DNA of 64,000 nucleotides from Stegostoma tigrinum (taxonomy: Eukaryota): NCBI RefSeq assembly GCF_030684315.1, contig NC_081386.1:17803914-17867913 (forward strand), written 5' to 3'. The notes beneath the pieces were generated by a model. That model saw only the letters and a list, made by a program, of their open reading frames with translations. It was not told where the DNA came from and searched no databases. Shown piece after piece: positions 1 to 64,000 of this stretch. The stretch's first letter is position 1. Each line of letters begins with the position of its first letter. A program made the translations under genes and the position numbers.

Positions 1-108
1 TACTATAATTTCCCTCAGACTTAACTTTGAGTAAGTACGACTGCTAGTCACTTAGTTAGTGAAATTAAACAGCACTTCCCCAAACCATTAGGGTTGTTGT
101 GGCCCTGT

Positions 109-1860
109 TTATATTGAGTCTTGTCTCTTCTCATGAGGGACTGCAGAGATTGCAAAGAGCGCAGGGTTGCCCCGATGGTGAGAGATTAAATCAAACTGAT
201 ACCAAGAAGCGATATAGAGTCTAAAGGCATAGAATTCGTGTGGATAGATTTGAGGATCTGCAAAGGGAGAACCGGCTCGAATGGAAGTTGCGTACAGATC
301 TCCTTGCAGTAAAGATGTAGGGAAGAAAATAAACCAGGAGATAGAAAAGGCATGTGTGGAAGGCACTGTTAGAATAATCATGGGGGTCTTCAACATATGG
401 ACTGGGAAAATCAGATTGGCAGTGGATCTCAAGAAAAGGAATTTGTGGCATGTCTGCGATTTAGCGATATGTAATGAGACAGACTTGACTAGGGATCTTA
501 AGGTAACAGAGCCCTCTTAGGGGACAGTGACCATAATATGATAGAATTCACTCTGTAGTTTGAGAGGGAGAAGTTGGAATCAGTTGCAACAGTTTACATT
601 TGAGTAAAGGTAATTACAAAGTCATGAGGAGGAGCTGGCCGGAGTTGATGGGAAGGGGAGCCTAGCAGGGAATACAGTGGAGCAGCAATAGCAAGAGTTT
701 CTGGGGGTAAAGCAGAAATCCATCCCAAAGAAGAGAAGTATGCTAAAGGGAGGATGAGGCAACCATGGCTGATGAGGGAAGTCAAGGACAGCATAAAAGC
801 AAAGAAAAAGTGTTTGATGTGGTAGGGATCAGCGGGAAGCCAGAGGATTGGGAAACCTTCAAAAGCCAACAATGGATAACTAAAAAAGCAATAAAGGGGG
901 AGATGAAATATGAGAGTAAGCTAGCCAGTAATGTAAAAGAAGATTGCTTCAGTTTTTTTTAGATATCTAAAGGATAAGAAAGAAGCAATAATGGACATAT
1001 GACACTGGAAAGTAAGGCTGATGAGTAAGGAACAAAGAAATGGCAGAGGAACTAAATAGGTACTTTTGCATCAGTCTTCACAGTGGAAGATACCAGCAGT
1101 GTACCAAAACGTCAACAGTCAGGGGCAGAGGTGAGTGTAGTGGCCGTCACTAAAAAGCAAACGTGGTGGGGAAGCTGATAGGTCTGAAGGTGGATAAATT
1201 ACCTAGACCAGAATGACTACGCCACAGAGTTCTGAGGAGATTGTTGAGGCATTGGTGGTGATATTTTGGGAATCACTGGAGTCGGGGAGGTCCCAGAGGG
1301 CTGGAAAATGGCTAACATAACATGAGATAACATGGTGTGAAGCTGGATGAACACAGCAGGCCAAGCCGCATCAGAAATGTAACATCCTTGTTTAAGAAGG
1401 GAGGGAGGCAGAAGACAGAAAACTTTAGGCCAGTTAGCCTGACCTCAGTAATCATTAAGATTTTACAGTCCATTATCAGGGATGAGCTTGCATAGTACTT
1501 GGAAGTGCATGGTAAAAAAAGACTGTGTCAGCACAACTTCATCAAGTGGAGGACATGCGTAACAAATCTGTTTGAATTAAATGAGGTGGTACTGGGACCT
1601 CTGCTGTTTGTGATATATATAATGACTTCGACGAAAATGTAGGTGGATGGGTTAGTAAGTTTGCAGATGATACAAAGATTGGTGGAGTTGTGAATAGTGT
1701 AGAAGGTTGTCAAAGGATACATCTGGATATAGTTGAAGTCAAAAGCACCCTGAAAATAGATAGGGTGGGGAAAAATGGCATATGGTACGCTTGTCTTTAT
1801 TGGCTTGAGAACTGAGTACAAGAGTCAGGTTGTCATGTTGCAGCTTTATAACACTTCGGT
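109..1860 (+). mobile_element. Decayed CR1-clade LINE ORF2 fragments
   Basis: Frameshifted endonuclease/RT remnants (VAYRSP.., YESKLASNVKEDC, SKFADDTKIGG at about 1655-1690). Confidence 0.8.
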
Positions 1861-1999
1861 GCATTTAATTCCAAGGTTTGTATTTTAACTTGAATAAGAG
1901 CAGTTATGAGGGCATGAAAGTAAAGTTAGCTAACATGAGCTGACAAAGTGAAAGGATAGGTTCATAGGTATCCTCAACAAAACAATGTAAATTTCCATT

Positions 2000-3665
2000 A
2001 TAATAAAATGTGAGGCTGGATGAACACAGCAGGCCAAGCAGCATCTCAGGAGCACAAAAGCTGACGTTTCGGGCCTAGACCCTTCATCAGAGAGGGGGAT
2101 GGGGGGAGGGAACTGGAATAAATAGGGAGAGAGGGGGAGGCGGACCGAAGATGGAGAGTAAAGAAGATAGGTGGAGAGAGTGTAGGTGGGGAGGTAGGGA
2201 GGGGATAGGTCAGTCCAGGGAAGACAGACAGGTCAAGGAGGTGGGAGGAGGTTAGTAGGTAGCGGGGGGTGCGGCTTGGGGTGGGAGGAAGGGATGGGTG
2301 AGAGGAAGAACCGGTTAGGGAGGCAGAGACAGGTTGGACTGGTTTTGGGATGCAGTGGGTGGGGGGGAAGAGCTGGGCTGGTTGTGTGGTGCAGTGGGGG
2401 GTGGGGACGAACTGGGCTGGTTGAGGGATGCAGTAGGGGAAGGGGAGATTTTGAAACTGGTGAAGTCCACATTGACACCATATGGCTGCAGGGTTCCCAG
2501 GCGGAATATGAGTTGCTGTTCCTGCAACCTTCGGGTGGCATCATTGTGGCAGTGCAGGAGGCCCATGATGGACATGTCATCAAGAGAATGGGAGGGGGAG
2601 TGGAAATGGTTTGCGACTGGGAGGTGCAGTTGTTTTTTGCGAACTGAGCGGAGGTGTTCTGCAAAGCGGTCCCCAAGCCTCCGCTTGGTTTCCCCAATGT
2701 AGAGGAAGCCGCACCGGGTACACTGGATGCAGTATACCACATTGGCAGATGTGCAGGTGAACCTCTGCTTGATGTGGAATGTCATCTTGGGGCCTGGGAT
2801 GGGGGTGAGGGAGGAGGTGTGGCGACAAGTGTAGCATTTCCTGCGGTTGCAGGGGAAGGTGCCGGGTGTGGTGGGGTTGGAGGGCAGTGTGGAGCGAACA
2901 AGGGAGTCGCGGAGAGAGTGGTCTCTCCGGAAAGCAGACAGGGGAGGGGATGGAAAAATGTCTTGGGTGGTGGGGTCGGATTGTAAATGGCGGAAGTGTC
3001 GGAGGATAATGCGTTGTATCCGGAGGTTGGTGGGGTGGTGTGTGAGAACGAGGGGGATCCTCTTGGGGCGGTTGTGGCGGGGGCGGGGTGTGAGGGATGT
3101 GTCGCGGGAAATGCGGGAGACGCGGTCAAGGGCGTTCTCGATCACCGTGGGGGGAAAGTTGGGGTCCTTAAAGAACTTGGACATCTGGGATGTGCGGGAG
3201 TGGAATGTCTTGTCGTGGGAGCAGATGCGGCGGAGGCAGAGGAATTGGGAATAGGGGATGGAATTTTTGCAGGAGGGTGGGTGGGAGGAGGTGTATTCTA
3301 GGTAGCTGTGGGAGTCGGTGGGCTTGAAATGGACATCAGTTACAAGCTGGTTGCCTGAGATGGAGACTGAGAGGTCCAGGAAGGTGAGGGATGTGCTGGA
3401 GATGGCCCAGGTGAACTGAAGGTTGGGGTGGAAGGTGTTGGTGAAGTGGATGAACTGTTCGAGCTCCTCTGGGGAGCAAGAGGCGGTGCCGATACAGTCA
3501 TCAATGTACCGGAGGAAGAGGTGGGGTTTGGGGCCTGTGTAGGTGTGGAAGAGGGACTGTTCCACGTAACCTACAAAGAGGCAGGCATAGCTGGGGCCCA
3601 TGCGGGTGCCCATGGCCACCCCCTTAGTCTGTAGGAAGTGGGAGGAGTCAAAAGAGAAGTTGTTG
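2000..3665 (-). mobile_element. Young 5'-truncated Penelope-like retroelement (RT C-terminal half, GIY-YIG endonuclease, 3' tail)
   Basis: Uninterrupted 434-aa ORF 2315-3619 with GVAMGTRMGPSYA, FLRYIDD, LTFLDL, HFKPTDSHSYL and VVYCIQCTRCGFLYIGETKRRLGDRFAEH; GC- and CpG-rich relative to flanks. Confidence 0.92.
2061..2090 (-). ncRNA. Minimal type I hammerhead ribozyme core in the Penelope 3' tail
   Basis: CUGAUGA-A-GGGU(CUAG)GCCC-GAAA-CG-UC: both conserved core boxes, stem II, palindromic ACGU in place of stem III, GUC cleavage triplet. Confidence 0.75.
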
Positions 3666-4209
3666 TATTATTTTATGTATTATGTTGTTCCATTATTTTG
3701 TGTTTGCTGCTACCCAGGAACACCTTCACTAATTCTATCTCGTTGTACAATATCAGTTCTAGTACAGCCTAATCTCTGGTTGACTCCAGAATGTCAATGT
3801 TCTGAGAACCTATCCCAAAAACATTCTAAGAATGCCTCATTTACGCTGTCTTTGTCCATTAGATTTTTCCAATCTATATGCAGATTAATTCCTCACCTCC
3901 TTCCATGATTATCTCCATATGTTTCTGTTAAGTTCCCACTATTTCTTCCTTTCTACTGCATTCTACAGAACCCGTATACCCCTCCCATGAGAGACTTCTT
4001 GCCTTTATTATTTCTCAACCCTACCTGAGCTGCTTCTACATCCTGGTTGTCTGAACTTAGGTCATCCACTTCTAATGTGCTAATACTAATATTAATTAAC
4101 GCTTTCCCTAGACTCCTGTACTTAGTAAATGCCATATACCTCTCAACGTTAATGTCAGAATCTCTGTAATCCTGCAGCCATCTGTGTGATGGCTTTCAGG
4201 TCATACTTA

Positions 4210-5000
4210 CTTAGAGAAATACAAGAGTCAAATATACTTGGCAAAGTGTAAGCATTTGTTTCAAACTCTGCTAACATTCCTGAGTCACAGACATTGTTGC
4301 TGACTCTGCCGTTACAATATCCCATACTGTTTTTGTGACAAGTGAGCTAATGCCATTAATTCCTTATTTAATATGAGCCCTGTGTCCCTCAGACCTTAAT
4401 TCCCTGGTACGTTTGATTTATCTTGACAAAGTAGTGGGTGGAGGCGTTCACATATTTGATTAAATTGTTGCCAGCTCAAACCTAACATCAGAATCAATTC
4501 ACTGTGGTAATTTTCTTCCATTCTCCCTTTAAAACAATTACACTAACTTCGGGTAGGTATGATCTGCCTAATGTTTGGTAGAACCCCTTTCTTATTACTT
4601 TTAAACAGTCATTTTTGAGCTATTCTTTGAACAACACACTTAAGTGCATTGTTTAGTGGCTCAAGAACTATTAATTCTAACAGAGGCTTATCAATATTGA
4701 CTACTTTCTGGTCATATATGCAAGCCTTGTATTTATCTTTGGAGAATGCAATCACTAGCAGTTGATGTGCTTTCTTAATATGTAAATAGCTCATCTTTGC
4801 TGATACCATTGAAACACTCAAGACTGGTTGCCCATTCATGACTGGTTATTCCATTCTGAAGCAATGTTGCTCCAAATCTTGATTGAGATGTAGTGAATTT
4901 TAGGACGACTTTTGCCTTCACAGTATATCTAGTAGCTCGTCAGAACAAGAACATTTGCTTATGGTACATGGAGTCTTTAACGTGAGGCTGTGTTTTAGCT
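4210..5000 (-). mobile_element. Ancient Ty3/Gypsy pol relic (RNase H region)
   Basis: Frameshifted peptides SQSRFGATLLQNG / NGQPVLSVS...LLVIAFSKDKYKACIYDQKVVNIDKPLLELIVLEPLNNALKCVVQRI / QTLGRSYLP resemble the Gypsy RNase H consensus (DASxxGLGAxLLQxGxPVAYAS...ELLAIVFA..KF..YIYG....TDHKPL...ADxLSR). Confidence 0.6.
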
Positions 5001-5069
5001 ACCGCATGGTTCTGACTGGCTAGGAGACTCCCTACTCTTATCACATGATGCAGTCAGATTGGAAACAAA

Positions 5070-8000
5070 ATAAAAGGAGTGGTCATTGGCATATAGAGTC
5101 TGGTCCACGATTCTTTGTGATCATGGCTGATCCACTATCTTAATGACATATTCTGACTCACCCTCCATACTGTTCAAAACCTTTAGCGTCTACCAGTCTA
5201 TTAATTTTTAAAACATATTCGGTAACGTGGGCTTTACTGCCTTCTTTGGTCGAGAATTTCGTAGCATCACCATCCATTGACTGAAGAAATTTCTCCTCAA
5301 CTTTATCTGAATTGGCCTACCACACAATATGAGGCAATTATTTTCTTGCTGGAATCACTGCCCCCCCATCCCCCCTACCCCGTTCCTAGTATCCTGTTCC
5401 TGCTCCATCCCCATACTCTTTGATCCATACAGCCCCAACAACCTTATTTAATCCTTTCTTGAAAATATTCAATATTTTGACCTCAACCACTTTGTGCAGA
5501 CAACTCCTCAGGTTCACCACATTCTGGGTGAACAAATTTCTCCTCATTTCAGTGCTCTCACTACCAAGGTCAATAAATCATTTGCCTTCTTCACCACTTC
5601 TGCATCAGCATGCTTACTTTATGGAATTAGTGTACAAGGACACCCAGGTCTTGTTGTACCTTTTCTTTTCTCAATCTGTCACTGTTCAGAAAATAATCTA
5701 TCTTCCTGTTTTTGCTACCATAACCTTGCATTTATCCACATCATATTCCATCTGCCATGCATTTGCCCAATCACTCAACTTGTCCAACTCACATTGAAGC
5801 ATCACTTCAGCCTCCTCACAGTTCATCCTCCCACCCATCTGCAAATTTGGAAATAATACATCACTAATATAAACTGTGCATTGTTTGTGCCACACTAGAC
5901 ACTGCCTGCAACTTGGGAAAAGATCTGTTTATTACTACTCCTTGTTTCCTGTCTGCCAAACTATTTTCTAGCTACATTAGCACACTACACCCAATCCCAT
6001 GCACTTTAATTTTATATGCTAATCTCTCATGTAGAACGTTACTGAAAGCCTTCTGAAAGTCCAAGTAAACCACATCCACTGGCTTCTTTCGGGAAAAGGG
6101 ATGACTGACAAGTGGGAGGCTTTCAAAAGTGTGATAACAAGAGTTCAGAGCCAATATGTTACTGTCAGAGTAAAAGCTAAGGCTGGTAAGAGTAGGAAAT
6201 AATGAATGAATAAAGATATTGAGGCTCTAGTCAAGAATAAGAAAGAATCATAGATACAGATAACTGGGATCAATGAATCTCTGTTAGTGTATAAAGTGTG
6301 TAGGAAATCATGAGGGCAAAAGGGGACGTGAGATAGCGTTGGCAGATAAGGTTAACGATACGCCAAAGAAATTCTACAAGTGCATTAAGAGCAAAAGAAC
6401 AATTAGAGAGAGAATAAGGCCCCTTAAAGATCCATGAGGTTGGCTATGTGTTGAACCTCAGGAGATGGGACAGATACTGAATATTTTGCATCAGTTTTTA
6501 CTGTGGAGAAAAAATTGGAGGTTAGAGAACTCAGGGAAATATTGATATTTTGAAAACTGTTCACATTACAAAAGAGGAAGAGCTGGAGGCCTTAGAAAAC
6601 GAAGATGGATAAATGTCCAGGACCTGATCAAGTGTATGCCAGAACATTGTGGGAAGTTAGGGAAGAAATTGCGGTTCTCATAGCAGAAATTCTTGTATCG
6701 TCTAAAACCTTGGGTGAGATGCCAGAGGACTGTTTCCATGCTGTACGATTCGATGATTGGGGGGTGGCTAATGTTGTACTCTCGTTTAAGAAAGGCTGTA
6801 AGCAGAAGCCTGGGAACTATATATCTGTGATGGGTAAGTTGTTGGAGGTGATCCTGAAAGATAGAATTTACATGCATTTATAGAGGCAAGGACTGATTAG
6901 GGATAATCAGCCTGGCTTTGTGTGAGGGCAACTGTGTCTTACAAACTTAATTGAGTTTTTTGAAGAAGTAACCAAAAAGATTGTTAAGGGAAAGCAATAG
7001 ACATTGTTTACATGGACTTTAGTAAAGCCTTTGATGAAGTCCCACATGGTAGATTAATTAGTAAAGTTAGATCACATGGAATTCAGGGTGAGATTGCCAA
7101 TTGGATACAAAATTGGTTTAATGGTAGGACAAAGAGAGTGATGATGGAGGTTTATATTTCAGACTGGACTTCTGTGACCAGTGTCGTTCCACAGGGATCA
7201 GTACTGGATCCACTTTTGTTTGTCATGTATATAAATAATTTAGGTGAGACTGTTGGAGTCATGGTTAATGAATTTGCAGATGACACCAAAATTGGTGGTA
7301 TAGTGGGCAGTATAGAAGATTATCTAAGATTGCAAAGAGATCTTGATCAATTGGGTCAATGGGCTGAGGACCGGCAGATACAGCTGAATTTGGATGAATG
7401 TGAGGTATTGTATTTTGGTAAAATAAACAGGGCAAGACTTATAGAATTCATTGTAGGGGTCTAGGTAGTGTTGTAGAACAGAAAACCTAGAAGGTTTGGA
7501 TACATCATTTTTTGAAATTTACGTCACAGGGCGATTAAGAATGTGTTAAGCACACTTGCTTTCATTCCTCAGACCTTTGAATATAGGAGTTGGGACATTA
7601 TGATGACATTATACAGGATGTTAGTGAAGCCTCTTTAGAGGTTAATGAAATCATGAGAGACACAGAGAAGATGAATTGCAAAGGTATTGCCCCTAGGTTG
7701 GAGGAGGTCAAAACTAGGGGGTATATTTTTAAGGTGAGAGGAGAAAGATTTAAAAAGGACATGAGGGACAATTTTTTTTTACACATAGAATGGTTTGTGT
7801 GTGGAATGAACTGCCAGAGGAAGTAGTGGATGCAGGTACAGTTAGAACATTTAAAAGACATTTGGATAAGTATACAAATAGGAAAGGTTTGGAGGAATGC
7901 AGGCCAAACACAGGCAAGTGGGAACATGGTTGGCGGGAACTGGTTGGACTGAAAGGTCAGTTTCTGGGCTGAATGACTCTAACTCTACTAGTTTCATCCT

Positions 8001-8100
8001 TGAAAAATTCCAGTAGATTTATCAAGCTTGATTTTCCATTTTGTAAATCCATGCTGGTTCTGTCAATCCTGTCACTGTTTTCCAGTGCTTAGCTATTAAA
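5070..8100 (-). mobile_element. Decayed CR1 LINE interrupted by a second CR1 (pieces about 5070-6088 and 7988-8100)
   Basis: KPVDVVYLDFQKAF and WANAWQMEYDVDKCKVM on -; the sequence resumes after the inserted + copy. Confidence 0.7.
6089..7987 (+). mobile_element. CR1 LINE 3' portion nested in an opposite-strand CR1
   Basis: [15 protein letters not shown]...VPQGSVLDPLLF...FADDTKIGG; WNELPEEVVDAG; tail gactctaactcta. Confidence 0.85.
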
Positions 8101-8264
8101 ATTTTATCATTTCTGTTCATATTTGCCCTTGAAGCAAGCTACAAACACATAATGCGGGACATATTGTACTGCATCAACATTAAATTTATAGATTCTACAT
8201 GTCAAACACATGGTTTGAGGTTTTTCAGTATTAAAAACTGTTTTTCAAGGCAAGGAGGTATTGA

Positions 8265-8412
8265 TTAGGAGACAGTAACGACTGCAGATGCTGGAAGTTA
8301 CAGTCAATAAATGTGGAGGTGGAAAAGCACAGCAGATCAGACGGCATCCAAGGAGCAAGGAAGTCAACATTTTGGGCCGAAACCCTTCATCAGGACAAAG
8401 CAACCTTTCCAT
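8265..8412 (-). mobile_element. Short Penelope-tail insertion with decayed hammerhead core, 15-bp TSD
   Basis: gcaaggaggtattga at 8250-8264 and 8413-8427; CCTGATGAAGGGTTTCGGCCCAAAATGTTG on - at about 8365-8394. Confidence 0.7.
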
Positions 8413-8585
8413 GCAAGGAGGTATTGAGGAGAGATTGATCATGTATACTGTTACTCCATTAGATAGTGTTTTATTAATTATCATTATACTTGATGTTCAT
8501 AGTCAAGCAAGCTAGTGAGGAATGCAATACATGCGATTGTGGAGGCTATTTTCCTGCTTACATTCATAGTCAGTACATCAGACCA

Positions 8586-8885
8586 TGATTTGCTCTTGCA
8601 CTTGCAATACAAGGGGTGTAAATTAAATTTGTTTTAGTGTCATATATTTTAGAGTTTGGATTTTGAGCTAGCTATATCTGCTAGTTTGATCTGTGTTGTA
8701 TGACGTGGTTTAATGATTAACCTGTCAGTATTACTGATTTGCTCTTGCACTTGCAATACAAGGGGTGTAAATTAAATTTGTTTTAGTGTCATATATTTTA
8801 GAGTTTGGATTTTGAGCTAGCTATATCTGCTAGTTTGATCTGTATTGTATGACGTGGTTTAATGATTAACCTGTCAGTATTACTG
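8586..8885. repeat. 149-bp direct tandem duplication, 1 mismatch
   Basis: 8586-8734 and 8735-8883 are identical except ctgtGttg vs ctgtAttg. Confidence 0.95.
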
Positions 8886-8934
8886 GAGACCTCTACAATA
8901 ACAAAACAGTATGAATGCTAATAGGAATTTGATT

Positions 8935-11900
8935 GAACATAGAACATAGAACAGTACAGGCCCTTCAGCACGTGAAGTTGTGCCAATCTATTATCCTGCT
9001 AAGATCAATCTATCCTGCACACCCTACAGTTTACTTTCCTCCATGTGCCTATCCAAGAGTCATTTAAATGTCTCTAAAGTATCTGGCTCCACTACCATTG
9101 CAGAAGCACATTCCACGTGCCCACCACTCTCTATGTGAAGAACCTATCTCTGACATCTCCCCTTCACCTTCCTCCCCCTCGTAATTATGTCGCTGTCAAT
9201 GTCCTGTTGCAACCTACAACAGCCCTCCATGCTCTCCACAACTCCACCAGCCTTCATGTCTTCAGCAAACTTGCTAACCAACCCTTCCACTTCCTCATCC
9301 AAGTCATTTGTAAAGATCACAAAGAGCAGAGGTCCCAGAACAGATCCCTGTGGAACACCACTGGTCACTGACATTCAAGCTGAATACTTTCCATCTACTA
9401 CTACCCTCTGTCTTCTGGACAGCCAGTTTTATATCCAGACAGCCAAATTTCTATGAATCCCATGCCTCCTAACTTTGAATGAGCCTACCACGTAGAACCT
9501 TATCAAATGCCTTGCTAAAATCCATATACACCACATCCACTGCTCTACCTTCATCGATGTGTTTTGTTACATCCACAAAGAATTCAGTAAGACTTGTGAG
9601 GCATGACCTGCCCCCCCTCAAAGCCATACTGACTATTTCTAATCAAACTGTACTTTTCCAAATAATCATAACTACTATTAGGATCCTCTCCAATAATTTG
9701 CCCACCACAGAATAAGATTGACCGGTCTGTAATTTCCAGGATTACCCTTATTCCCTTTCTTGAACAAGGGGATGACATTTGCCACCCTCCAATGTTCTGA
9801 TACTACTCCTGTGGACAGCAAGGATGCAAAGATCATTGCCAAAGGGGCAGCAATCTCTTCCCTTGATTCCCGTAGTATAGCTCGTCTGGCCCAGGGGACT
9901 TATCAATCCTAATGTTTTTCATAATTTCTAGCACATCCTCCTTCCTTACGTCAACCTGTTCAAGCATAGCTTCCTGTTTCATGCTGTCCTCACAAATGTC
10001 AAAGTCCCTTGCACTCATGAATACTGAAGCAAAGTATTCATTAAGGACCTCCCTTACCACCTCTGACCCCACGCACAAGTTGCCTCCACTATCCCTGATT
10101 GGTCCTACCCTCACTCTGGCCAACATCCTGTTCCTTACATAAGCATAGAATGCCTTTGGGTTTTCCCTGATCCTACCTGCCAAGGTTTTCTCATACCCGC
10201 TTCTAGCTCTCCTAAGTCCATTCTTCAGTTCTTCCCTGGCTACCCTGTAGACCTCTAGAGCGCTGTCCAATCCTTGCTTCCTCAACCCTAAGTAAGCTTC
10301 CTTCTTCCTCCTGACTAGATGTTCCACATGTCTTGTCATCCGAGGTTTCTTCACTGTACCATCCTTTCCTTGCCTTGCCTCAGTGGGACAAACCTATCCA
10401 GTATCTGTAGCAACTGCTCCCTAAACAACCTCCACATTTCTGTTGTGCATTTCCCTGAGAACGTCTGATCCCCATTGGTACTCCGTAGTTCTTGCTTAAT
10501 AGCATAGTATTTTCCCCTCCCCAATTAAATACTTTCCCAAAATGTCTGCTCCATGATTATAGCGAATGTCAGTAAGTTGTGATCACTATCGCCGAAATGC
10601 TCTCCCACAAAGAGACCTTGGCCTGGTTCATTGCCAAGCACCAAATCCAACCTGGCTTCCCCTCTAGTCAGCCGAGCTACATATTGAGTCAGAAATCCTT
10701 CCTGGACATACCTGACAAAATTTGCTCCATCCAAACTATCTGCACTTAGAAGGTTCCAGTCTATATTACGGAAGCTGAAGTCACTCATGACAACCACCCT
10801 ATTACTTCTGCACTTTTCCAAAATCTGTCTCCCAATCTATTCCTCAGTGTTTCTGTTGCTATTGGGGTCTATAGCAAACTCCCAGTAAAGTGACTGCTCC
10901 TTTCCTGTTTCTGACTTCCACCCATACTGATCGAGTGGACAAATCTACCTCCACAACCTCCCTTTTTCCAGTTGTGATACCATCCCTGATTTACAATGCC
11001 ACTCCCCCACCTCTTTTACCTCCCTCCCTATTTCTTTTGGAACATCTATACCCTGGAACATCCACCAGCCATTCCTGCTTTTGTGTTATCCAAGTCTCTG
11101 TAATGGCCACAACATCATAGTTCCAAGTACTGATCCATGCACTAAGTTCATCGGCCTTATTCCTGACACTTCTTGCATTGAGGTACACACACCTCAACCC
11201 ATCGCACTGACTACCACTTTGCCCTATCAACCGCTCATCCTTCCTCACAGATTCTCTGCTTGCTTTATCTGCCTGTACACCGGCTACCCCATCCTTTGAT
11301 ATGTAGCTCCGGTTCCCATCCCCTGGCAAACTAGTTTAAACCCTCCCGAAGAGCTCAAGCAAACCTCCCACCCAGGATATTGGTGCCCCTCCAGTTCAGA
11401 TGCAACCAGTCCTTACTGTACAAGTCCCATCTTCCCCCACAAACCTCAAGCCCTCCCTCCTAAACCAGCTCTATAGCCACATGTTCAGCTGCACTCGCGC
11501 TCTGTTTCTGGCCTTACTAGCCTGTGGCACCGGCAGTAATCCTGAGATTACTACTCTGCTTGTCCTGGCTTTCAGCCTCCATCCTAACTCCCTATATTCA
11601 CTTATCAGGTCCTCAACCCGTTTTCTATCTATGTCATTGGTACCCATGTGTACCATGACTTCTGACACCTGGGAGGCAACATAGCATCCAGGAGTCTCGC
11701 TCGGTGCCACTGAATCTCCTGTCTGTTCCCCTAACCCTTGAATCTCCTATCACTATTGCTCTCCTATTCTTCCCCCCCTTCCCTTCTAAGCCATAGAGGA
11801 AGACTCAGTGCCAGAGACTTGGCTGCTATGGCTTTCCCCTGGTCGGTTGTACTCCCCCAACAGTATCCAAAGCGGTATACTTATTATTGAAGGGAACATC

Positions 11901-12100
11901 CACAGGGGATCCCTGCACTGTTTTGCCTATTCCCTTTCCCCTTCCTGACAGTCGCCTAGCTACCTTTGTCCTGTAACTTGGGTGTGACCACCTCCCTATA
12001 ACTCCTCTCTATCACCTCCTCAGCCTCCTGAATGATTCGGAGTTCATCCAGCTCCAGCTCCTGTTCCCTAATGCTGTATGTGAGGAGCTGGAGTTGGGTG
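8935..12100 (-). mobile_element. Internally deleted CR1 LINE with ORF1 (SGNH esterase-like) and ORF2 (APE, RT) remnants
   Basis: VMVHMGTNDI..RVVISGLLPVP (ORF1); CVYLNARSVRNKADEL..DVVAITETW and RGGGVAL (APE); SGVPQGSVLGPLLF (RT); (aacatag)n tail at 8935-8952. Confidence 0.88.
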
Positions 12101-12476
12101 CTTTGGAACAGTTTCATTTGTGGCCAAAGCAAACACGGAAGGACATTCCTTGTTTTCGGTTAGCAAGATCAGGGATTCATTTTTTTTTGCTAAGAAGAAA
12201 AACACACAACTTGGAAAACCTTTAGGTTAAGTTTGCCAGAGTCAAGGGTGAAATTAGATGTGTGAAAGAGAAACAAGTTAGTTCAGAAAAGTTAGAAAAT
12301 AGGTTCCCAGTGTAAGGGTTTTAGTTTGAAAGTTCCAACCAGAAATATTTAATTTGAAACCTGAAGGGGTCTTTGAAAGCTGAGAAAATCAAAGTTCAAT
12401 TGTGTGAGTACTCCAGGAAATGACAAAAAAAAACTCAAGATTAAAACAAGGAAGTAACAGTTATGTCAAACATATG

Positions 12477-13250
12477 TGATAAAGAAGGGAATTCTCTCTG
12501 GTGTTTCAGTGCGCACTCGCCACACTGTGTTTAGCTTGTACAGTCAGCAAAGGACTGTGAGATGACTTTTAATAGTAATAGGAAAGATCTTTATTAGTTA
12601 TAACACAATTAGTACTATAATAATGTTTATGCTAAAAACTAACAATACTATAAACTTGAAAATTAATATTGTAAATCAGTATCTTGTACTTTAAGTTAGA
12701 ATAATCAGACATCAAGCGAGACCTTGGCCTTAATCCACGTGGTGATGGTCATCCGGTCTTCCTCTCCTGTGGTCCCCAGGGCGTCTCTCCTTAACGATGG
12801 TTGGTCTTGAGTTAACACTCCCGAGGGTGCTGTTGCAGTGATTTTTATCCTTGCAAGATTCGCACTCCTTTGGGAGGACTTTTGATTTCCATCAATGGAT
12901 TGATCAGGAATCAATTACCCTGACTGATCAGACCCAATCAGGCAGTGCTATGCGGATACTGTGATGGTCTTTGGTCCTCCATTTCCAAGTGTCAGTGGCA
13001 CTTAAGTCAGGTAAGATAAGAGTATGAGGTGTCCCTTTGTTCCAGAAAACAGATCAATCTTTCCTACTGTCCTAATAAGTAGGCTTAGTCCGTTCTATAT
13101 GGTGCTGTGCGCAGCTGCTGCCTGCCTGTCTGGATCTGCAGCTTGTTTATTTCAGTATCTTTGCACAGATACTTTGGGCAATGCTTGGCTTGATTTACCA
13201 GCATTCTTGGTGTATTATCCAATTCTGCCATTTTGAGTGGCCCGTCTGCC
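12477..13250 (-). mobile_element. Candidate solo LTR
   Basis: Flanked by TATG at 12473-76 and 13251-54; starts TG on +; AATAAA on - at 12590-95 and GATAAAAAT on - at 12841-49; no CA at the other end. Confidence 0.35.
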
Positions 13251-14274
13251 TATGATGAGTAGTGCAAAGGATTACTGCAATTTTTACTGTTTCAAATCAT
13301 TTTGTATGTAAATAACAAAACTATGGAAGAACCGGGAGAAAGTTATCCTGTACTGCTACATTTCTGCAAGTTTGTCACACAAAGGCGTTTTGTGATATTT
13401 CTGTTATGAAAGTTAGTTTTACAGTGAAAGAGTTAGGGTTCACATTAACAAACAACAAATACAGCCACCTACTGTTTTTCTATGTTGATTATATTACATT
13501 TGACTTTACAGACATTAACGTCCTTTGACGATTGTCAGTCGCGTGGAAATGCATCCCTTTTTACAAGTTAGCAGCCTTCAAGGGGTTCATAAAAAAAACT
13601 CTTCCACAAAACAGCTAACCTAATTAGCATAGAAATATAACTTAAAGGAGGGCTATTAACAAAATGAAATAATCTGGCCGTGAGTAGTAGATTTGAAAGG
13701 ATTTTATGGGAGTAAAAATATTGGAAAGAGTATTTAAATCAGTTTTGCACCTAAAAAACTGGAAGCATAATCTGTAAACCTAAAATAGTTGCAATATTAC
13801 ATGCTTGAATAGCTTTATAACAGAAACAAATTTTTAAAACTCCAAGTACTTGTGCCATTTAAAATCCACATGACAAAACAATTTAAACAAATCAGAAGAA
13901 TAAATAAGCCTCAAAGCAATTTAAAGAGGCAAAAAAACCCCACAACTTTGGTATGCAATTTGAGAAATATTAAGGATTGAATTTTATGCTGCCCTGAAAT
14001 GGCTCTGTGGGTCACAGGGTCCATAAAATGCCCCAGGTGACCATCCCACCACCTGCCCCAACCTGTTTGCTAGTCTGCATTGGAATGGGCAAAGATTAGA
14101 CTGACCTTTCCTGGCCCCAGTTAAGGCCCAAAAAGTGGACAATGACTACTTGAAACGCTTACTTCCCACCAGACGTAAATTTCCAGGTTGGCAGGAGTCC
14201 AGGAACATAGAACAAAGTCCAGTGAGTCACCTTACTCAAGATTTGATAGAAAAGGGAGGTGTAACACTGCTGCT

Positions 14275-15350
14275 CAATGTACCACAGGACTAATTTGTAG
14301 GAGCAGAAGCAGACCATTCAGCCCACAGAATCTACTCCACCATTCAATGAGATCACAGCTCAGTAGAAAATCCTCAACTCCACTTTCTTTCCATTGTCCC
14401 ATGAAGCCTTAATTCCACGACTGGTTAAGAATCAGTTTCTCAAATATACTTAAGCCTACCTCTACAGCTCTCTGCTTTAATGAATTCAACAGATTCATTA
14501 CTCTCAAACAAGAAATTCCTTTTCATCTGTCGTAAACAGGCAATCCCTTACTCAGAGATTATGCCTCTGGTCCTAAACTCTCCCACATGGACAACACAAA
14601 AGTGTGAAGTGATTCATTTTGGAACGTCGAATTCAATGCAGAATACAGGGTTAATTACAGGATTCTTGGCAATGTGGAAGAACAGGGGAATCTTGGGGTC
14701 CACATCCATAGATCCCTCAAAGTTGCTACCCAAGTTCATAGGGTTGTTAAGGTGGTGTACGGTGTTTTGGCTTTCATTAGCAGGGGAATGGAATTTAACA
14801 GCGATGAGGTTATGCTGCAGCTCTACAAAACCCTGATTAGATCACACTTGGAATATTATGTTCAGTTCTGGTCGCCTCATTATAGGATGTGAAAGCTTTA
14901 TAGTGGGTGCAGAGGAGATTTTCCAGGATGCTGCCAGGGCTTATGAGGAAAGGTTAAGGGAGCTAGGGTGTTTCTCACTGGAGTGAAGAAGGATGAGAGG
15001 TAACTTGATAGAGGTGTGCAAGATGATGAGAGACACAGATAGAGTGGATAGCCAAAGACTTTTTCCCAGAGTGGAAATGACTATTACGAGGGGAGCATAA
15101 TTTTAAGGTGATTGGAGGAAGGTACAGGGAGATGTCAGAGGTAGGTTCGAAGGTTCTTTACAGAGAGTGGTGGATGCATGGAATGCACTGCCAATGGAGG
15201 TAGGGGAGTTAGATACATAAATGGACATTTTAAGCGACTCTTGGATAGGCACATGGATGATAGTAAAACGTAGGGTAGCTTGATCTTAGAATAGGATAAT
15301 AGATTAGCACAACATCGAGGACTAAAGTGCCTGTACTGTTCTATGTTCTT
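14275..15350. mobile_element. Two CR1 3' fragments, back to back (- about 14275-14590, + about 14590-15350)
   Basis: KCEVIHFG and LYKTLIRSHLEYYVQFWSPHY on +; tail gttctatgttct; CR1-type tail on - at the left. Confidence 0.75.
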
Positions 15351-15592
15351 AACCTCTTAATACTTATCCCTTCAAGCCCCTCCAACAATCTTGTACATTG
15401 CGATAAGGTTGCCTTCCCCACAGGTCTTCAAAGCACAGTGGGTATTCCCTCCATACAGGCTTAAAGATCTCCCAATCCTTGTGACTTGACTTTCCGTGCG
15501 ATCACTCCACTTAAGTGGTTCCAGATCCCAGGCCATAGGATTTGGGGAACTGGTCATTGAATTACTGGTACTGAGTTCCCAGCTAAGCTTGG

Positions 15593-16120
15593 AAACTTGG
15601 AATACTGCGTCCAGTTCTGGTCGCCCTATTATAGGAAAGATGTGGATGCTTTGGAGAGGGTTCAGAGGAGGTTTACCAGGATGCTGCCTGGACTGGAGGG
15701 CTTATCTTATGAAGAGAGGTTGACTGAGCTCGGTCTCTTTTCATTGGAGAAAAGGAGGAGGAGAGGGGACCTAATTGAGGTATACAAGATAATGAGAGGC
15801 ATAGATAGAGTTGATAGCCAGAGACTATTTCCCAGGGCAGAAATGGCTAGCACGAGGGGTCATAGTTTTAAGCTGGTTGGAGGAAAGTATAGAGGGGATG
15901 TCAGAGGCGGGTTCTTTACACAGAGTTGAGAGAGCATGGAATGCGTTGTCAGCAGCAGTTGTGGAAGCAAAGTCATTGGGGTCATTTAAGAGACTGCTGG
16001 ACATGCATATAGTCACAGAAATTTGAGGGTGCAGACAGGAGGATCAGAGGATCAATGGTCAGCACAACATTGTGGGCTAAAGGGCCTGTTCTGTGCTGTA
16101 CTGTACTGTTCTATGTTCTA
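15593..16120 (+). mobile_element. Young 5'-truncated CR1 3' end
   Basis: Open EYCVQFWSPYYRKDVDALERVQRRFTRMLPGL...RRRRGDLIEVYKIMRG; tail ctgttctatgttcta. Confidence 0.9.
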
Positions 16121-16379
16121 AGCAAATCAGCTGGTGGCTTTCCTGAGGCAGGGTCTCACATTCCACACGAGTGAGGGTTGGAAATAGCATTTATTAAATG
16201 CCTAAAATATTAAATGGCTATGCAGCAGCCAGCATCAATAGGAATGCATTCCCTACAAATACTTAGGGCAGTGGGATAGGCACGTTCACCATCTGAAAGA
16301 TCTTGGCCCAACACATTGCTTCAAGGATTTAAACTACTTCTGAACCAAATCTATTCTTAAGAAAAAAGTCCAAGAACAT

Positions 16380-16385
16380 TTTATT
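16380..16385 (-). promoter_or_regulatory. Probable CEP152 polyadenylation signal AATAAA
   Basis: tttatt on + about 280 nt past the stop, followed on - by a U-rich tract; a second candidate lies at 16190-16195. Confidence 0.5.
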
Positions 16386-16666
16386 AGCATTGTATCAAAA
16401 TAAAAATTTTATCTGCAAAAAACATCTAAACATACAGACCAAACAGGAAAACAAATCAGTCTGAGGTACAAAAATAGTTTTCAGAAACATAAATATATGT
16501 GCAACTTTTTAAATTACAAACCTTTTACATCAGGCATAATTTATGCAAAAATCATGAATCCTTAATACCAGTGACAGATAAATGAAAACAGCTCATATAA
16601 TTAGTTCAGTGACATTTAAAGGTATCTGAAAAATGAAGGATTTGTTTGTAACATTGCACTTATTGA

Positions 16667-17847
16667 CTAATGAAAAAATGGACTGTCAAATCCACTGTCC
16701 TGCTGAATAATGTCTGTATTAGAGATCAAATGTGATGGATACTTCTGATGGGAAAGTTTGTTCATCTTTGCTGTCCAGCCATTCAGTGCTAGTTCCTGTT
16801 CAAGCTCAGTGCACTCAATACATTTAGGAGGCTTTGTCTTTGTCCTCAATGGATCCCGGTTAATAGCAGAAATAGTGCTTTCTGCAACATTTTCCATTTG
16901 TTTGGCGTCTATTCTTGACACAAATGGAATTGTTTTACTTGAAAAGCAAGCATGTTCTCCATCAGAAAGAGAGCTAATTTCAGAAGTTACAGAGGAAATG
17001 GAAGGTGACATTTGTGGAGCACCATTTGTAGCTGACCGTGGCTTGGAGGTGCCACTAGACTCGTTGCACATTATAGGCGTGCTACAATCTTCTACATGGC
17101 ATACTTTTCCTCCAGCTTGCCTAAAATTAAAAGTGTCCATTTGACAAGGCCTGATGGCTTCAAGATGGGTAACAAAATCACCATCTCTTTCAGGAGTTTG
17201 TGCATTATTTGGTGCCCTGGTCATAGGTTTGGAACAGACATATACTTCTGAATTATGTATATAAGCTTTTGCAGGCAAGACACAATCCTGATTGCACGCC
17301 ATTTGCAGAGATGTTCTGTCCTTATGACTATCAATAGAATTCAATGTCGGGGCTTTGCTGTTGCACATTTGGGAAGGGTACTTGGCTAAGTTCTGAAAAT
17401 GTGCAAGATTTGCAGTTTTGAGAAACTCAGATTTTGACATCGCATCATTCAACTGATGACCATCTTTTGTTTCATAAAACAAAGCAGTGTCTTTTTGTAA
17501 AATATCAGATGTTTCTTTAATTTTGTGAATGTTAACTTGTTTATAACTTGTAGGTAATTCTTCATCTGAAATGCCATTCTCTGCAGTTGCACCATATAAA
17601 TTATTGTTCAAATTACGTGGCATAAATACTGTGCCTGTTGTGTGCTTTTTGAATTTCTGGACCTGGTCTTCATTGGAAGATGGTTTCTCAACATGATTTG
17701 CCCGCACATGGGTTGATCCACTGGTCTCTTGATCGTTCTCAGAAATCACTGGAGTTTGTTTTGAACTTTTCATATTTGGACAGGCTTTGGAATGGAAGCA
17801 AGCAAAACATGTACACAAAGACTCATCCATGCAAAATGACAGATCAA
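16667..17847 (-). CDS. CEP152: CEP152 terminal coding exon, disordered tail ending [10 protein letters not shown]
   Basis: Lies within ORF 16667-17866; ctgtcag acceptor in phase 1; TAG at 16667-16669. Confidence 0.9.
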
Positions 17848-20800
17848 CTGACAGAACAAAGAACAAATTTTATCAGCTACAGTAGAAGCAAGTGAAGTTA
17901 GAACAGAAAGCTAAGTGCCTGAAATATAAATATCAAATTGTCAACTTTCTAACAACAGTTCTTTATTTTTGTTTTAATATTGCCACATTCTTATGCAGAC
18001 TTAAAAAATCAGAGCCAACTGTCTTCGGCACCTAATTAAAGAGCAGATTAAACAAATCATAAAAAGTACTAACCAGTGGGATATGTAAACAAAAACACAT
18101 GCCTTCCTTCAAAGTTAATGGGATAAAGCTTCTATAAATGATGGAAATGAGCCAAAAGTTCAACAAAAATATGATGAATCAGTATTGATACTTAATTTCT
18201 AGCACAAAACAGGCATCAGTCATTCGCCAAGAACATGAACAGAAATTGCTGGAAAAGCTCAGCAGGTCTGGCAGCATCTGTGAAGGAAAAAAATCAGAGT
18301 TAATGTTTTGGGTCTGGTGACCCTTCCTCAAAATTGATACCAGCTAGGAAAAACGTTGGTTTGTATGCAGAAAATAGGGAGGGGGATGGGATAGGGAGTA
18401 AATGACAGGATAAAGGATAGAGCCCAAAGAGACAAGAGCAATTGGGCAAAGGAGTTGATAACAATCTGGCTAGGAGGGTGAATAGCTGTTAATGGGCACT
18501 GTCAGTAGCTAACAATGGATAGTGTGCAAAGGCAGGCTGTGATAATAAAGCCTGGTATGTGGAATAGGGGAGCTAAGTCATGGGAGAGTGTAGGCCCTAA
18601 AATTATTGAACTCAATATGGAGTCTGGAGGGCTGTAGGGTCCACAAGCAGAAAATGAGGTGTCGTTCTTTGAGCTTGCGCTGAGCTTTGCTTGAACACTG
18701 CAGCAAGCCCGAGACAGAGATGTTGGCCAGGGAACAGTGTGGTATGTTAAAGTGGCAGGCAACTGGAAGCTCAAGGTTTTTTGTTTGCAAGCAGGATGTA
18801 GACGTTCTGCAAAGTGGTCACCTTGTCCATGCTTCGTTTCCCCACATTGTGAGCAGTGAACGTAGTAGACTAGATCTGGGAAGTGCAGATGAAGTATTGC
18901 TTCACCTGGAAGGTATGTTTGGGCCCTTGGATACTGGGAATGTAGGGACGTAAATGGGCAGGTGTTACACCTTTGCTGGTTGCAGGTGAAGATACCATGG
19001 GGCTGTGAAAGGGTGTTGGGAGTGAAGGAAGAGCAGACCAGAGTGTCCCAGAGGGAATGGTCTCTGTGGAAGGCAGAAAAGGAAGGGAGGGGAATAGAAA
19101 TGACATGATGATCTTCTGGATATGGATGCTGGTGGGATGGGAGGTAAGGACAAGGGGAACTCTATCACTGTTGCAGGGTGGAAGAGAAGGGGCGAGGGCA
19201 GAAGTGTGGAAGATGGGTTGGACCTGGTTGAGACATATGTCAACAATGGTGCTGGGGATTCCCTGGTTGAGGAACGAGGCAGACATTTCGGAGGCTCCCT
19301 TGTCAAAGTTGGCCTCATCTGCGCATATGCGACAGAGACGGAGGAACTGAGAGCATGGGATGGGGTGTTTACAGGAAGGAAGGTGCAAGGATATATAGTC
19401 CAGGTAGCTGCGAGAGTCACAGAGTCATCTTAGAAGCATAGAATCCCTAGAGTGTGGAAACAGGTCCTTTGGCCAACAAGTCCACACTGACCCTCAGAGG
19501 ATCCCACATAGTCTACACATCCCTGAACACAAGGCAATTTAGCATGGCCAATCCATCTAGCCTGCACATCTTTGGACTGTAGGAGGAAACCAGAGCACCC
19601 AGAGAAAACCCACACAGACACGGGGAGAATGTGCAAACTCCACACAGACAGTCAAACCTGGGTCCCTGGTGCTGTGAGGAAGCAGTGCTAACCACTGAGC
19701 CACCGTGCCATTGGTAGGTTTATAGTGGACATTAGTGGCCAGTCTATCCCCAGAAATGGAAACAGAGATTTCAAAAAAGAGAAGAGAAAAGGAGGAGTCA
19801 AAGATAGACCAGGTGAAAGTGAAGGCAGGATGGAATTTGGAAGTGAAATCGAAGAACTTGTCTGATTCCGGACAAGAGGGGAGAACAGCACAAATGATAT
19901 GATTGTTATATTGGAGAAAGTTGTGGGTGAGGGCCGGAATAGAACTAAAATAAGGAATGTTCCACGTACCCAATGAAGAGACAGGCATAACTGGGGTCCA
20001 TGTGGGTACCCATGGTCACTCCTTTGACCGGAGAAAAATGAGAGGAGTTAAAAGAAGTTGTTGAGGGCGAGGACAAGCTCAATCAAGCGGAGGAGGGTGG
20101 TGGGTAAGTATGGTTCAGGCCTCTGCCCATTTACATCGATCTTTTTAGACCAAGCTGTTGAATATTGTTTTCTAACATTGAAAAGTTATCAGTTTTCTTC
20201 TTGGTCCCTGAAAGTGCAGTTTGAGCTGACTGTTAGTACAAGTAGGTAGGGCTTAGGGCAGCTTAACTTTCTCTCTCTGATGAGAAAGTATTGCAGCATA
20301 CATGTTGATCTGAAAAACAAGTCAATTCAATTTATCCAGTCCCAACATCTTGCTTTTTCACATAGACCAACACTTCCCATTCCCTCTTTTCAGCCATGAC
20401 ATGTCACACTGGCACTACTAGTCAGCCTTTAATTTTTCAATCCACAAATGCATATTTTACTTCGTGTTATCTTAAAACAGTCAAATGTTTGTGTCATTTG
20501 CTTGATTTTTTCATGTACATTCATTCTTTGCATCAGAAGCCAATGACATTTCAAAATGGCAACCACCCACACCCACAATTCACTTTCCTACTCTGTGTAC
20601 AGGTCAACTCTAATTTTGGAGGGACTTCGAAAGGTAGAGGTGTGTGCCAACATCTGTGGTAGAAATCTTACTACTTCCAAGCACACAAAGGACAAACATG
20701 CTATACCACTGAAGTTTAACAAACATTTTTACCTCTCGAATACAGCTGACTTTTAAAATATTATGTTCTCAAATAAAATCAAAACATTAAACACAAATCA

Positions 20801-23800
20801 ACAAAAACACAATCTTAAACTAGGAACAAAAAACCCAAAATCTGAATATACATATTCCAAAATATCATACTAACCTGTCAGGGTTTCAGCTTTGTCACGC
20901 TTTCGATTTGGAAGAGGAGTTTCTAAAGCTTTGGCCATTGCAGCCAACTTGCTAGCAGCATTCATGATCCTCTTTTCAGCACTGAAAAAGTAACCATTTT
21001 AAATAAATCTCTATTGCCAGTATAATTAACATAGTTCTTAAACCAATAACATCCAAATGATCACAACCATCTGCCTCAGTGTCTGGGCTTTTCAAAGCAA
21101 GTTTGCTATTGATGAGGAGTGTAGGGATCAATAAACCTTTTTGTGTTATATGTATTAGAATCCTAAAGCATTAGTTCAATGCCAATAAATACTCCTGTTT
21201 TATAACAAGTATCCATTTTGCCTAAACTAAACTACTCTAAAAAACTCTAAGAATTTATTTTGAAATAGACCAATTAAATTGGATTAAAGTAGTACAATCT
21301 AGAAAAGTATGTGTGTACTCTTTAAACAATTGCACAAGTGAACAAGGTCAAGTTCAGCAATGTCAGTCTCTAAGTTGAAAAGTCACCTATGAGGTACAGA
21401 GAACTGAGATAATGGGAACTGCAGATGCTGGAGAATCCAAGATAACAAAGTGTGAAGCTGGATGAACACAGCAAGCCAAGCAGCATCTCAGGAGCACAAA
21501 AGCTCCTAAAAAGGTACAGAGAACTGCCCTGTGGAAAAATGGCCCCATGTATTTTGCTGCCCTCAGAAGTGCAAGTTAAAAACACAGGGAGAGAAAAGGC
21601 AAATTAAATTAAAATTACAGCTTGACCAAATGCAAAGAACTGAAATAATTATAGTACACTCAAATATGTTAGCACTTTCAGGTTATTGTTCTCCACAATC
21701 ACTGACCTCTGTCTCATTACTTTAAAATGTACATTTCCCTGGTATATATTGATCCGTAGTTAAAAATCAGTAGGAAGTCTGCATTGTTTCAGAGGTAGTA
21801 GATTCTCCAGCATCTGCAGTTCCTGAGATAACAAGGTGTAGAGCTGGATGAACACAGCAGGCCAAGTTGCATCACAGGAGCAGGAGAGCTGACCTTTCGG
21901 GCCTAGACTCTGAAATGTCAGCTCTCCTGCTCCTATGCTGCTGCTTGGCCTGCTGTGTTCATCCAGCTCTACATCTTGTTATCTCAGAAGTCTGCATCGG
22001 TTGGTCTTTGTCCTCTCGAAAAAGAAAGATACTCTATTACAGGGCTCTGGTTTCATATATACACCAAAAAATAAATAAGGATGTCAGATTTTAAAAAAGA
22101 TAAAATTCTGCCACCCAAAGCTTTGATCTTATGCACTGGAATACTATTTGATCTTTGATTTCTGACAGAGTTATGAGCATATGCATCAAAAGGGACATTT
22201 TTTCTTTCAGAAAGTATTCCTCATTGTCCCAAATGTTCATTTTACAACTTAATTATGTCATTAATACAATGGTGACCACAGTAAATAGTGCTCTTTTAGA
22301 AGCTGCAACAAAAAAAGTTTTTACCCATCATTGTTCCCACCGTCTACTAGGAGTTGGTGGAGACAAGTCAAGTAATATTTCCGCATTTTCCGTGCGGTTT
22401 GTTGACGTTCCTTCAATACCTCTGCACGAATCATTTCAGCTGCTCGCTTCTTACTTTCTTGAATATAACGCATCATGTCTCCTGCACAAATTAAGAAAAG
22501 TCCTTGAGATACAGGACCAAATGGGGAGGCGACAGACTAAATGGTATTATCACTGGACCATTAATCCAGAAAGCCTGGCAATATTCTGGGTACCTGGGTT
22601 TGAAATATGCTTGTGGTAGATGGTGAAATTTGAATTCAATAAACATCTGGAATTAAGATTCTTTGGATGACCGTCAGGAAACCAGAAAACTGCCATTCTT
22701 ACCAGTCTAGTCTACATGTGATGCCAGAACCACAGTACTATTGCTGTGGGTCTGAATGGCAAACACTGTTGGACTGCAAATAAATTTGACAACCAATGCA
22801 CACAAAAGCAAATCTCAAGGAAACAATGTAATGATGTCAGTTAAGTGATAACTGGGAGTCCTCTGCTGCTCTTTCCATAACCTGACAATCTCTAATCATT
22901 CAGTTAATATGGTCTTTTAATTCTTCTTGCCCAAATGGATGATTTCATACTTGCCTATAATACTCCATTTGCTTGATCTCTGTCCACCCATTTAACCTGT
23001 CTTTGTAACCTCATGTCCACAAGGCCTAGTCAGCAACATCAATGTCCCACAAACCAATGGGAAAATTCAACTCACCTTCTCATCTACCTTTGTATCATCA
23101 GCAATTTTAGCACCGATTCCGTCAGTCCTTAATCGAATTCATTTATAGAATATAAAATTGTTGTGGCCCAGCATTGTTCCTTGTGGCAGACCACCAATTG
23201 TCATCTTTCCAATCAGAACAAGATCGGTTTCTGCCTACCTGTTAATCAGCCAATCTTCTATGCATGCCAAAATGTCACATCCTCACACCATGGTTTTAAT
23301 TTTCTGCAATAACATTTGTTGTGGCACCTTGCCAAATGCCTTCTGGAAACTGAAGTCCAGTACCTCTATCGGTTTCTTTTTATCCACAGCACATGTTACT
23401 TCTTTTAAAGAATGCCAATAAATGGATTTAACAGGATTTTCTTTTCACAAAACCGTGTTGACTCCACATGATTACTTTTGAAGTTTTCGCAAAACGCTAA
23501 GTTTTTTTTTTAAATAATAGCTTCAATCATGACAGAAACTAACTTGCCTGTAATTTCCTGTCTTATTCCCACTTTCTAATGAAATCTTCCTCAAATCTAG
23601 GAGATTTTGGAAAATTAGAACCAATGCATCTCAAGTCCCTTCTTTTAAAGATATAGGATATAATCCACCTGGACCACTGGTCTTGTCAAATTGCAGTATA
23701 ACAATGTGCTCAGTATTCACTTCTCTGGGTGATGATAGTTTTCTGGAGTTCCTTCTTCCCTCCCTTCTGTTTCCTGAGTTAGAGCTATTTTTGAGATGTT

Positions 23801-26800
23801 AATTCTACCCTATAAAGACTGATGCAAAATACTTGTTCAATTCATCAGACATCTTGATTTTCCAGTGCTAAATTGCCCAGGCTCACTTTCTATACAATTA
23901 ATGCCCACTTTTTGTTATTTTTTTCTGAAGAAAAGTTAATAGAAACTCTTAAATAAAAACCAAAAGAACTGCAGATGCTGTAAATCAGGAACAAAAACAA
24001 AGTTGCTGTAAAAGCTCAGCAGGTCCAGCAGCACCTGTGAAGAAAAAGTCAGAATTAACGTTACCCGGACCCAAAACGTTAACTCGAGTTTTTCTTCACA
24101 GATACTGCCAGACCTGCTGAGCTTTTATGGCAACTTTGTTTTTGTAATAGAAACTACCACTGTTTTTTATATTTCTACTTAGATTTTCTCTCATACTTTT
24201 AATTTTTCTCTTATTGTCATTCTTTGCTGTTTTGTACATTCTGTCCAATCTTGAGATGTCACCTGTCGTTGTGTAATTATATGCTTTTTCTTCAAGCCTG
24301 ATACTATCTTTAACTTTTTTGTTAATACTTTCCTGGGAATTCTTTTTTCCTCAAATGAACATAGTTTTTAAACATTTGAAACATCCCCATTAATGTCTGC
24401 CACTGCATTGCTCTTGACCTCTCTCAATAATTTTCCAGTTCACTTTAGCTAACTCTTTTTGTTCTTACTGCCCTAAAACATGAATCTTAAACCCGCTGGT
24501 CTCCCCCTCCAAAATGTAATATTCAATCATATAATAATGACTTTAATGAGCCCTTATCAATCCCCAAGTGATTGGTGACAAATGATACACAATCTAAAAG
24601 TTGGGACGTAAAGCTGGCATTTTTACTGACTAATCATTATACATTTAAGGATTATACCATTGCAGGTGCGTGAATATATATCTGAAAATACCCTTCTCTG
24701 AATTCCAATCAAAAATCGACAAAATACATCAGGGAGCCATTAACTGATTAATTTTAAAAGGTACAATGAGGAATTTGTTGTATGGTATGCACTTACGCCA
24801 GCATAATACATTGTAAGTATTCGCCAAATAAAAGTTTTCAAAGTTAAAGAGAAGTTCGTTGTGCCAAAAACTGATCAAGATCAATACTTGCATTGAAAAC
24901 AGCTATAAGAAATGCCAGTAAAACTTGTTATTTCACAACAGCTATTTAAAATTATAAACCAAAGATAGATGTAATTCAATTTCAATTCAGTTAAGTACAA
25001 TTAGTCAACTATTCTATTACTGTAACATTCATCTATCAGGATTGGTAGACAAGTGGATAGATTGATATTCTTGTATTTTGTAATTCGTGCATTGTACGGA
25101 AGATATATACAAAAACAGACTGATGGTAATCACCTCTGATTTTGTCCACAGCTCTCAAATACTGACACCGAATTTCTTCTAATCCTTTTGCAGAGATCAA
25201 CTTGCATGAATTCTCAGGGTTACAATTTTCCTGTAAACTAAAAAGGGGAAAAATATTGGAAAGGTAGCTGTAAGCACATATTACGTTACTTGAAATAGCA
25301 AAATCTAAAAACAATTGATCATGTTCAGATAATTATGAGGGCTTCCAGTGTTGATATTTATTTTAGTCTTTATCTAATCTACAAAAACTAACTACTTTTG
25401 ATGCTCAATATTTACTTGCCCAGGGTAAACTACTGAATGAATGATGCTTTCTGTTCCCTCATCTTTCACATTCTGTTCAATGATCAGATCTGTGATTTGG
25501 CCTGCTGATCAGTTGATGTATATGGAGGCTGCACGTCGCAGCACCATCAAAGGAGTAGTCCAGAAATTTTGCATTATCTGAATGACCTGTGGGGTTCCCA
25601 ACATATTGCTTACGTCAATATCACCTATTGCACAACTTTGTGGGAACAGAATCGCTCAGATTTTAGAACCAAAAGTAAAGCATAGCATTGGCTAGCATAA
25701 AATATATTTGGACAATACTGCTTTATGCATATAGGAGTTAACAATGGTGTAATTTGCATGCGTACAATCTTACATCAACTTTAATATTAATAATTTGGTT
25801 TCTGTATGCATGAACTTTCATCTACATATTTAGGCTAGGTAGTGTGCATTTGTGAAATGTGGACGGGCATTCTGTTACTTGAGTAGTTGGTTCATTAGAA
25901 TAAGTTCAGCCACCATATCCTCATCTTGGAAACAGAAAGAGATCTGTAACTTAAAATGGTGTTCTACTTATTTCTGCAATGCACCAAAGATTTAAGTGCA
26001 AGAAAAATAGATTCAATGTGCTGATATCACGTTAAGAGGGAATATGCTAATGACATGTGACTAGGACATAAAAGAAGTGACCAGCACCATTTCATAGTTC
26101 AGCTTCTGGTGTGCAGCAAGAAAGAGTGCAGCTCCTGCAACAAGTGTTACTGAACCCATACAACTAATCTGTCTGTCTAGAAAGGCACTCCTGCAACAGA
26201 ATTCAAATAAACAGAAAGTAATGTTGAGACCATCACACTTTTTATCCTCTTACTCATTTTTTTGAAACAAAGTTGAAAATTGAACTTTGAACAGTAGTTT
26301 GTTTTTAAAACAGCAAAAAAAAAGGATGTTAGGTTTTGGGAGTGGCCTAGAAAGATACTGCAGATTAATTACTACTCTAAGAACACTACAGATGATTCAG
26401 CACAGAGACGTGCTATGCTCAGGACTGGTAGCTAGTTGGACATCAAATTGGTCAATCAATTGAAAACTGGCACTAGCCAGCCAATCACAGAAGATGGTGA
26501 AAAAGAAAAGCAAAGCCACGAGTGAACTAGTAGATAAGGTTTTGGGCAGGAGGCAGTTTTCTTCTGGAAGCTTCCAGACTGTTGTTGTTTTTGGATTTTG
26601 CATTCTCTCTCTCTCTAGTTATTCTCCAGTTACTGATTAGTTGAAAGTTCTGAGAAAAGAAACCCAATCAGCAATAAGTAGAAATCTCCAGAGGTCTGTG
26701 GAAACTGTCTGCATTGACTGGTGACTTCAGCATTCTTGAAAGTTATCAAACAAGCAAAGTACAATTTCTTTTTTTTAAGAATTTATCCTTTAACTGTGTC

Positions 26801-29800
26801 TGTACATCTGTCTGTTGGTACAAGCATGGGGGTTTATCAGAAAAAGTGATTGGGCTTATATTGTAGATATTAATTAAATTGCATTGTTGTTTATGTTACA
26901 GTATTGTTACATTAAGAATAATAAATTGTTAATTTTTGTTTGAGGTATAAACTTGCTGTCCAAGATCTGTTATTTGTACAGCCTGGTTAAGAGCAATTGA
27001 GCAATGCAGAGGGTCACTGAATGTTTTAATTTCCTGTCATCATGAGGCTCATAGGGATAGCAAGTCAAACCAGTGTCGTAACACTACATCCTGTGAACTA
27101 GAGCTGATTTGAGATTGGCAGGTTTGTGCAAACATAGAACCACAACACAAGCTCTCTGTATAGCACAGGACTGGAGTACAAATCTGCAATATGTCAACCT
27201 GAATAAAATCAAAGGTGAGGTTACGTAAAAGTTTCTTCCCAATATATGGTGTAAATAGTAGGTATAATTCTGCAGTTCAACAGCCCAAGTAGGGGGTTGT
27301 GCTAAAGGAATGTACATTTGGAAACTAGAGACCACAATCTTGCAGACTCGGGCTTTCTTCAAGTGCTTCAGATACTTGGAGAAGTTGTTTAATTATACCG
27401 GGTCTTGATTCCAATCAATATTTTGAGAGAAACGTCTAACTGTGGAAGACCCAACACAAGAAAGTTCTGATCTAACCCAAACAACTGTGGAAGAAAATCC
27501 CAAAATATTCTGTTCCAGAACATATTGATGCCAAAAGCACATAGAAATAATAAGAACCGGAAAGCAAAATCCACTAGAGCAAATTGGAATTCAAGAACTG
27601 CAACGAAGGAGCAGCAGGGTGACTTAGTGGTTAGCACTGCTGCCTCACAGAGCCATGAACTCTGGTTTGATTCCACCTTCAGATGACTGTCTGTGTAGAG
27701 TTTGCATATTTTCTCCATGTCTGCATGGGTTTCCTGCAGGTGCTCCCGTTTTCTCCCACAGTTCAATGATGTGGGGGTTTGGTGGATGGCAATGCTAAAT
27801 TGCCTGTACTGTTCAGGGATGTGTAGGTTAGGTGGATTATGCAGGATCGGTCTGGGTGGGATGCTCCAAGAGTAGGTGTGGACTTGTTGGGCCAAAAGGC
27901 CTGTTTCCACACTACAGGGATTCTATGATCTATGAAAGAAAAAAAGAGCCAAGGCAAGATTCAAATACAATATGGCTCTTGTGATGTTAACTATTAGAAG
28001 TGTCTCCTGGGAATTCATATGCAGGATGTCAAACTTCATTGAAGATCAACAAAATGTCAACTTATAACATCATTTAATTACTAAAAGAAAACAAAATAAA
28101 GGGATATGCACTACAAAATTCTCAATTATTGGACTATATAGTATGAACATACCAAGAATTTGTTTTACTGTCAGTTGATTCACTTTCTTTAAGTCTTCTC
28201 ACGAGACAGTCGTTCTTATTTTGCAAAATATTTATGGTTCTTTGATGTTCCTCTGAAAAACAACAATAGAAATATTTGAAAATTCATTATTATTAGATAA
28301 TGTGATCAAGACTTTTTTGCTTTTGTGAACTGAAGCCTCTCTAAATTAATAAAGTGGAATGTTCACTATAGTTCAATTGCTTAAACAATTTGGCTTGCTT
28401 CAGAAAAATCACATTTTTCAGCATTTGCTTGCATATAACCGTGTATCAAATTGCTGAACAGAATTCACATTTCAGACACTTAAATACAGTGGTTTGATCA
28501 TTATTTAGCTAACAAAGGGTGCAACTGCTTAAGTAACAGAATCCCCTCATCCACACCTCAAAAACAGTATTTAACCTAGGTAGATGAAAGTTCATCAAAT
28601 TGTGAATATTCAAGATTACGCTCATCCTAAATTACACCCATTGTTAACCCCTCAATTTGCATAGAACAGTATTGTCAAATATTTTAGACTAGCCAATATT
28701 TTAGTTTATTTCAGTTCTAAAGTATAGGTGATTCTATTCCCCAAAATTTAGTGCAATAGACGTTGAACATTTATTAACATCAAAAAAATGAAACCTTCAT
28801 AACACATCAGAAACAACTTCCTAAACACGCCAGAAGTCACGAAAATGAGATTCCCAAACAAAAGCACGAGATTCCTTATTTCCATGTGGATCAGTACTTC
28901 TTACATCACGAGTAAACAGCTAATTTAATCAGATGACCTCTTCCTCACTTCACACTGGGAGCTAGTTCCCAGCCACACCTTTGCTTTCTTAAAAGACAAA
29001 TACTAACAAACCTGAAGGTTTCCCTAATCAATTTGGTACTTTAGGGCTCTTCAGGACTCAGTTCAGCAATTCCAGATCACAATCTCTGCTTTTTGGATAC
29101 TTTGTGAAGATACTCCTTTTCACATTTAGCTTTTCTTATTTTCTCAACAACATTTCTTTCGCCATGCATCAACCTTTTCATCTCTAATACATTTTATGCC
29201 ATCCCATTTCAGACCTTCTAATTGGGTTTTGCCTCCTGCACACCATTTTGTGCCTCCGTACTTACTTGACACCTGTTGCATTCTAACTTTTACCACTTCT
29301 GAAGGAAGGTAATCAACTGAGAGTTTGATTCCATTTCTCTCCCTACAGATGCGGCAAGATCTGTCGTGCATTCACAGAAATTTGGTTTTAGGTCTGTAAA
29401 CAGGGGTGCTGGATATTGATCATGAGAAGTATTCAGGATTTTATTTTTAAACTAATTGCCACTGACAGCTGAAAAAATGTTAAAATCAGAGCCAAGCAAA
29501 GCAGATTTTCATGCAGTACATGAAAAGTACACGTTTAAAGGCATTGTTAAATACAAAAATTGACATTGAAACAAAAACTTAGACCATCTCTGGTGTGCAG
29601 AGAACAAAACTGTACTGAATTTAATGCAAAATACCAACAGATTGAGGAATAGTAACTCCTGATAGACAATCAACAATTGTCCACTGGTTGAATAAAAAGA
29701 TTAAGGACGTTGTTCTCGACAAGGACAGGGAAACAAGCTGAAAGACAACTGCATCGCAATTTTAAAAAAAATTTACCTAACCTCCCCCCCCCGATCAGTA

Positions 29801-32800
29801 TCGGCCTAGTCTCACTTAAATTACTGTTCAATACTGACCTTTGAGATGCTGGACTTCAATACTATGCTCATGAACAGTTTGCTGAAGCTGCCTACATACT
29901 TTCTCCAGCTTTTTCTTGAGCTGTTGACATTCCTGTTGTAATTTCTGTGTTTGCTGTCTGCATTGTTCATCACATGGCTGGTATTCAGGACTTAAGGTTT
30001 CCTTTCCAGAAACTAGGTCTGTAAACAGATTTTCAAATTTACATTAGATAGAGCTTTCAGTGCTATAATATAATGAAAAGCATTTGCAGCACTTTTATCT
30101 CAGCAAAATCTTGCCAATCCTCTATATAAAAGGAAATATATGAAATCATACAAAGAAAAAAGGTAACAATAAATCTGATAGGTTACTATAATTTACCTTC
30201 TCTAAGTATCCCTTAAACAATAAGCTGAAGGAGTAACAGATCCATACCAGAAATAGTAGAATTTGTCCAATTCTCTTCAGACACAATATTATGGGGATTG
30301 TAAGAGTTACTATTTACAGCAAGCTACATGGAAAAATTGTTCCCTCATGTGAAGCAAAATCAAGCTTGCCTGGAGAGAAGCGGAACAGGTAATTATTTTT
30401 GCAGTTGCTGAATTGGTGGAAGAATTTTTAGATGGTGTAGGAAAATAAGTGATCATTCTGAATTTACGTACCTCTGCTCTGCCCAACCCAATTCCCTAAA
30501 GCAAACATAACCAATTAGCTGCAGGAGATTTAAAGAATATTTATTGGGGGTGGCAGGGGGAGTCAATTTTGGTTCACTCAGATGCACGACATCAATTTGA
30601 TTCTGATGAAATCTCAATCTACAATCTGAACTGTTTTGTTGCATCTGTCTTATCAAAGAGAAGAAGACAGAAATATAGAACAATCGAGCCAGGAATGACA
30701 GGACAAGTATTTAAGACAGTGCATACCAATGGTATAACCTCCACACTAAATAAACCAGGCAGCATCCATTTTCAAGTTTGTGTGGATGATGATAGGGGCT
30801 TTCACAACTTACATGATTTTCTTCTACAATTTTTGCTCATATGGATTAAAGGAAAGCAATTACATATTTTATTGAAATTGTAGGTTAAATGTAATTTCTA
30901 ATTTTGTAGAGATGAAAAATCTGTCAAAAGTAATTTTTTTAAAAAACGAAACAGTAAAAATTAATGGTTTTTCTTCTTTTTGGTTAATACAGTCACATGG
31001 TAGATTTAATGCATGGTAGCTCCGAAAAAAAAAATTCAAAATATCAAAAGGAGCAATTTATTAAGAATGATTATTTCAAGAAATAATTAAAAAACAATAA
31101 TTAGTAACTTAACTGGAAATGATTCAAAAATTATTCAAATCAAAATGCCTTTAGAAGGTGAATTTTTGATGGTCTAATCATGAGCAGATCAAATATTGGT
31201 GAACATCAGCTCATTTACCTAACTCTTGCCAAAGCACAGAAAACTCAACTTCTATTCTTTTGCTGATTATTCACCTGTAATTTGTAGTTGGAATTAACCT
31301 TATGCCAGCTTATAATGAAATCTCATTATCATCTATAATTTTCTGAATTGAATAGAACTAATAAAGCAAAGGAGAACATGCCACACAAAAATTTCCCTTA
31401 AAACGTTAATGATTTGAACCCATCACTGCTAACATTTACATCAGAATGATCAGAAATTTGAGGGCTTTACTTCTAACTGTGCACTATTGCATTAAATCAG
31501 TGATCATGTTTAATTTATTTTGTACAGTAACAAATACCATATTTAGCCTCACTTTGTTGTGCAAAGCTTCTCAGCTTATACTGTAAACGTTCAAATTCTT
31601 GTTTAAGTTGAAGTTCAGATGATTCAAGTTTTCTAAGCTCTGCTTCCTTTGCTGCTTTGTATTCCTCATGTTGTCTTTCACATTCACTTAATGCATTCTG
31701 TAAATCCAATTTGTCCTCCTGAAAGAAATTAGGCACACAGCATATCAAGAGATTCAAAATAATATCTCAAATGTAATTCATAATTATGAGCAACACAGTT
31801 CCTTCTCCGATATCAGAAACTGCTGTGTAGATGAATACAAGCAGAATGTTGAAGAAAGCATCCAAAATCCCCATTGTTTAAAAGTTACACTTTAAACAAA
31901 TATGACTGATTCCCAAGCATGATGCGTTTGCCATTACACTTCACAACTACATTGATGTGAAGACACCAGGGTTAGGTTCATGCAATGCTTAGAGGCCACT
32001 TTGTGGGAATGAGCTCCCGAGTCAGCTTCATACAGGTTACAACAATCTGGAAGGTAAATCTTAAAATAAATGTGAAAAAAAAAATTACTTTGTTGCCAGA
32101 ACCAATCCTCATTGAAGCACAAGCTTATGTTGGGCTGCATTTTCAAAGTGGGTATCCTTCATTAGTGAAGCTACACAGCTACGTGTAAGCTATCACAAGA
32201 GCTATTTGGCCCAAATTCATTTCCCAGCTCATGTACAAAACTGTCCTTGTATGCAAACACAGGATCCATGATTAAAAGTTTTAGCGAAGATCTGTATCTT
32301 GGGTTGTGGACTTGCTCGCGTATCTGGCTTTTTCATCACCATGCAAGGTGACATCAGTGGAGCCTCTGATGAAGCAATGTTATTCTCCTCCGCTTGGACT
32401 TTACACTATCTGGTCCGTTATGGTGAGTAGTGTCATTTCCGGTTTTGATTTGTACAGGTTTGTATATGGAGTCCAATTCTATGTGTTTTTTGACTATATC
32501 ACGAGTGGGAACCATGCCTCTAGGAATTACCATGTGTATCTATGTTTGACTTGGGCTACTATGGCTACCGTGTCCCAGTTAAACCAATGGCCTTCATTGT
32601 TCAAGTGTACAGATATTAAGGCGAATTCGTCATGCCGTTTTGCTGCTAGTTGATGTTCATTTTTTCTGATGGCTAGTTTCCTTCCCGTTTGTCCAATGTA
32701 TTGTTTGTGGTGGTCGTTGCATGGTATTACAACAAACATTACATCGGACAGACAGGAAGGAAAGTAGCAGCAAAGCAGCATGAAGAACTCTCCTTAATAT

Positions 32801-35800
32801 CGGTACACTTGGACAACGAAGGCCGTCACTTTAGCTAGGACAGGGTAACCATAAGTAGCCCAAATCAAACATAGACACACATGGGAATTCCTAGAGGCAT
32901 GGTTCTCCACCTGTAATATAAAATCAACAAACATATAGAACTGGACCCAATATACAAACCGGAAATGACATTACTCACCATAATGGACCAGACAAAAAAA
33001 TTCCAAGCAGAGGAGAATAACTTCATCAGAGGCTCCCCTGATGTCACCTAGCATGGTGATGAAGCGTCTGAATGAGAACAAAACAGTATAGCGACATTTT
33101 TTTTTTGGAATGTGCAAGCGAATCATTTACATCTGTAGCTCCTTTAAAATTTTCCTAGCAGTCGTGGACACAGTAACATGAAGGAGTTGACTCATGTATG
33201 AGCTGTACCTCAAGCTTCTAACTTATCTTGTACATAACAGAATAAAAAAAAGGTTAATTTTGGGGGCACTTCCTTGAACATTTCAATCGACTTTGCAAGA
33301 AGTAATTTAAAAAAAAGGTGGAATTTTCACAAAGTACATACACTAAAAAGGAAAATTTGATATAATTGAAAAACTAAGAATGGACTCTGAGCTAAATATG
33401 CACATACATTTCACAACAATGCCATCCACACAGGACACATCAATATATTTTTCTCAGGTATAAAGTGAAGATCCATCGTATGTGTTTATGTCAAAAAGCC
33501 ATTCCACCAGGCTATCCTAATACAGCTAGAACCTAAAAAGTGAACTGCCATTACCTCTTTCTGAGTTTCAAGGATCTCTTCAACCATTTCAGTGCAAACT
33601 CTCTGGAGATGGTCCTTTACTTCAACAAACTGGTCATGCGTTGATTTGGCAGTGTTAGAATATTCCTCTGCTCTGAGGCATGCAGGTTTAGACTTTCCAA
33701 AGTGTTTTGAGATATCACGCAAAAAACGTTCAATTTCAGCAACAAGTTCAGCTTCATATTGCTGTCTTTCAAAATTGATCTGCTCCTCTCTACGAGTTGA
33801 CCATTCTTTTTGCTTTTCTGAGAGCCGCAGATTGAATTCTGCCTCCTTTTGTGCAATCAATTCATTCTTCTGCCGGGTAAAGTCTTCTTTAGCTTCTTTA
33901 AGGACTTTACTGAGTTTATTTCGATGCTCTGCTAGGAAGGCTTGATAATCCTGTTCATTTAGTTCATGAATTCTATTAATCTCTACTTGTTTTGCTTTGT
34001 TCCATTGAGTTCGAGCTTTTGCTAATTCAGCTTTAACAACTGCTGCTGCCTCTTCTTTCTCAAGTTTTAATTTGCGCTCTAGAACAACGGTCCTTTCCTG
34101 CAGCTCTGAAGTTTTAACACTGGACTCCATTTTCTCAATTTCCTTCAAAGTATGTTTCTTCCATTTTTCATCATTTGCTTTCACTGCTGTAGCTACCTGT
34201 AGTTTAAAAAGTACTGATCAATTTACTAAATCTATTTAAAATACAATAAATATTTTCTTGGATCAAATTGATCTGATTAATACCAACAGCATTTTTCAAA
34301 TTGAAAGTTATCTCCCTCATCCAAATCACCTGTCTTCACATTTAAAAATATATCCCCAAGATCAAGCACACTTTGTAAAACACATTTTCTACTGAGAAGT
34401 TGCAAGGTGTTCTTTCATAGTCAAATTAGTGTACTAATTAAAGTTAACTCATGTCAGGAGTACAAATGCTGGCATGCTATGAACTCTACAGTACAATGCA
34501 AAAACACATAAAAGAATGAATGTTTCATTGTAGATTTGGCAGAGCAGTGTGCACCAATTATGCCAACCTAACAGTCAAGGAACTATTGCTAGTTATATCA
34601 GTCAATCATGAAGTACCATTAGTGGTTGCTTAATTTTCCGTGAATCAGCTTTAGAATAGTGGCTTTATTACAGATAATAACTAGTTACTAAGAGTCATAT
34701 TTTATACAAAATGGCTAACGCTACAACATTTACCTGTTCTGCCACATATTGTTCATATTTTGCCTCCCATTTCTTCTCTTCAATTTGTAAATTGGCTCTG
34801 TATTCAGGCAGGTTAGTCAATTCTTCTAGCCAACGACAACGTGCATTTGCTAATGCTGTTTCAACCTAAAAGACGAGGAGATGATACTTCACAACAAATT
34901 ACTGTCAGAATTAACCAAAAAAACCAAAATTAAAGCATGCATAAAGTGGATGCATATCTTAAATAAAGATACTAATTACTGTTCTTCGTAGCACAATTAC
35001 TCTTGCTTCCTTTAAGGACTTAACCTTTGTGGTGACGTTTTTCCAGTGGAAGAAGAATGCAAGTTGTAAGCGAAAGAGCAAGATCAAATTATATCCTAAT
35101 GGAAATCACCTTTTTATATCCACTAGCTGATTTTTGGTGATATATTAATCAGAGCTTGTGTGGCACAGTAATGAATGTGAAGTTATAATTAATTCACTTG
35201 CATCTTTAACAATATGGAGGCTGGTTAGTTCAGTTGGCAGGGCTGCAGGTTTGCAATGCAGAGTAATACAAACAGCGCGGGTTCATTTCTTGCGCCAGCA
35301 GAGGATACCAACCTCAACCTCTCCCCTCACGACCCTCAGGTTAAACTACTACCAGGCAACACTCACTCACTAAAAGAGCACCTTTATAGTCTGACAGAAC
35401 TGTGGTGATTTTTTCTTTTTAACAGTAGATAGGACTTGTGAATGACATGCATTTCAAGGGGTCAAAAGCAGTTGAAAACTCGAAAGAAAGCAAGGACATA
35501 GGCATTTTTTGAAAGTTAAGCTGGGGGTAATATTTGATCTGCACAATGATCCTAGAATACTGGGCGGTTTTGACAGAGCAGAGTGCATAGTCTAAAATGG
35601 CTTGGAATGATCCAGTTGGAGCCAATGATGCACGGTGATGCTGTATGCCAAACAAACAAACAAACAAACAAACACACAGTCTCACACCAACTCTTCAGAA
35701 AACTGGAACTGTTCGGAGGGCAAGAGAGAGCAAAAACGAGAGATAGAGTGCAAAAAAGAAATGTAGACAGAAATATTTCTTTGGACAAGAACATCAAAAA

Positions 35801-38800
35801 TTGGCGCACGTGGAGTGGTTGAGAAAATTGACAGCTGCAATAGTATTGTAATTAAATGCAAGGCCAAAATTAGGCAGTGGGGAATATTGAAAGAGCTTCA
35901 AGGGGAGAGGATTTTCTAAATGTAGATGCAAAATAAAATTTGGAAGGGCTGCAGGATATGGGTGGCAACGGATATGAGGAGGGAATTCACAGCTTTGGTT
36001 TGATTTGTTATTGCCACATATTCTGAGATACAGTGAAAAATATTGCATTCTGTGCTAACCAGACAAATCATACTTTACGTAAGTACTTCACAGTCAGAAT
36101 AGAATGCAGAATATAGCGTTACAGCTACAGAGAAGGTACAAGGAATGATCACTCTAATATGAGAGCTCCATTCATAAGTCTGATAGCAGGGAAGGGGCTG
36201 CTTTTAAATCTGTTGGTGTGTGTTTTCAAACTTTTTTTATCTTTTGCCCAATGGGAGAGGGAGGAGGGAGGAGAGAGGGAGGAGGAGGGGGGGGGGGGAG
36301 GAGGAGGGGGGGGGGGGAGGAGGAGGGGGGGGGGGAGGAGGAGGGGGGGGGGGAGGAGGAGGGGGGGGGGGGAGGAGGAGGGGGGGGGGAGGAGGAGGGG
36401 GGGGGGAGGAGGAGGAGGGGGGGGGGGGGGGGAGGAGGAAGGAGAGGGAGAGGGAGAGAATTAACAAGGTGAGAAGGGTCCTTGATTATGTTGACTGCTT
36501 TCCCGAGGCAGCGGGATGTGTAGATAGAATCAGTTTTCGTAATGAACTGGGCTGCATTCACAAGTCTAAAGTTCTTGCGGTTTTGGACAGGGCAGTTGCC
36601 ATATCAAACTGTGATGCACCCAGACAGGATGCTTTCTTTGGTGCATCTATAAAAATTGGTAAGAGTCATTGTGGACATGCCACATTTCCTTAGCCTCCTG
36701 GGGAAGTAAATGCCAAATATGCAAAATAGACATTGCAAGATTGAAGGATTTCAAATGGAGGGAATTCTTTAGAGACAAAAGAATGGCATGAAAATGTAAA
36801 TGGGAGCTCAGCAGATTAGGACCAGAAATTGAGGTTGAAAGCCCAAAAGGACATGAGGTTACTTCAAAAATAATTAATTTTATTAAACACTTCAGAATGT
36901 CTCAAATTATGAGGTATTATCCTTCAACCTGTAGTGCTTTGGGAAGCCAGTCATTGTTCTTAACATTCTGTCATGACATAATTGTTCATTATCTTACCAG
37001 TTCAACCACATTATCTTCATGCTTCTTCTGCAGTTCCAGTTCAAGTTGTTTTAAAGCCTCCCCAACTGCCATTACTTTTTCCTCCTTAGCTTGACACTCC
37101 AACGTTATTTTTAAATCTGCGAGCTGCGATTCTAATTCTTGGCAAGTATAAACTCTGGTACCAGTGGACTCTTCAGTTTGACAAATTTCATCCACCGGAG
37201 GTGAAGTTTTTTGTTTGGTTGCTTCCGCAGTCTCACGGAGACGAAGCTGCCATTCTGTTTCAACGTCATGCATTTCTTGGTCTTTGACCTAACAAAAAGT
37301 TGAAATTAAAACATCTTCAGTCAGATATCCTGTAATGGATAAGTAAGCAGTGCCTATTAGTCACTGAATTTTGAAATCAAAATCAATTCTGAGAAGCACT
37401 GTCTTCCCTCTCCAGAGGGAAAGATCACAATTTGAAAGCTGAAACAGGAGCAGAATGGTGCTCTTATTTTTCACCCAAAACGTTTCACTCAATTTATATC
37501 CCAAAAATAGAAGCTAATCATTACTGTAACATTGTTTGTGTAATCCTGCTGTGCACAAACGGCTTCTACATTTTCCTACGATATGATGGCTATACGTCAT
37601 ATTTCTTAATTGACCACAAATACTTTGGGACATCTCTGGAGCATGAATGACTTTACATAAAGCCAAGCTCTTTTCTTCTCACTTTAGGGCCTAAGCATTC
37701 CCAATCTCACATTTAATGGATAACTTGCATACTTCTTGTGATTCAGAACAAACACAGAATGGTAATTAAGAAGCACACTAGTGAACCTCTAATCATTAGT
37801 AAAACCAACACTGGCTAAGTCACAGAAGTAAAATCTACAATACTTGGAAATAACTTCCGGAAGCGAAAAGATAGAATAATTACTTTACAATAAACAAAAC
37901 TGCAAACACAGCAATATGACAATCAATCAGAATTTAAAAATCAACATAATACCACTAATGCAATAATCAGCACGTAGAAACACTTTCTATTTCCTTATGT
38001 TTATGAAGCTGAGAATAAATCCACAAGTTCTTCAATATGTTGTTGACTACAGCAAAGGATCCACACAACACTATTTTAAACTTTTATTGTTAGCAAGATA
38101 AAATGATCACTTTTTGTTGTTCCTCCTGCCACTGTATTTTGGCCAATGCAACATGCTTCTCAACTTGTTGCCCAATATCAGTTTCTTTTTCCAACATCCA
38201 TTTGTTTTTTGCAGCCACCATTAGAGTTTTGTGCTTTTCTTCCAGCTCAGCCTGAAGCTCACTCAAATGTTTCCTCATTTCTTCAGAAAATGCCTTTTTC
38301 ATCTGAAAAGTCAAAATTTACACTTTAAGTACTATATTCAGAATGCCATTATATTTGTAGTGAAGCGTAAATGTGTTTTCCTACAAGCATTTGTTTAATT
38401 GAAAATAGAAAAAGCCCTTAAAACATGTCTAAAAGCTCTGCTTTTGGCTGCTTGAAGGGCTAACTGTATGATGTGACTGCTGTGCCTCATGAATTCTAAA
38501 CTGTTTTGCAACACTAGCATCCAAAATACTGGAGGTATGTGGAATGAGAGTTGGCTTTGAATAATGGACACTGCATTTTAGAAGTTGAGATGAATCTGCT
38601 AATATTTCCTTGGGATCCCTGTAAATTTAAATTCATTAAGTTAATTAAAAAAAAAACAACATACTGCCATAATGCTCAAATGGGCTATTTCTTTATGTCA
38701 CGGTCAAAAATCACATGACACCAGGTTAAAGTCTAGGTTATATTTGAAGATACAAGCTCTTGAAGTCTTGCTCCTTCTTCAGGTGTTAATGAGAGAGGTG

Positions 38801-39187
38801 GCATCATACACAGAATTTCAAAGCAAAAGATGACACAGGGTCATAGAACAGATGCAAACGTGTTGAACAAACCTTTAGATGGCTGTTAAATCTTTAGTCA
38901 GTTAGAAAGAATTAATATGAAAATTCCAGAATTTCTTTCAAGTCATGGTCCAAAACTAAAGGCTTGAGTTCCTTCAGTATATCAGAGGTAACATTCCAGG
39001 TCAGACAATCTACTTTAGGTGTGAGGCCTTGTTTAGATTCTGGCTGTGTGTCAACTTGGAGTCAGACTGGTTTTATTTCCAAAGTAGGAACTTATAAAAT
39101 GCCACATTGTCTACAAATTGTGTGCTTTTTAAGCAAAATAGAATGCATCTGCAAATGTAAATTCACCCCATAGATTTGTGTGTGGGG

Positions 39188-39220
<33 letters not shown>

Positions 39221-42200
39221 CCAGCAAACAAGAGTGACAGTATATAGTGTGGTGGGGTCGCCTGTAGTGCAACATGAACGCAAGATCCTGGTTAAGGCCA
39301 TCCTCGTGGGTACCAAACTTGACTATCAGTCTCTTCTCGCAATTCTGTGTTGCTGTATACCCCGAATCCACCTTTGAGGATGTTTACCCAAAGGTCCAAG
39401 GCCAAATGTCTTTGACTGCTGAGGGGGTCCCTGCTAGGAAAGAACATCTCTGTCTGGCAATTGTGGTGCAGTATCCATTCATCCATTATCATAGCATCTG
39501 CATGGTTTCGCCATATACTGTGACTTGGGGCATCCTTGGCTGCAGCGTATGAGACAGACAACATTGGCCGAGACATGATATTTACACGCAGATGGTGCCT
39601 GGTGTCCCCACGTGTGATGGTAGTATTCATGTCTTGCAGATATTGCCATGACAGGGTTGTATGATATTCTGGCCAATGCTGTGCTGAAAGCTAGGTAGTT
39701 TGCCACAAAACAATGGTCTGTTTAAGGTTTGGCAGTAGTTTGAAGGTGAGAAGTAGAGGTGTAGGTTAGATTTTGACAAACTGCTCATTGTCATTGGTGG
39801 GTGGGTGGCTGAGAAGAAAAAGTGGCGTAATTCCTCCACTCCCAAGAAGCACTGATGTATCGATTGTATCCCGTGTCTGTCATCAACAGCCATCTTAGAA
39901 TTGATGTGATTGTGTTGAACAAACCTATGACCCTTTGAACTTTTGCTTAAAAATTCAGTGTCTGATGCCACCTTTCTCACGGACATATGAAGGAGGAGCA
40001 AAACTCTGAAAGCTGTCTCTTCAAATAAATCTTTTGGGCTATAACCTGGTGTTGTGTGATTGTTTTCCTTGTCTAACCCAGTCCAACAGTGCACCTCCAC
40101 ATCTATTTTTTACGGCAGACATAATCCATTTGAGGATTGACAACTGATATTGTAGAAAAGGAATCAGGAGGAGATGTAGCAGTGGTTGGATTTTAAGTTC
40201 CACACTCAATGCCATGCACTGCCATATGCACATTCTCAACCTCTCTCATCAGCATCACTGTATGCTATCCCAGAGGTGTCCTGCCATCCAGTTCTATTTC
40301 ATTCTTTGGATTTGTTCAACATTTTAACAAAAACAAAAACCTTTTCCCTTCCTTTCAGATATTAAGGAATACAAGCTGCAACAACTCCAAGATATCCATG
40401 CCCCTTTGGAATTTTCCTTCCCTTCCCTCTGGCTCCATTCCTTCTCCTAACACCACCCTGCCAGTTATTTACTATACCTCCTATTTGTTCTCTGAAATGT
40501 TCTTTACTCAGCAAAAGGGCACAGTTTTATTCATCAACTGCAGTGAATTTTGGACATGACATCAAACTCTTGACAAGAGCCCTCTCCCTGTCCCAGAGAC
40601 CTTTTCACTCACCTCCAACACTCTCCCCCCACTGGACCTCTTTCTTCTTGCCAAAATCCACAAACAGGACTACTGCAGGACAGACCCACTGTTTCTGCTT
40701 GTCCTGCCTCATAACTTGTTTTTTCCTATCTGGTTTTGAATTTTTTTCTTTCCACGTCTAGTCCCTTCATGCTTACACCTGCAATTTTTCGGATTCATCA
40801 TATCGATTTTAAAATTTCCAGTTTACAGACTCCAGCCAACTCTTCTTCACCCTTCTACATGTCTGTTCCCCATCAGGATAGACTTGGGGCTCTCCATTTC
40901 CTTCTGAAAAAAGGTGGCCTGTACTGTCCTCATCCACCACAACACACCTTTGGCTTGTTGAGCTGGTCTTCACTTTGAACAATATCTCCTTTAATTCCTT
41001 GCATTTTCTGCAGAAGGCCCAAGACATGTTCACTTTATTCCTCAACCTAAATTCCATGCTACCATGACTAACAGGGCCCTTAGCCATGTCCAACCTATTA
41101 CCTGCACTTGTACCGTCACTCCTTCCTTTCTCTCCCAGAACAATAGGTTTCCAGCAGGATGACTCTGCTAGACATATTTTCCTCTCTTATCTAGTCAGCA
41201 TTCTGCAGAGACTGTTCCCACTGGGAAACGCTGGTCCACTCCTCAAGCACTCTCAATACTTTCTCATACATTCCCAACAGCTCCTCACCACTATGTTCCC
41301 ATGCAATCAGAGAAGGTGCAATACTTGCCAGTTTACTTCCTCCTTTCTCAAAGGCCTCAGATACAACTTCCAGGCAAAGCAGCAATTTATCCACACTTCA
41401 TTCAATTCAGTCTACTGCATTCACTGCGATAGGGTTTGGGTTAGGTCTGCTTTACACAGGGGAGACTAAATGTTGAATGGGTGATCGCTTTCCGGAACAT
41501 CTACATCTGTCTGCAAAAATGACCCCAAGCTTCCAGTTGCTTGCCACTTCAATAACCACTGTGTCCCCATGCTGAAATTTCTGTTTCAGGCATGGCATAA
41601 TGTTCCAGCAAATCTAATGCAACCTGGAGGAACAACACTCATCTTCCACTTGGGACCTTGAAAACGTCAGGATGTTAAAAATGGAGTTTAACAATCTTAC
41701 AGCTTGCTGACCCCCTTCCTTGTCTATTACCTACCCCATGTCCTGTCATGAAATGTACAGTCAATCTATTTACAGCTACTCATTGTTGCCATCATTATCT
41801 TCCCATCTAGCTTCTTTTCTGCCCTGGCGTACTATCAACAATCCTTTTATCTGCCTATCCATTTTTGTCTCTGGGGACTCTCTCCATCTATCTGCGTACT
41901 CCTTTCCCCCACCATCAGCTTAAATATTACTTTTCCTAGCAGCTTCAAGTTCTGAAGAAGGATCACAGGACTTGAAATGTTAATGATTTTCTCTCCACAA
42001 ATGCTGCCAGACCATTGAGCATTTCCAACAATTCTGAAGGGTCCCAACCCAAAACATCGACGTTCTTGTTCCTCTGATGCTGCCTAACCAGTGTTTCTCC
42101 AGCTCCCCGCTCTGTTGACTCCAACATTTTGTGTTTATTTCAGGATTTTCAACATGCTCAGTATGCTGCTTTTGTCATACCTCTCTAAATTGATTTCATC

Positions 42201-45200
42201 TGGGATCCTAACACAAATGATTTATAACCCATCAAACTAGGCTGAATTTGAATTCATATTAAAATGATCAAAAGGACAGTACTGTAACTAATAATGCAGC
42301 TATTTAATCTACTTTTTTTGGTTTATGGTCATTGTTAGACTGTAAATCCATCTATGAAACAGGAACAGGGTTTGGAGAACATGCTAGAAACTTAAGACCT
42401 CTTTCGTGATGAGCCAGCCACTTTCCAATTAGTGTTGATGTAGGAGGAAAAAAAAAATTGAAAATAGTCACCTGAACAAACACTGCAAAAGACCCCATCA
42501 GCACTTCACAAATCACAAAACAAAACAAGGCCTTGTACAGTATACACCTTTGAAATATAAAGATATGGACTCATGAGAACAGTCAGTCATAAGATTTTAT
42601 GAAGTATATCCCTCATATTTGATTTTACATTCAAAATTCTTCCAGTGTTAGAAGGTATGAACTTAACACTTAGTAACACTATTGCAAGGTTTGTACAGTA
42701 CAAACAGGAGTAGGCCATTCAAACTGTAGAACTGGTCCTGCCATTCAATAAGAGAATGATTGAATTCTTCAATATTTTTTGCTCACCCAATCCTCATAAC
42801 CCTGAATGCCACTGGTAACTGAATGCATGCAACATTCACAACAAAATAGATGATGTAAAGGCATAAATAAAAAGGGAAATAGATATGTCAACTGATATTA
42901 CAAAACATGGCTACTTGGCTGGCTAGCACCTGGAGTACTGTGTGTAGTTTTGGTCCCCTTACCTCAGGAAATCTATCAATTGCTACCTAAAATATACTCA
43001 GACTGAGCCTTCACTGTCCTCTGTGGTTCAGAATCCCAAGGCACACAACCCTCCAAGTAAAATAATTTCTCCTCATCTCAACCAAATTAAGTCCCTCTTA
43101 TTTTTAAGCTCTGACCCCTGGTTTTAGGCTTACCAAAACAGGGGAAACATCTTGCCTGCATCTACCCATTAAAGTGTCTATCACTTTAAATATTTGTAAG
43201 TTTCAGTGAGTTCACCTCTCATTCTTTTAGACTCTAGAGATTAAAGGCATAGTTTGCCCAATCTCTCTCCACAGGTCAGTCCACCTTTTCGGGAGCAAAT
43301 CTGGTGAACTTTCATCATTCTCCTTCTCCGGGAATGATATATTTCCTGAGATAAGGGGAACAAAACTGCACATGGTACTCCAGGTGCTAGCCAACTAAGT
43401 AGCCAGGTTTTTGTAATGGCAGTTAGATCATATCATTTTACCTTTATCTATACTTTTACATCATCTATTTTGTTGTGAATGTTGCATGCATTCAGCTTGA
43501 ATGTGCTTAACTTTATCACTTTGACATCAGTCTACTTTTGAAACATACTCGGCTTTGTTTCTCCAGCCCTTTAGTCTCCACAGCATCTTTTGGACTTCTT
43601 GTTATAAACTTTACTTTCTTCCAAGTTGGGTTGCCACTCGGGCTCCTATTCCCCTGACAAACTTGCTTAATTTCATCCTGACAGCACTAGCAAAGATAGC
43701 AGTCCCAGTTCTACTAAGGTACAATCTGTCCAGTTTGTCAAGGTCTCTCCTGCCCCAGAACTAGTCAATTCCTCAGAAATCTGATACCCTCCCTCTTAAC
43801 TAGCTCTCCAGCCACTTAAAAAATCAAACAATCCTCCCATTCGTTTGCTCACTTGGAGTAATCCTGAGAGCATCACTTTTGAGATCCTACTTTCTAATTT
43901 CCTTCCTAATCTCAAAATCTGCCTTTAGGAATTTATCTGTGTGGTACCATAGGCATAGGTAGGTAACGTAGACCATGACTTCTGGCTGATCTCACAGAAG
44001 GCTGCCCTGCAGCTGCTCCATGACATCCTCAACCCTGGCACCAGGGAGACAACACACCATCCAGGAGTCATGTTGATTGTCACAAACATTTGTCTGCTCC
44101 TTTAACTATGAATTTCCAATGACTATCGCTCTTCCATTTTCCTCTTCCCCTATACATAGGAGTTGCCCATTGTGTCATGGACTTGACTCGAGCTGCACTC
44201 CCCTGAGGGAGCATCACCTGTTTAGCAAGCATGATAAACTCAGGGAACTCCTGCATTACCTACCTTATTTTCTTCAACTGTCTGGTAGTCACCCATTCCT
44301 TCTCTGCCTGTGACTCTTAAATCTGCAGTGTGGCCAACTCCCTGTACATACTATCCACACAGCCCTCTGCCTTGTGGAGCACAACAGTGACTCCAATTGA
44401 TGTTCAAGCTCTGAACCCAGACCTCAAACTTGTGCAACTGATAATAAAACCTATAGATATGTTGGTCTGGGACACATGGTTTGTCCATGACATAACACAT
44501 GCCACAGGATGTATATTTTACCTGGCCCTTCTGAACTGCCTTTTCATAACTCTAAAAACTATTTGTTTCCTTTAGAATAAATACAGACCTATTATTAAAG
44601 CTTAAGTTATTTCTCAGTCAGAAAAAGAAAAAGTAAATCTAGAAGCTCAAGCACAAACAAATTAGCTACTTTCTCTATCTGTGATGTTATACCACCAATA
44701 GTCTTAGTGTAGGCAGCCATCCCAATCTGCACCTTATTTCTTCTCCTGTTCACTTTGCATTTTGGAGACTATACTCAGACCTTAATTAAAAGCAGCTTTG
44801 TTCCCACTCAATCCCAAATTCTCACTTTGCTGCTCACTTCTGTTACTTGCTGTCTCAGTCTCACTAATAGTCTCCCTCACTGACTGAGAACTTTGAACAA
44901 GCCCTTGTTATATAGGTAATTCTAATGAGTCACTTGTTTTTGCCCTAATGACCTACCACAGGTATTTGATAGATAGCTATCAGGCAGCTGCCTGTTAAAC
45001 TAGGCAACTTCAACTTCCTTAAAGACTACCGTTTCTAGGTTGGATTCTAACATTTACTCTAGAATTAAACTTGTAAAGGATTTACCAGTTGAATTCCCAC
45101 TTTTGTCCCAAATTTCCAGTTACTCACTCTGGTGAAGTCTCCTTCACTCTGACTATACATATGTAAACTACAAAAGTAGCTATAATGTAGAAATTGCAGA

Positions 45201-48200
45201 ATTAAGAACATTATGTAACATCATCTCATGTTTCAAAATGGGTAGTCTATTTATAATTTTCCATCCCAAATTAAGATAGGCAAAAAAATTCATTCAACGT
45301 GATGTTTTCCATATTAAGTACTAACTTCCTGTTCAGTTGTTATCAGCTTGAGCGACATTTCTTCCCTCAACTTGCTTTCCAATGAATCCTTCTCTTTACA
45401 GATGGTAATGTAGCATTCCTGCACGCCAGACATCTCATGGTTCAATTGCTCCAAGTGATTACTGGTGCATAAAAGAAATATAGGATAGAAAAAAAATGTA
45501 TCCGAAGTATTACAAAATTTCATCATATTCAACTGGTGGATAAACAAGGCATCATTTCATCAGTAACCAAACCAGCTATATAAGTTTCAGTGTTTATTAT
45601 ATCACACAGGGACATTCATATTTGCTCATGAGAACATGTTATTTATCCGTTTCTTGGCTTTTTTGTATGCTTGATAAATTGCTTCGAGCAGCAAATAAAA
45701 AAAAAACCAAAACCAACAGTGATCTCAATACTCCAAACTGGATGGCACTTGAATGCACACTTTTAAAAAAAAATCAGGGAACAACATGTAAAAGTTGCTG
45801 GAAAAGCTCAGTAGGTCTGGCAGCATCTGTGGGGAAGAAAACAGAGTTAACGTTTCGGGTCCGGTGACCCTTTCTCTTTTCCAGCAACTTTGATTTTGTT
45901 CCTGATTTACATGATCAGCAGTCCTTTTGATTTTTATTACGGAACATCATGTGTCTCTTTTGATCAAGCACTTCGGTTTCTTGGTTAAAATCATCCATCA
46001 TTTTATAAAGGTACATTTCCCTATATGCACTCTCAATATGAATACAACTGAAGGTGTTACTGTAGCTATGTTAGCAATTAGTAATTTCTACTAGTCAATG
46101 TATAAAAAAGTGAACAGACATTTGATCAAATCTGAACTGAAATTGGGCAAAGACTTTAGAGTTAATACTACCACAAACTCACTTTACTTGCATGATCTGC
46201 TGTTTATAGAACTGAGTCAGCTGTGTTTTCTCCAATTCATGTTGTTCCTGCAACTCCTGCTGAAGTCGACATTTAGAATCCTCATGATGCTGCTGATGAA
46301 TTCGCTGACATCTACAACATTACATTATTAAAAAACAATTCTTTGTCCTACTTACAAAACAAAGATTTTAATGCATTTAACTCTTGCACAAATTATCTTA
46401 TGTACTTTTGTAACTGATTCTGAAGTTCAAATGAGCACGAGAGGCTGAATCAACATACACAAATAATTTTGCCTACTTTTTTCCAACTAATGGCTATACA
46501 TTGTACCTGTCAATTGCCTCTTGCTTATCTTGGTCAAAGTCCTGAATCATCTGCCGCATCTCATTATACAATTCCTGGTTTGCTTCTTTAAATTGCTTCT
46601 CACTGTCAATTAATTTTTCAATCTGCTGCTGTTTATCCTACAGGAGAAAACAGTAGTTTCTGCTCTAAAAGGAGGATTAAATCAAGAAATGAAATAGTTT
46701 AGGTGCACATCCATTGCAAATTTGTACTGAGCTGCAATTCCGTTTTCACCTCAATTTCTTTGCGTAGAGCCTGGTTCTCACATCGCAACTTGTCAACTTC
46801 TTCTTGAAGAGCCTTTTCGGAGTTGGATGAGCAGGGTCTTAATGCTTCCAGTTGCTTTTCCAATGTGCTGGCTCGTACCTGAATACATACAAATAAGTTC
46901 AGTTTTATAGCTTTGAGTATTCTAATAGCAGCTTATTTAGTGAATACAAAATGACTTAATGTACTCATTAATATTTCACAGACATGCATCCATTCTATAT
47001 TCCATCATCAATGGCTAGCTGATGTTACACAATCATGAAACAAAAAGTGACGGATTGAACTTCTACTATTGTAAACATTCCCCGCTGCCAAAAGCAAAAT
47101 ATATATCTGAAGCTAAAATGATTACAGAAAAAAAAATCTGAAATTCAAGAATGCAACACAGCAAAATTAAGAAAAATAATTTTTAAAAAAATCAGGAATC
47201 AATTTTTAAAAATATGCAGCACATGTAAAGTACAAACTGCTATCTCTTTCTCTTAGCAGTCCCTGGAACTGGGCTCAAGAATAACTGCTTGTGAAGTTCG
47301 TAAATTCATAATCTGTAGAATCTGCCACAAGTGGTGGCGGTGCCTGAAGGATCAGGTAGATGAGTTGTTACAAGATTTCACCTATAATGACAAAGTCTCT
47401 TGGTGTGTTCCAGAGTGAACCTGCTCCATCTTGATCAGTTACAAGTCAGGGACTCCCATAAGTCAGAAAGGATGTTTGACTTCTTTGGGTATTCTTTGAG
47501 AACATCTCTAAAGTATTGCTAGCATCTGCATGGGAGTCTCCTGCCACACCAGAATTCATAAGTTGCACCAGGAGTCAGAAGTAAGGCATGTGAATCAAAT
47601 GTGCAAAAAAAAAAAAAAACACCTGAACATGCCTCTAAACTCAAAAAGAAAATCCCAAAACACTAAAAAAGTATCCAATAGACAGCAAGGTTAGGAAGGC
47701 CTTTCCTAAAAGGTGTACAGAAAGTTGGAATGCAGAATGATTTACAGGACTAGCAGAGTGTAGGGCCACGATGCTGACAATGGCAACATGAAGGAGATGC
47801 TCAGAAAGGCATTTTTGGACAAGACAAAAGTGCACGAGGAAGTTGCAGTGCCAGAAGAACAAGTTCATAGAGAAATTTGTGGACAGGTGTTTTAAAATTT
47901 ACCACAGTGGAGAACCAAACAGACATGTGACAATAAAGATGACCAAACTTAATGAGACAGGAATGGGCAAAAGTTTGAATAAGTTGAAATTTATAAAAGG
48001 ATGAAGATTGTGGCAAGCAAGCAGTCTCAACATGTTACAATTTTGCAAGCACTGAATGTTTGAACATGGTCAGTATAATATAGTGAAATTTGGCAGTATA
48101 CCTTGCAGGGCGCTGGGGAATATTGCCAAAAGAGAGAGATCTAGAGGTATAGGTGCACAGCTCTGAAAGGGGAAAGATTTGGAAAGGAGCCGAAGGGCAA

Positions 48201-51200
48201 CTTTTTCACACAGAGGGTAGTGCATCTATGGAAGGAGTTGCCACAGGAAGTCATGGGAGGAAGGTACAATTTAAATTTTGTAAAGGCATCTGGATGGGTA
48301 TATGAACGGTTTTAGAGAGATATGGGTCAAATGCTGGCAAATGGAACTAGGTCAGATTGGGATATCTGGTCAGCACGATTGAATCGGACTGAAGGGTCTC
48401 TTTCTATGTTGAATGACGCTGACTCGTGGGCCGAGTGGTTCACTGTCTGGGCTAGCATTTAATCGTCCATCTCAGCAGCCCTTGAGAAGGTGGTTTTAGA
48501 GATGGTTTCTTGAACTGCTGCAGTCCATTTGTCCTAGGCAGACCCACAATGCCACTAGGGAGGGAGTTGCAGAATTTTGATGCAGTGATAGTGAAACATC
48601 GGTGATATATTTCGAAGTCACTTTGGGGAGTGGCACGGAGAGAAGTTGCAGATGGTGGCACTCCCATGTAGCAGCTGCCCACATCCTTCTAGATGGTAAT
48701 GGTTATTGGTTTAGATGGTGCTGTCTAAGGAGTTTTATGAATTTCTGCAGTGCATCTTATAGATGACACATGAGCATTGGTGATGCACAGAGTGGATGTG
48801 GTGTCAAATCAAGTGAGTTACTTTGTTTTGGGTATGTCAAGCTTTGAGTATTGGGAGTTGTACGCCTTCAGGTAAGTGCTGTTTAATATAATCAGGCAGT
48901 TTACAGAAGTCAAAACAATGACAGATGTCAAATGTGAATATAAGATTGGTCAGCACCAGCTGTATACTCCAGAAAGAGCTAAGACTGAATCTTAGAGATA
49001 GAAGGAACTGCAGATGCTGGAGAATCCGAGATAATAAGGTGTAGAGCTGGATGAACACAGCAGGCCAAGCAGCAGAGGAACAGGAAGGCTGACGAATTTT
49101 AAATTGCTTCTAAGAATATCTATAGGGCTCAGGATGTGGCTTATTTATGCTTGCTAGAAGCTAAATATATTTATACGCAGGACATGGTCCTTTGAAAACA
49201 GGACAAATACATCTAGGCTTTGGGTGTTTCGTTAACATTGAAACTGTACCAGAGTCCTTGGAAAATTCAATGCCAGATGTGACAGAGACTAAATCCATCG
49301 AGGACATCTATTCAATTCAAAGTACTAATGGCAAACAATGTTCAACGATTAAAAGACATTAAATTTGGTTAACTCAGTAACATTTCTGTAGTAGCCAGTG
49401 GTCATAATGGTGTTATAAGTAGGTTCATGGAATAGGGTGCACGTGTTCATTTTTAATACTTTTTAAACCAAATATTATACTTTGAGAAAAGAATCAATCA
49501 TACAACTGACCTCATGGCTTCTTGCCATTTTTTCAGCATTTTGCAACTGCTCCTTAATCTCAGCTGTTTGCTTTTGACTTTCTTTACTTTCATGCTGAAG
49601 CTGAGTCACTTGATGACGTTTTGTCCTTATGTTGCTGAGTGCTCGCTCCAGTTCAGACTTCAGTTCCATTATTATCTCATCCTTAGACAACACTTTATCA
49701 GAGCCACCTTGCTGTATTGAGCTTAGAGAAAGGGTACAAGCAGAGAAGAAAGGGTAAGTTTAAAAAACACCACTTGGGTATCTTGCTTAGCCTTGACTGA
49801 AACTCTCATAGCCGAAATCTATCCTGAAGACTTGTACATTTGTTTTATTATTTATCTCAGTCTTGGCTGAAAATACCTCCACAATACCTACTGGAACACA
49901 AATAACCCACCATAAAGTAGAAGATCTGTTTTAAACATGCTGATCCTCACTTTTGCAAGCTAACAGCGAATGCTGCCTGTTAATGACTTACTATCACGCT
50001 GTCCATTTAGTGCAAGCCCGAATACAAAAGAGTAAGGTGTAAAATTTGACAGCCCCTGAAAACAGGTATGGAGGTTATGATATGCAATAAGCCCATACTT
50101 GATGCTTCCAATGCTGTCAGCACTCCAAGACTTTGTCTGCTTATGTGATGTCTACATCTAACCAACACTAAATTATAGTAACAACTGGCTGCACGCCTCA
50201 GCAGATGACCCCCACTTGAGAGGTTGGCATCCCCTAAAGGGGAGATGGATTCTAGTTACAGCAGATACTATTACAGTCAGTGTAAGAAAAGCCAAGCAGG
50301 ATGAAGGGTGTATGGTCCAAAATTTCCTAATGTTTTCCTAAGTTTTAGCAGACAGGAGGGGATCCATTAGGGGGTCAGAAGACTCTCAAGATAATTCTGC
50401 AAAGGCACCGGGGCCAGAAAGCCATTGATGCTAGGGTTGAGCTTCAAAAAACAAAAAAAACTTGATGCAGTACCATAAAAGGCTTTATAGAATTATCATC
50501 ACATGAGAAGTGAATGCCAACAAAAGCATCTGCAAATGCTACTTTCCTCTAAGTGTACAACTGGCATCCAATACTGCACAACTGCAGCACATTTCCATCG
50601 TTCACTAAAAAAAACAGGAGTCACACCTTATATTCATAGCTTTATTTCAGCTACTATAGATAGAAATGTTGCAAGCTTACACTACAACTTTCACACGCTG
50701 CCACACTGAACAATGACAGCCATGTGATCCAAAGAAATGGACTGCACAACGCTCACTGATAAAGAATCCTCTCCTACAGGGAAATATGGCAAACAACAAG
50801 TAGCAGAATCTCATCAACAAAAGAGATGTTGTTTAAATGGCCACTATGGAGCTACTTCCCAAAAATAAAAAAAAAGGGAAGGAGCTCGGCAACCATAAAA
50901 AGGTAATTTAAAAAAAAAATTTTGTTCATTGGAAGCATCTGTCATTCATAATCCATCCCTAACTTTCAGAAGTTGATGAGGGGCTAACTCCGGGAAGAAA
51001 CAACAATCCATGCTGTTTAGACACAGTGATAATCATTAGGGAGTTCCCGAAGAAGTTTAACTCAGCATTGAGGAGGGAGATGTACCACACTTCCAGATCA
51101 AAATAAACAGGATGGGAAATTTGCAAGTAGGACTGTTCACATTTTTGTGCTGACATGTCCTTCTAGGAGCCACTGTTGAAAAATCCATGGCAACTTGTAG

Positions 51201-54200
51201 CGTATATTGTGGATGTTACACACTACAGTCACAATGCTCCACTGGAGTAAGTAAAATGTTGAAGGTGATGGATGAAATGCCTATCAAGCCAACTGGACAA
51301 TGTAGTGTTATTGGAATTCTCTTCCAATCAAATAGAGAGCACTGCAGGACACTCGATTTGCATTTTTTAGGTGGTTAAAAGACCTAGAGAATTGCTTGCT
51401 GCAGAATACCTAGCTTTGGTCCAGTCCTGTAGTAGGCTAGTGACAGCCTCTAGGATGCTGTGTGCGTAGTGATTCAGGGTTCATAATTCTGTTTGCATGT
51501 TAAAAGTAGAGGTGATGAGATTCTTGTTAGAGATGGTAATTCATGCTACAGAAATGCTAAACAATGTTATTTGCCACGTATCAGCCCAGGCCTGAAAATT
51601 GTTCATGACTTTTCACATATGAATATAGCCAATGGTGCATGTCACTAATTGTAAAAGGTGACAACATGACGACTTGAAAATAGATGCTAAAATGTCAAGC
51701 TAAATTTGTGACAAATGCATCTCAAAAAATAGCGGAGAGCCAAATTCAGTAAACATCACATCATTTACATCACAACATTCCATAACACAATAAAATCCAT
51801 AAGTTAAAAAAAATTAAGCATTTTGCAAGATACCACGTGGAAACAGATTTAAAAAAGGATGAAAGACTGCAACTAGCAATTCACAATTCTATAACTGCAC
51901 ATTAATTTCAGATTCTACCTTGGGAACCTGGGCATTTTCCATTTCCCATTCTTGATAGCAAGATCCATATAGGAATCTGATAACGGAAGTTCTAATTCTT
52001 CTGCCACATCTTTAGTAAGAGCGCTAATCTTAGCGGCAGATTCATAAAAAGTAATCTGTTCCTTCAAGTCAGCTAGTTCTTCCTGAAGAAATGAAAATAA
52101 AAGTTATGATTTCAATTCACGCAAATTTAAAGGGACAAAACACTCATTACTCTCCAGGAGCTAATTTGGGCACCATGGAAGAACACAAGTCCAAAAGTAG
52201 GTAGTAGTAAATTTGGCAAGTTTCACACAAGAACATAAACATCTCAAAACAGTATAAACCACTCAATCACTATTATTTTAAAAATTGCTGTAATCAAGAA
52301 TGGTGTGTTCAGTATTCCTGTCGAAGTAGAGTCCTTATATTTCAGTTTGAATATTCAAATAGATAGAAAATCAAACTGATTCCACTGATGTAAAAAGCTT
52401 ACCCTCACTCGATAATATCAACGCAGGAATTCTAAAAAAATGTCAAATTGTACAGCATTACTGTATCGTAATACTTGTACATGATAAACTAAAGTCCATT
52501 GGAATCAGGGAGAAAATTCCCCACTGGTTGGGGTCGCACGTACCTCAAAAGGAAAATGGCTGTGACTGTTAGGGGTCAGTTATCTCAGCTCCAGCATATC
52601 ACTCAGGCTAGATAATATCGAATTCAAGTTGTTCAGTGATGGTATTACATACCTCTCAAGCAGGTGGGACTTGAACCCAGGCTTCTTGGGCTCAGAGGCA
52701 AAGACCTGCACAAGAACACTTCATCTCTCAGTGTAGATATAACATCCGAGTAGTTGATCTGGAAAATCACACCCCAATCACTCAAAGTAATGCCCTTGGT
52801 CTAAACACCTTCAGCAGCTTCAATGACCTTCCACAATCATAAAAAGTCTGCAGCAGGGATGTTGGCTGTGGATTGCACAAAATGCTCAGCACTATTTATA
52901 ACTCCTTACATATCGATGCAGTCCGTGTCCACAGCCTCAAGGTGCGGACATTATCTAGGCTTTGGCTGCCGAACGGCAAATGACATTCACATCACACATG
53001 CCGGACAAATACCACCTCCAACAAGAGAAAATCTAACTATCACTCTGACATTCAATGGCAATAATATTGCTGAATACTCACAGTCAATATGCTGGAGATT
53101 ACCAAATGACCAGAACTAGACAAGCCATATAAATACAGAAGCTACAAGAGCAGCTCAGAGGCTAGGTATCTTACAACGAAAAACTCAATTCTTGGCACCC
53201 CAAAAGGGCCATCTTCCACAAGTCATAAGACAGACATATAATGAAGTACTTCCCGCTTGCTGACCAGTGCAGGTCCAACAACGCTCAGAGGCTTGACACT
53301 ATCCAGGATGAAAGAACTCGCTTAGCGCCACTCACACATTCACTCTCTACACAACCAGTACTCAGTAGCAACACTGTCTATCATCTACAAAGGTGCACTG
53401 GAGAAATTCACCAAAAATTCTTAGCGCCTTCCAAGCCCATGAGCGACCACCACCCCGAAGGAACAATAACAGAGGTTGCTGGAAAAGGTCATCAGTTCTG
53501 GCAGCATCTGTGAAGAAAACATCAGCATTAACGTTTTGGGTCCAGTGACCCTTCCTCAGAACTGTGGAAGTTCTGCGAAAAGGTCACCAGACCAGAAACG
53601 TTAACTGTGTTTTCTTCACAGATGCTGCCAGAACTGATGACCTTTTCCAGCAACCTCTGTTATTGTTCCTGATTTACAATGTCTGCAGTTCTTTCGGTTT
53701 TTACCATCTAGAAGGAGACTGGTGGTAGATACTACATCTTGCAAATTCCTCTCTGCACCAATCACCATGCTGGTTTAGAAATACATCATTTCTTTATTGA
53801 CACTGTCAAAATCCTGAAGTCCCTCAGTAACAGCACTATGGTGTAACTATATCAAACGACCTAGTAGTTCAAGAAGACACAGTACATTTATCGTCTCAAG
53901 TTATTTAGGGATCAGCAAGAAATAGTGGCCCAGCCAGCAACACCCATACTCATGAACAAATATAAAAACAAAATAATGACAACCTGTAAAGCTTTGTTCA
54001 TGCTATCACTTATGTTCTTGGCAGAATGAACTTGCTGAACTTGGATCCGAAGCTGAGCGATCTCCTGCACTGAACCTGGAACATATGTGCAACATAGTTT
54101 ACAGTGCCGGAATTTAACATTAAACTAGTATTAACTCGATCATGAGTTGGAGATTGTGTTCTACAAGATTAAAGGTCCACTTTGGAGTGTTTGCGCCTTG

Positions 54201-57200
54201 CAAGGCTTAGCTGTCCCAAACAAATTCCACACCACCTCTGGGTCAAAAACAGCAATACTGTGACAATAAAACTATTACAAAGTCTCTGTAAAGCATGGTG
54301 ACCAAGAAATGTGACATGGTTATAAATAATAATCAAAAATTGTGGTTGACAGAAAATAAATACATTCACAAATAATTACTTGTGCGGTTTTGATGCTGCA
54401 TTTGTTTAATAATGCTGTTTCATGGGTTCCTGACCTGTTTGCAATAAATCTCTGCACTGCTGCTGACTTGCTTCTAAACTTCGAGTCAGTCCATTAATTA
54501 TTTCTGCTTTCTCCAACTTAGCTGCTTCTTGTTGTCTTTCCAACTGTTTGACTTGTTCCTGAAGTTGCTTACAATTCTCTTGCTGACAGAAGTCATTAAA
54601 GAGAAAAAAGGAAGTTTAATCATCATTTAACATTTTGAACTTAGCAGATGACTCTCAAACATAGATGACTGTAAACTCAGCACACACAAAATTCATTTTG
54701 CAAGATATCATTTTTTTTTAAAAAGTATGGTATTTAGAAGATGTACACAAACATTTCATATGTTTTAGTTCACAAAATTCAGGCTTACTTTCCTTTTTAC
54801 TGTGTCCCAGAACGTACATTGAAAAACATTCCCTTTTATTGCTCTATCCAATCGTCTGTCTATGTTATTTGAAAGAATATATTTTTAAAACAGGCAATTT
54901 TTTAATCAGGCAAACTTGTACAATAATTGCAGCAGTGCAGTACTAAACTTCACAATCAAATGAGCTAACTTCTAACCTGTTCTTCCAAAGCAATGCTTGT
55001 TGCACCAAGTGACTGCTGCATGACCAAGATTGATTCCTCATGTTTCTGCTTGAGTGCATAAATTATAGTTTCATGCTGCTCTTTGACACGAGTGAGAGAT
55101 TCTGAGCGACTGAGCTCAGACAGCTGTTGTTGCATACTTTCCATGGCTGCCTCAGCAATCTTCTCGTTCTTTATCGCCTGCAGTGAAATCCCAGCAACAT
55201 GTATAATTGAGCAGATTATAAAATAATGATTCAGATTCAAAAGCACAAAGCTAAATTCCACTGGGACAATATAAGCAGAGGATTTTACACATTGCTGCTG
55301 TTACTCAAGAATAGTACGGTATGGTCCTCTGGGGAAGTACAAATTTACCTCTTCTGCCAATCTCAACGAGGATACAGGCAGTCAAACTGTGATTCAAATC
55401 TTCTAGCAATGACAATCAAGTATGGTCACAGTAAAGGCTGATGCCTGACAGTTCATTACATTTATGAAGGAGCAAATTTAATAGCATGAAGTACATCAAA
55501 CTTGAATGAGAACAAGTCACAGGAAACCAGGTCAAGAGTTTATGCCTTTCCAGGTAACGGTCCCAAAAACAAATTGTTTTACATGCAATACTGTGTTTCT
55601 TTCTGCCCAAAGAGGTTAGTAGTAGTAAATATTTGCAATCTTATAAAATATTTTGACTATATAAAACGTAAATAGAATGGAACAGTGATTTAAGGATTTT
55701 CAGTTCCAGAATCTTAACTTAGCTCAGCCCCATTGGGTGCATTTATAAGTGGGCCAATGTACAATGTGGTTTATATATCTCAAACTAAATTTCTAGCAAG
55801 AATAGGATCATATCATAAAAATTGCTCTGTCTTTAGTAATTTCACTCAAAGGCCTGAAAGTGATAAGTTGGCAATGAAAGCAAATAAATAAAATGTCTTA
55901 CTGACGCAATAGAACTGGTAGCCAGAGATAGAGCTGTGGCAGAAGATGGGACAAAGTAGAGGAGATTTTCCTCGGAATCCAGTAACAAGTGCCACGCTAA
56001 TACTGGATGCCAGAAATGAAAAAGTACTGACTCCAGCATTAACAACCCAACAGAATAAAACAAAGGAAAGTTAGATCTTGAGGACTATGAATAGAGATAA
56101 AACCTAAAAAGGGACCATATACATTTAACCTTAAATACTAACAATGGCCTGTATTTTGCCAAAGCAACAATAGTGCTATCAGTATTTGTCATCACTCCTC
56201 AAAAACTGATAGCTATCTCCGATATCCAAGTGCAGAAATCCAGAATTGCTTTCTGTAATACCGTACTTCTCCACAAACTGCGCAGTTGAACTCCATGAGG
56301 TGCACAATCAGCTGTGACAAGAATCACTAAGAGCCTCTCTTTTCATGTCAGAATGGCTGTTAATTTCCCTGAAACGTCTTTTTTGGAATATGTGTACCTG
56401 GGTTGCTAAAATCATTCAGACTGGTGGTGAAAAATTGTTGCAGCCCTGTGAAACCAATCCTTCACAAGGGAATGTAAATCATTTTCATCATACAGTTTAA
56501 AAATGCAATTTTAAAAAACTAACATTTTTCAAGCTTGATTTTCAGCTTCAATAAATTTCATGTTCTAATCATAATTATTTTACAGAGAACAAAATAATTA
56601 GAAAAGTAAAAATTAGTCTGTCATGTGAGACTAAATCAAAGCTATTGGCTGCTTGGGCAGACCGACAACATCACTTTTTGGGTGTCAGGGTATCCTGTAT
56701 TGTGAATCAAGCAACAAGTCATGTCAAGAAAGTAGCATTCAATTCCAGAGAGATCATTAGATCTCCATAGGCAGATAAGTAATTGCTGTGACTTTGCCGT
56801 CAGCGGCAAAGCAAAGGTTGTTATTATATTTAATTGTGAATGTTATTGTTATGTAGTTAAAACAGCAATCATTTTGGCTTAAGATTGGAACAGCAACGAG
56901 ATTAACATCTGCTTTTTGAACAATACCATAGGATATTTAGTGTTCATATGAAAAGCTTAATATTATTTCTAAAGACAAATTTAGACAACATTTCATTGCA
57001 TCAATACGTGCACAAATCTCAGTGAGGCTTGAATGCATAAATAACATTAGCTTCACTCTGTTGACAGTATTCATACAATATAACCACACCACCATTTTGC
57101 ACATTTTAGCTGTGCAGACAGCGCACATTCATATCTGAACAACTACATAATTAAACTTATGAAAAATTGCATGATTCTATCATTACATAAAATCAAGTGT

Positions 57201-60200
57201 ACACAATCACATAATCCTTTAGCATCACAGAGAATTTCCTCATTCAGTGCCCAGACATACTTGATCATCTAAGTTTAGCAAATGTCAAAAGGGAAGTGGT
57301 GAGGCAGAATACTTGTAAGAGAACAACTGGAATTCATTAAAAGATCATAATTAGGATGGTTCTTTTAGTCACAGGTCGAGCTTCTCATTTTCCCATAATT
57401 CTCTCGTGTCTAGACATCCTCCATAAATCTCAAATTCGAGAACTGGAGAATAGCCAATGCAGTACCATTATAGGGATAAACTAGGGAATTACAAGTCATT
57501 GACAAACATCAGAAATAGGGAAATTAATTGAAAAGAATTGAGGGATTGAATTAATTTCCACTTGGAAAGAAAAGAGTAATCAGGAATAGTCAGAATGGCT
57601 TTTTCATGGGGGTGTTGGGGGAAAAGAGATCATGTCTGGTAGATACAGTTGAGTTTTTCCAAGGAGGTGAATAGCTGTGTGGTTGAGAGAAGTGCAGCGC
57701 ATGTATCTACACTGACTTTCAGCAAGGCTTTTGATGAAGTGTCACAAGGGACGCTGGTCAAGGCAGTAAGACCTTGGGGGATCCAGGGCAACTTGACAAA
57801 CTGGATCCAAAAGTGACTCAGTTGCAGAAGACAGAAGATGTCAGTTAAAGGCTGTTTTTGTTATTAGAAGCTTGTGTCTAGTGTCATACTGCAACGTTTA
57901 GTGTTAGATCCATTGTTGTTTGTACCATAAACTAGTGAACTTGACATGAATGTTGGAGGTTTGGTTAGCAAGCTCAAAGATCCTACCATAAATTGGCGGT
58001 GTGGTAAATAGCGAGGAGGAAAGATACAGGAAGAGGACAAATGGAATTTAATCCTGAAAAAAAGAGGAGAGATGATGCATTTTGGGAGGTTTAATAAGGC
58101 ATGGGAAGTACACAATGAATGGCAAGGCCCTACGAAATTCAGAGAAACCTTAGTTTGCACGTCCACAGATTCTTGAAGGCAACAAGACAGATTGATAAAA
58201 ATGGCTAAGAAGGCATGTGGGATACTTGCCTTTATTGTGAAGGCATTACATACAACAGCAGGGACCTTAAGGTAAATGTGTACAAAGGTAGAGTTAGGCT
58301 ACAGCTGGAGTATTGTTTGCAGTTCAAGTTGCTACATTGGAGGACGTGATTGCACTACAGAAGGTGCAGAGGCAACTCACCAGGATACTGCTGGGCTGGA
58401 CCATTCCAGCTATGGAAAGACTAGATAGACTGGGGTTATTTTAATTAAAGAGGAGAATGCAGAGGCGACCAGCACACGTACATATACACACCTTATTGAG
58501 CACAAAATTATGAGGCATGTGGATAGGGTACACAGGAAAAGATGTTTCCCTGTAATAGACTGGTCAATACCAGGGGGCATATGATTTAAGTAAAGAGGGT
58601 GTTAGCTATCTGGAATTCATGGCCAGAAAGGGTAGCAGAGGCAGGAACCATTACATTTAAGTTGTATTTAGATGATCGCTTGAAGCGCCATAGGTTACAA
58701 GGCTACAGACCATATGCTAGAAAATAGACTAGAGTGGATAGGTGCTTGGTGGCTGCTGCAGACATGATAAGCAGATGGACCTTCTTCCGTGTTGTAAAAC
58801 TCTGACTCCAGTTTCTGGGGATAAAGATTAAAACATGAACCAAAGTTTTGTGCTAAATTATTTGACAGAGTTCCATTATCTTGAGGGATAAGAAACGTTC
58901 TTTACACATCAAATCTTGCTTCAATTCCTTTTTAAAGAAATATAAAATTGGCAAAATGTGAACATTCAATCACTATTTAGTTATCCTGATTTGATGTCTG
59001 CATTAGTGTTTAATTTATTGCAGTTAAGCACAAGGATGTACAGAGTCACAGATATCAAGAAAACAAAACTCTTTGTACTTGCCTCTTCCTCACTGGCACT
59101 CAAGTCTTGAACTCTGGACTCCAATGCTTTAATTTGGCCTTCCAGCTGAACTTCACGTTCTTTTGCATCTTGAAGTAACTTCTGCAACTCCTGACAACTA
59201 ATAGCTACACCATCTTTTTCACCTGTAAGACACCAGAGTTTAGTGAAAAATGGTTTACTTCCTTTCCATTTACATTACAATTTGCAGTGTTAGTGGCATA
59301 TTCACCTCAATTAGTAACACAGCAAACAGACTGGCAGCTAAACTCCATGGTTCAATTACACAATCTATGCATGCCATTGTCATATTGCATAACTGTTGCA
59401 TTACGGCAGCTGTTTTAATGAATGGAATATTATAATAATGCTCCACCTATTCTGGTGAAAAATAGCTTCCATATTTAAAGTTAAATATTTCTCCCTGTGT
59501 CCTGGCCAACAGTCACCCCACAACCAACACCACTGAATAATAAAATTACGTGATACCAGTCTTGTTTACAAAACCTTAAAAAAAATGCTTGGTGTTTTTG
59601 CCTATACTTCCAAAACAACAGTGTTAATACTTCACAAGTAATTAAATCAACTCGAAGTTTTTGAATGTCCTATGTCTTACACATACAAGTTCTGTTTTGC
59701 TCGTGTCTCCACATAAAATAATGGACTGTTCATGGGATATTCTCTTCAACCCCTTTAACTAACCTGAACATTTACAGTAATATTACCAAACTGATATAGT
59801 GTCTAAAATCATTTCGCAGCTAGAAACACTATGTAAAGATTCTGTACTTCTTCGAGTTTAACACTATTAAGAATATTACCAATTAAATGAGAACACCTAT
59901 CATTTAAATGGAGCAGTAACAGTATACCTTACACCTCCTGAGATTTAGGCACTGTTACATTACCTTTTGTCATTGCAAGCTGGTGATTCAAATATCTGAT
60001 GTCACGGGCAAACTCTTCCTGTTTGTGCTGCATTTCCTCTAACTGCCTTCCCCGTGCATTGTAAAGTATCTGTAACTGTGCAAACTGATGTGTTTCTGTA
60101 GAACAAAGATAACATTCAATTAAAAAGGAGCAAAATAGTAAAGCAAAAGACTTTTGAAAATTTATTGCAAAAAAGACTCATGTAAAACAGAATTAAAAAT

Positions 60201-62142
60201 ATCTTCATTAATAACTACACAATATATCAAACCATTTTTATAGGAAAATTCACATTTATACAAAATATGTTAGTTGCTATGCTGGCACAAATATTTGTAG
60301 GATCAGTAGATCTACCTCAGCTGAGATCACCAAAAACACCACAAGGAATAGAACATGCATGAAAAGAACAACTATCCTAGAAATCTAGCAAACAAACACC
60401 ATCAGTATTTTATGTAATAAAATCTGAAGTAAAATACTATAGTTGCTAGAATGCAAGTTTATAGATAGTTAAAATTATTTAAAATTTGCAAATCCGAAAT
60501 ATTCATTACCCTAACCTGTTTAATACAGGTAACATTCCTATTAAAGCAATTAAACCTTTAAAAAAAATTAACAATGAACAGCAAGTCAAGCTTGTCACAA
60601 TGTAAGCTGTATGACTGAAGAGCACCAATAAAGGTTAGATTCTCGTTAAGAGACTTTTAGAAGTTGCTGGAAAAGCTCAGCAGGTCTGGCAGCATCTATG
60701 AAGAAAAATCAGAGTTAACGTTTTAGGTCCAGTGACCCTTCCTCAGAAGGAGGAAGCAACTTCTGCTTTTGTTTGATATACAGCATCCAGTTTTCATTAA
60801 GAGACTTAACAGTCAACAAATACACTCTCCAATATGTTTGAGTTCAGTAAATGAGATGAACTTACCATAGAATATGTTCACACTACATTCGGAACACATT
60901 ACAACTAAAATTAGTGCACTGCTTGCAGGCCAAACAACAAGTGAAAGACAGAGCGAAGCAATCTCACAACCAGTAGATCAGATCTAAGATCTGCAGTCCT
61001 GCTACATACGGTCGTGATTAGCAGTGGACAATTAAACGACTCACTGGAGTCAGCCAGAAGTGTGGAGCAGATGATCTACCTTAGCCTCTTCCAATGGTTC
61101 CCAGCCTCACAGATGCCAGTCTTCAGCCAATTCTACTCACTCCGTGTGATATCAAGAAACAGTTAGCAGTTAGAAACAGCACTAGATACTGCAAAGACTA
61201 CGAGCCCTGATAACATTCCAGCAACAGAACTGAAGGTGCTTCAGAATTTACTGCAGATCTAGCTAGCAACCTGATCAGGGAGGGAGGATTCTACGAAGAA
61301 TTGCACTTTAAATAAAATTGCATCCTAAGTTTAGCTTCTATCCTAATATGTTTAATAATCTAAAAAGAAAGTTTTTTTTTAAAAAGGGTGAAGGACAAGT
61401 CCTTTAACCATCCAGATTTGCTATGTGTGAACACTTGAGTCAATTAGTTGTCAACCCGCTCACTGATACCAGTGCTGCTGAAAACCCAAGACAAACAAAC
61501 ATTTAATACATGGTTTAAACTACCTTTTAAAGCAGAAATTCACAATGCAAATTACTAGTTCTTTGTTGGCAGCTTTCTTTCAGATACCCTGACTTCTTCG
61601 CTGACAAAATTCCATCTGACAACAAAAAAAGTGATGTCTAACATGATGGTAGCAGGTTGAATTGTTCAATGTCCCAATCCACCAAAAAGGAAATATATTT
61701 GCAAAAGGTCTTCACAAAGGCAGCAAAACAGATGGCTTTTAAACATTTGACAAATTGTTTCCTCCTGTTCCCTCCATGAGAGTCATAACTAATCTATAAG
61801 TAAATAAATATTTACTTGTCAACAGCTAAGCAGTTCCTCCCATTCTTTCCAGAACTCATTTGCAAAAACTGAACTGTCAAAATTGGTATATCTATCAATC
61901 CACAATTATATTATGTTAAACAAGATAATTAAATAGCAGAAAATATAGACAATCAGAAGTAACTGCTTACCTTCCCCACTATCCAAGAATTTGCTCTGCA
62001 TTTGTTCAAACCTGTTGTCTAAACTTTTTGTTTCATCTGGGTTAAAAGCCCCTTTAGGTGGATGAACAGCAGGGTAAGGGTTATACTTCACTTTGTATAG
62101 TTCCAAGGTTTCATTAGAAATATTTTCATTTGCAATAAAATG
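16667..62142 (-). CDS. CEP152: Centrosomal protein 152 (Asterless homologue), 23 coding exons in window, 5' end outside window
   Basis: Exons join with consistent phases to 5052 nt. Peptides match remembered vertebrate CEP152 motifs: [114 protein letters not shown], terminal [10 protein letters not shown]. Confidence 0.95.
18230..20110 (-). mobile_element. Older Penelope-like element in the last CEP152 intron, split by a SINE
   Basis: [48 protein letters not shown]; decayed hammerhead-like tail at about 18297-18333. Confidence 0.85.
19435..19709 (-). mobile_element. HE1/V-SINE-like tRNA-derived SINE inserted in the Penelope element
   Basis: GGCACGGTGGCTCAGTGGTTAGCACTG A-box head, V-domain-like tgtggagtttgcacattctccccgtgtctg, CR1-like tail gggattctatg. 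Confidence 0.85.
20875..20981 (-). CDS. CEP152: CEP152 exon ([35 protein letters not shown])
   Basis: tttcag acceptor, G|GTTAGT donor; 107 nt. Confidence 0.93.
21407..21504 (-). mobile_element. 98-bp Penelope-tail insertion with about 21-bp TSD
   Basis: Same family as the 2000-2062 tail; flanks cctatgaggtacagagaactg (21386-21406) and cctaaaaaggtacagagaactg (21505-21526). Confidence 0.8.
21800..21987. repeat. Fold-back (inverted) Penelope-tail element
   Basis: ctgagataacaaggtgtagagctggatgaacacagcaggccaag (21823-66) pairs with 21944-87; arms of about 75 bp meet in a hammerhead stem II remnant. Confidence 0.85.
22325..22481 (-). CDS. CEP152: CEP152 exon ([44 protein letters not shown]...)
   Basis: gtgcag acceptor, GG|GTAAAA donor; 157 nt; highly conserved motif. 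Confidence 0.93.
22520..22750 (+). mobile_element. Decayed tRNA-derived SINE
   Basis: tggtattatcactggaccattaatccag...cctgggtttgaaat A/B-box-like head followed by ggtgaaatttgaattcaataaa. Confidence 0.5.
22860..24560 (-). mobile_element. Old CR1 LINE ORF2 remnant
   Basis: On -: [15 protein letters not shown]-like RT motif near 23320-23365 and ttgctgatgatacaaag (ADDTK) near 23090. Confidence 0.6.
23953..24145. repeat. Fold-back Penelope-tail element (second family)
   Basis: caaaaacaaagttgctgtaaaagctcagcagg...aacgtt pairs with aacgttaac...cctgctgagcttttatggcaactttgtttttg. Confidence 0.8.
25134..25237 (-). CDS. CEP152: CEP152 exon ([34 protein letters not shown])
   Basis: ttttag acceptor (phase 2), G|GTGATT donor; 104 nt. 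Confidence 0.85.
26327..27083 (+). mobile_element. Candidate Gypsy-type solo LTR
   Basis: TGTTA...TAACA inverted termini, 757 bp, AATAAA at 26920-25; no matching TSD. Confidence 0.45.
27610..27934 (+). mobile_element. HE1/V-SINE-like SINE
   Basis: agtggttagcactgctgcctcacag head, ggtttgattcc B box, V-domain-like core, tail gggattctatgatctatga. Confidence 0.85.
28153..28252 (-). CDS. CEP152: CEP152 exon ([33 protein letters not shown])
   Basis: tttcag acceptor, TG|GTATGT donor; 100 nt. Confidence 0.82.
29839..30018 (-). CDS. CEP152: CEP152 exon ([20 protein letters not shown]...[18 protein letters not shown]...HLK)
   Basis: ttacag acceptor, G|GTCAGT donor; 180 nt. Confidence 0.88.
31538..31718 (-). 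CDS. CEP152: CEP152 exon ([21 protein letters not shown]...QSEAKY)
   Basis: tttcag acceptor, G|GTATTT donor; 181 nt; needed to bridge phase 0 to 1. Confidence 0.8.
32283..33075. mobile_element. Inverted pair of Penelope 3' ends (GIY-YIG plus tail), third family
   Basis: - arm encodes [41 protein letters not shown]; + arm from about 32735 encodes [28 protein letters not shown]; tails ctgatgtcacc..gcatggtgatgaa on both arms. Confidence 0.8.
33555..34196 (-). CDS. CEP152: CEP152 large exon ([14 protein letters not shown]...[10 protein letters not shown])
   Basis: ctacag acceptor, GAG|GTAATG donor; 642 nt; contains the conserved [39 protein letters not shown]. Confidence 0.92.
34734..34865 (-). 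CDS. CEP152: CEP152 exon ([44 protein letters not shown])
   Basis: ttttag acceptor, CAG|GTAAAT donor; 132 nt. Confidence 0.9.
36085..36705 (-). mobile_element. Rex1/Babar-clade LINE 3' fragment
   Basis: [28 protein letters not shown] and LLPLPLGKR resemble the Rex1 C-terminus (IYxxRCxxKAxxIIKDPxHP..LLPSGRRY). Confidence 0.6.
36253..36460 (+). repeat. Pure-purine G-run/GGA low-complexity tract
   Basis: About 205 nt of only G and A; repeated (G)9-15 runs separated by AGGAGGA-type spacers. Confidence 0.95.
36998..37288 (-). CDS. CEP152: CEP152 exon ([17 protein letters not shown]...[13 protein letters not shown])
   Basis: tgttag acceptor, CTG|GTAAGA donor; 291 nt. Confidence 0.9.
38111..38302 (-). 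CDS. CEP152: CEP152 exon, symmetric 64 aa ([25 protein letters not shown]...[11 protein letters not shown])
   Basis: tttcag acceptor, AAA|GTGATC donor; open coiled-coil-like frame; 192 nt, phase 0-0. Confidence 0.75.
38700..40103. mobile_element. Decayed Penelope-like element (fourth family) with inverted terminal tail copies
   Basis: GIY-YIG remnants on - ([15 protein letters not shown]; [22 protein letters not shown]); about 38700-38850 is inverted relative to about 39925-40065. Confidence 0.7.
40190..42170 (+). mobile_element. Old Penelope-like element
   Basis: [14 protein letters not shown] (RT); [26 protein letters not shown] (GIY-YIG); tail ctgaagaaggatcacaggacttgaaatgtta at about 41952-41982. 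Confidence 0.7.
42690..44510 (-). mobile_element. Deleted CR1 LINE (3' tail fused to APE/ORF1 region) with an internal inverted duplication
   Basis: CR1 tail at 42700-43390; gtaatcctgagagcatcact and ccagggagacaacacaccatcc are homologous to ORF1 of the 8935-12100 copy. Confidence 0.65.
45326..45461 (-). CDS. CEP152: CEP152 exon ([28 protein letters not shown]...TEQE)
   Basis: caccag acceptor, GAA|GTTAGT donor; 136 nt. Confidence 0.9.
45770..45935. repeat. Partially folded-back Penelope-tail insertion
   Basis: aagttgctggaaaag..gagttaacgtttcgggtccggtgaccctt followed by inverted cttttccagcaactt..gttcctgattt. Confidence 0.7.
46183..46311 (-). CDS. CEP152: CEP152 exon ([31 protein letters not shown]...)
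   Basis: ttgtag acceptor, AA|GTGAGT donor; 129 nt, phase 2 to 2. Confidence 0.9.
46507..46637 (-). CDS. CEP152: CEP152 exon (DKQQQIEKL...[23 protein letters not shown])
   Basis: ctgtag acceptor, AG|GTACAA donor; 131 nt. Confidence 0.9.
46750..46878 (-). CDS. CEP152: CEP152 exon ([43 protein letters not shown])
   Basis: attcag acceptor, GAG|GTGAAA donor; 129 nt. Confidence 0.85.
48070..48870. mobile_element. CR1 3' fragment (+, about 48070-48420) followed by another LINE 3' end (-, about 48430-48870)
   Basis: ggcaactttttcacacagagggtagtg..tggaaggagttgcca (CR1); cccttgagaaggtgg..ttcttgaactgctgcagtcc tail related to about 53820-53930. Confidence 0.6.
48995..49094 (-). mobile_element. Short Penelope-tail insertion
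   Basis: gagatagaaggaactgcagatgctggagaatccgagataataaggtgtagagctggatgaacacagcaggcc; ends at or just past the hammerhead cleavage site. Confidence 0.75.
49511..49721 (-). CDS. CEP152: CEP152 exon ([38 protein letters not shown]...ARSHE)
   Basis: The phase-correct acceptor is ttctctaag (AAG); GAG|GTCAGT donor; 211 nt. Confidence 0.85.
51919..52082 (-). CDS. CEP152: CEP152 exon ([19 protein letters not shown]...[18 protein letters not shown])
   Basis: cttcag acceptor, AG|GTAGAA donor; 164 nt. Confidence 0.9.
52460..53950 (+). mobile_element. Decayed LINE RT/3' region, clade uncertain
   Basis: GMLAVDCT (FADD-like) and MKYFPLA..LDTIQDE remnants; the same family appears at about 60890-61270. Confidence 0.55.
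53459..53703. repeat. Fold-back Penelope-tail element with 63-bp perfect arms
   Basis: 53459-53521 is the exact reverse complement of 53608-53670; two decayed hammerhead cores lie in the inner arms. Confidence 0.95.
53984..54075 (-). CDS. CEP152: CEP152 exon ([31 protein letters not shown])
   Basis: ttccag acceptor, CAG|GTTGTC donor; 92 nt. Confidence 0.9.
54435..54582 (-). CDS. CEP152: CEP152 exon ([49 protein letters not shown])
   Basis: tgtcag acceptor, G|GTCAGG donor; 148 nt. Confidence 0.9.
54977..55177 (-). CDS. CEP152: CEP152 exon ([28 protein letters not shown]...ALEEQ)
   Basis: ctgcag acceptor, CAG|GTTAGA donor; 201 nt. Confidence 0.9.
57440..58805 (+). mobile_element. Old CR1 LINE RT and 3' UTR
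   Basis: gactttcagcaaggcttttgatgaagtgtcaca, ctggagtattgtttgcagttc; tail gtaaaactctgact. Confidence 0.7.
59083..59222 (-). CDS. CEP152: CEP152 exon ([35 protein letters not shown]...SASEEE), GC donor
   Basis: ttacag acceptor; GAG|GCAAGT donor restores phase 0; 140 nt. Confidence 0.85.
59964..60095 (-). CDS. CEP152: CEP152 exon ([44 protein letters not shown])
   Basis: ctacag acceptor, G|GTAATG donor; 132 nt, phase 1 to 1. Confidence 0.9.
60657..60796 (-). mobile_element. Short Penelope-tail insertion with hammerhead-like core, 11-bp TSD
   Basis: ttaagagactt at 60646-56 and 60797-807; TTCTGAGGAAGGGTCACTGGACCTAAAACGTTAAC on - at about 60714-60748. Confidence 0.75.
61971..62142 (-). CDS. CEP152: CEP152 exon ([23 protein letters not shown]...FLDSGE), first in window
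   Basis: Polypyrimidine ttttccctgctttccttctacag acceptor, G|GTAAG donor; 172 nt, phase 0 to 1. Confidence 0.8.
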
Positions 62143-62914
62143 CTGTAGAAGGAAAGCAGGGAAAATGAAAGTGAAGTATGTAACAATTTTCTGTTGTAAC
62201 TACTAATACAAATACCAGCCAACAAATTTGACCATATTGTTCGTTAAATAATATTAATATGAACAAAAAATTGAATCCACAAAAGTACTTGGAGAATGCC
62301 TGAAATAACAACAGATGGTCAACTGGCTTGACTCAGAAGATCAACAAACAAAAACAGAGTAATCATAATTATATTATAACCAAAGGATGACTTGCCACCC
62401 AAGTTCCAAAGTTTAAAAAAAACTGGTTTGTAGGCACACAGACAACATTATTACTCTAAAACGTGTAGACGGAGGGTGAAACCAGTTTTACTTTTTTCTT
62501 AGCTGAGGCACTGGCAGTGGACATTTACTAGATTGGTATCTGTAACTAGCAGAATGTACTACAAAAGGAAAAACTGGACAGACTTTGCCTGTTTTCACAA
62601 TTGAAGAGTGACACTGATTTGATTGAAGCTTAAAACATCCCGAATAATCTTGACAAAGTGGACATAGTAAGAACATTTACTCTTATGGGTCAGTCAGAAA
62701 CAGTGACACTTAAAACTTAGGCTTGCCTTTTTAAGACAGAGATAAGAGGAACTTTACTTCTCCCAGAAGGTTGTTCTATTTTGGAACAATGCCACAGAAG
62801 GGGCTAAAGGCAGAGCAATTAAATATTTTTAAAAGGCAAAGTAGGCAGATTCTTGTTAGCCAATGGAATAAAAGGTAAATTAGTAGATAGAGGAGTATGT
62901 GGAATCTTGAGTAT

Positions 62915-63776
62915 GGTTATGACTCACTGGGCCAGAACACTGGAAACTGATCCCCGCTATTCTCATAATCAAAGATTGCCAAGTTCCCTGATTTAGCAGG
63001 CTTTCAGACCCATTGATAGAAAACATGGACCAAGTTTCTGTACTGAACAAGAATGACTATTTATTCCAAGTAATTACACTCCAGTGCAAAGATAAAACAG
63101 TTATAAACCATCAGCATATAACATGAATTAAAAACCCTAATCTCCTTATAAAACACATACACAGACAAAAAAAAAAGGCCATATGGCAGAGGGGAGAAAC
63201 TGGAAAGGCCGTTTTTGTTGCAAGATTCTATTACTAAGATTATCTTTATGAATCCTCTGTTGGCCAACACGTTGCCTTAGTTGTCTTCCTCCAGAAGCTT
63301 CCAGTGGTCGGTAAGACACGTGGTGAATGGTTAACTTATAAAAAGTACCTGACCTATAAGTTAAAAGTCCCAGTTTTATCTTTCCCACAACAGTTGTTAT
63401 AAGTTGGTTTTCTTCAAGTTTGAAGTGTATTTTGACTGCAAACAGAGAACCCACTTCTGAGCTGGGGAAAAAACTAAACACCTCTGTCTCTAACTTGTTC
63501 CCAACTCCAAGCATTTCAATTATCAGAAAACAAAGCAGACAGTTGTTGGCAGGCAAAAAGACTCAGTCATCAATAACTGGTCACTTGTCCATAGATGCGT
63601 CAACTTCTTGTGACCAATAAAATCTGCATCTGTACACCCCTTTGGCGGTTGTCAGCTTACTCACTTTCAGAACAGGCATCCATGCTTTCAAATACTAGTT
63701 TTAAAATAGCTCTTTCTCACTTCAGCCCACAGTTTTCTCAACACCACAAAATAAAAAAGACATGGTCTGCATAACA
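62915..63776 (-). mobile_element. Candidate solo LTR inserted in a CR1 3' tail
   Basis: (G)GTTATG...CATAACA inverted termini, tgg(g) on both flanks, AATAAA on - at 63060-65; CR1 tail (about 62640-62914 and 63777-63860) is continuous across the insert. Confidence 0.55.
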
Positions 63777-64000
63777 TGGGTAGATCAGGCAAGATCTTAT
63801 TGGATGGCAAAATAGGCTGAAGGGCCAAATGGCTTATTAGTGCTCCTAATTTGTATTTTTTGGGTATGCCATTGTTTGCACCATGGCCAAAGACACATGA
63901 TTATTAATTCTCAACACAAATACAAGGTGCAACATAATTTAACATGCATCTTGCATATTCAGTTGTCTCCAATATCTTTAGGTTCAAGATTTTTTAAAAA

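Follow-up and report, generated by a model that had tools for sequence, protein, structure and literature searches.

Do minimal hammerhead ribozymes cut their RNA in the living animal, and can a genome keep a record of the cut? The question is raised by a 98-bp insertion in the 64,000-nucleotide stretch of Stegostoma tigrinum DNA analysed here (the window), the 5' end of which falls on the predicted cleavage site of the hammerhead carried by a longer Penelope-like copy. Penelope-like hammerheads have been called of unclear function (PMC8557442), and minimal hammerheads are weak in vitro, with in vivo evidence absent according to PMC4209133. Our main reading, to which we give a probability of roughly 55%, is that the 98-bp copy arose by run-off copying of an RNA cut by the element's own minimal hammerhead. 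One insertion copy cannot prove ribozyme activity in an animal, and a single locus is only a pointer to a test of whether minimal hammerheads cut in vivo. The features of the locus are as follows.

21407 to 21504, minus strand: 98-bp insertion corresponding to the post-cut arm of a Penelope-like end repeat; it runs from 21504, where the hammerhead is predicted to cut, to 21406/21407, the main 3' end of the family; absent in the relative, present in both window-species samples.
21392 to 21406, plus strand: left copy of the target-site duplication, 15 bp exact; base 21406 also fits the element end, so 14 bp plus 1 shared base.
21512 to 21526, plus strand: right copy of the target-site duplication, 15 bp exact, matching 21392-21406.
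21505 to 21511, plus strand: 7-nt junction spacer CCTAAAA between the element 5' end and the exact duplication; its first 4 bases repeat target 21386-21389.
21378 to 21391, plus strand: target flank echoing the cDNA end and the spacer, with AAAAG at 21378-21382 in register with 21498-21502, and CCTA.

The reality of the insertion was examined with contigs from four public runs mapped on 21150-21790; runs X1 and X2 belong to one study and one species, that of the window, and X7 and X14 are related-species runs. One X7 contig joins 21391 to 21512 with zero letters between, skipping 120 bases, with 13+2 bases of homology; X14 does not bridge the site, so that the empty site is supported by one of the two related-species runs. 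The flanks of the related species differ from the window at 12/242 and 19/275 bases, plus 7 gaps. In both window-species samples single-copy contigs enter the element from either side, and among the contigs mapped on 21150-21790 an empty joint at the locus is listed in neither sample. The 120 added bases are the 98 of the element, the 7 of the spacer and 15 of duplication. Because the related species carries the empty site, the insertion is real, and 21407-21504 is a true Penelope-like retro-insertion. The minus strand of the long copy reads, as originally predicted, CTGATGA-A-GGGTCTAGGCCC-GAAA-CGTC followed by AGCTTTTGTGCTCC, with the predicted cut between 2063 and 2062. The short copy begins on the minus strand with AGCTTTTGTGCTCC, identical to the post-cut start of the long copy, contains zero hammerhead-core bases and matches the long copy at 59/63 bases over their common part; the prediction that it starts at the cut without any base of the core is thus confirmed. 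At the locus we therefore have an insertion, a 15-bp duplication, a 3' end at the main site of the family and a 5' end directly after GUC.

The duplication had been described as a clean 21-22 bp, with the element directly against it. That an insertion flanked by a duplication lies here holds, but the exact duplication is 15 bp, and the next 6-7 bases beyond it match partially, CCTATG on the left versus CCTAAAA on the right. The relative carries the left-hand version (CCTATG) of this flank, and the spacer CCTAAAA is therefore the derived part. As a plain reading a 21-22 bp duplication was rejected, since three independent changes in 7 bp have P = 9e-4 at 3% divergence and 6e-3 at 6%; given that improbability, we read the spacer as made at insertion and infer junction repair as its origin, though one complex later mutation may also have produced it. 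The junction looks like microhomology-guided joining, with a target repeat in the spacer and AAAAG of the target in register with the cDNA end, the latter a coincidence of about 1% by chance that was noticed after the fact. The AAAAG homology itself could have set the junction, and hence the element's 5' end. In R2 elements that are cut at their own 5' end, junctions vary and are formed through microhomology (PMC3774820), which would fit the 7-nt spacer seen here. The idea that the spacer is the stub of an inverted second arm was dropped, as comparison by eye gave no match to either tail end. Elsewhere in the window, the duplication around another copy (8250 and 8413) is also 15 bp, and those of two fold-backs are 11 bp exact.

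The spacer also invites the suggestion that a longer copy lost 11 bases, the TAGG of the spacer coming from the stem II loop and the bases up to AGCT being deleted at or after insertion. The stem II loop does contain TAGG, 12-15 nt upstream of the cut, and 5/7 spacer bases match the element there. However, an identical TAGG is present in the target at the corresponding position, and an extra deletion ending exactly at the cut base would be needed, and we regard this origin as very improbable.

The parent of the short copy, as seen in the long copy, comprises the following.

2063 to 2090, minus strand: core of the long copy's minimal type I hammerhead, which is predicted to cut between 2063 and 2062.
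2000 to 2062, minus strand: the long copy's post-cut arm, which stops close to the shorter 3' site.
2318 to 3667, minus strand: 5'-truncated 450-aa open frame belonging to the parent element, with a reverse transcriptase (RT) part, a C-X4-C-XX-C linker and a GIY-YIG endonuclease.

Pfam matches GIY-YIG at residues 310-350 of this frame (E 3.4e-4, 21.3 bits, below the cut-off of 22.6) and finds no RT domain in the 450 aa, which presumably contain RT motifs. A C-terminal GIY-YIG fused to RT in one frame, the membership feature of EN+ Penelope-like elements, is thus found here with a weak Pfam match. The nearest Atlas clusters of the frame lie at 0.94-0.96, with GIY-YIG and RVT_1 labels in a minority of their members, and a solved-structure search with the frame gave 0 matches. 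Upstream of the endonuclease, CNRRKCYTC fits the CX2-5CxxC linker that marks the Neptune and Nematis clades (PMC8557442); the linker is of Neptune/Nematis type, of either clade. Two older, broken Penelope-like frames, at 18581-20052 and 41034-41556, are 30-69% identical in pieces to the young frame, and each is followed by a hammerhead-bearing end. Long stop-free frames at 33489-34217 and 16670-17869 (minus), on the same strand as the insertion, may hold host-gene exons; Pfam gave no match for either. The frames at 6988-7461 (plus) and 9836-10393 (minus) resemble what we take to be LINE reverse-transcriptase fragments.

How well is the cut base placed? The motif of the long copy has the core boxes, the extra base after 9, G10.1-C11.1 and the palindromic 15.2-16.2 of minimal type I hammerheads, as given in the feature list from metazoan Penelope-like elements (PMC4209133). 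In the window arms that keep both sides of stem I, which come from three subfamilies, the first and second pairs are kept in 8/8 arms, the third in 4/8 and the fourth in 2/8, with pair types U-A, C-G and U-G across subfamilies (covariation). In register 20/24 stem I cells are paired, versus 1-11/24 when the strands are slid; the 8 arms are related and count effectively as about three, and it was the NUH rule that fixed the register. Because the pairs are kept while their types change, the predicted cut base is well placed. In the young copy stem I consists of 2 bp and stem II of 4 bp; the stem I of the other window arms comprises 2-4 bp. The lowest-energy fold of the young copy pairs CUGAUG with CGUCAG, at -11.4 kcal/mol versus -3.6 when folded as a hammerhead (z 0.46), and this pairing persists in the predicted homodimer; in its predicted lowest-energy form, then, the young copy would be inactive. 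Rfam returned 0 matches on the window, the hammerhead core being without a match at gathering score. For the anole element, cleavage required protein and was not needed for insertion in vitro, and no RNA-seq reads started at the cut (PMC11167929).

Among the 24 of 586 loose ends listed, contigs pile up at 21406 (1309 in X1, 1328 in X2 and 92 in X7) and again at 21439-21441 (505, 1088 and 422 in X1; 265 at 21440 in X7), and the flanks beyond both sites are unrelated (agreement about 0.4). The segment between them is the following.

21406 to 21440, minus strand: the roughly 34-nt "tail" between the family's two main 3' ends, with loose-end piles at 21406 and 21439-21441.

Two main 3' ends about 34 nt apart in both species correspond to the optional 30-40 bp tail of Penelope-like elements, and they are likely to be two reverse-transcription start sites; in the anole element the tail was traced to two internal RT start sites (PMC11167929). 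The 98-bp copy ends at the distal site (21406). Opposite-strand joints 21406/21441, among the joints listed, connect two arms, one by its long 3' end and the other by its short one (in X1 58 contigs, in X2 54), a pattern as expected from tandem fold-back units.

Turning to the 5' ends, a profile search found 17 arms in the 64-kb window, 8 of them the profile seeds and with two weaker matches (E 0.084, 0.16) left out. A single arm begins at the cut. Three others have their starts at -4, -6 and -8, another three within the core, and five or six at the core or just before it; of the rest, three are long and one begins near +17. With starts spread flat over 70-140 positions, and with 6 subfamily arms or 16 arms, the probability of one exact start at the cut is 0.04-0.21, and the locus alone is therefore not beyond chance. 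Contigs leaving the reference at 21504 number 485 and 416 among the loose ends listed, and they agree at 0.55 and 0.59 with the next 30 bases of the element. By a mixture estimate, 0.38-0.57 of them go on through the element, so that about half stop somewhere within the next 30 bases. Pattern scans of metagenome contigs and viral contigs found no further copies.

Several other insertions lie in the window. The fold-back at 21785-21986, of the same subfamily as the 98-bp insertion and 280 bp from it, has head-to-head arms that reach to about -22 and -8 relative to the cut; one arm has the long tail, and the duplication is 11 bp exact. Fold-backs of another subfamily lie at 23948-24145 and 53465-53680; the arms of one end at -6 (in the AACGTT palindrome) and about -17, with an 11-bp duplication, and both arms of the other begin just upstream of the core. 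A short insertion at 8250-8427 has a whole hammerhead plus the long tail, starts about 14 nt upstream of the core and has a 15-bp exact duplication. At 41945-42123 the long-copy end of one subfamily is fused directly to the hammerhead start of an arm of another.

These numbers bear on ordinary 5' truncation, in which copying of an uncut RNA often stops in a zone bounded by the stem II base and the ACGU palindrome, or the product is trimmed to target microhomology, and the cut base is reached by chance. We consider this unlikely, if clearly the most probable of the alternatives. It would account for the three other window arms ending at -4, -6 and -8 and for the scattered ends elsewhere; it agrees with the flat-spread chance of one exact start given above, with the AAAAG microhomology beside the junction and with the 3' base of the inactive hairpin, which lies no more than 2 nt from the site. 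About half of the contigs leaving at 21504 fail to continue through the next 30 element bases, and stops are therefore dense across the whole ribozyme zone. Against these points, the junction shares no microhomology with the upstream bases of the element, and, among the joints listed, three different tandem linkers fall on the same base, where a stall zone would spread them.

Those linkers come from head-to-tail joints elsewhere in the genome. Among the 12 best-supported of 110 joints, 3 of the 8 from X1 and 2 of the 4 from X2 run from 21504 to 21406, with linkers TCA, TATCA and ATTG; the counts are thus at-least values. Their depths, among the joints listed, are 187, 125 and 61 against about 20 for single-copy sequence, or 3-9 times, depth here not being copy number. 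In sense reading the upstream unit ends at the tail site or a few bases past it, and the next unit starts exactly at AGCT. None of the three counted linkers listed starts with the G that would continue the element; a fourth X1 joint at 21504 does begin with G, may continue the element and was left out of the count. Taking the joints as independent of one another and distributed across 100 or 30 positions, the probability that 3/8 fall on a base named beforehand is 5e-5 to 2e-3. One ancestral tandem, amplified, could underlie the repeated joints at 21504. The deepest joint among those listed, 21485 to 21411 (depth 917 in X1, 380 in X2), is not at the ribozyme site; it restarts about 19 nt after the cut and may be an amplified repeat of about 80 bp. 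The joints that restart at the cut base give support for the cut-site reading beyond the locus itself.

The same joints bear on another source of a fixed 5' end, namely run-off from a transcription start, with a promoter in the end repeat starting a capped RNA at this A and the ribozyme uninvolved. The step from C to A is a common initiator, and a copied cap leaves an extra G before the element on the sense strand. The sense-strand base before the 98-bp element is indeed G, as a copied cap would give, but it is equally explained by the target's own TAGG. The joints at 21504 begin with T, T, A or G on the plus strand, and the cap-type C occurs in 0/4 of the X1 joints listed; the five or six short arms that begin at or just upstream of the core mark a better candidate start. 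The end repeat of Drosophila Penelope does contain an internal promoter (PMC2377424), and even so we hold a transcription start at this base to be improbable, with less in its favour than ordinary truncation and more than the loss of 11 bases.

We return to run-off copying of a cut RNA. The original prediction took the locus as a reverse-transcribed cleavage product and an in vivo record; the register of the cut site (the 8/8 of stem I) and the tandem joints at the cut base speak for it, but cleavage in vivo is only inferred, given the 2-bp stem I, the inactive fold and the other 5' ends 4-8 nt upstream. The sequence of events would be as follows. The hammerhead in a transcript running through the end repeat would cleave it at GUC, probably as a dimer formed through the ACGU palindrome or with help from the element's protein. 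The RT-endonuclease would then nick the target, and copying would begin inside the RNA at the fixed tail site and run off the cut end after 98-99 bases. Chance microhomology would guide the joining of the free cDNA end to the other target strand, and the 7-nt spacer would be left behind. At other loci the cDNA would instead jump to a second RNA, giving head-to-tail units that restart at the cut base. Cleavage, run-off and template jumping are thus the presumed steps of this scheme. Extended to the family, germ-line hammerhead cutting together with a fixed internal RT start might yield insertions of about 65 and 99 bp and, through template jumping at the cut end, ribozyme-less tandem micro-repeats, a generalisation that we hold tentatively and somewhat less readily than the reading of the locus.

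What kind of product would this be? Its length is defined, as had been predicted, since the parent RNA fixes the position of each end. The further description of a SINE-like, non-autonomous mini-element is not supported: the unit is collinear with the post-cut arm of the parent and lacks a ribozyme or SINE head, and we see no sign of such units giving rise to further copies. A SINE has its own RNA-derived head with an internal promoter. SINE membership was rejected on the whole unit being collinear with the post-cut arm of the parent, with no Rfam match in the window. Non-autonomous elements derived from R2 reportedly exist. We predict that the 98-bp product is a dead end and founds no new family able to spread by itself.

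Among Penelope-like elements, truncated copies that have tails, duplications and inverted arms are already known (PMC8557442, PMC3846280); in the openly readable article texts searched we found no report of genomic insertions starting at a minimal hammerhead cut. If insertions and tandem joints do start at the cut beyond chance, genomes record the cleavage directly and the cut RNA is a real template. Ribozyme activity could then be compared across subfamilies by counting, with the genome as a countable fossil read-out; and as cleavage would make short, dead copies, the ribozyme may limit rather than help full-length spread.

In sum, the 98-bp copy is a real insertion of an ordinary class with a suggestive 5' end, and its place among known systems is as follows. 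The hammerhead is like the minimal type I hammerheads of metazoans (PMC4209133) in its core boxes, the extra base after 9, G10.1-C11.1 and the palindromic 15.2-16.2 without loop 3, and differs in its stems, stem I being only 2 bp long in the young copy (2-4 bp across the remaining window arms) and stem II 4 bp. R2 with its HDV-like ribozyme (PMC3774820) is alike in that the cut would set the cDNA end and chance microhomology makes the junction; it differs in ribozyme and element class, and here there is no fixed rDNA target, and the RT start is internal, so that the product is about 100 bp and not full length. Non-LTR retrozymes (bioRxiv 10.64898/2026.07.22.740005) are likewise small, non-coding, derived from Penelope end repeats and perhaps able to form tandem units, but they keep a hammerhead per unit, whereas the 98-bp unit and the tandem joints are without one. 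Retrozyme membership was accordingly rejected, there being no core in the 98-bp unit and the joints leaving 3-5 letters between units. In the anole element no RNA ends were seen at the cut and cleavage is dispensable in vitro (PMC11167929), unlike our reading of the 98-bp copy. The parent linker is of Neptune/Nematis type and not of the Poseidon layout. A further likeness is to 5'-truncated EN+ Penelope-like insertions with a 30-40 bp tail (PMC11167929, PMC8557442, PMC3846280), which share the 3' ends about 34 nt apart, the target duplication, a hammerhead adjoining the tail, fold-back copies nearby and a parent with C-terminal GIY-YIG; what sets this copy apart from them is that its 5' end is the predicted ribozyme cut.
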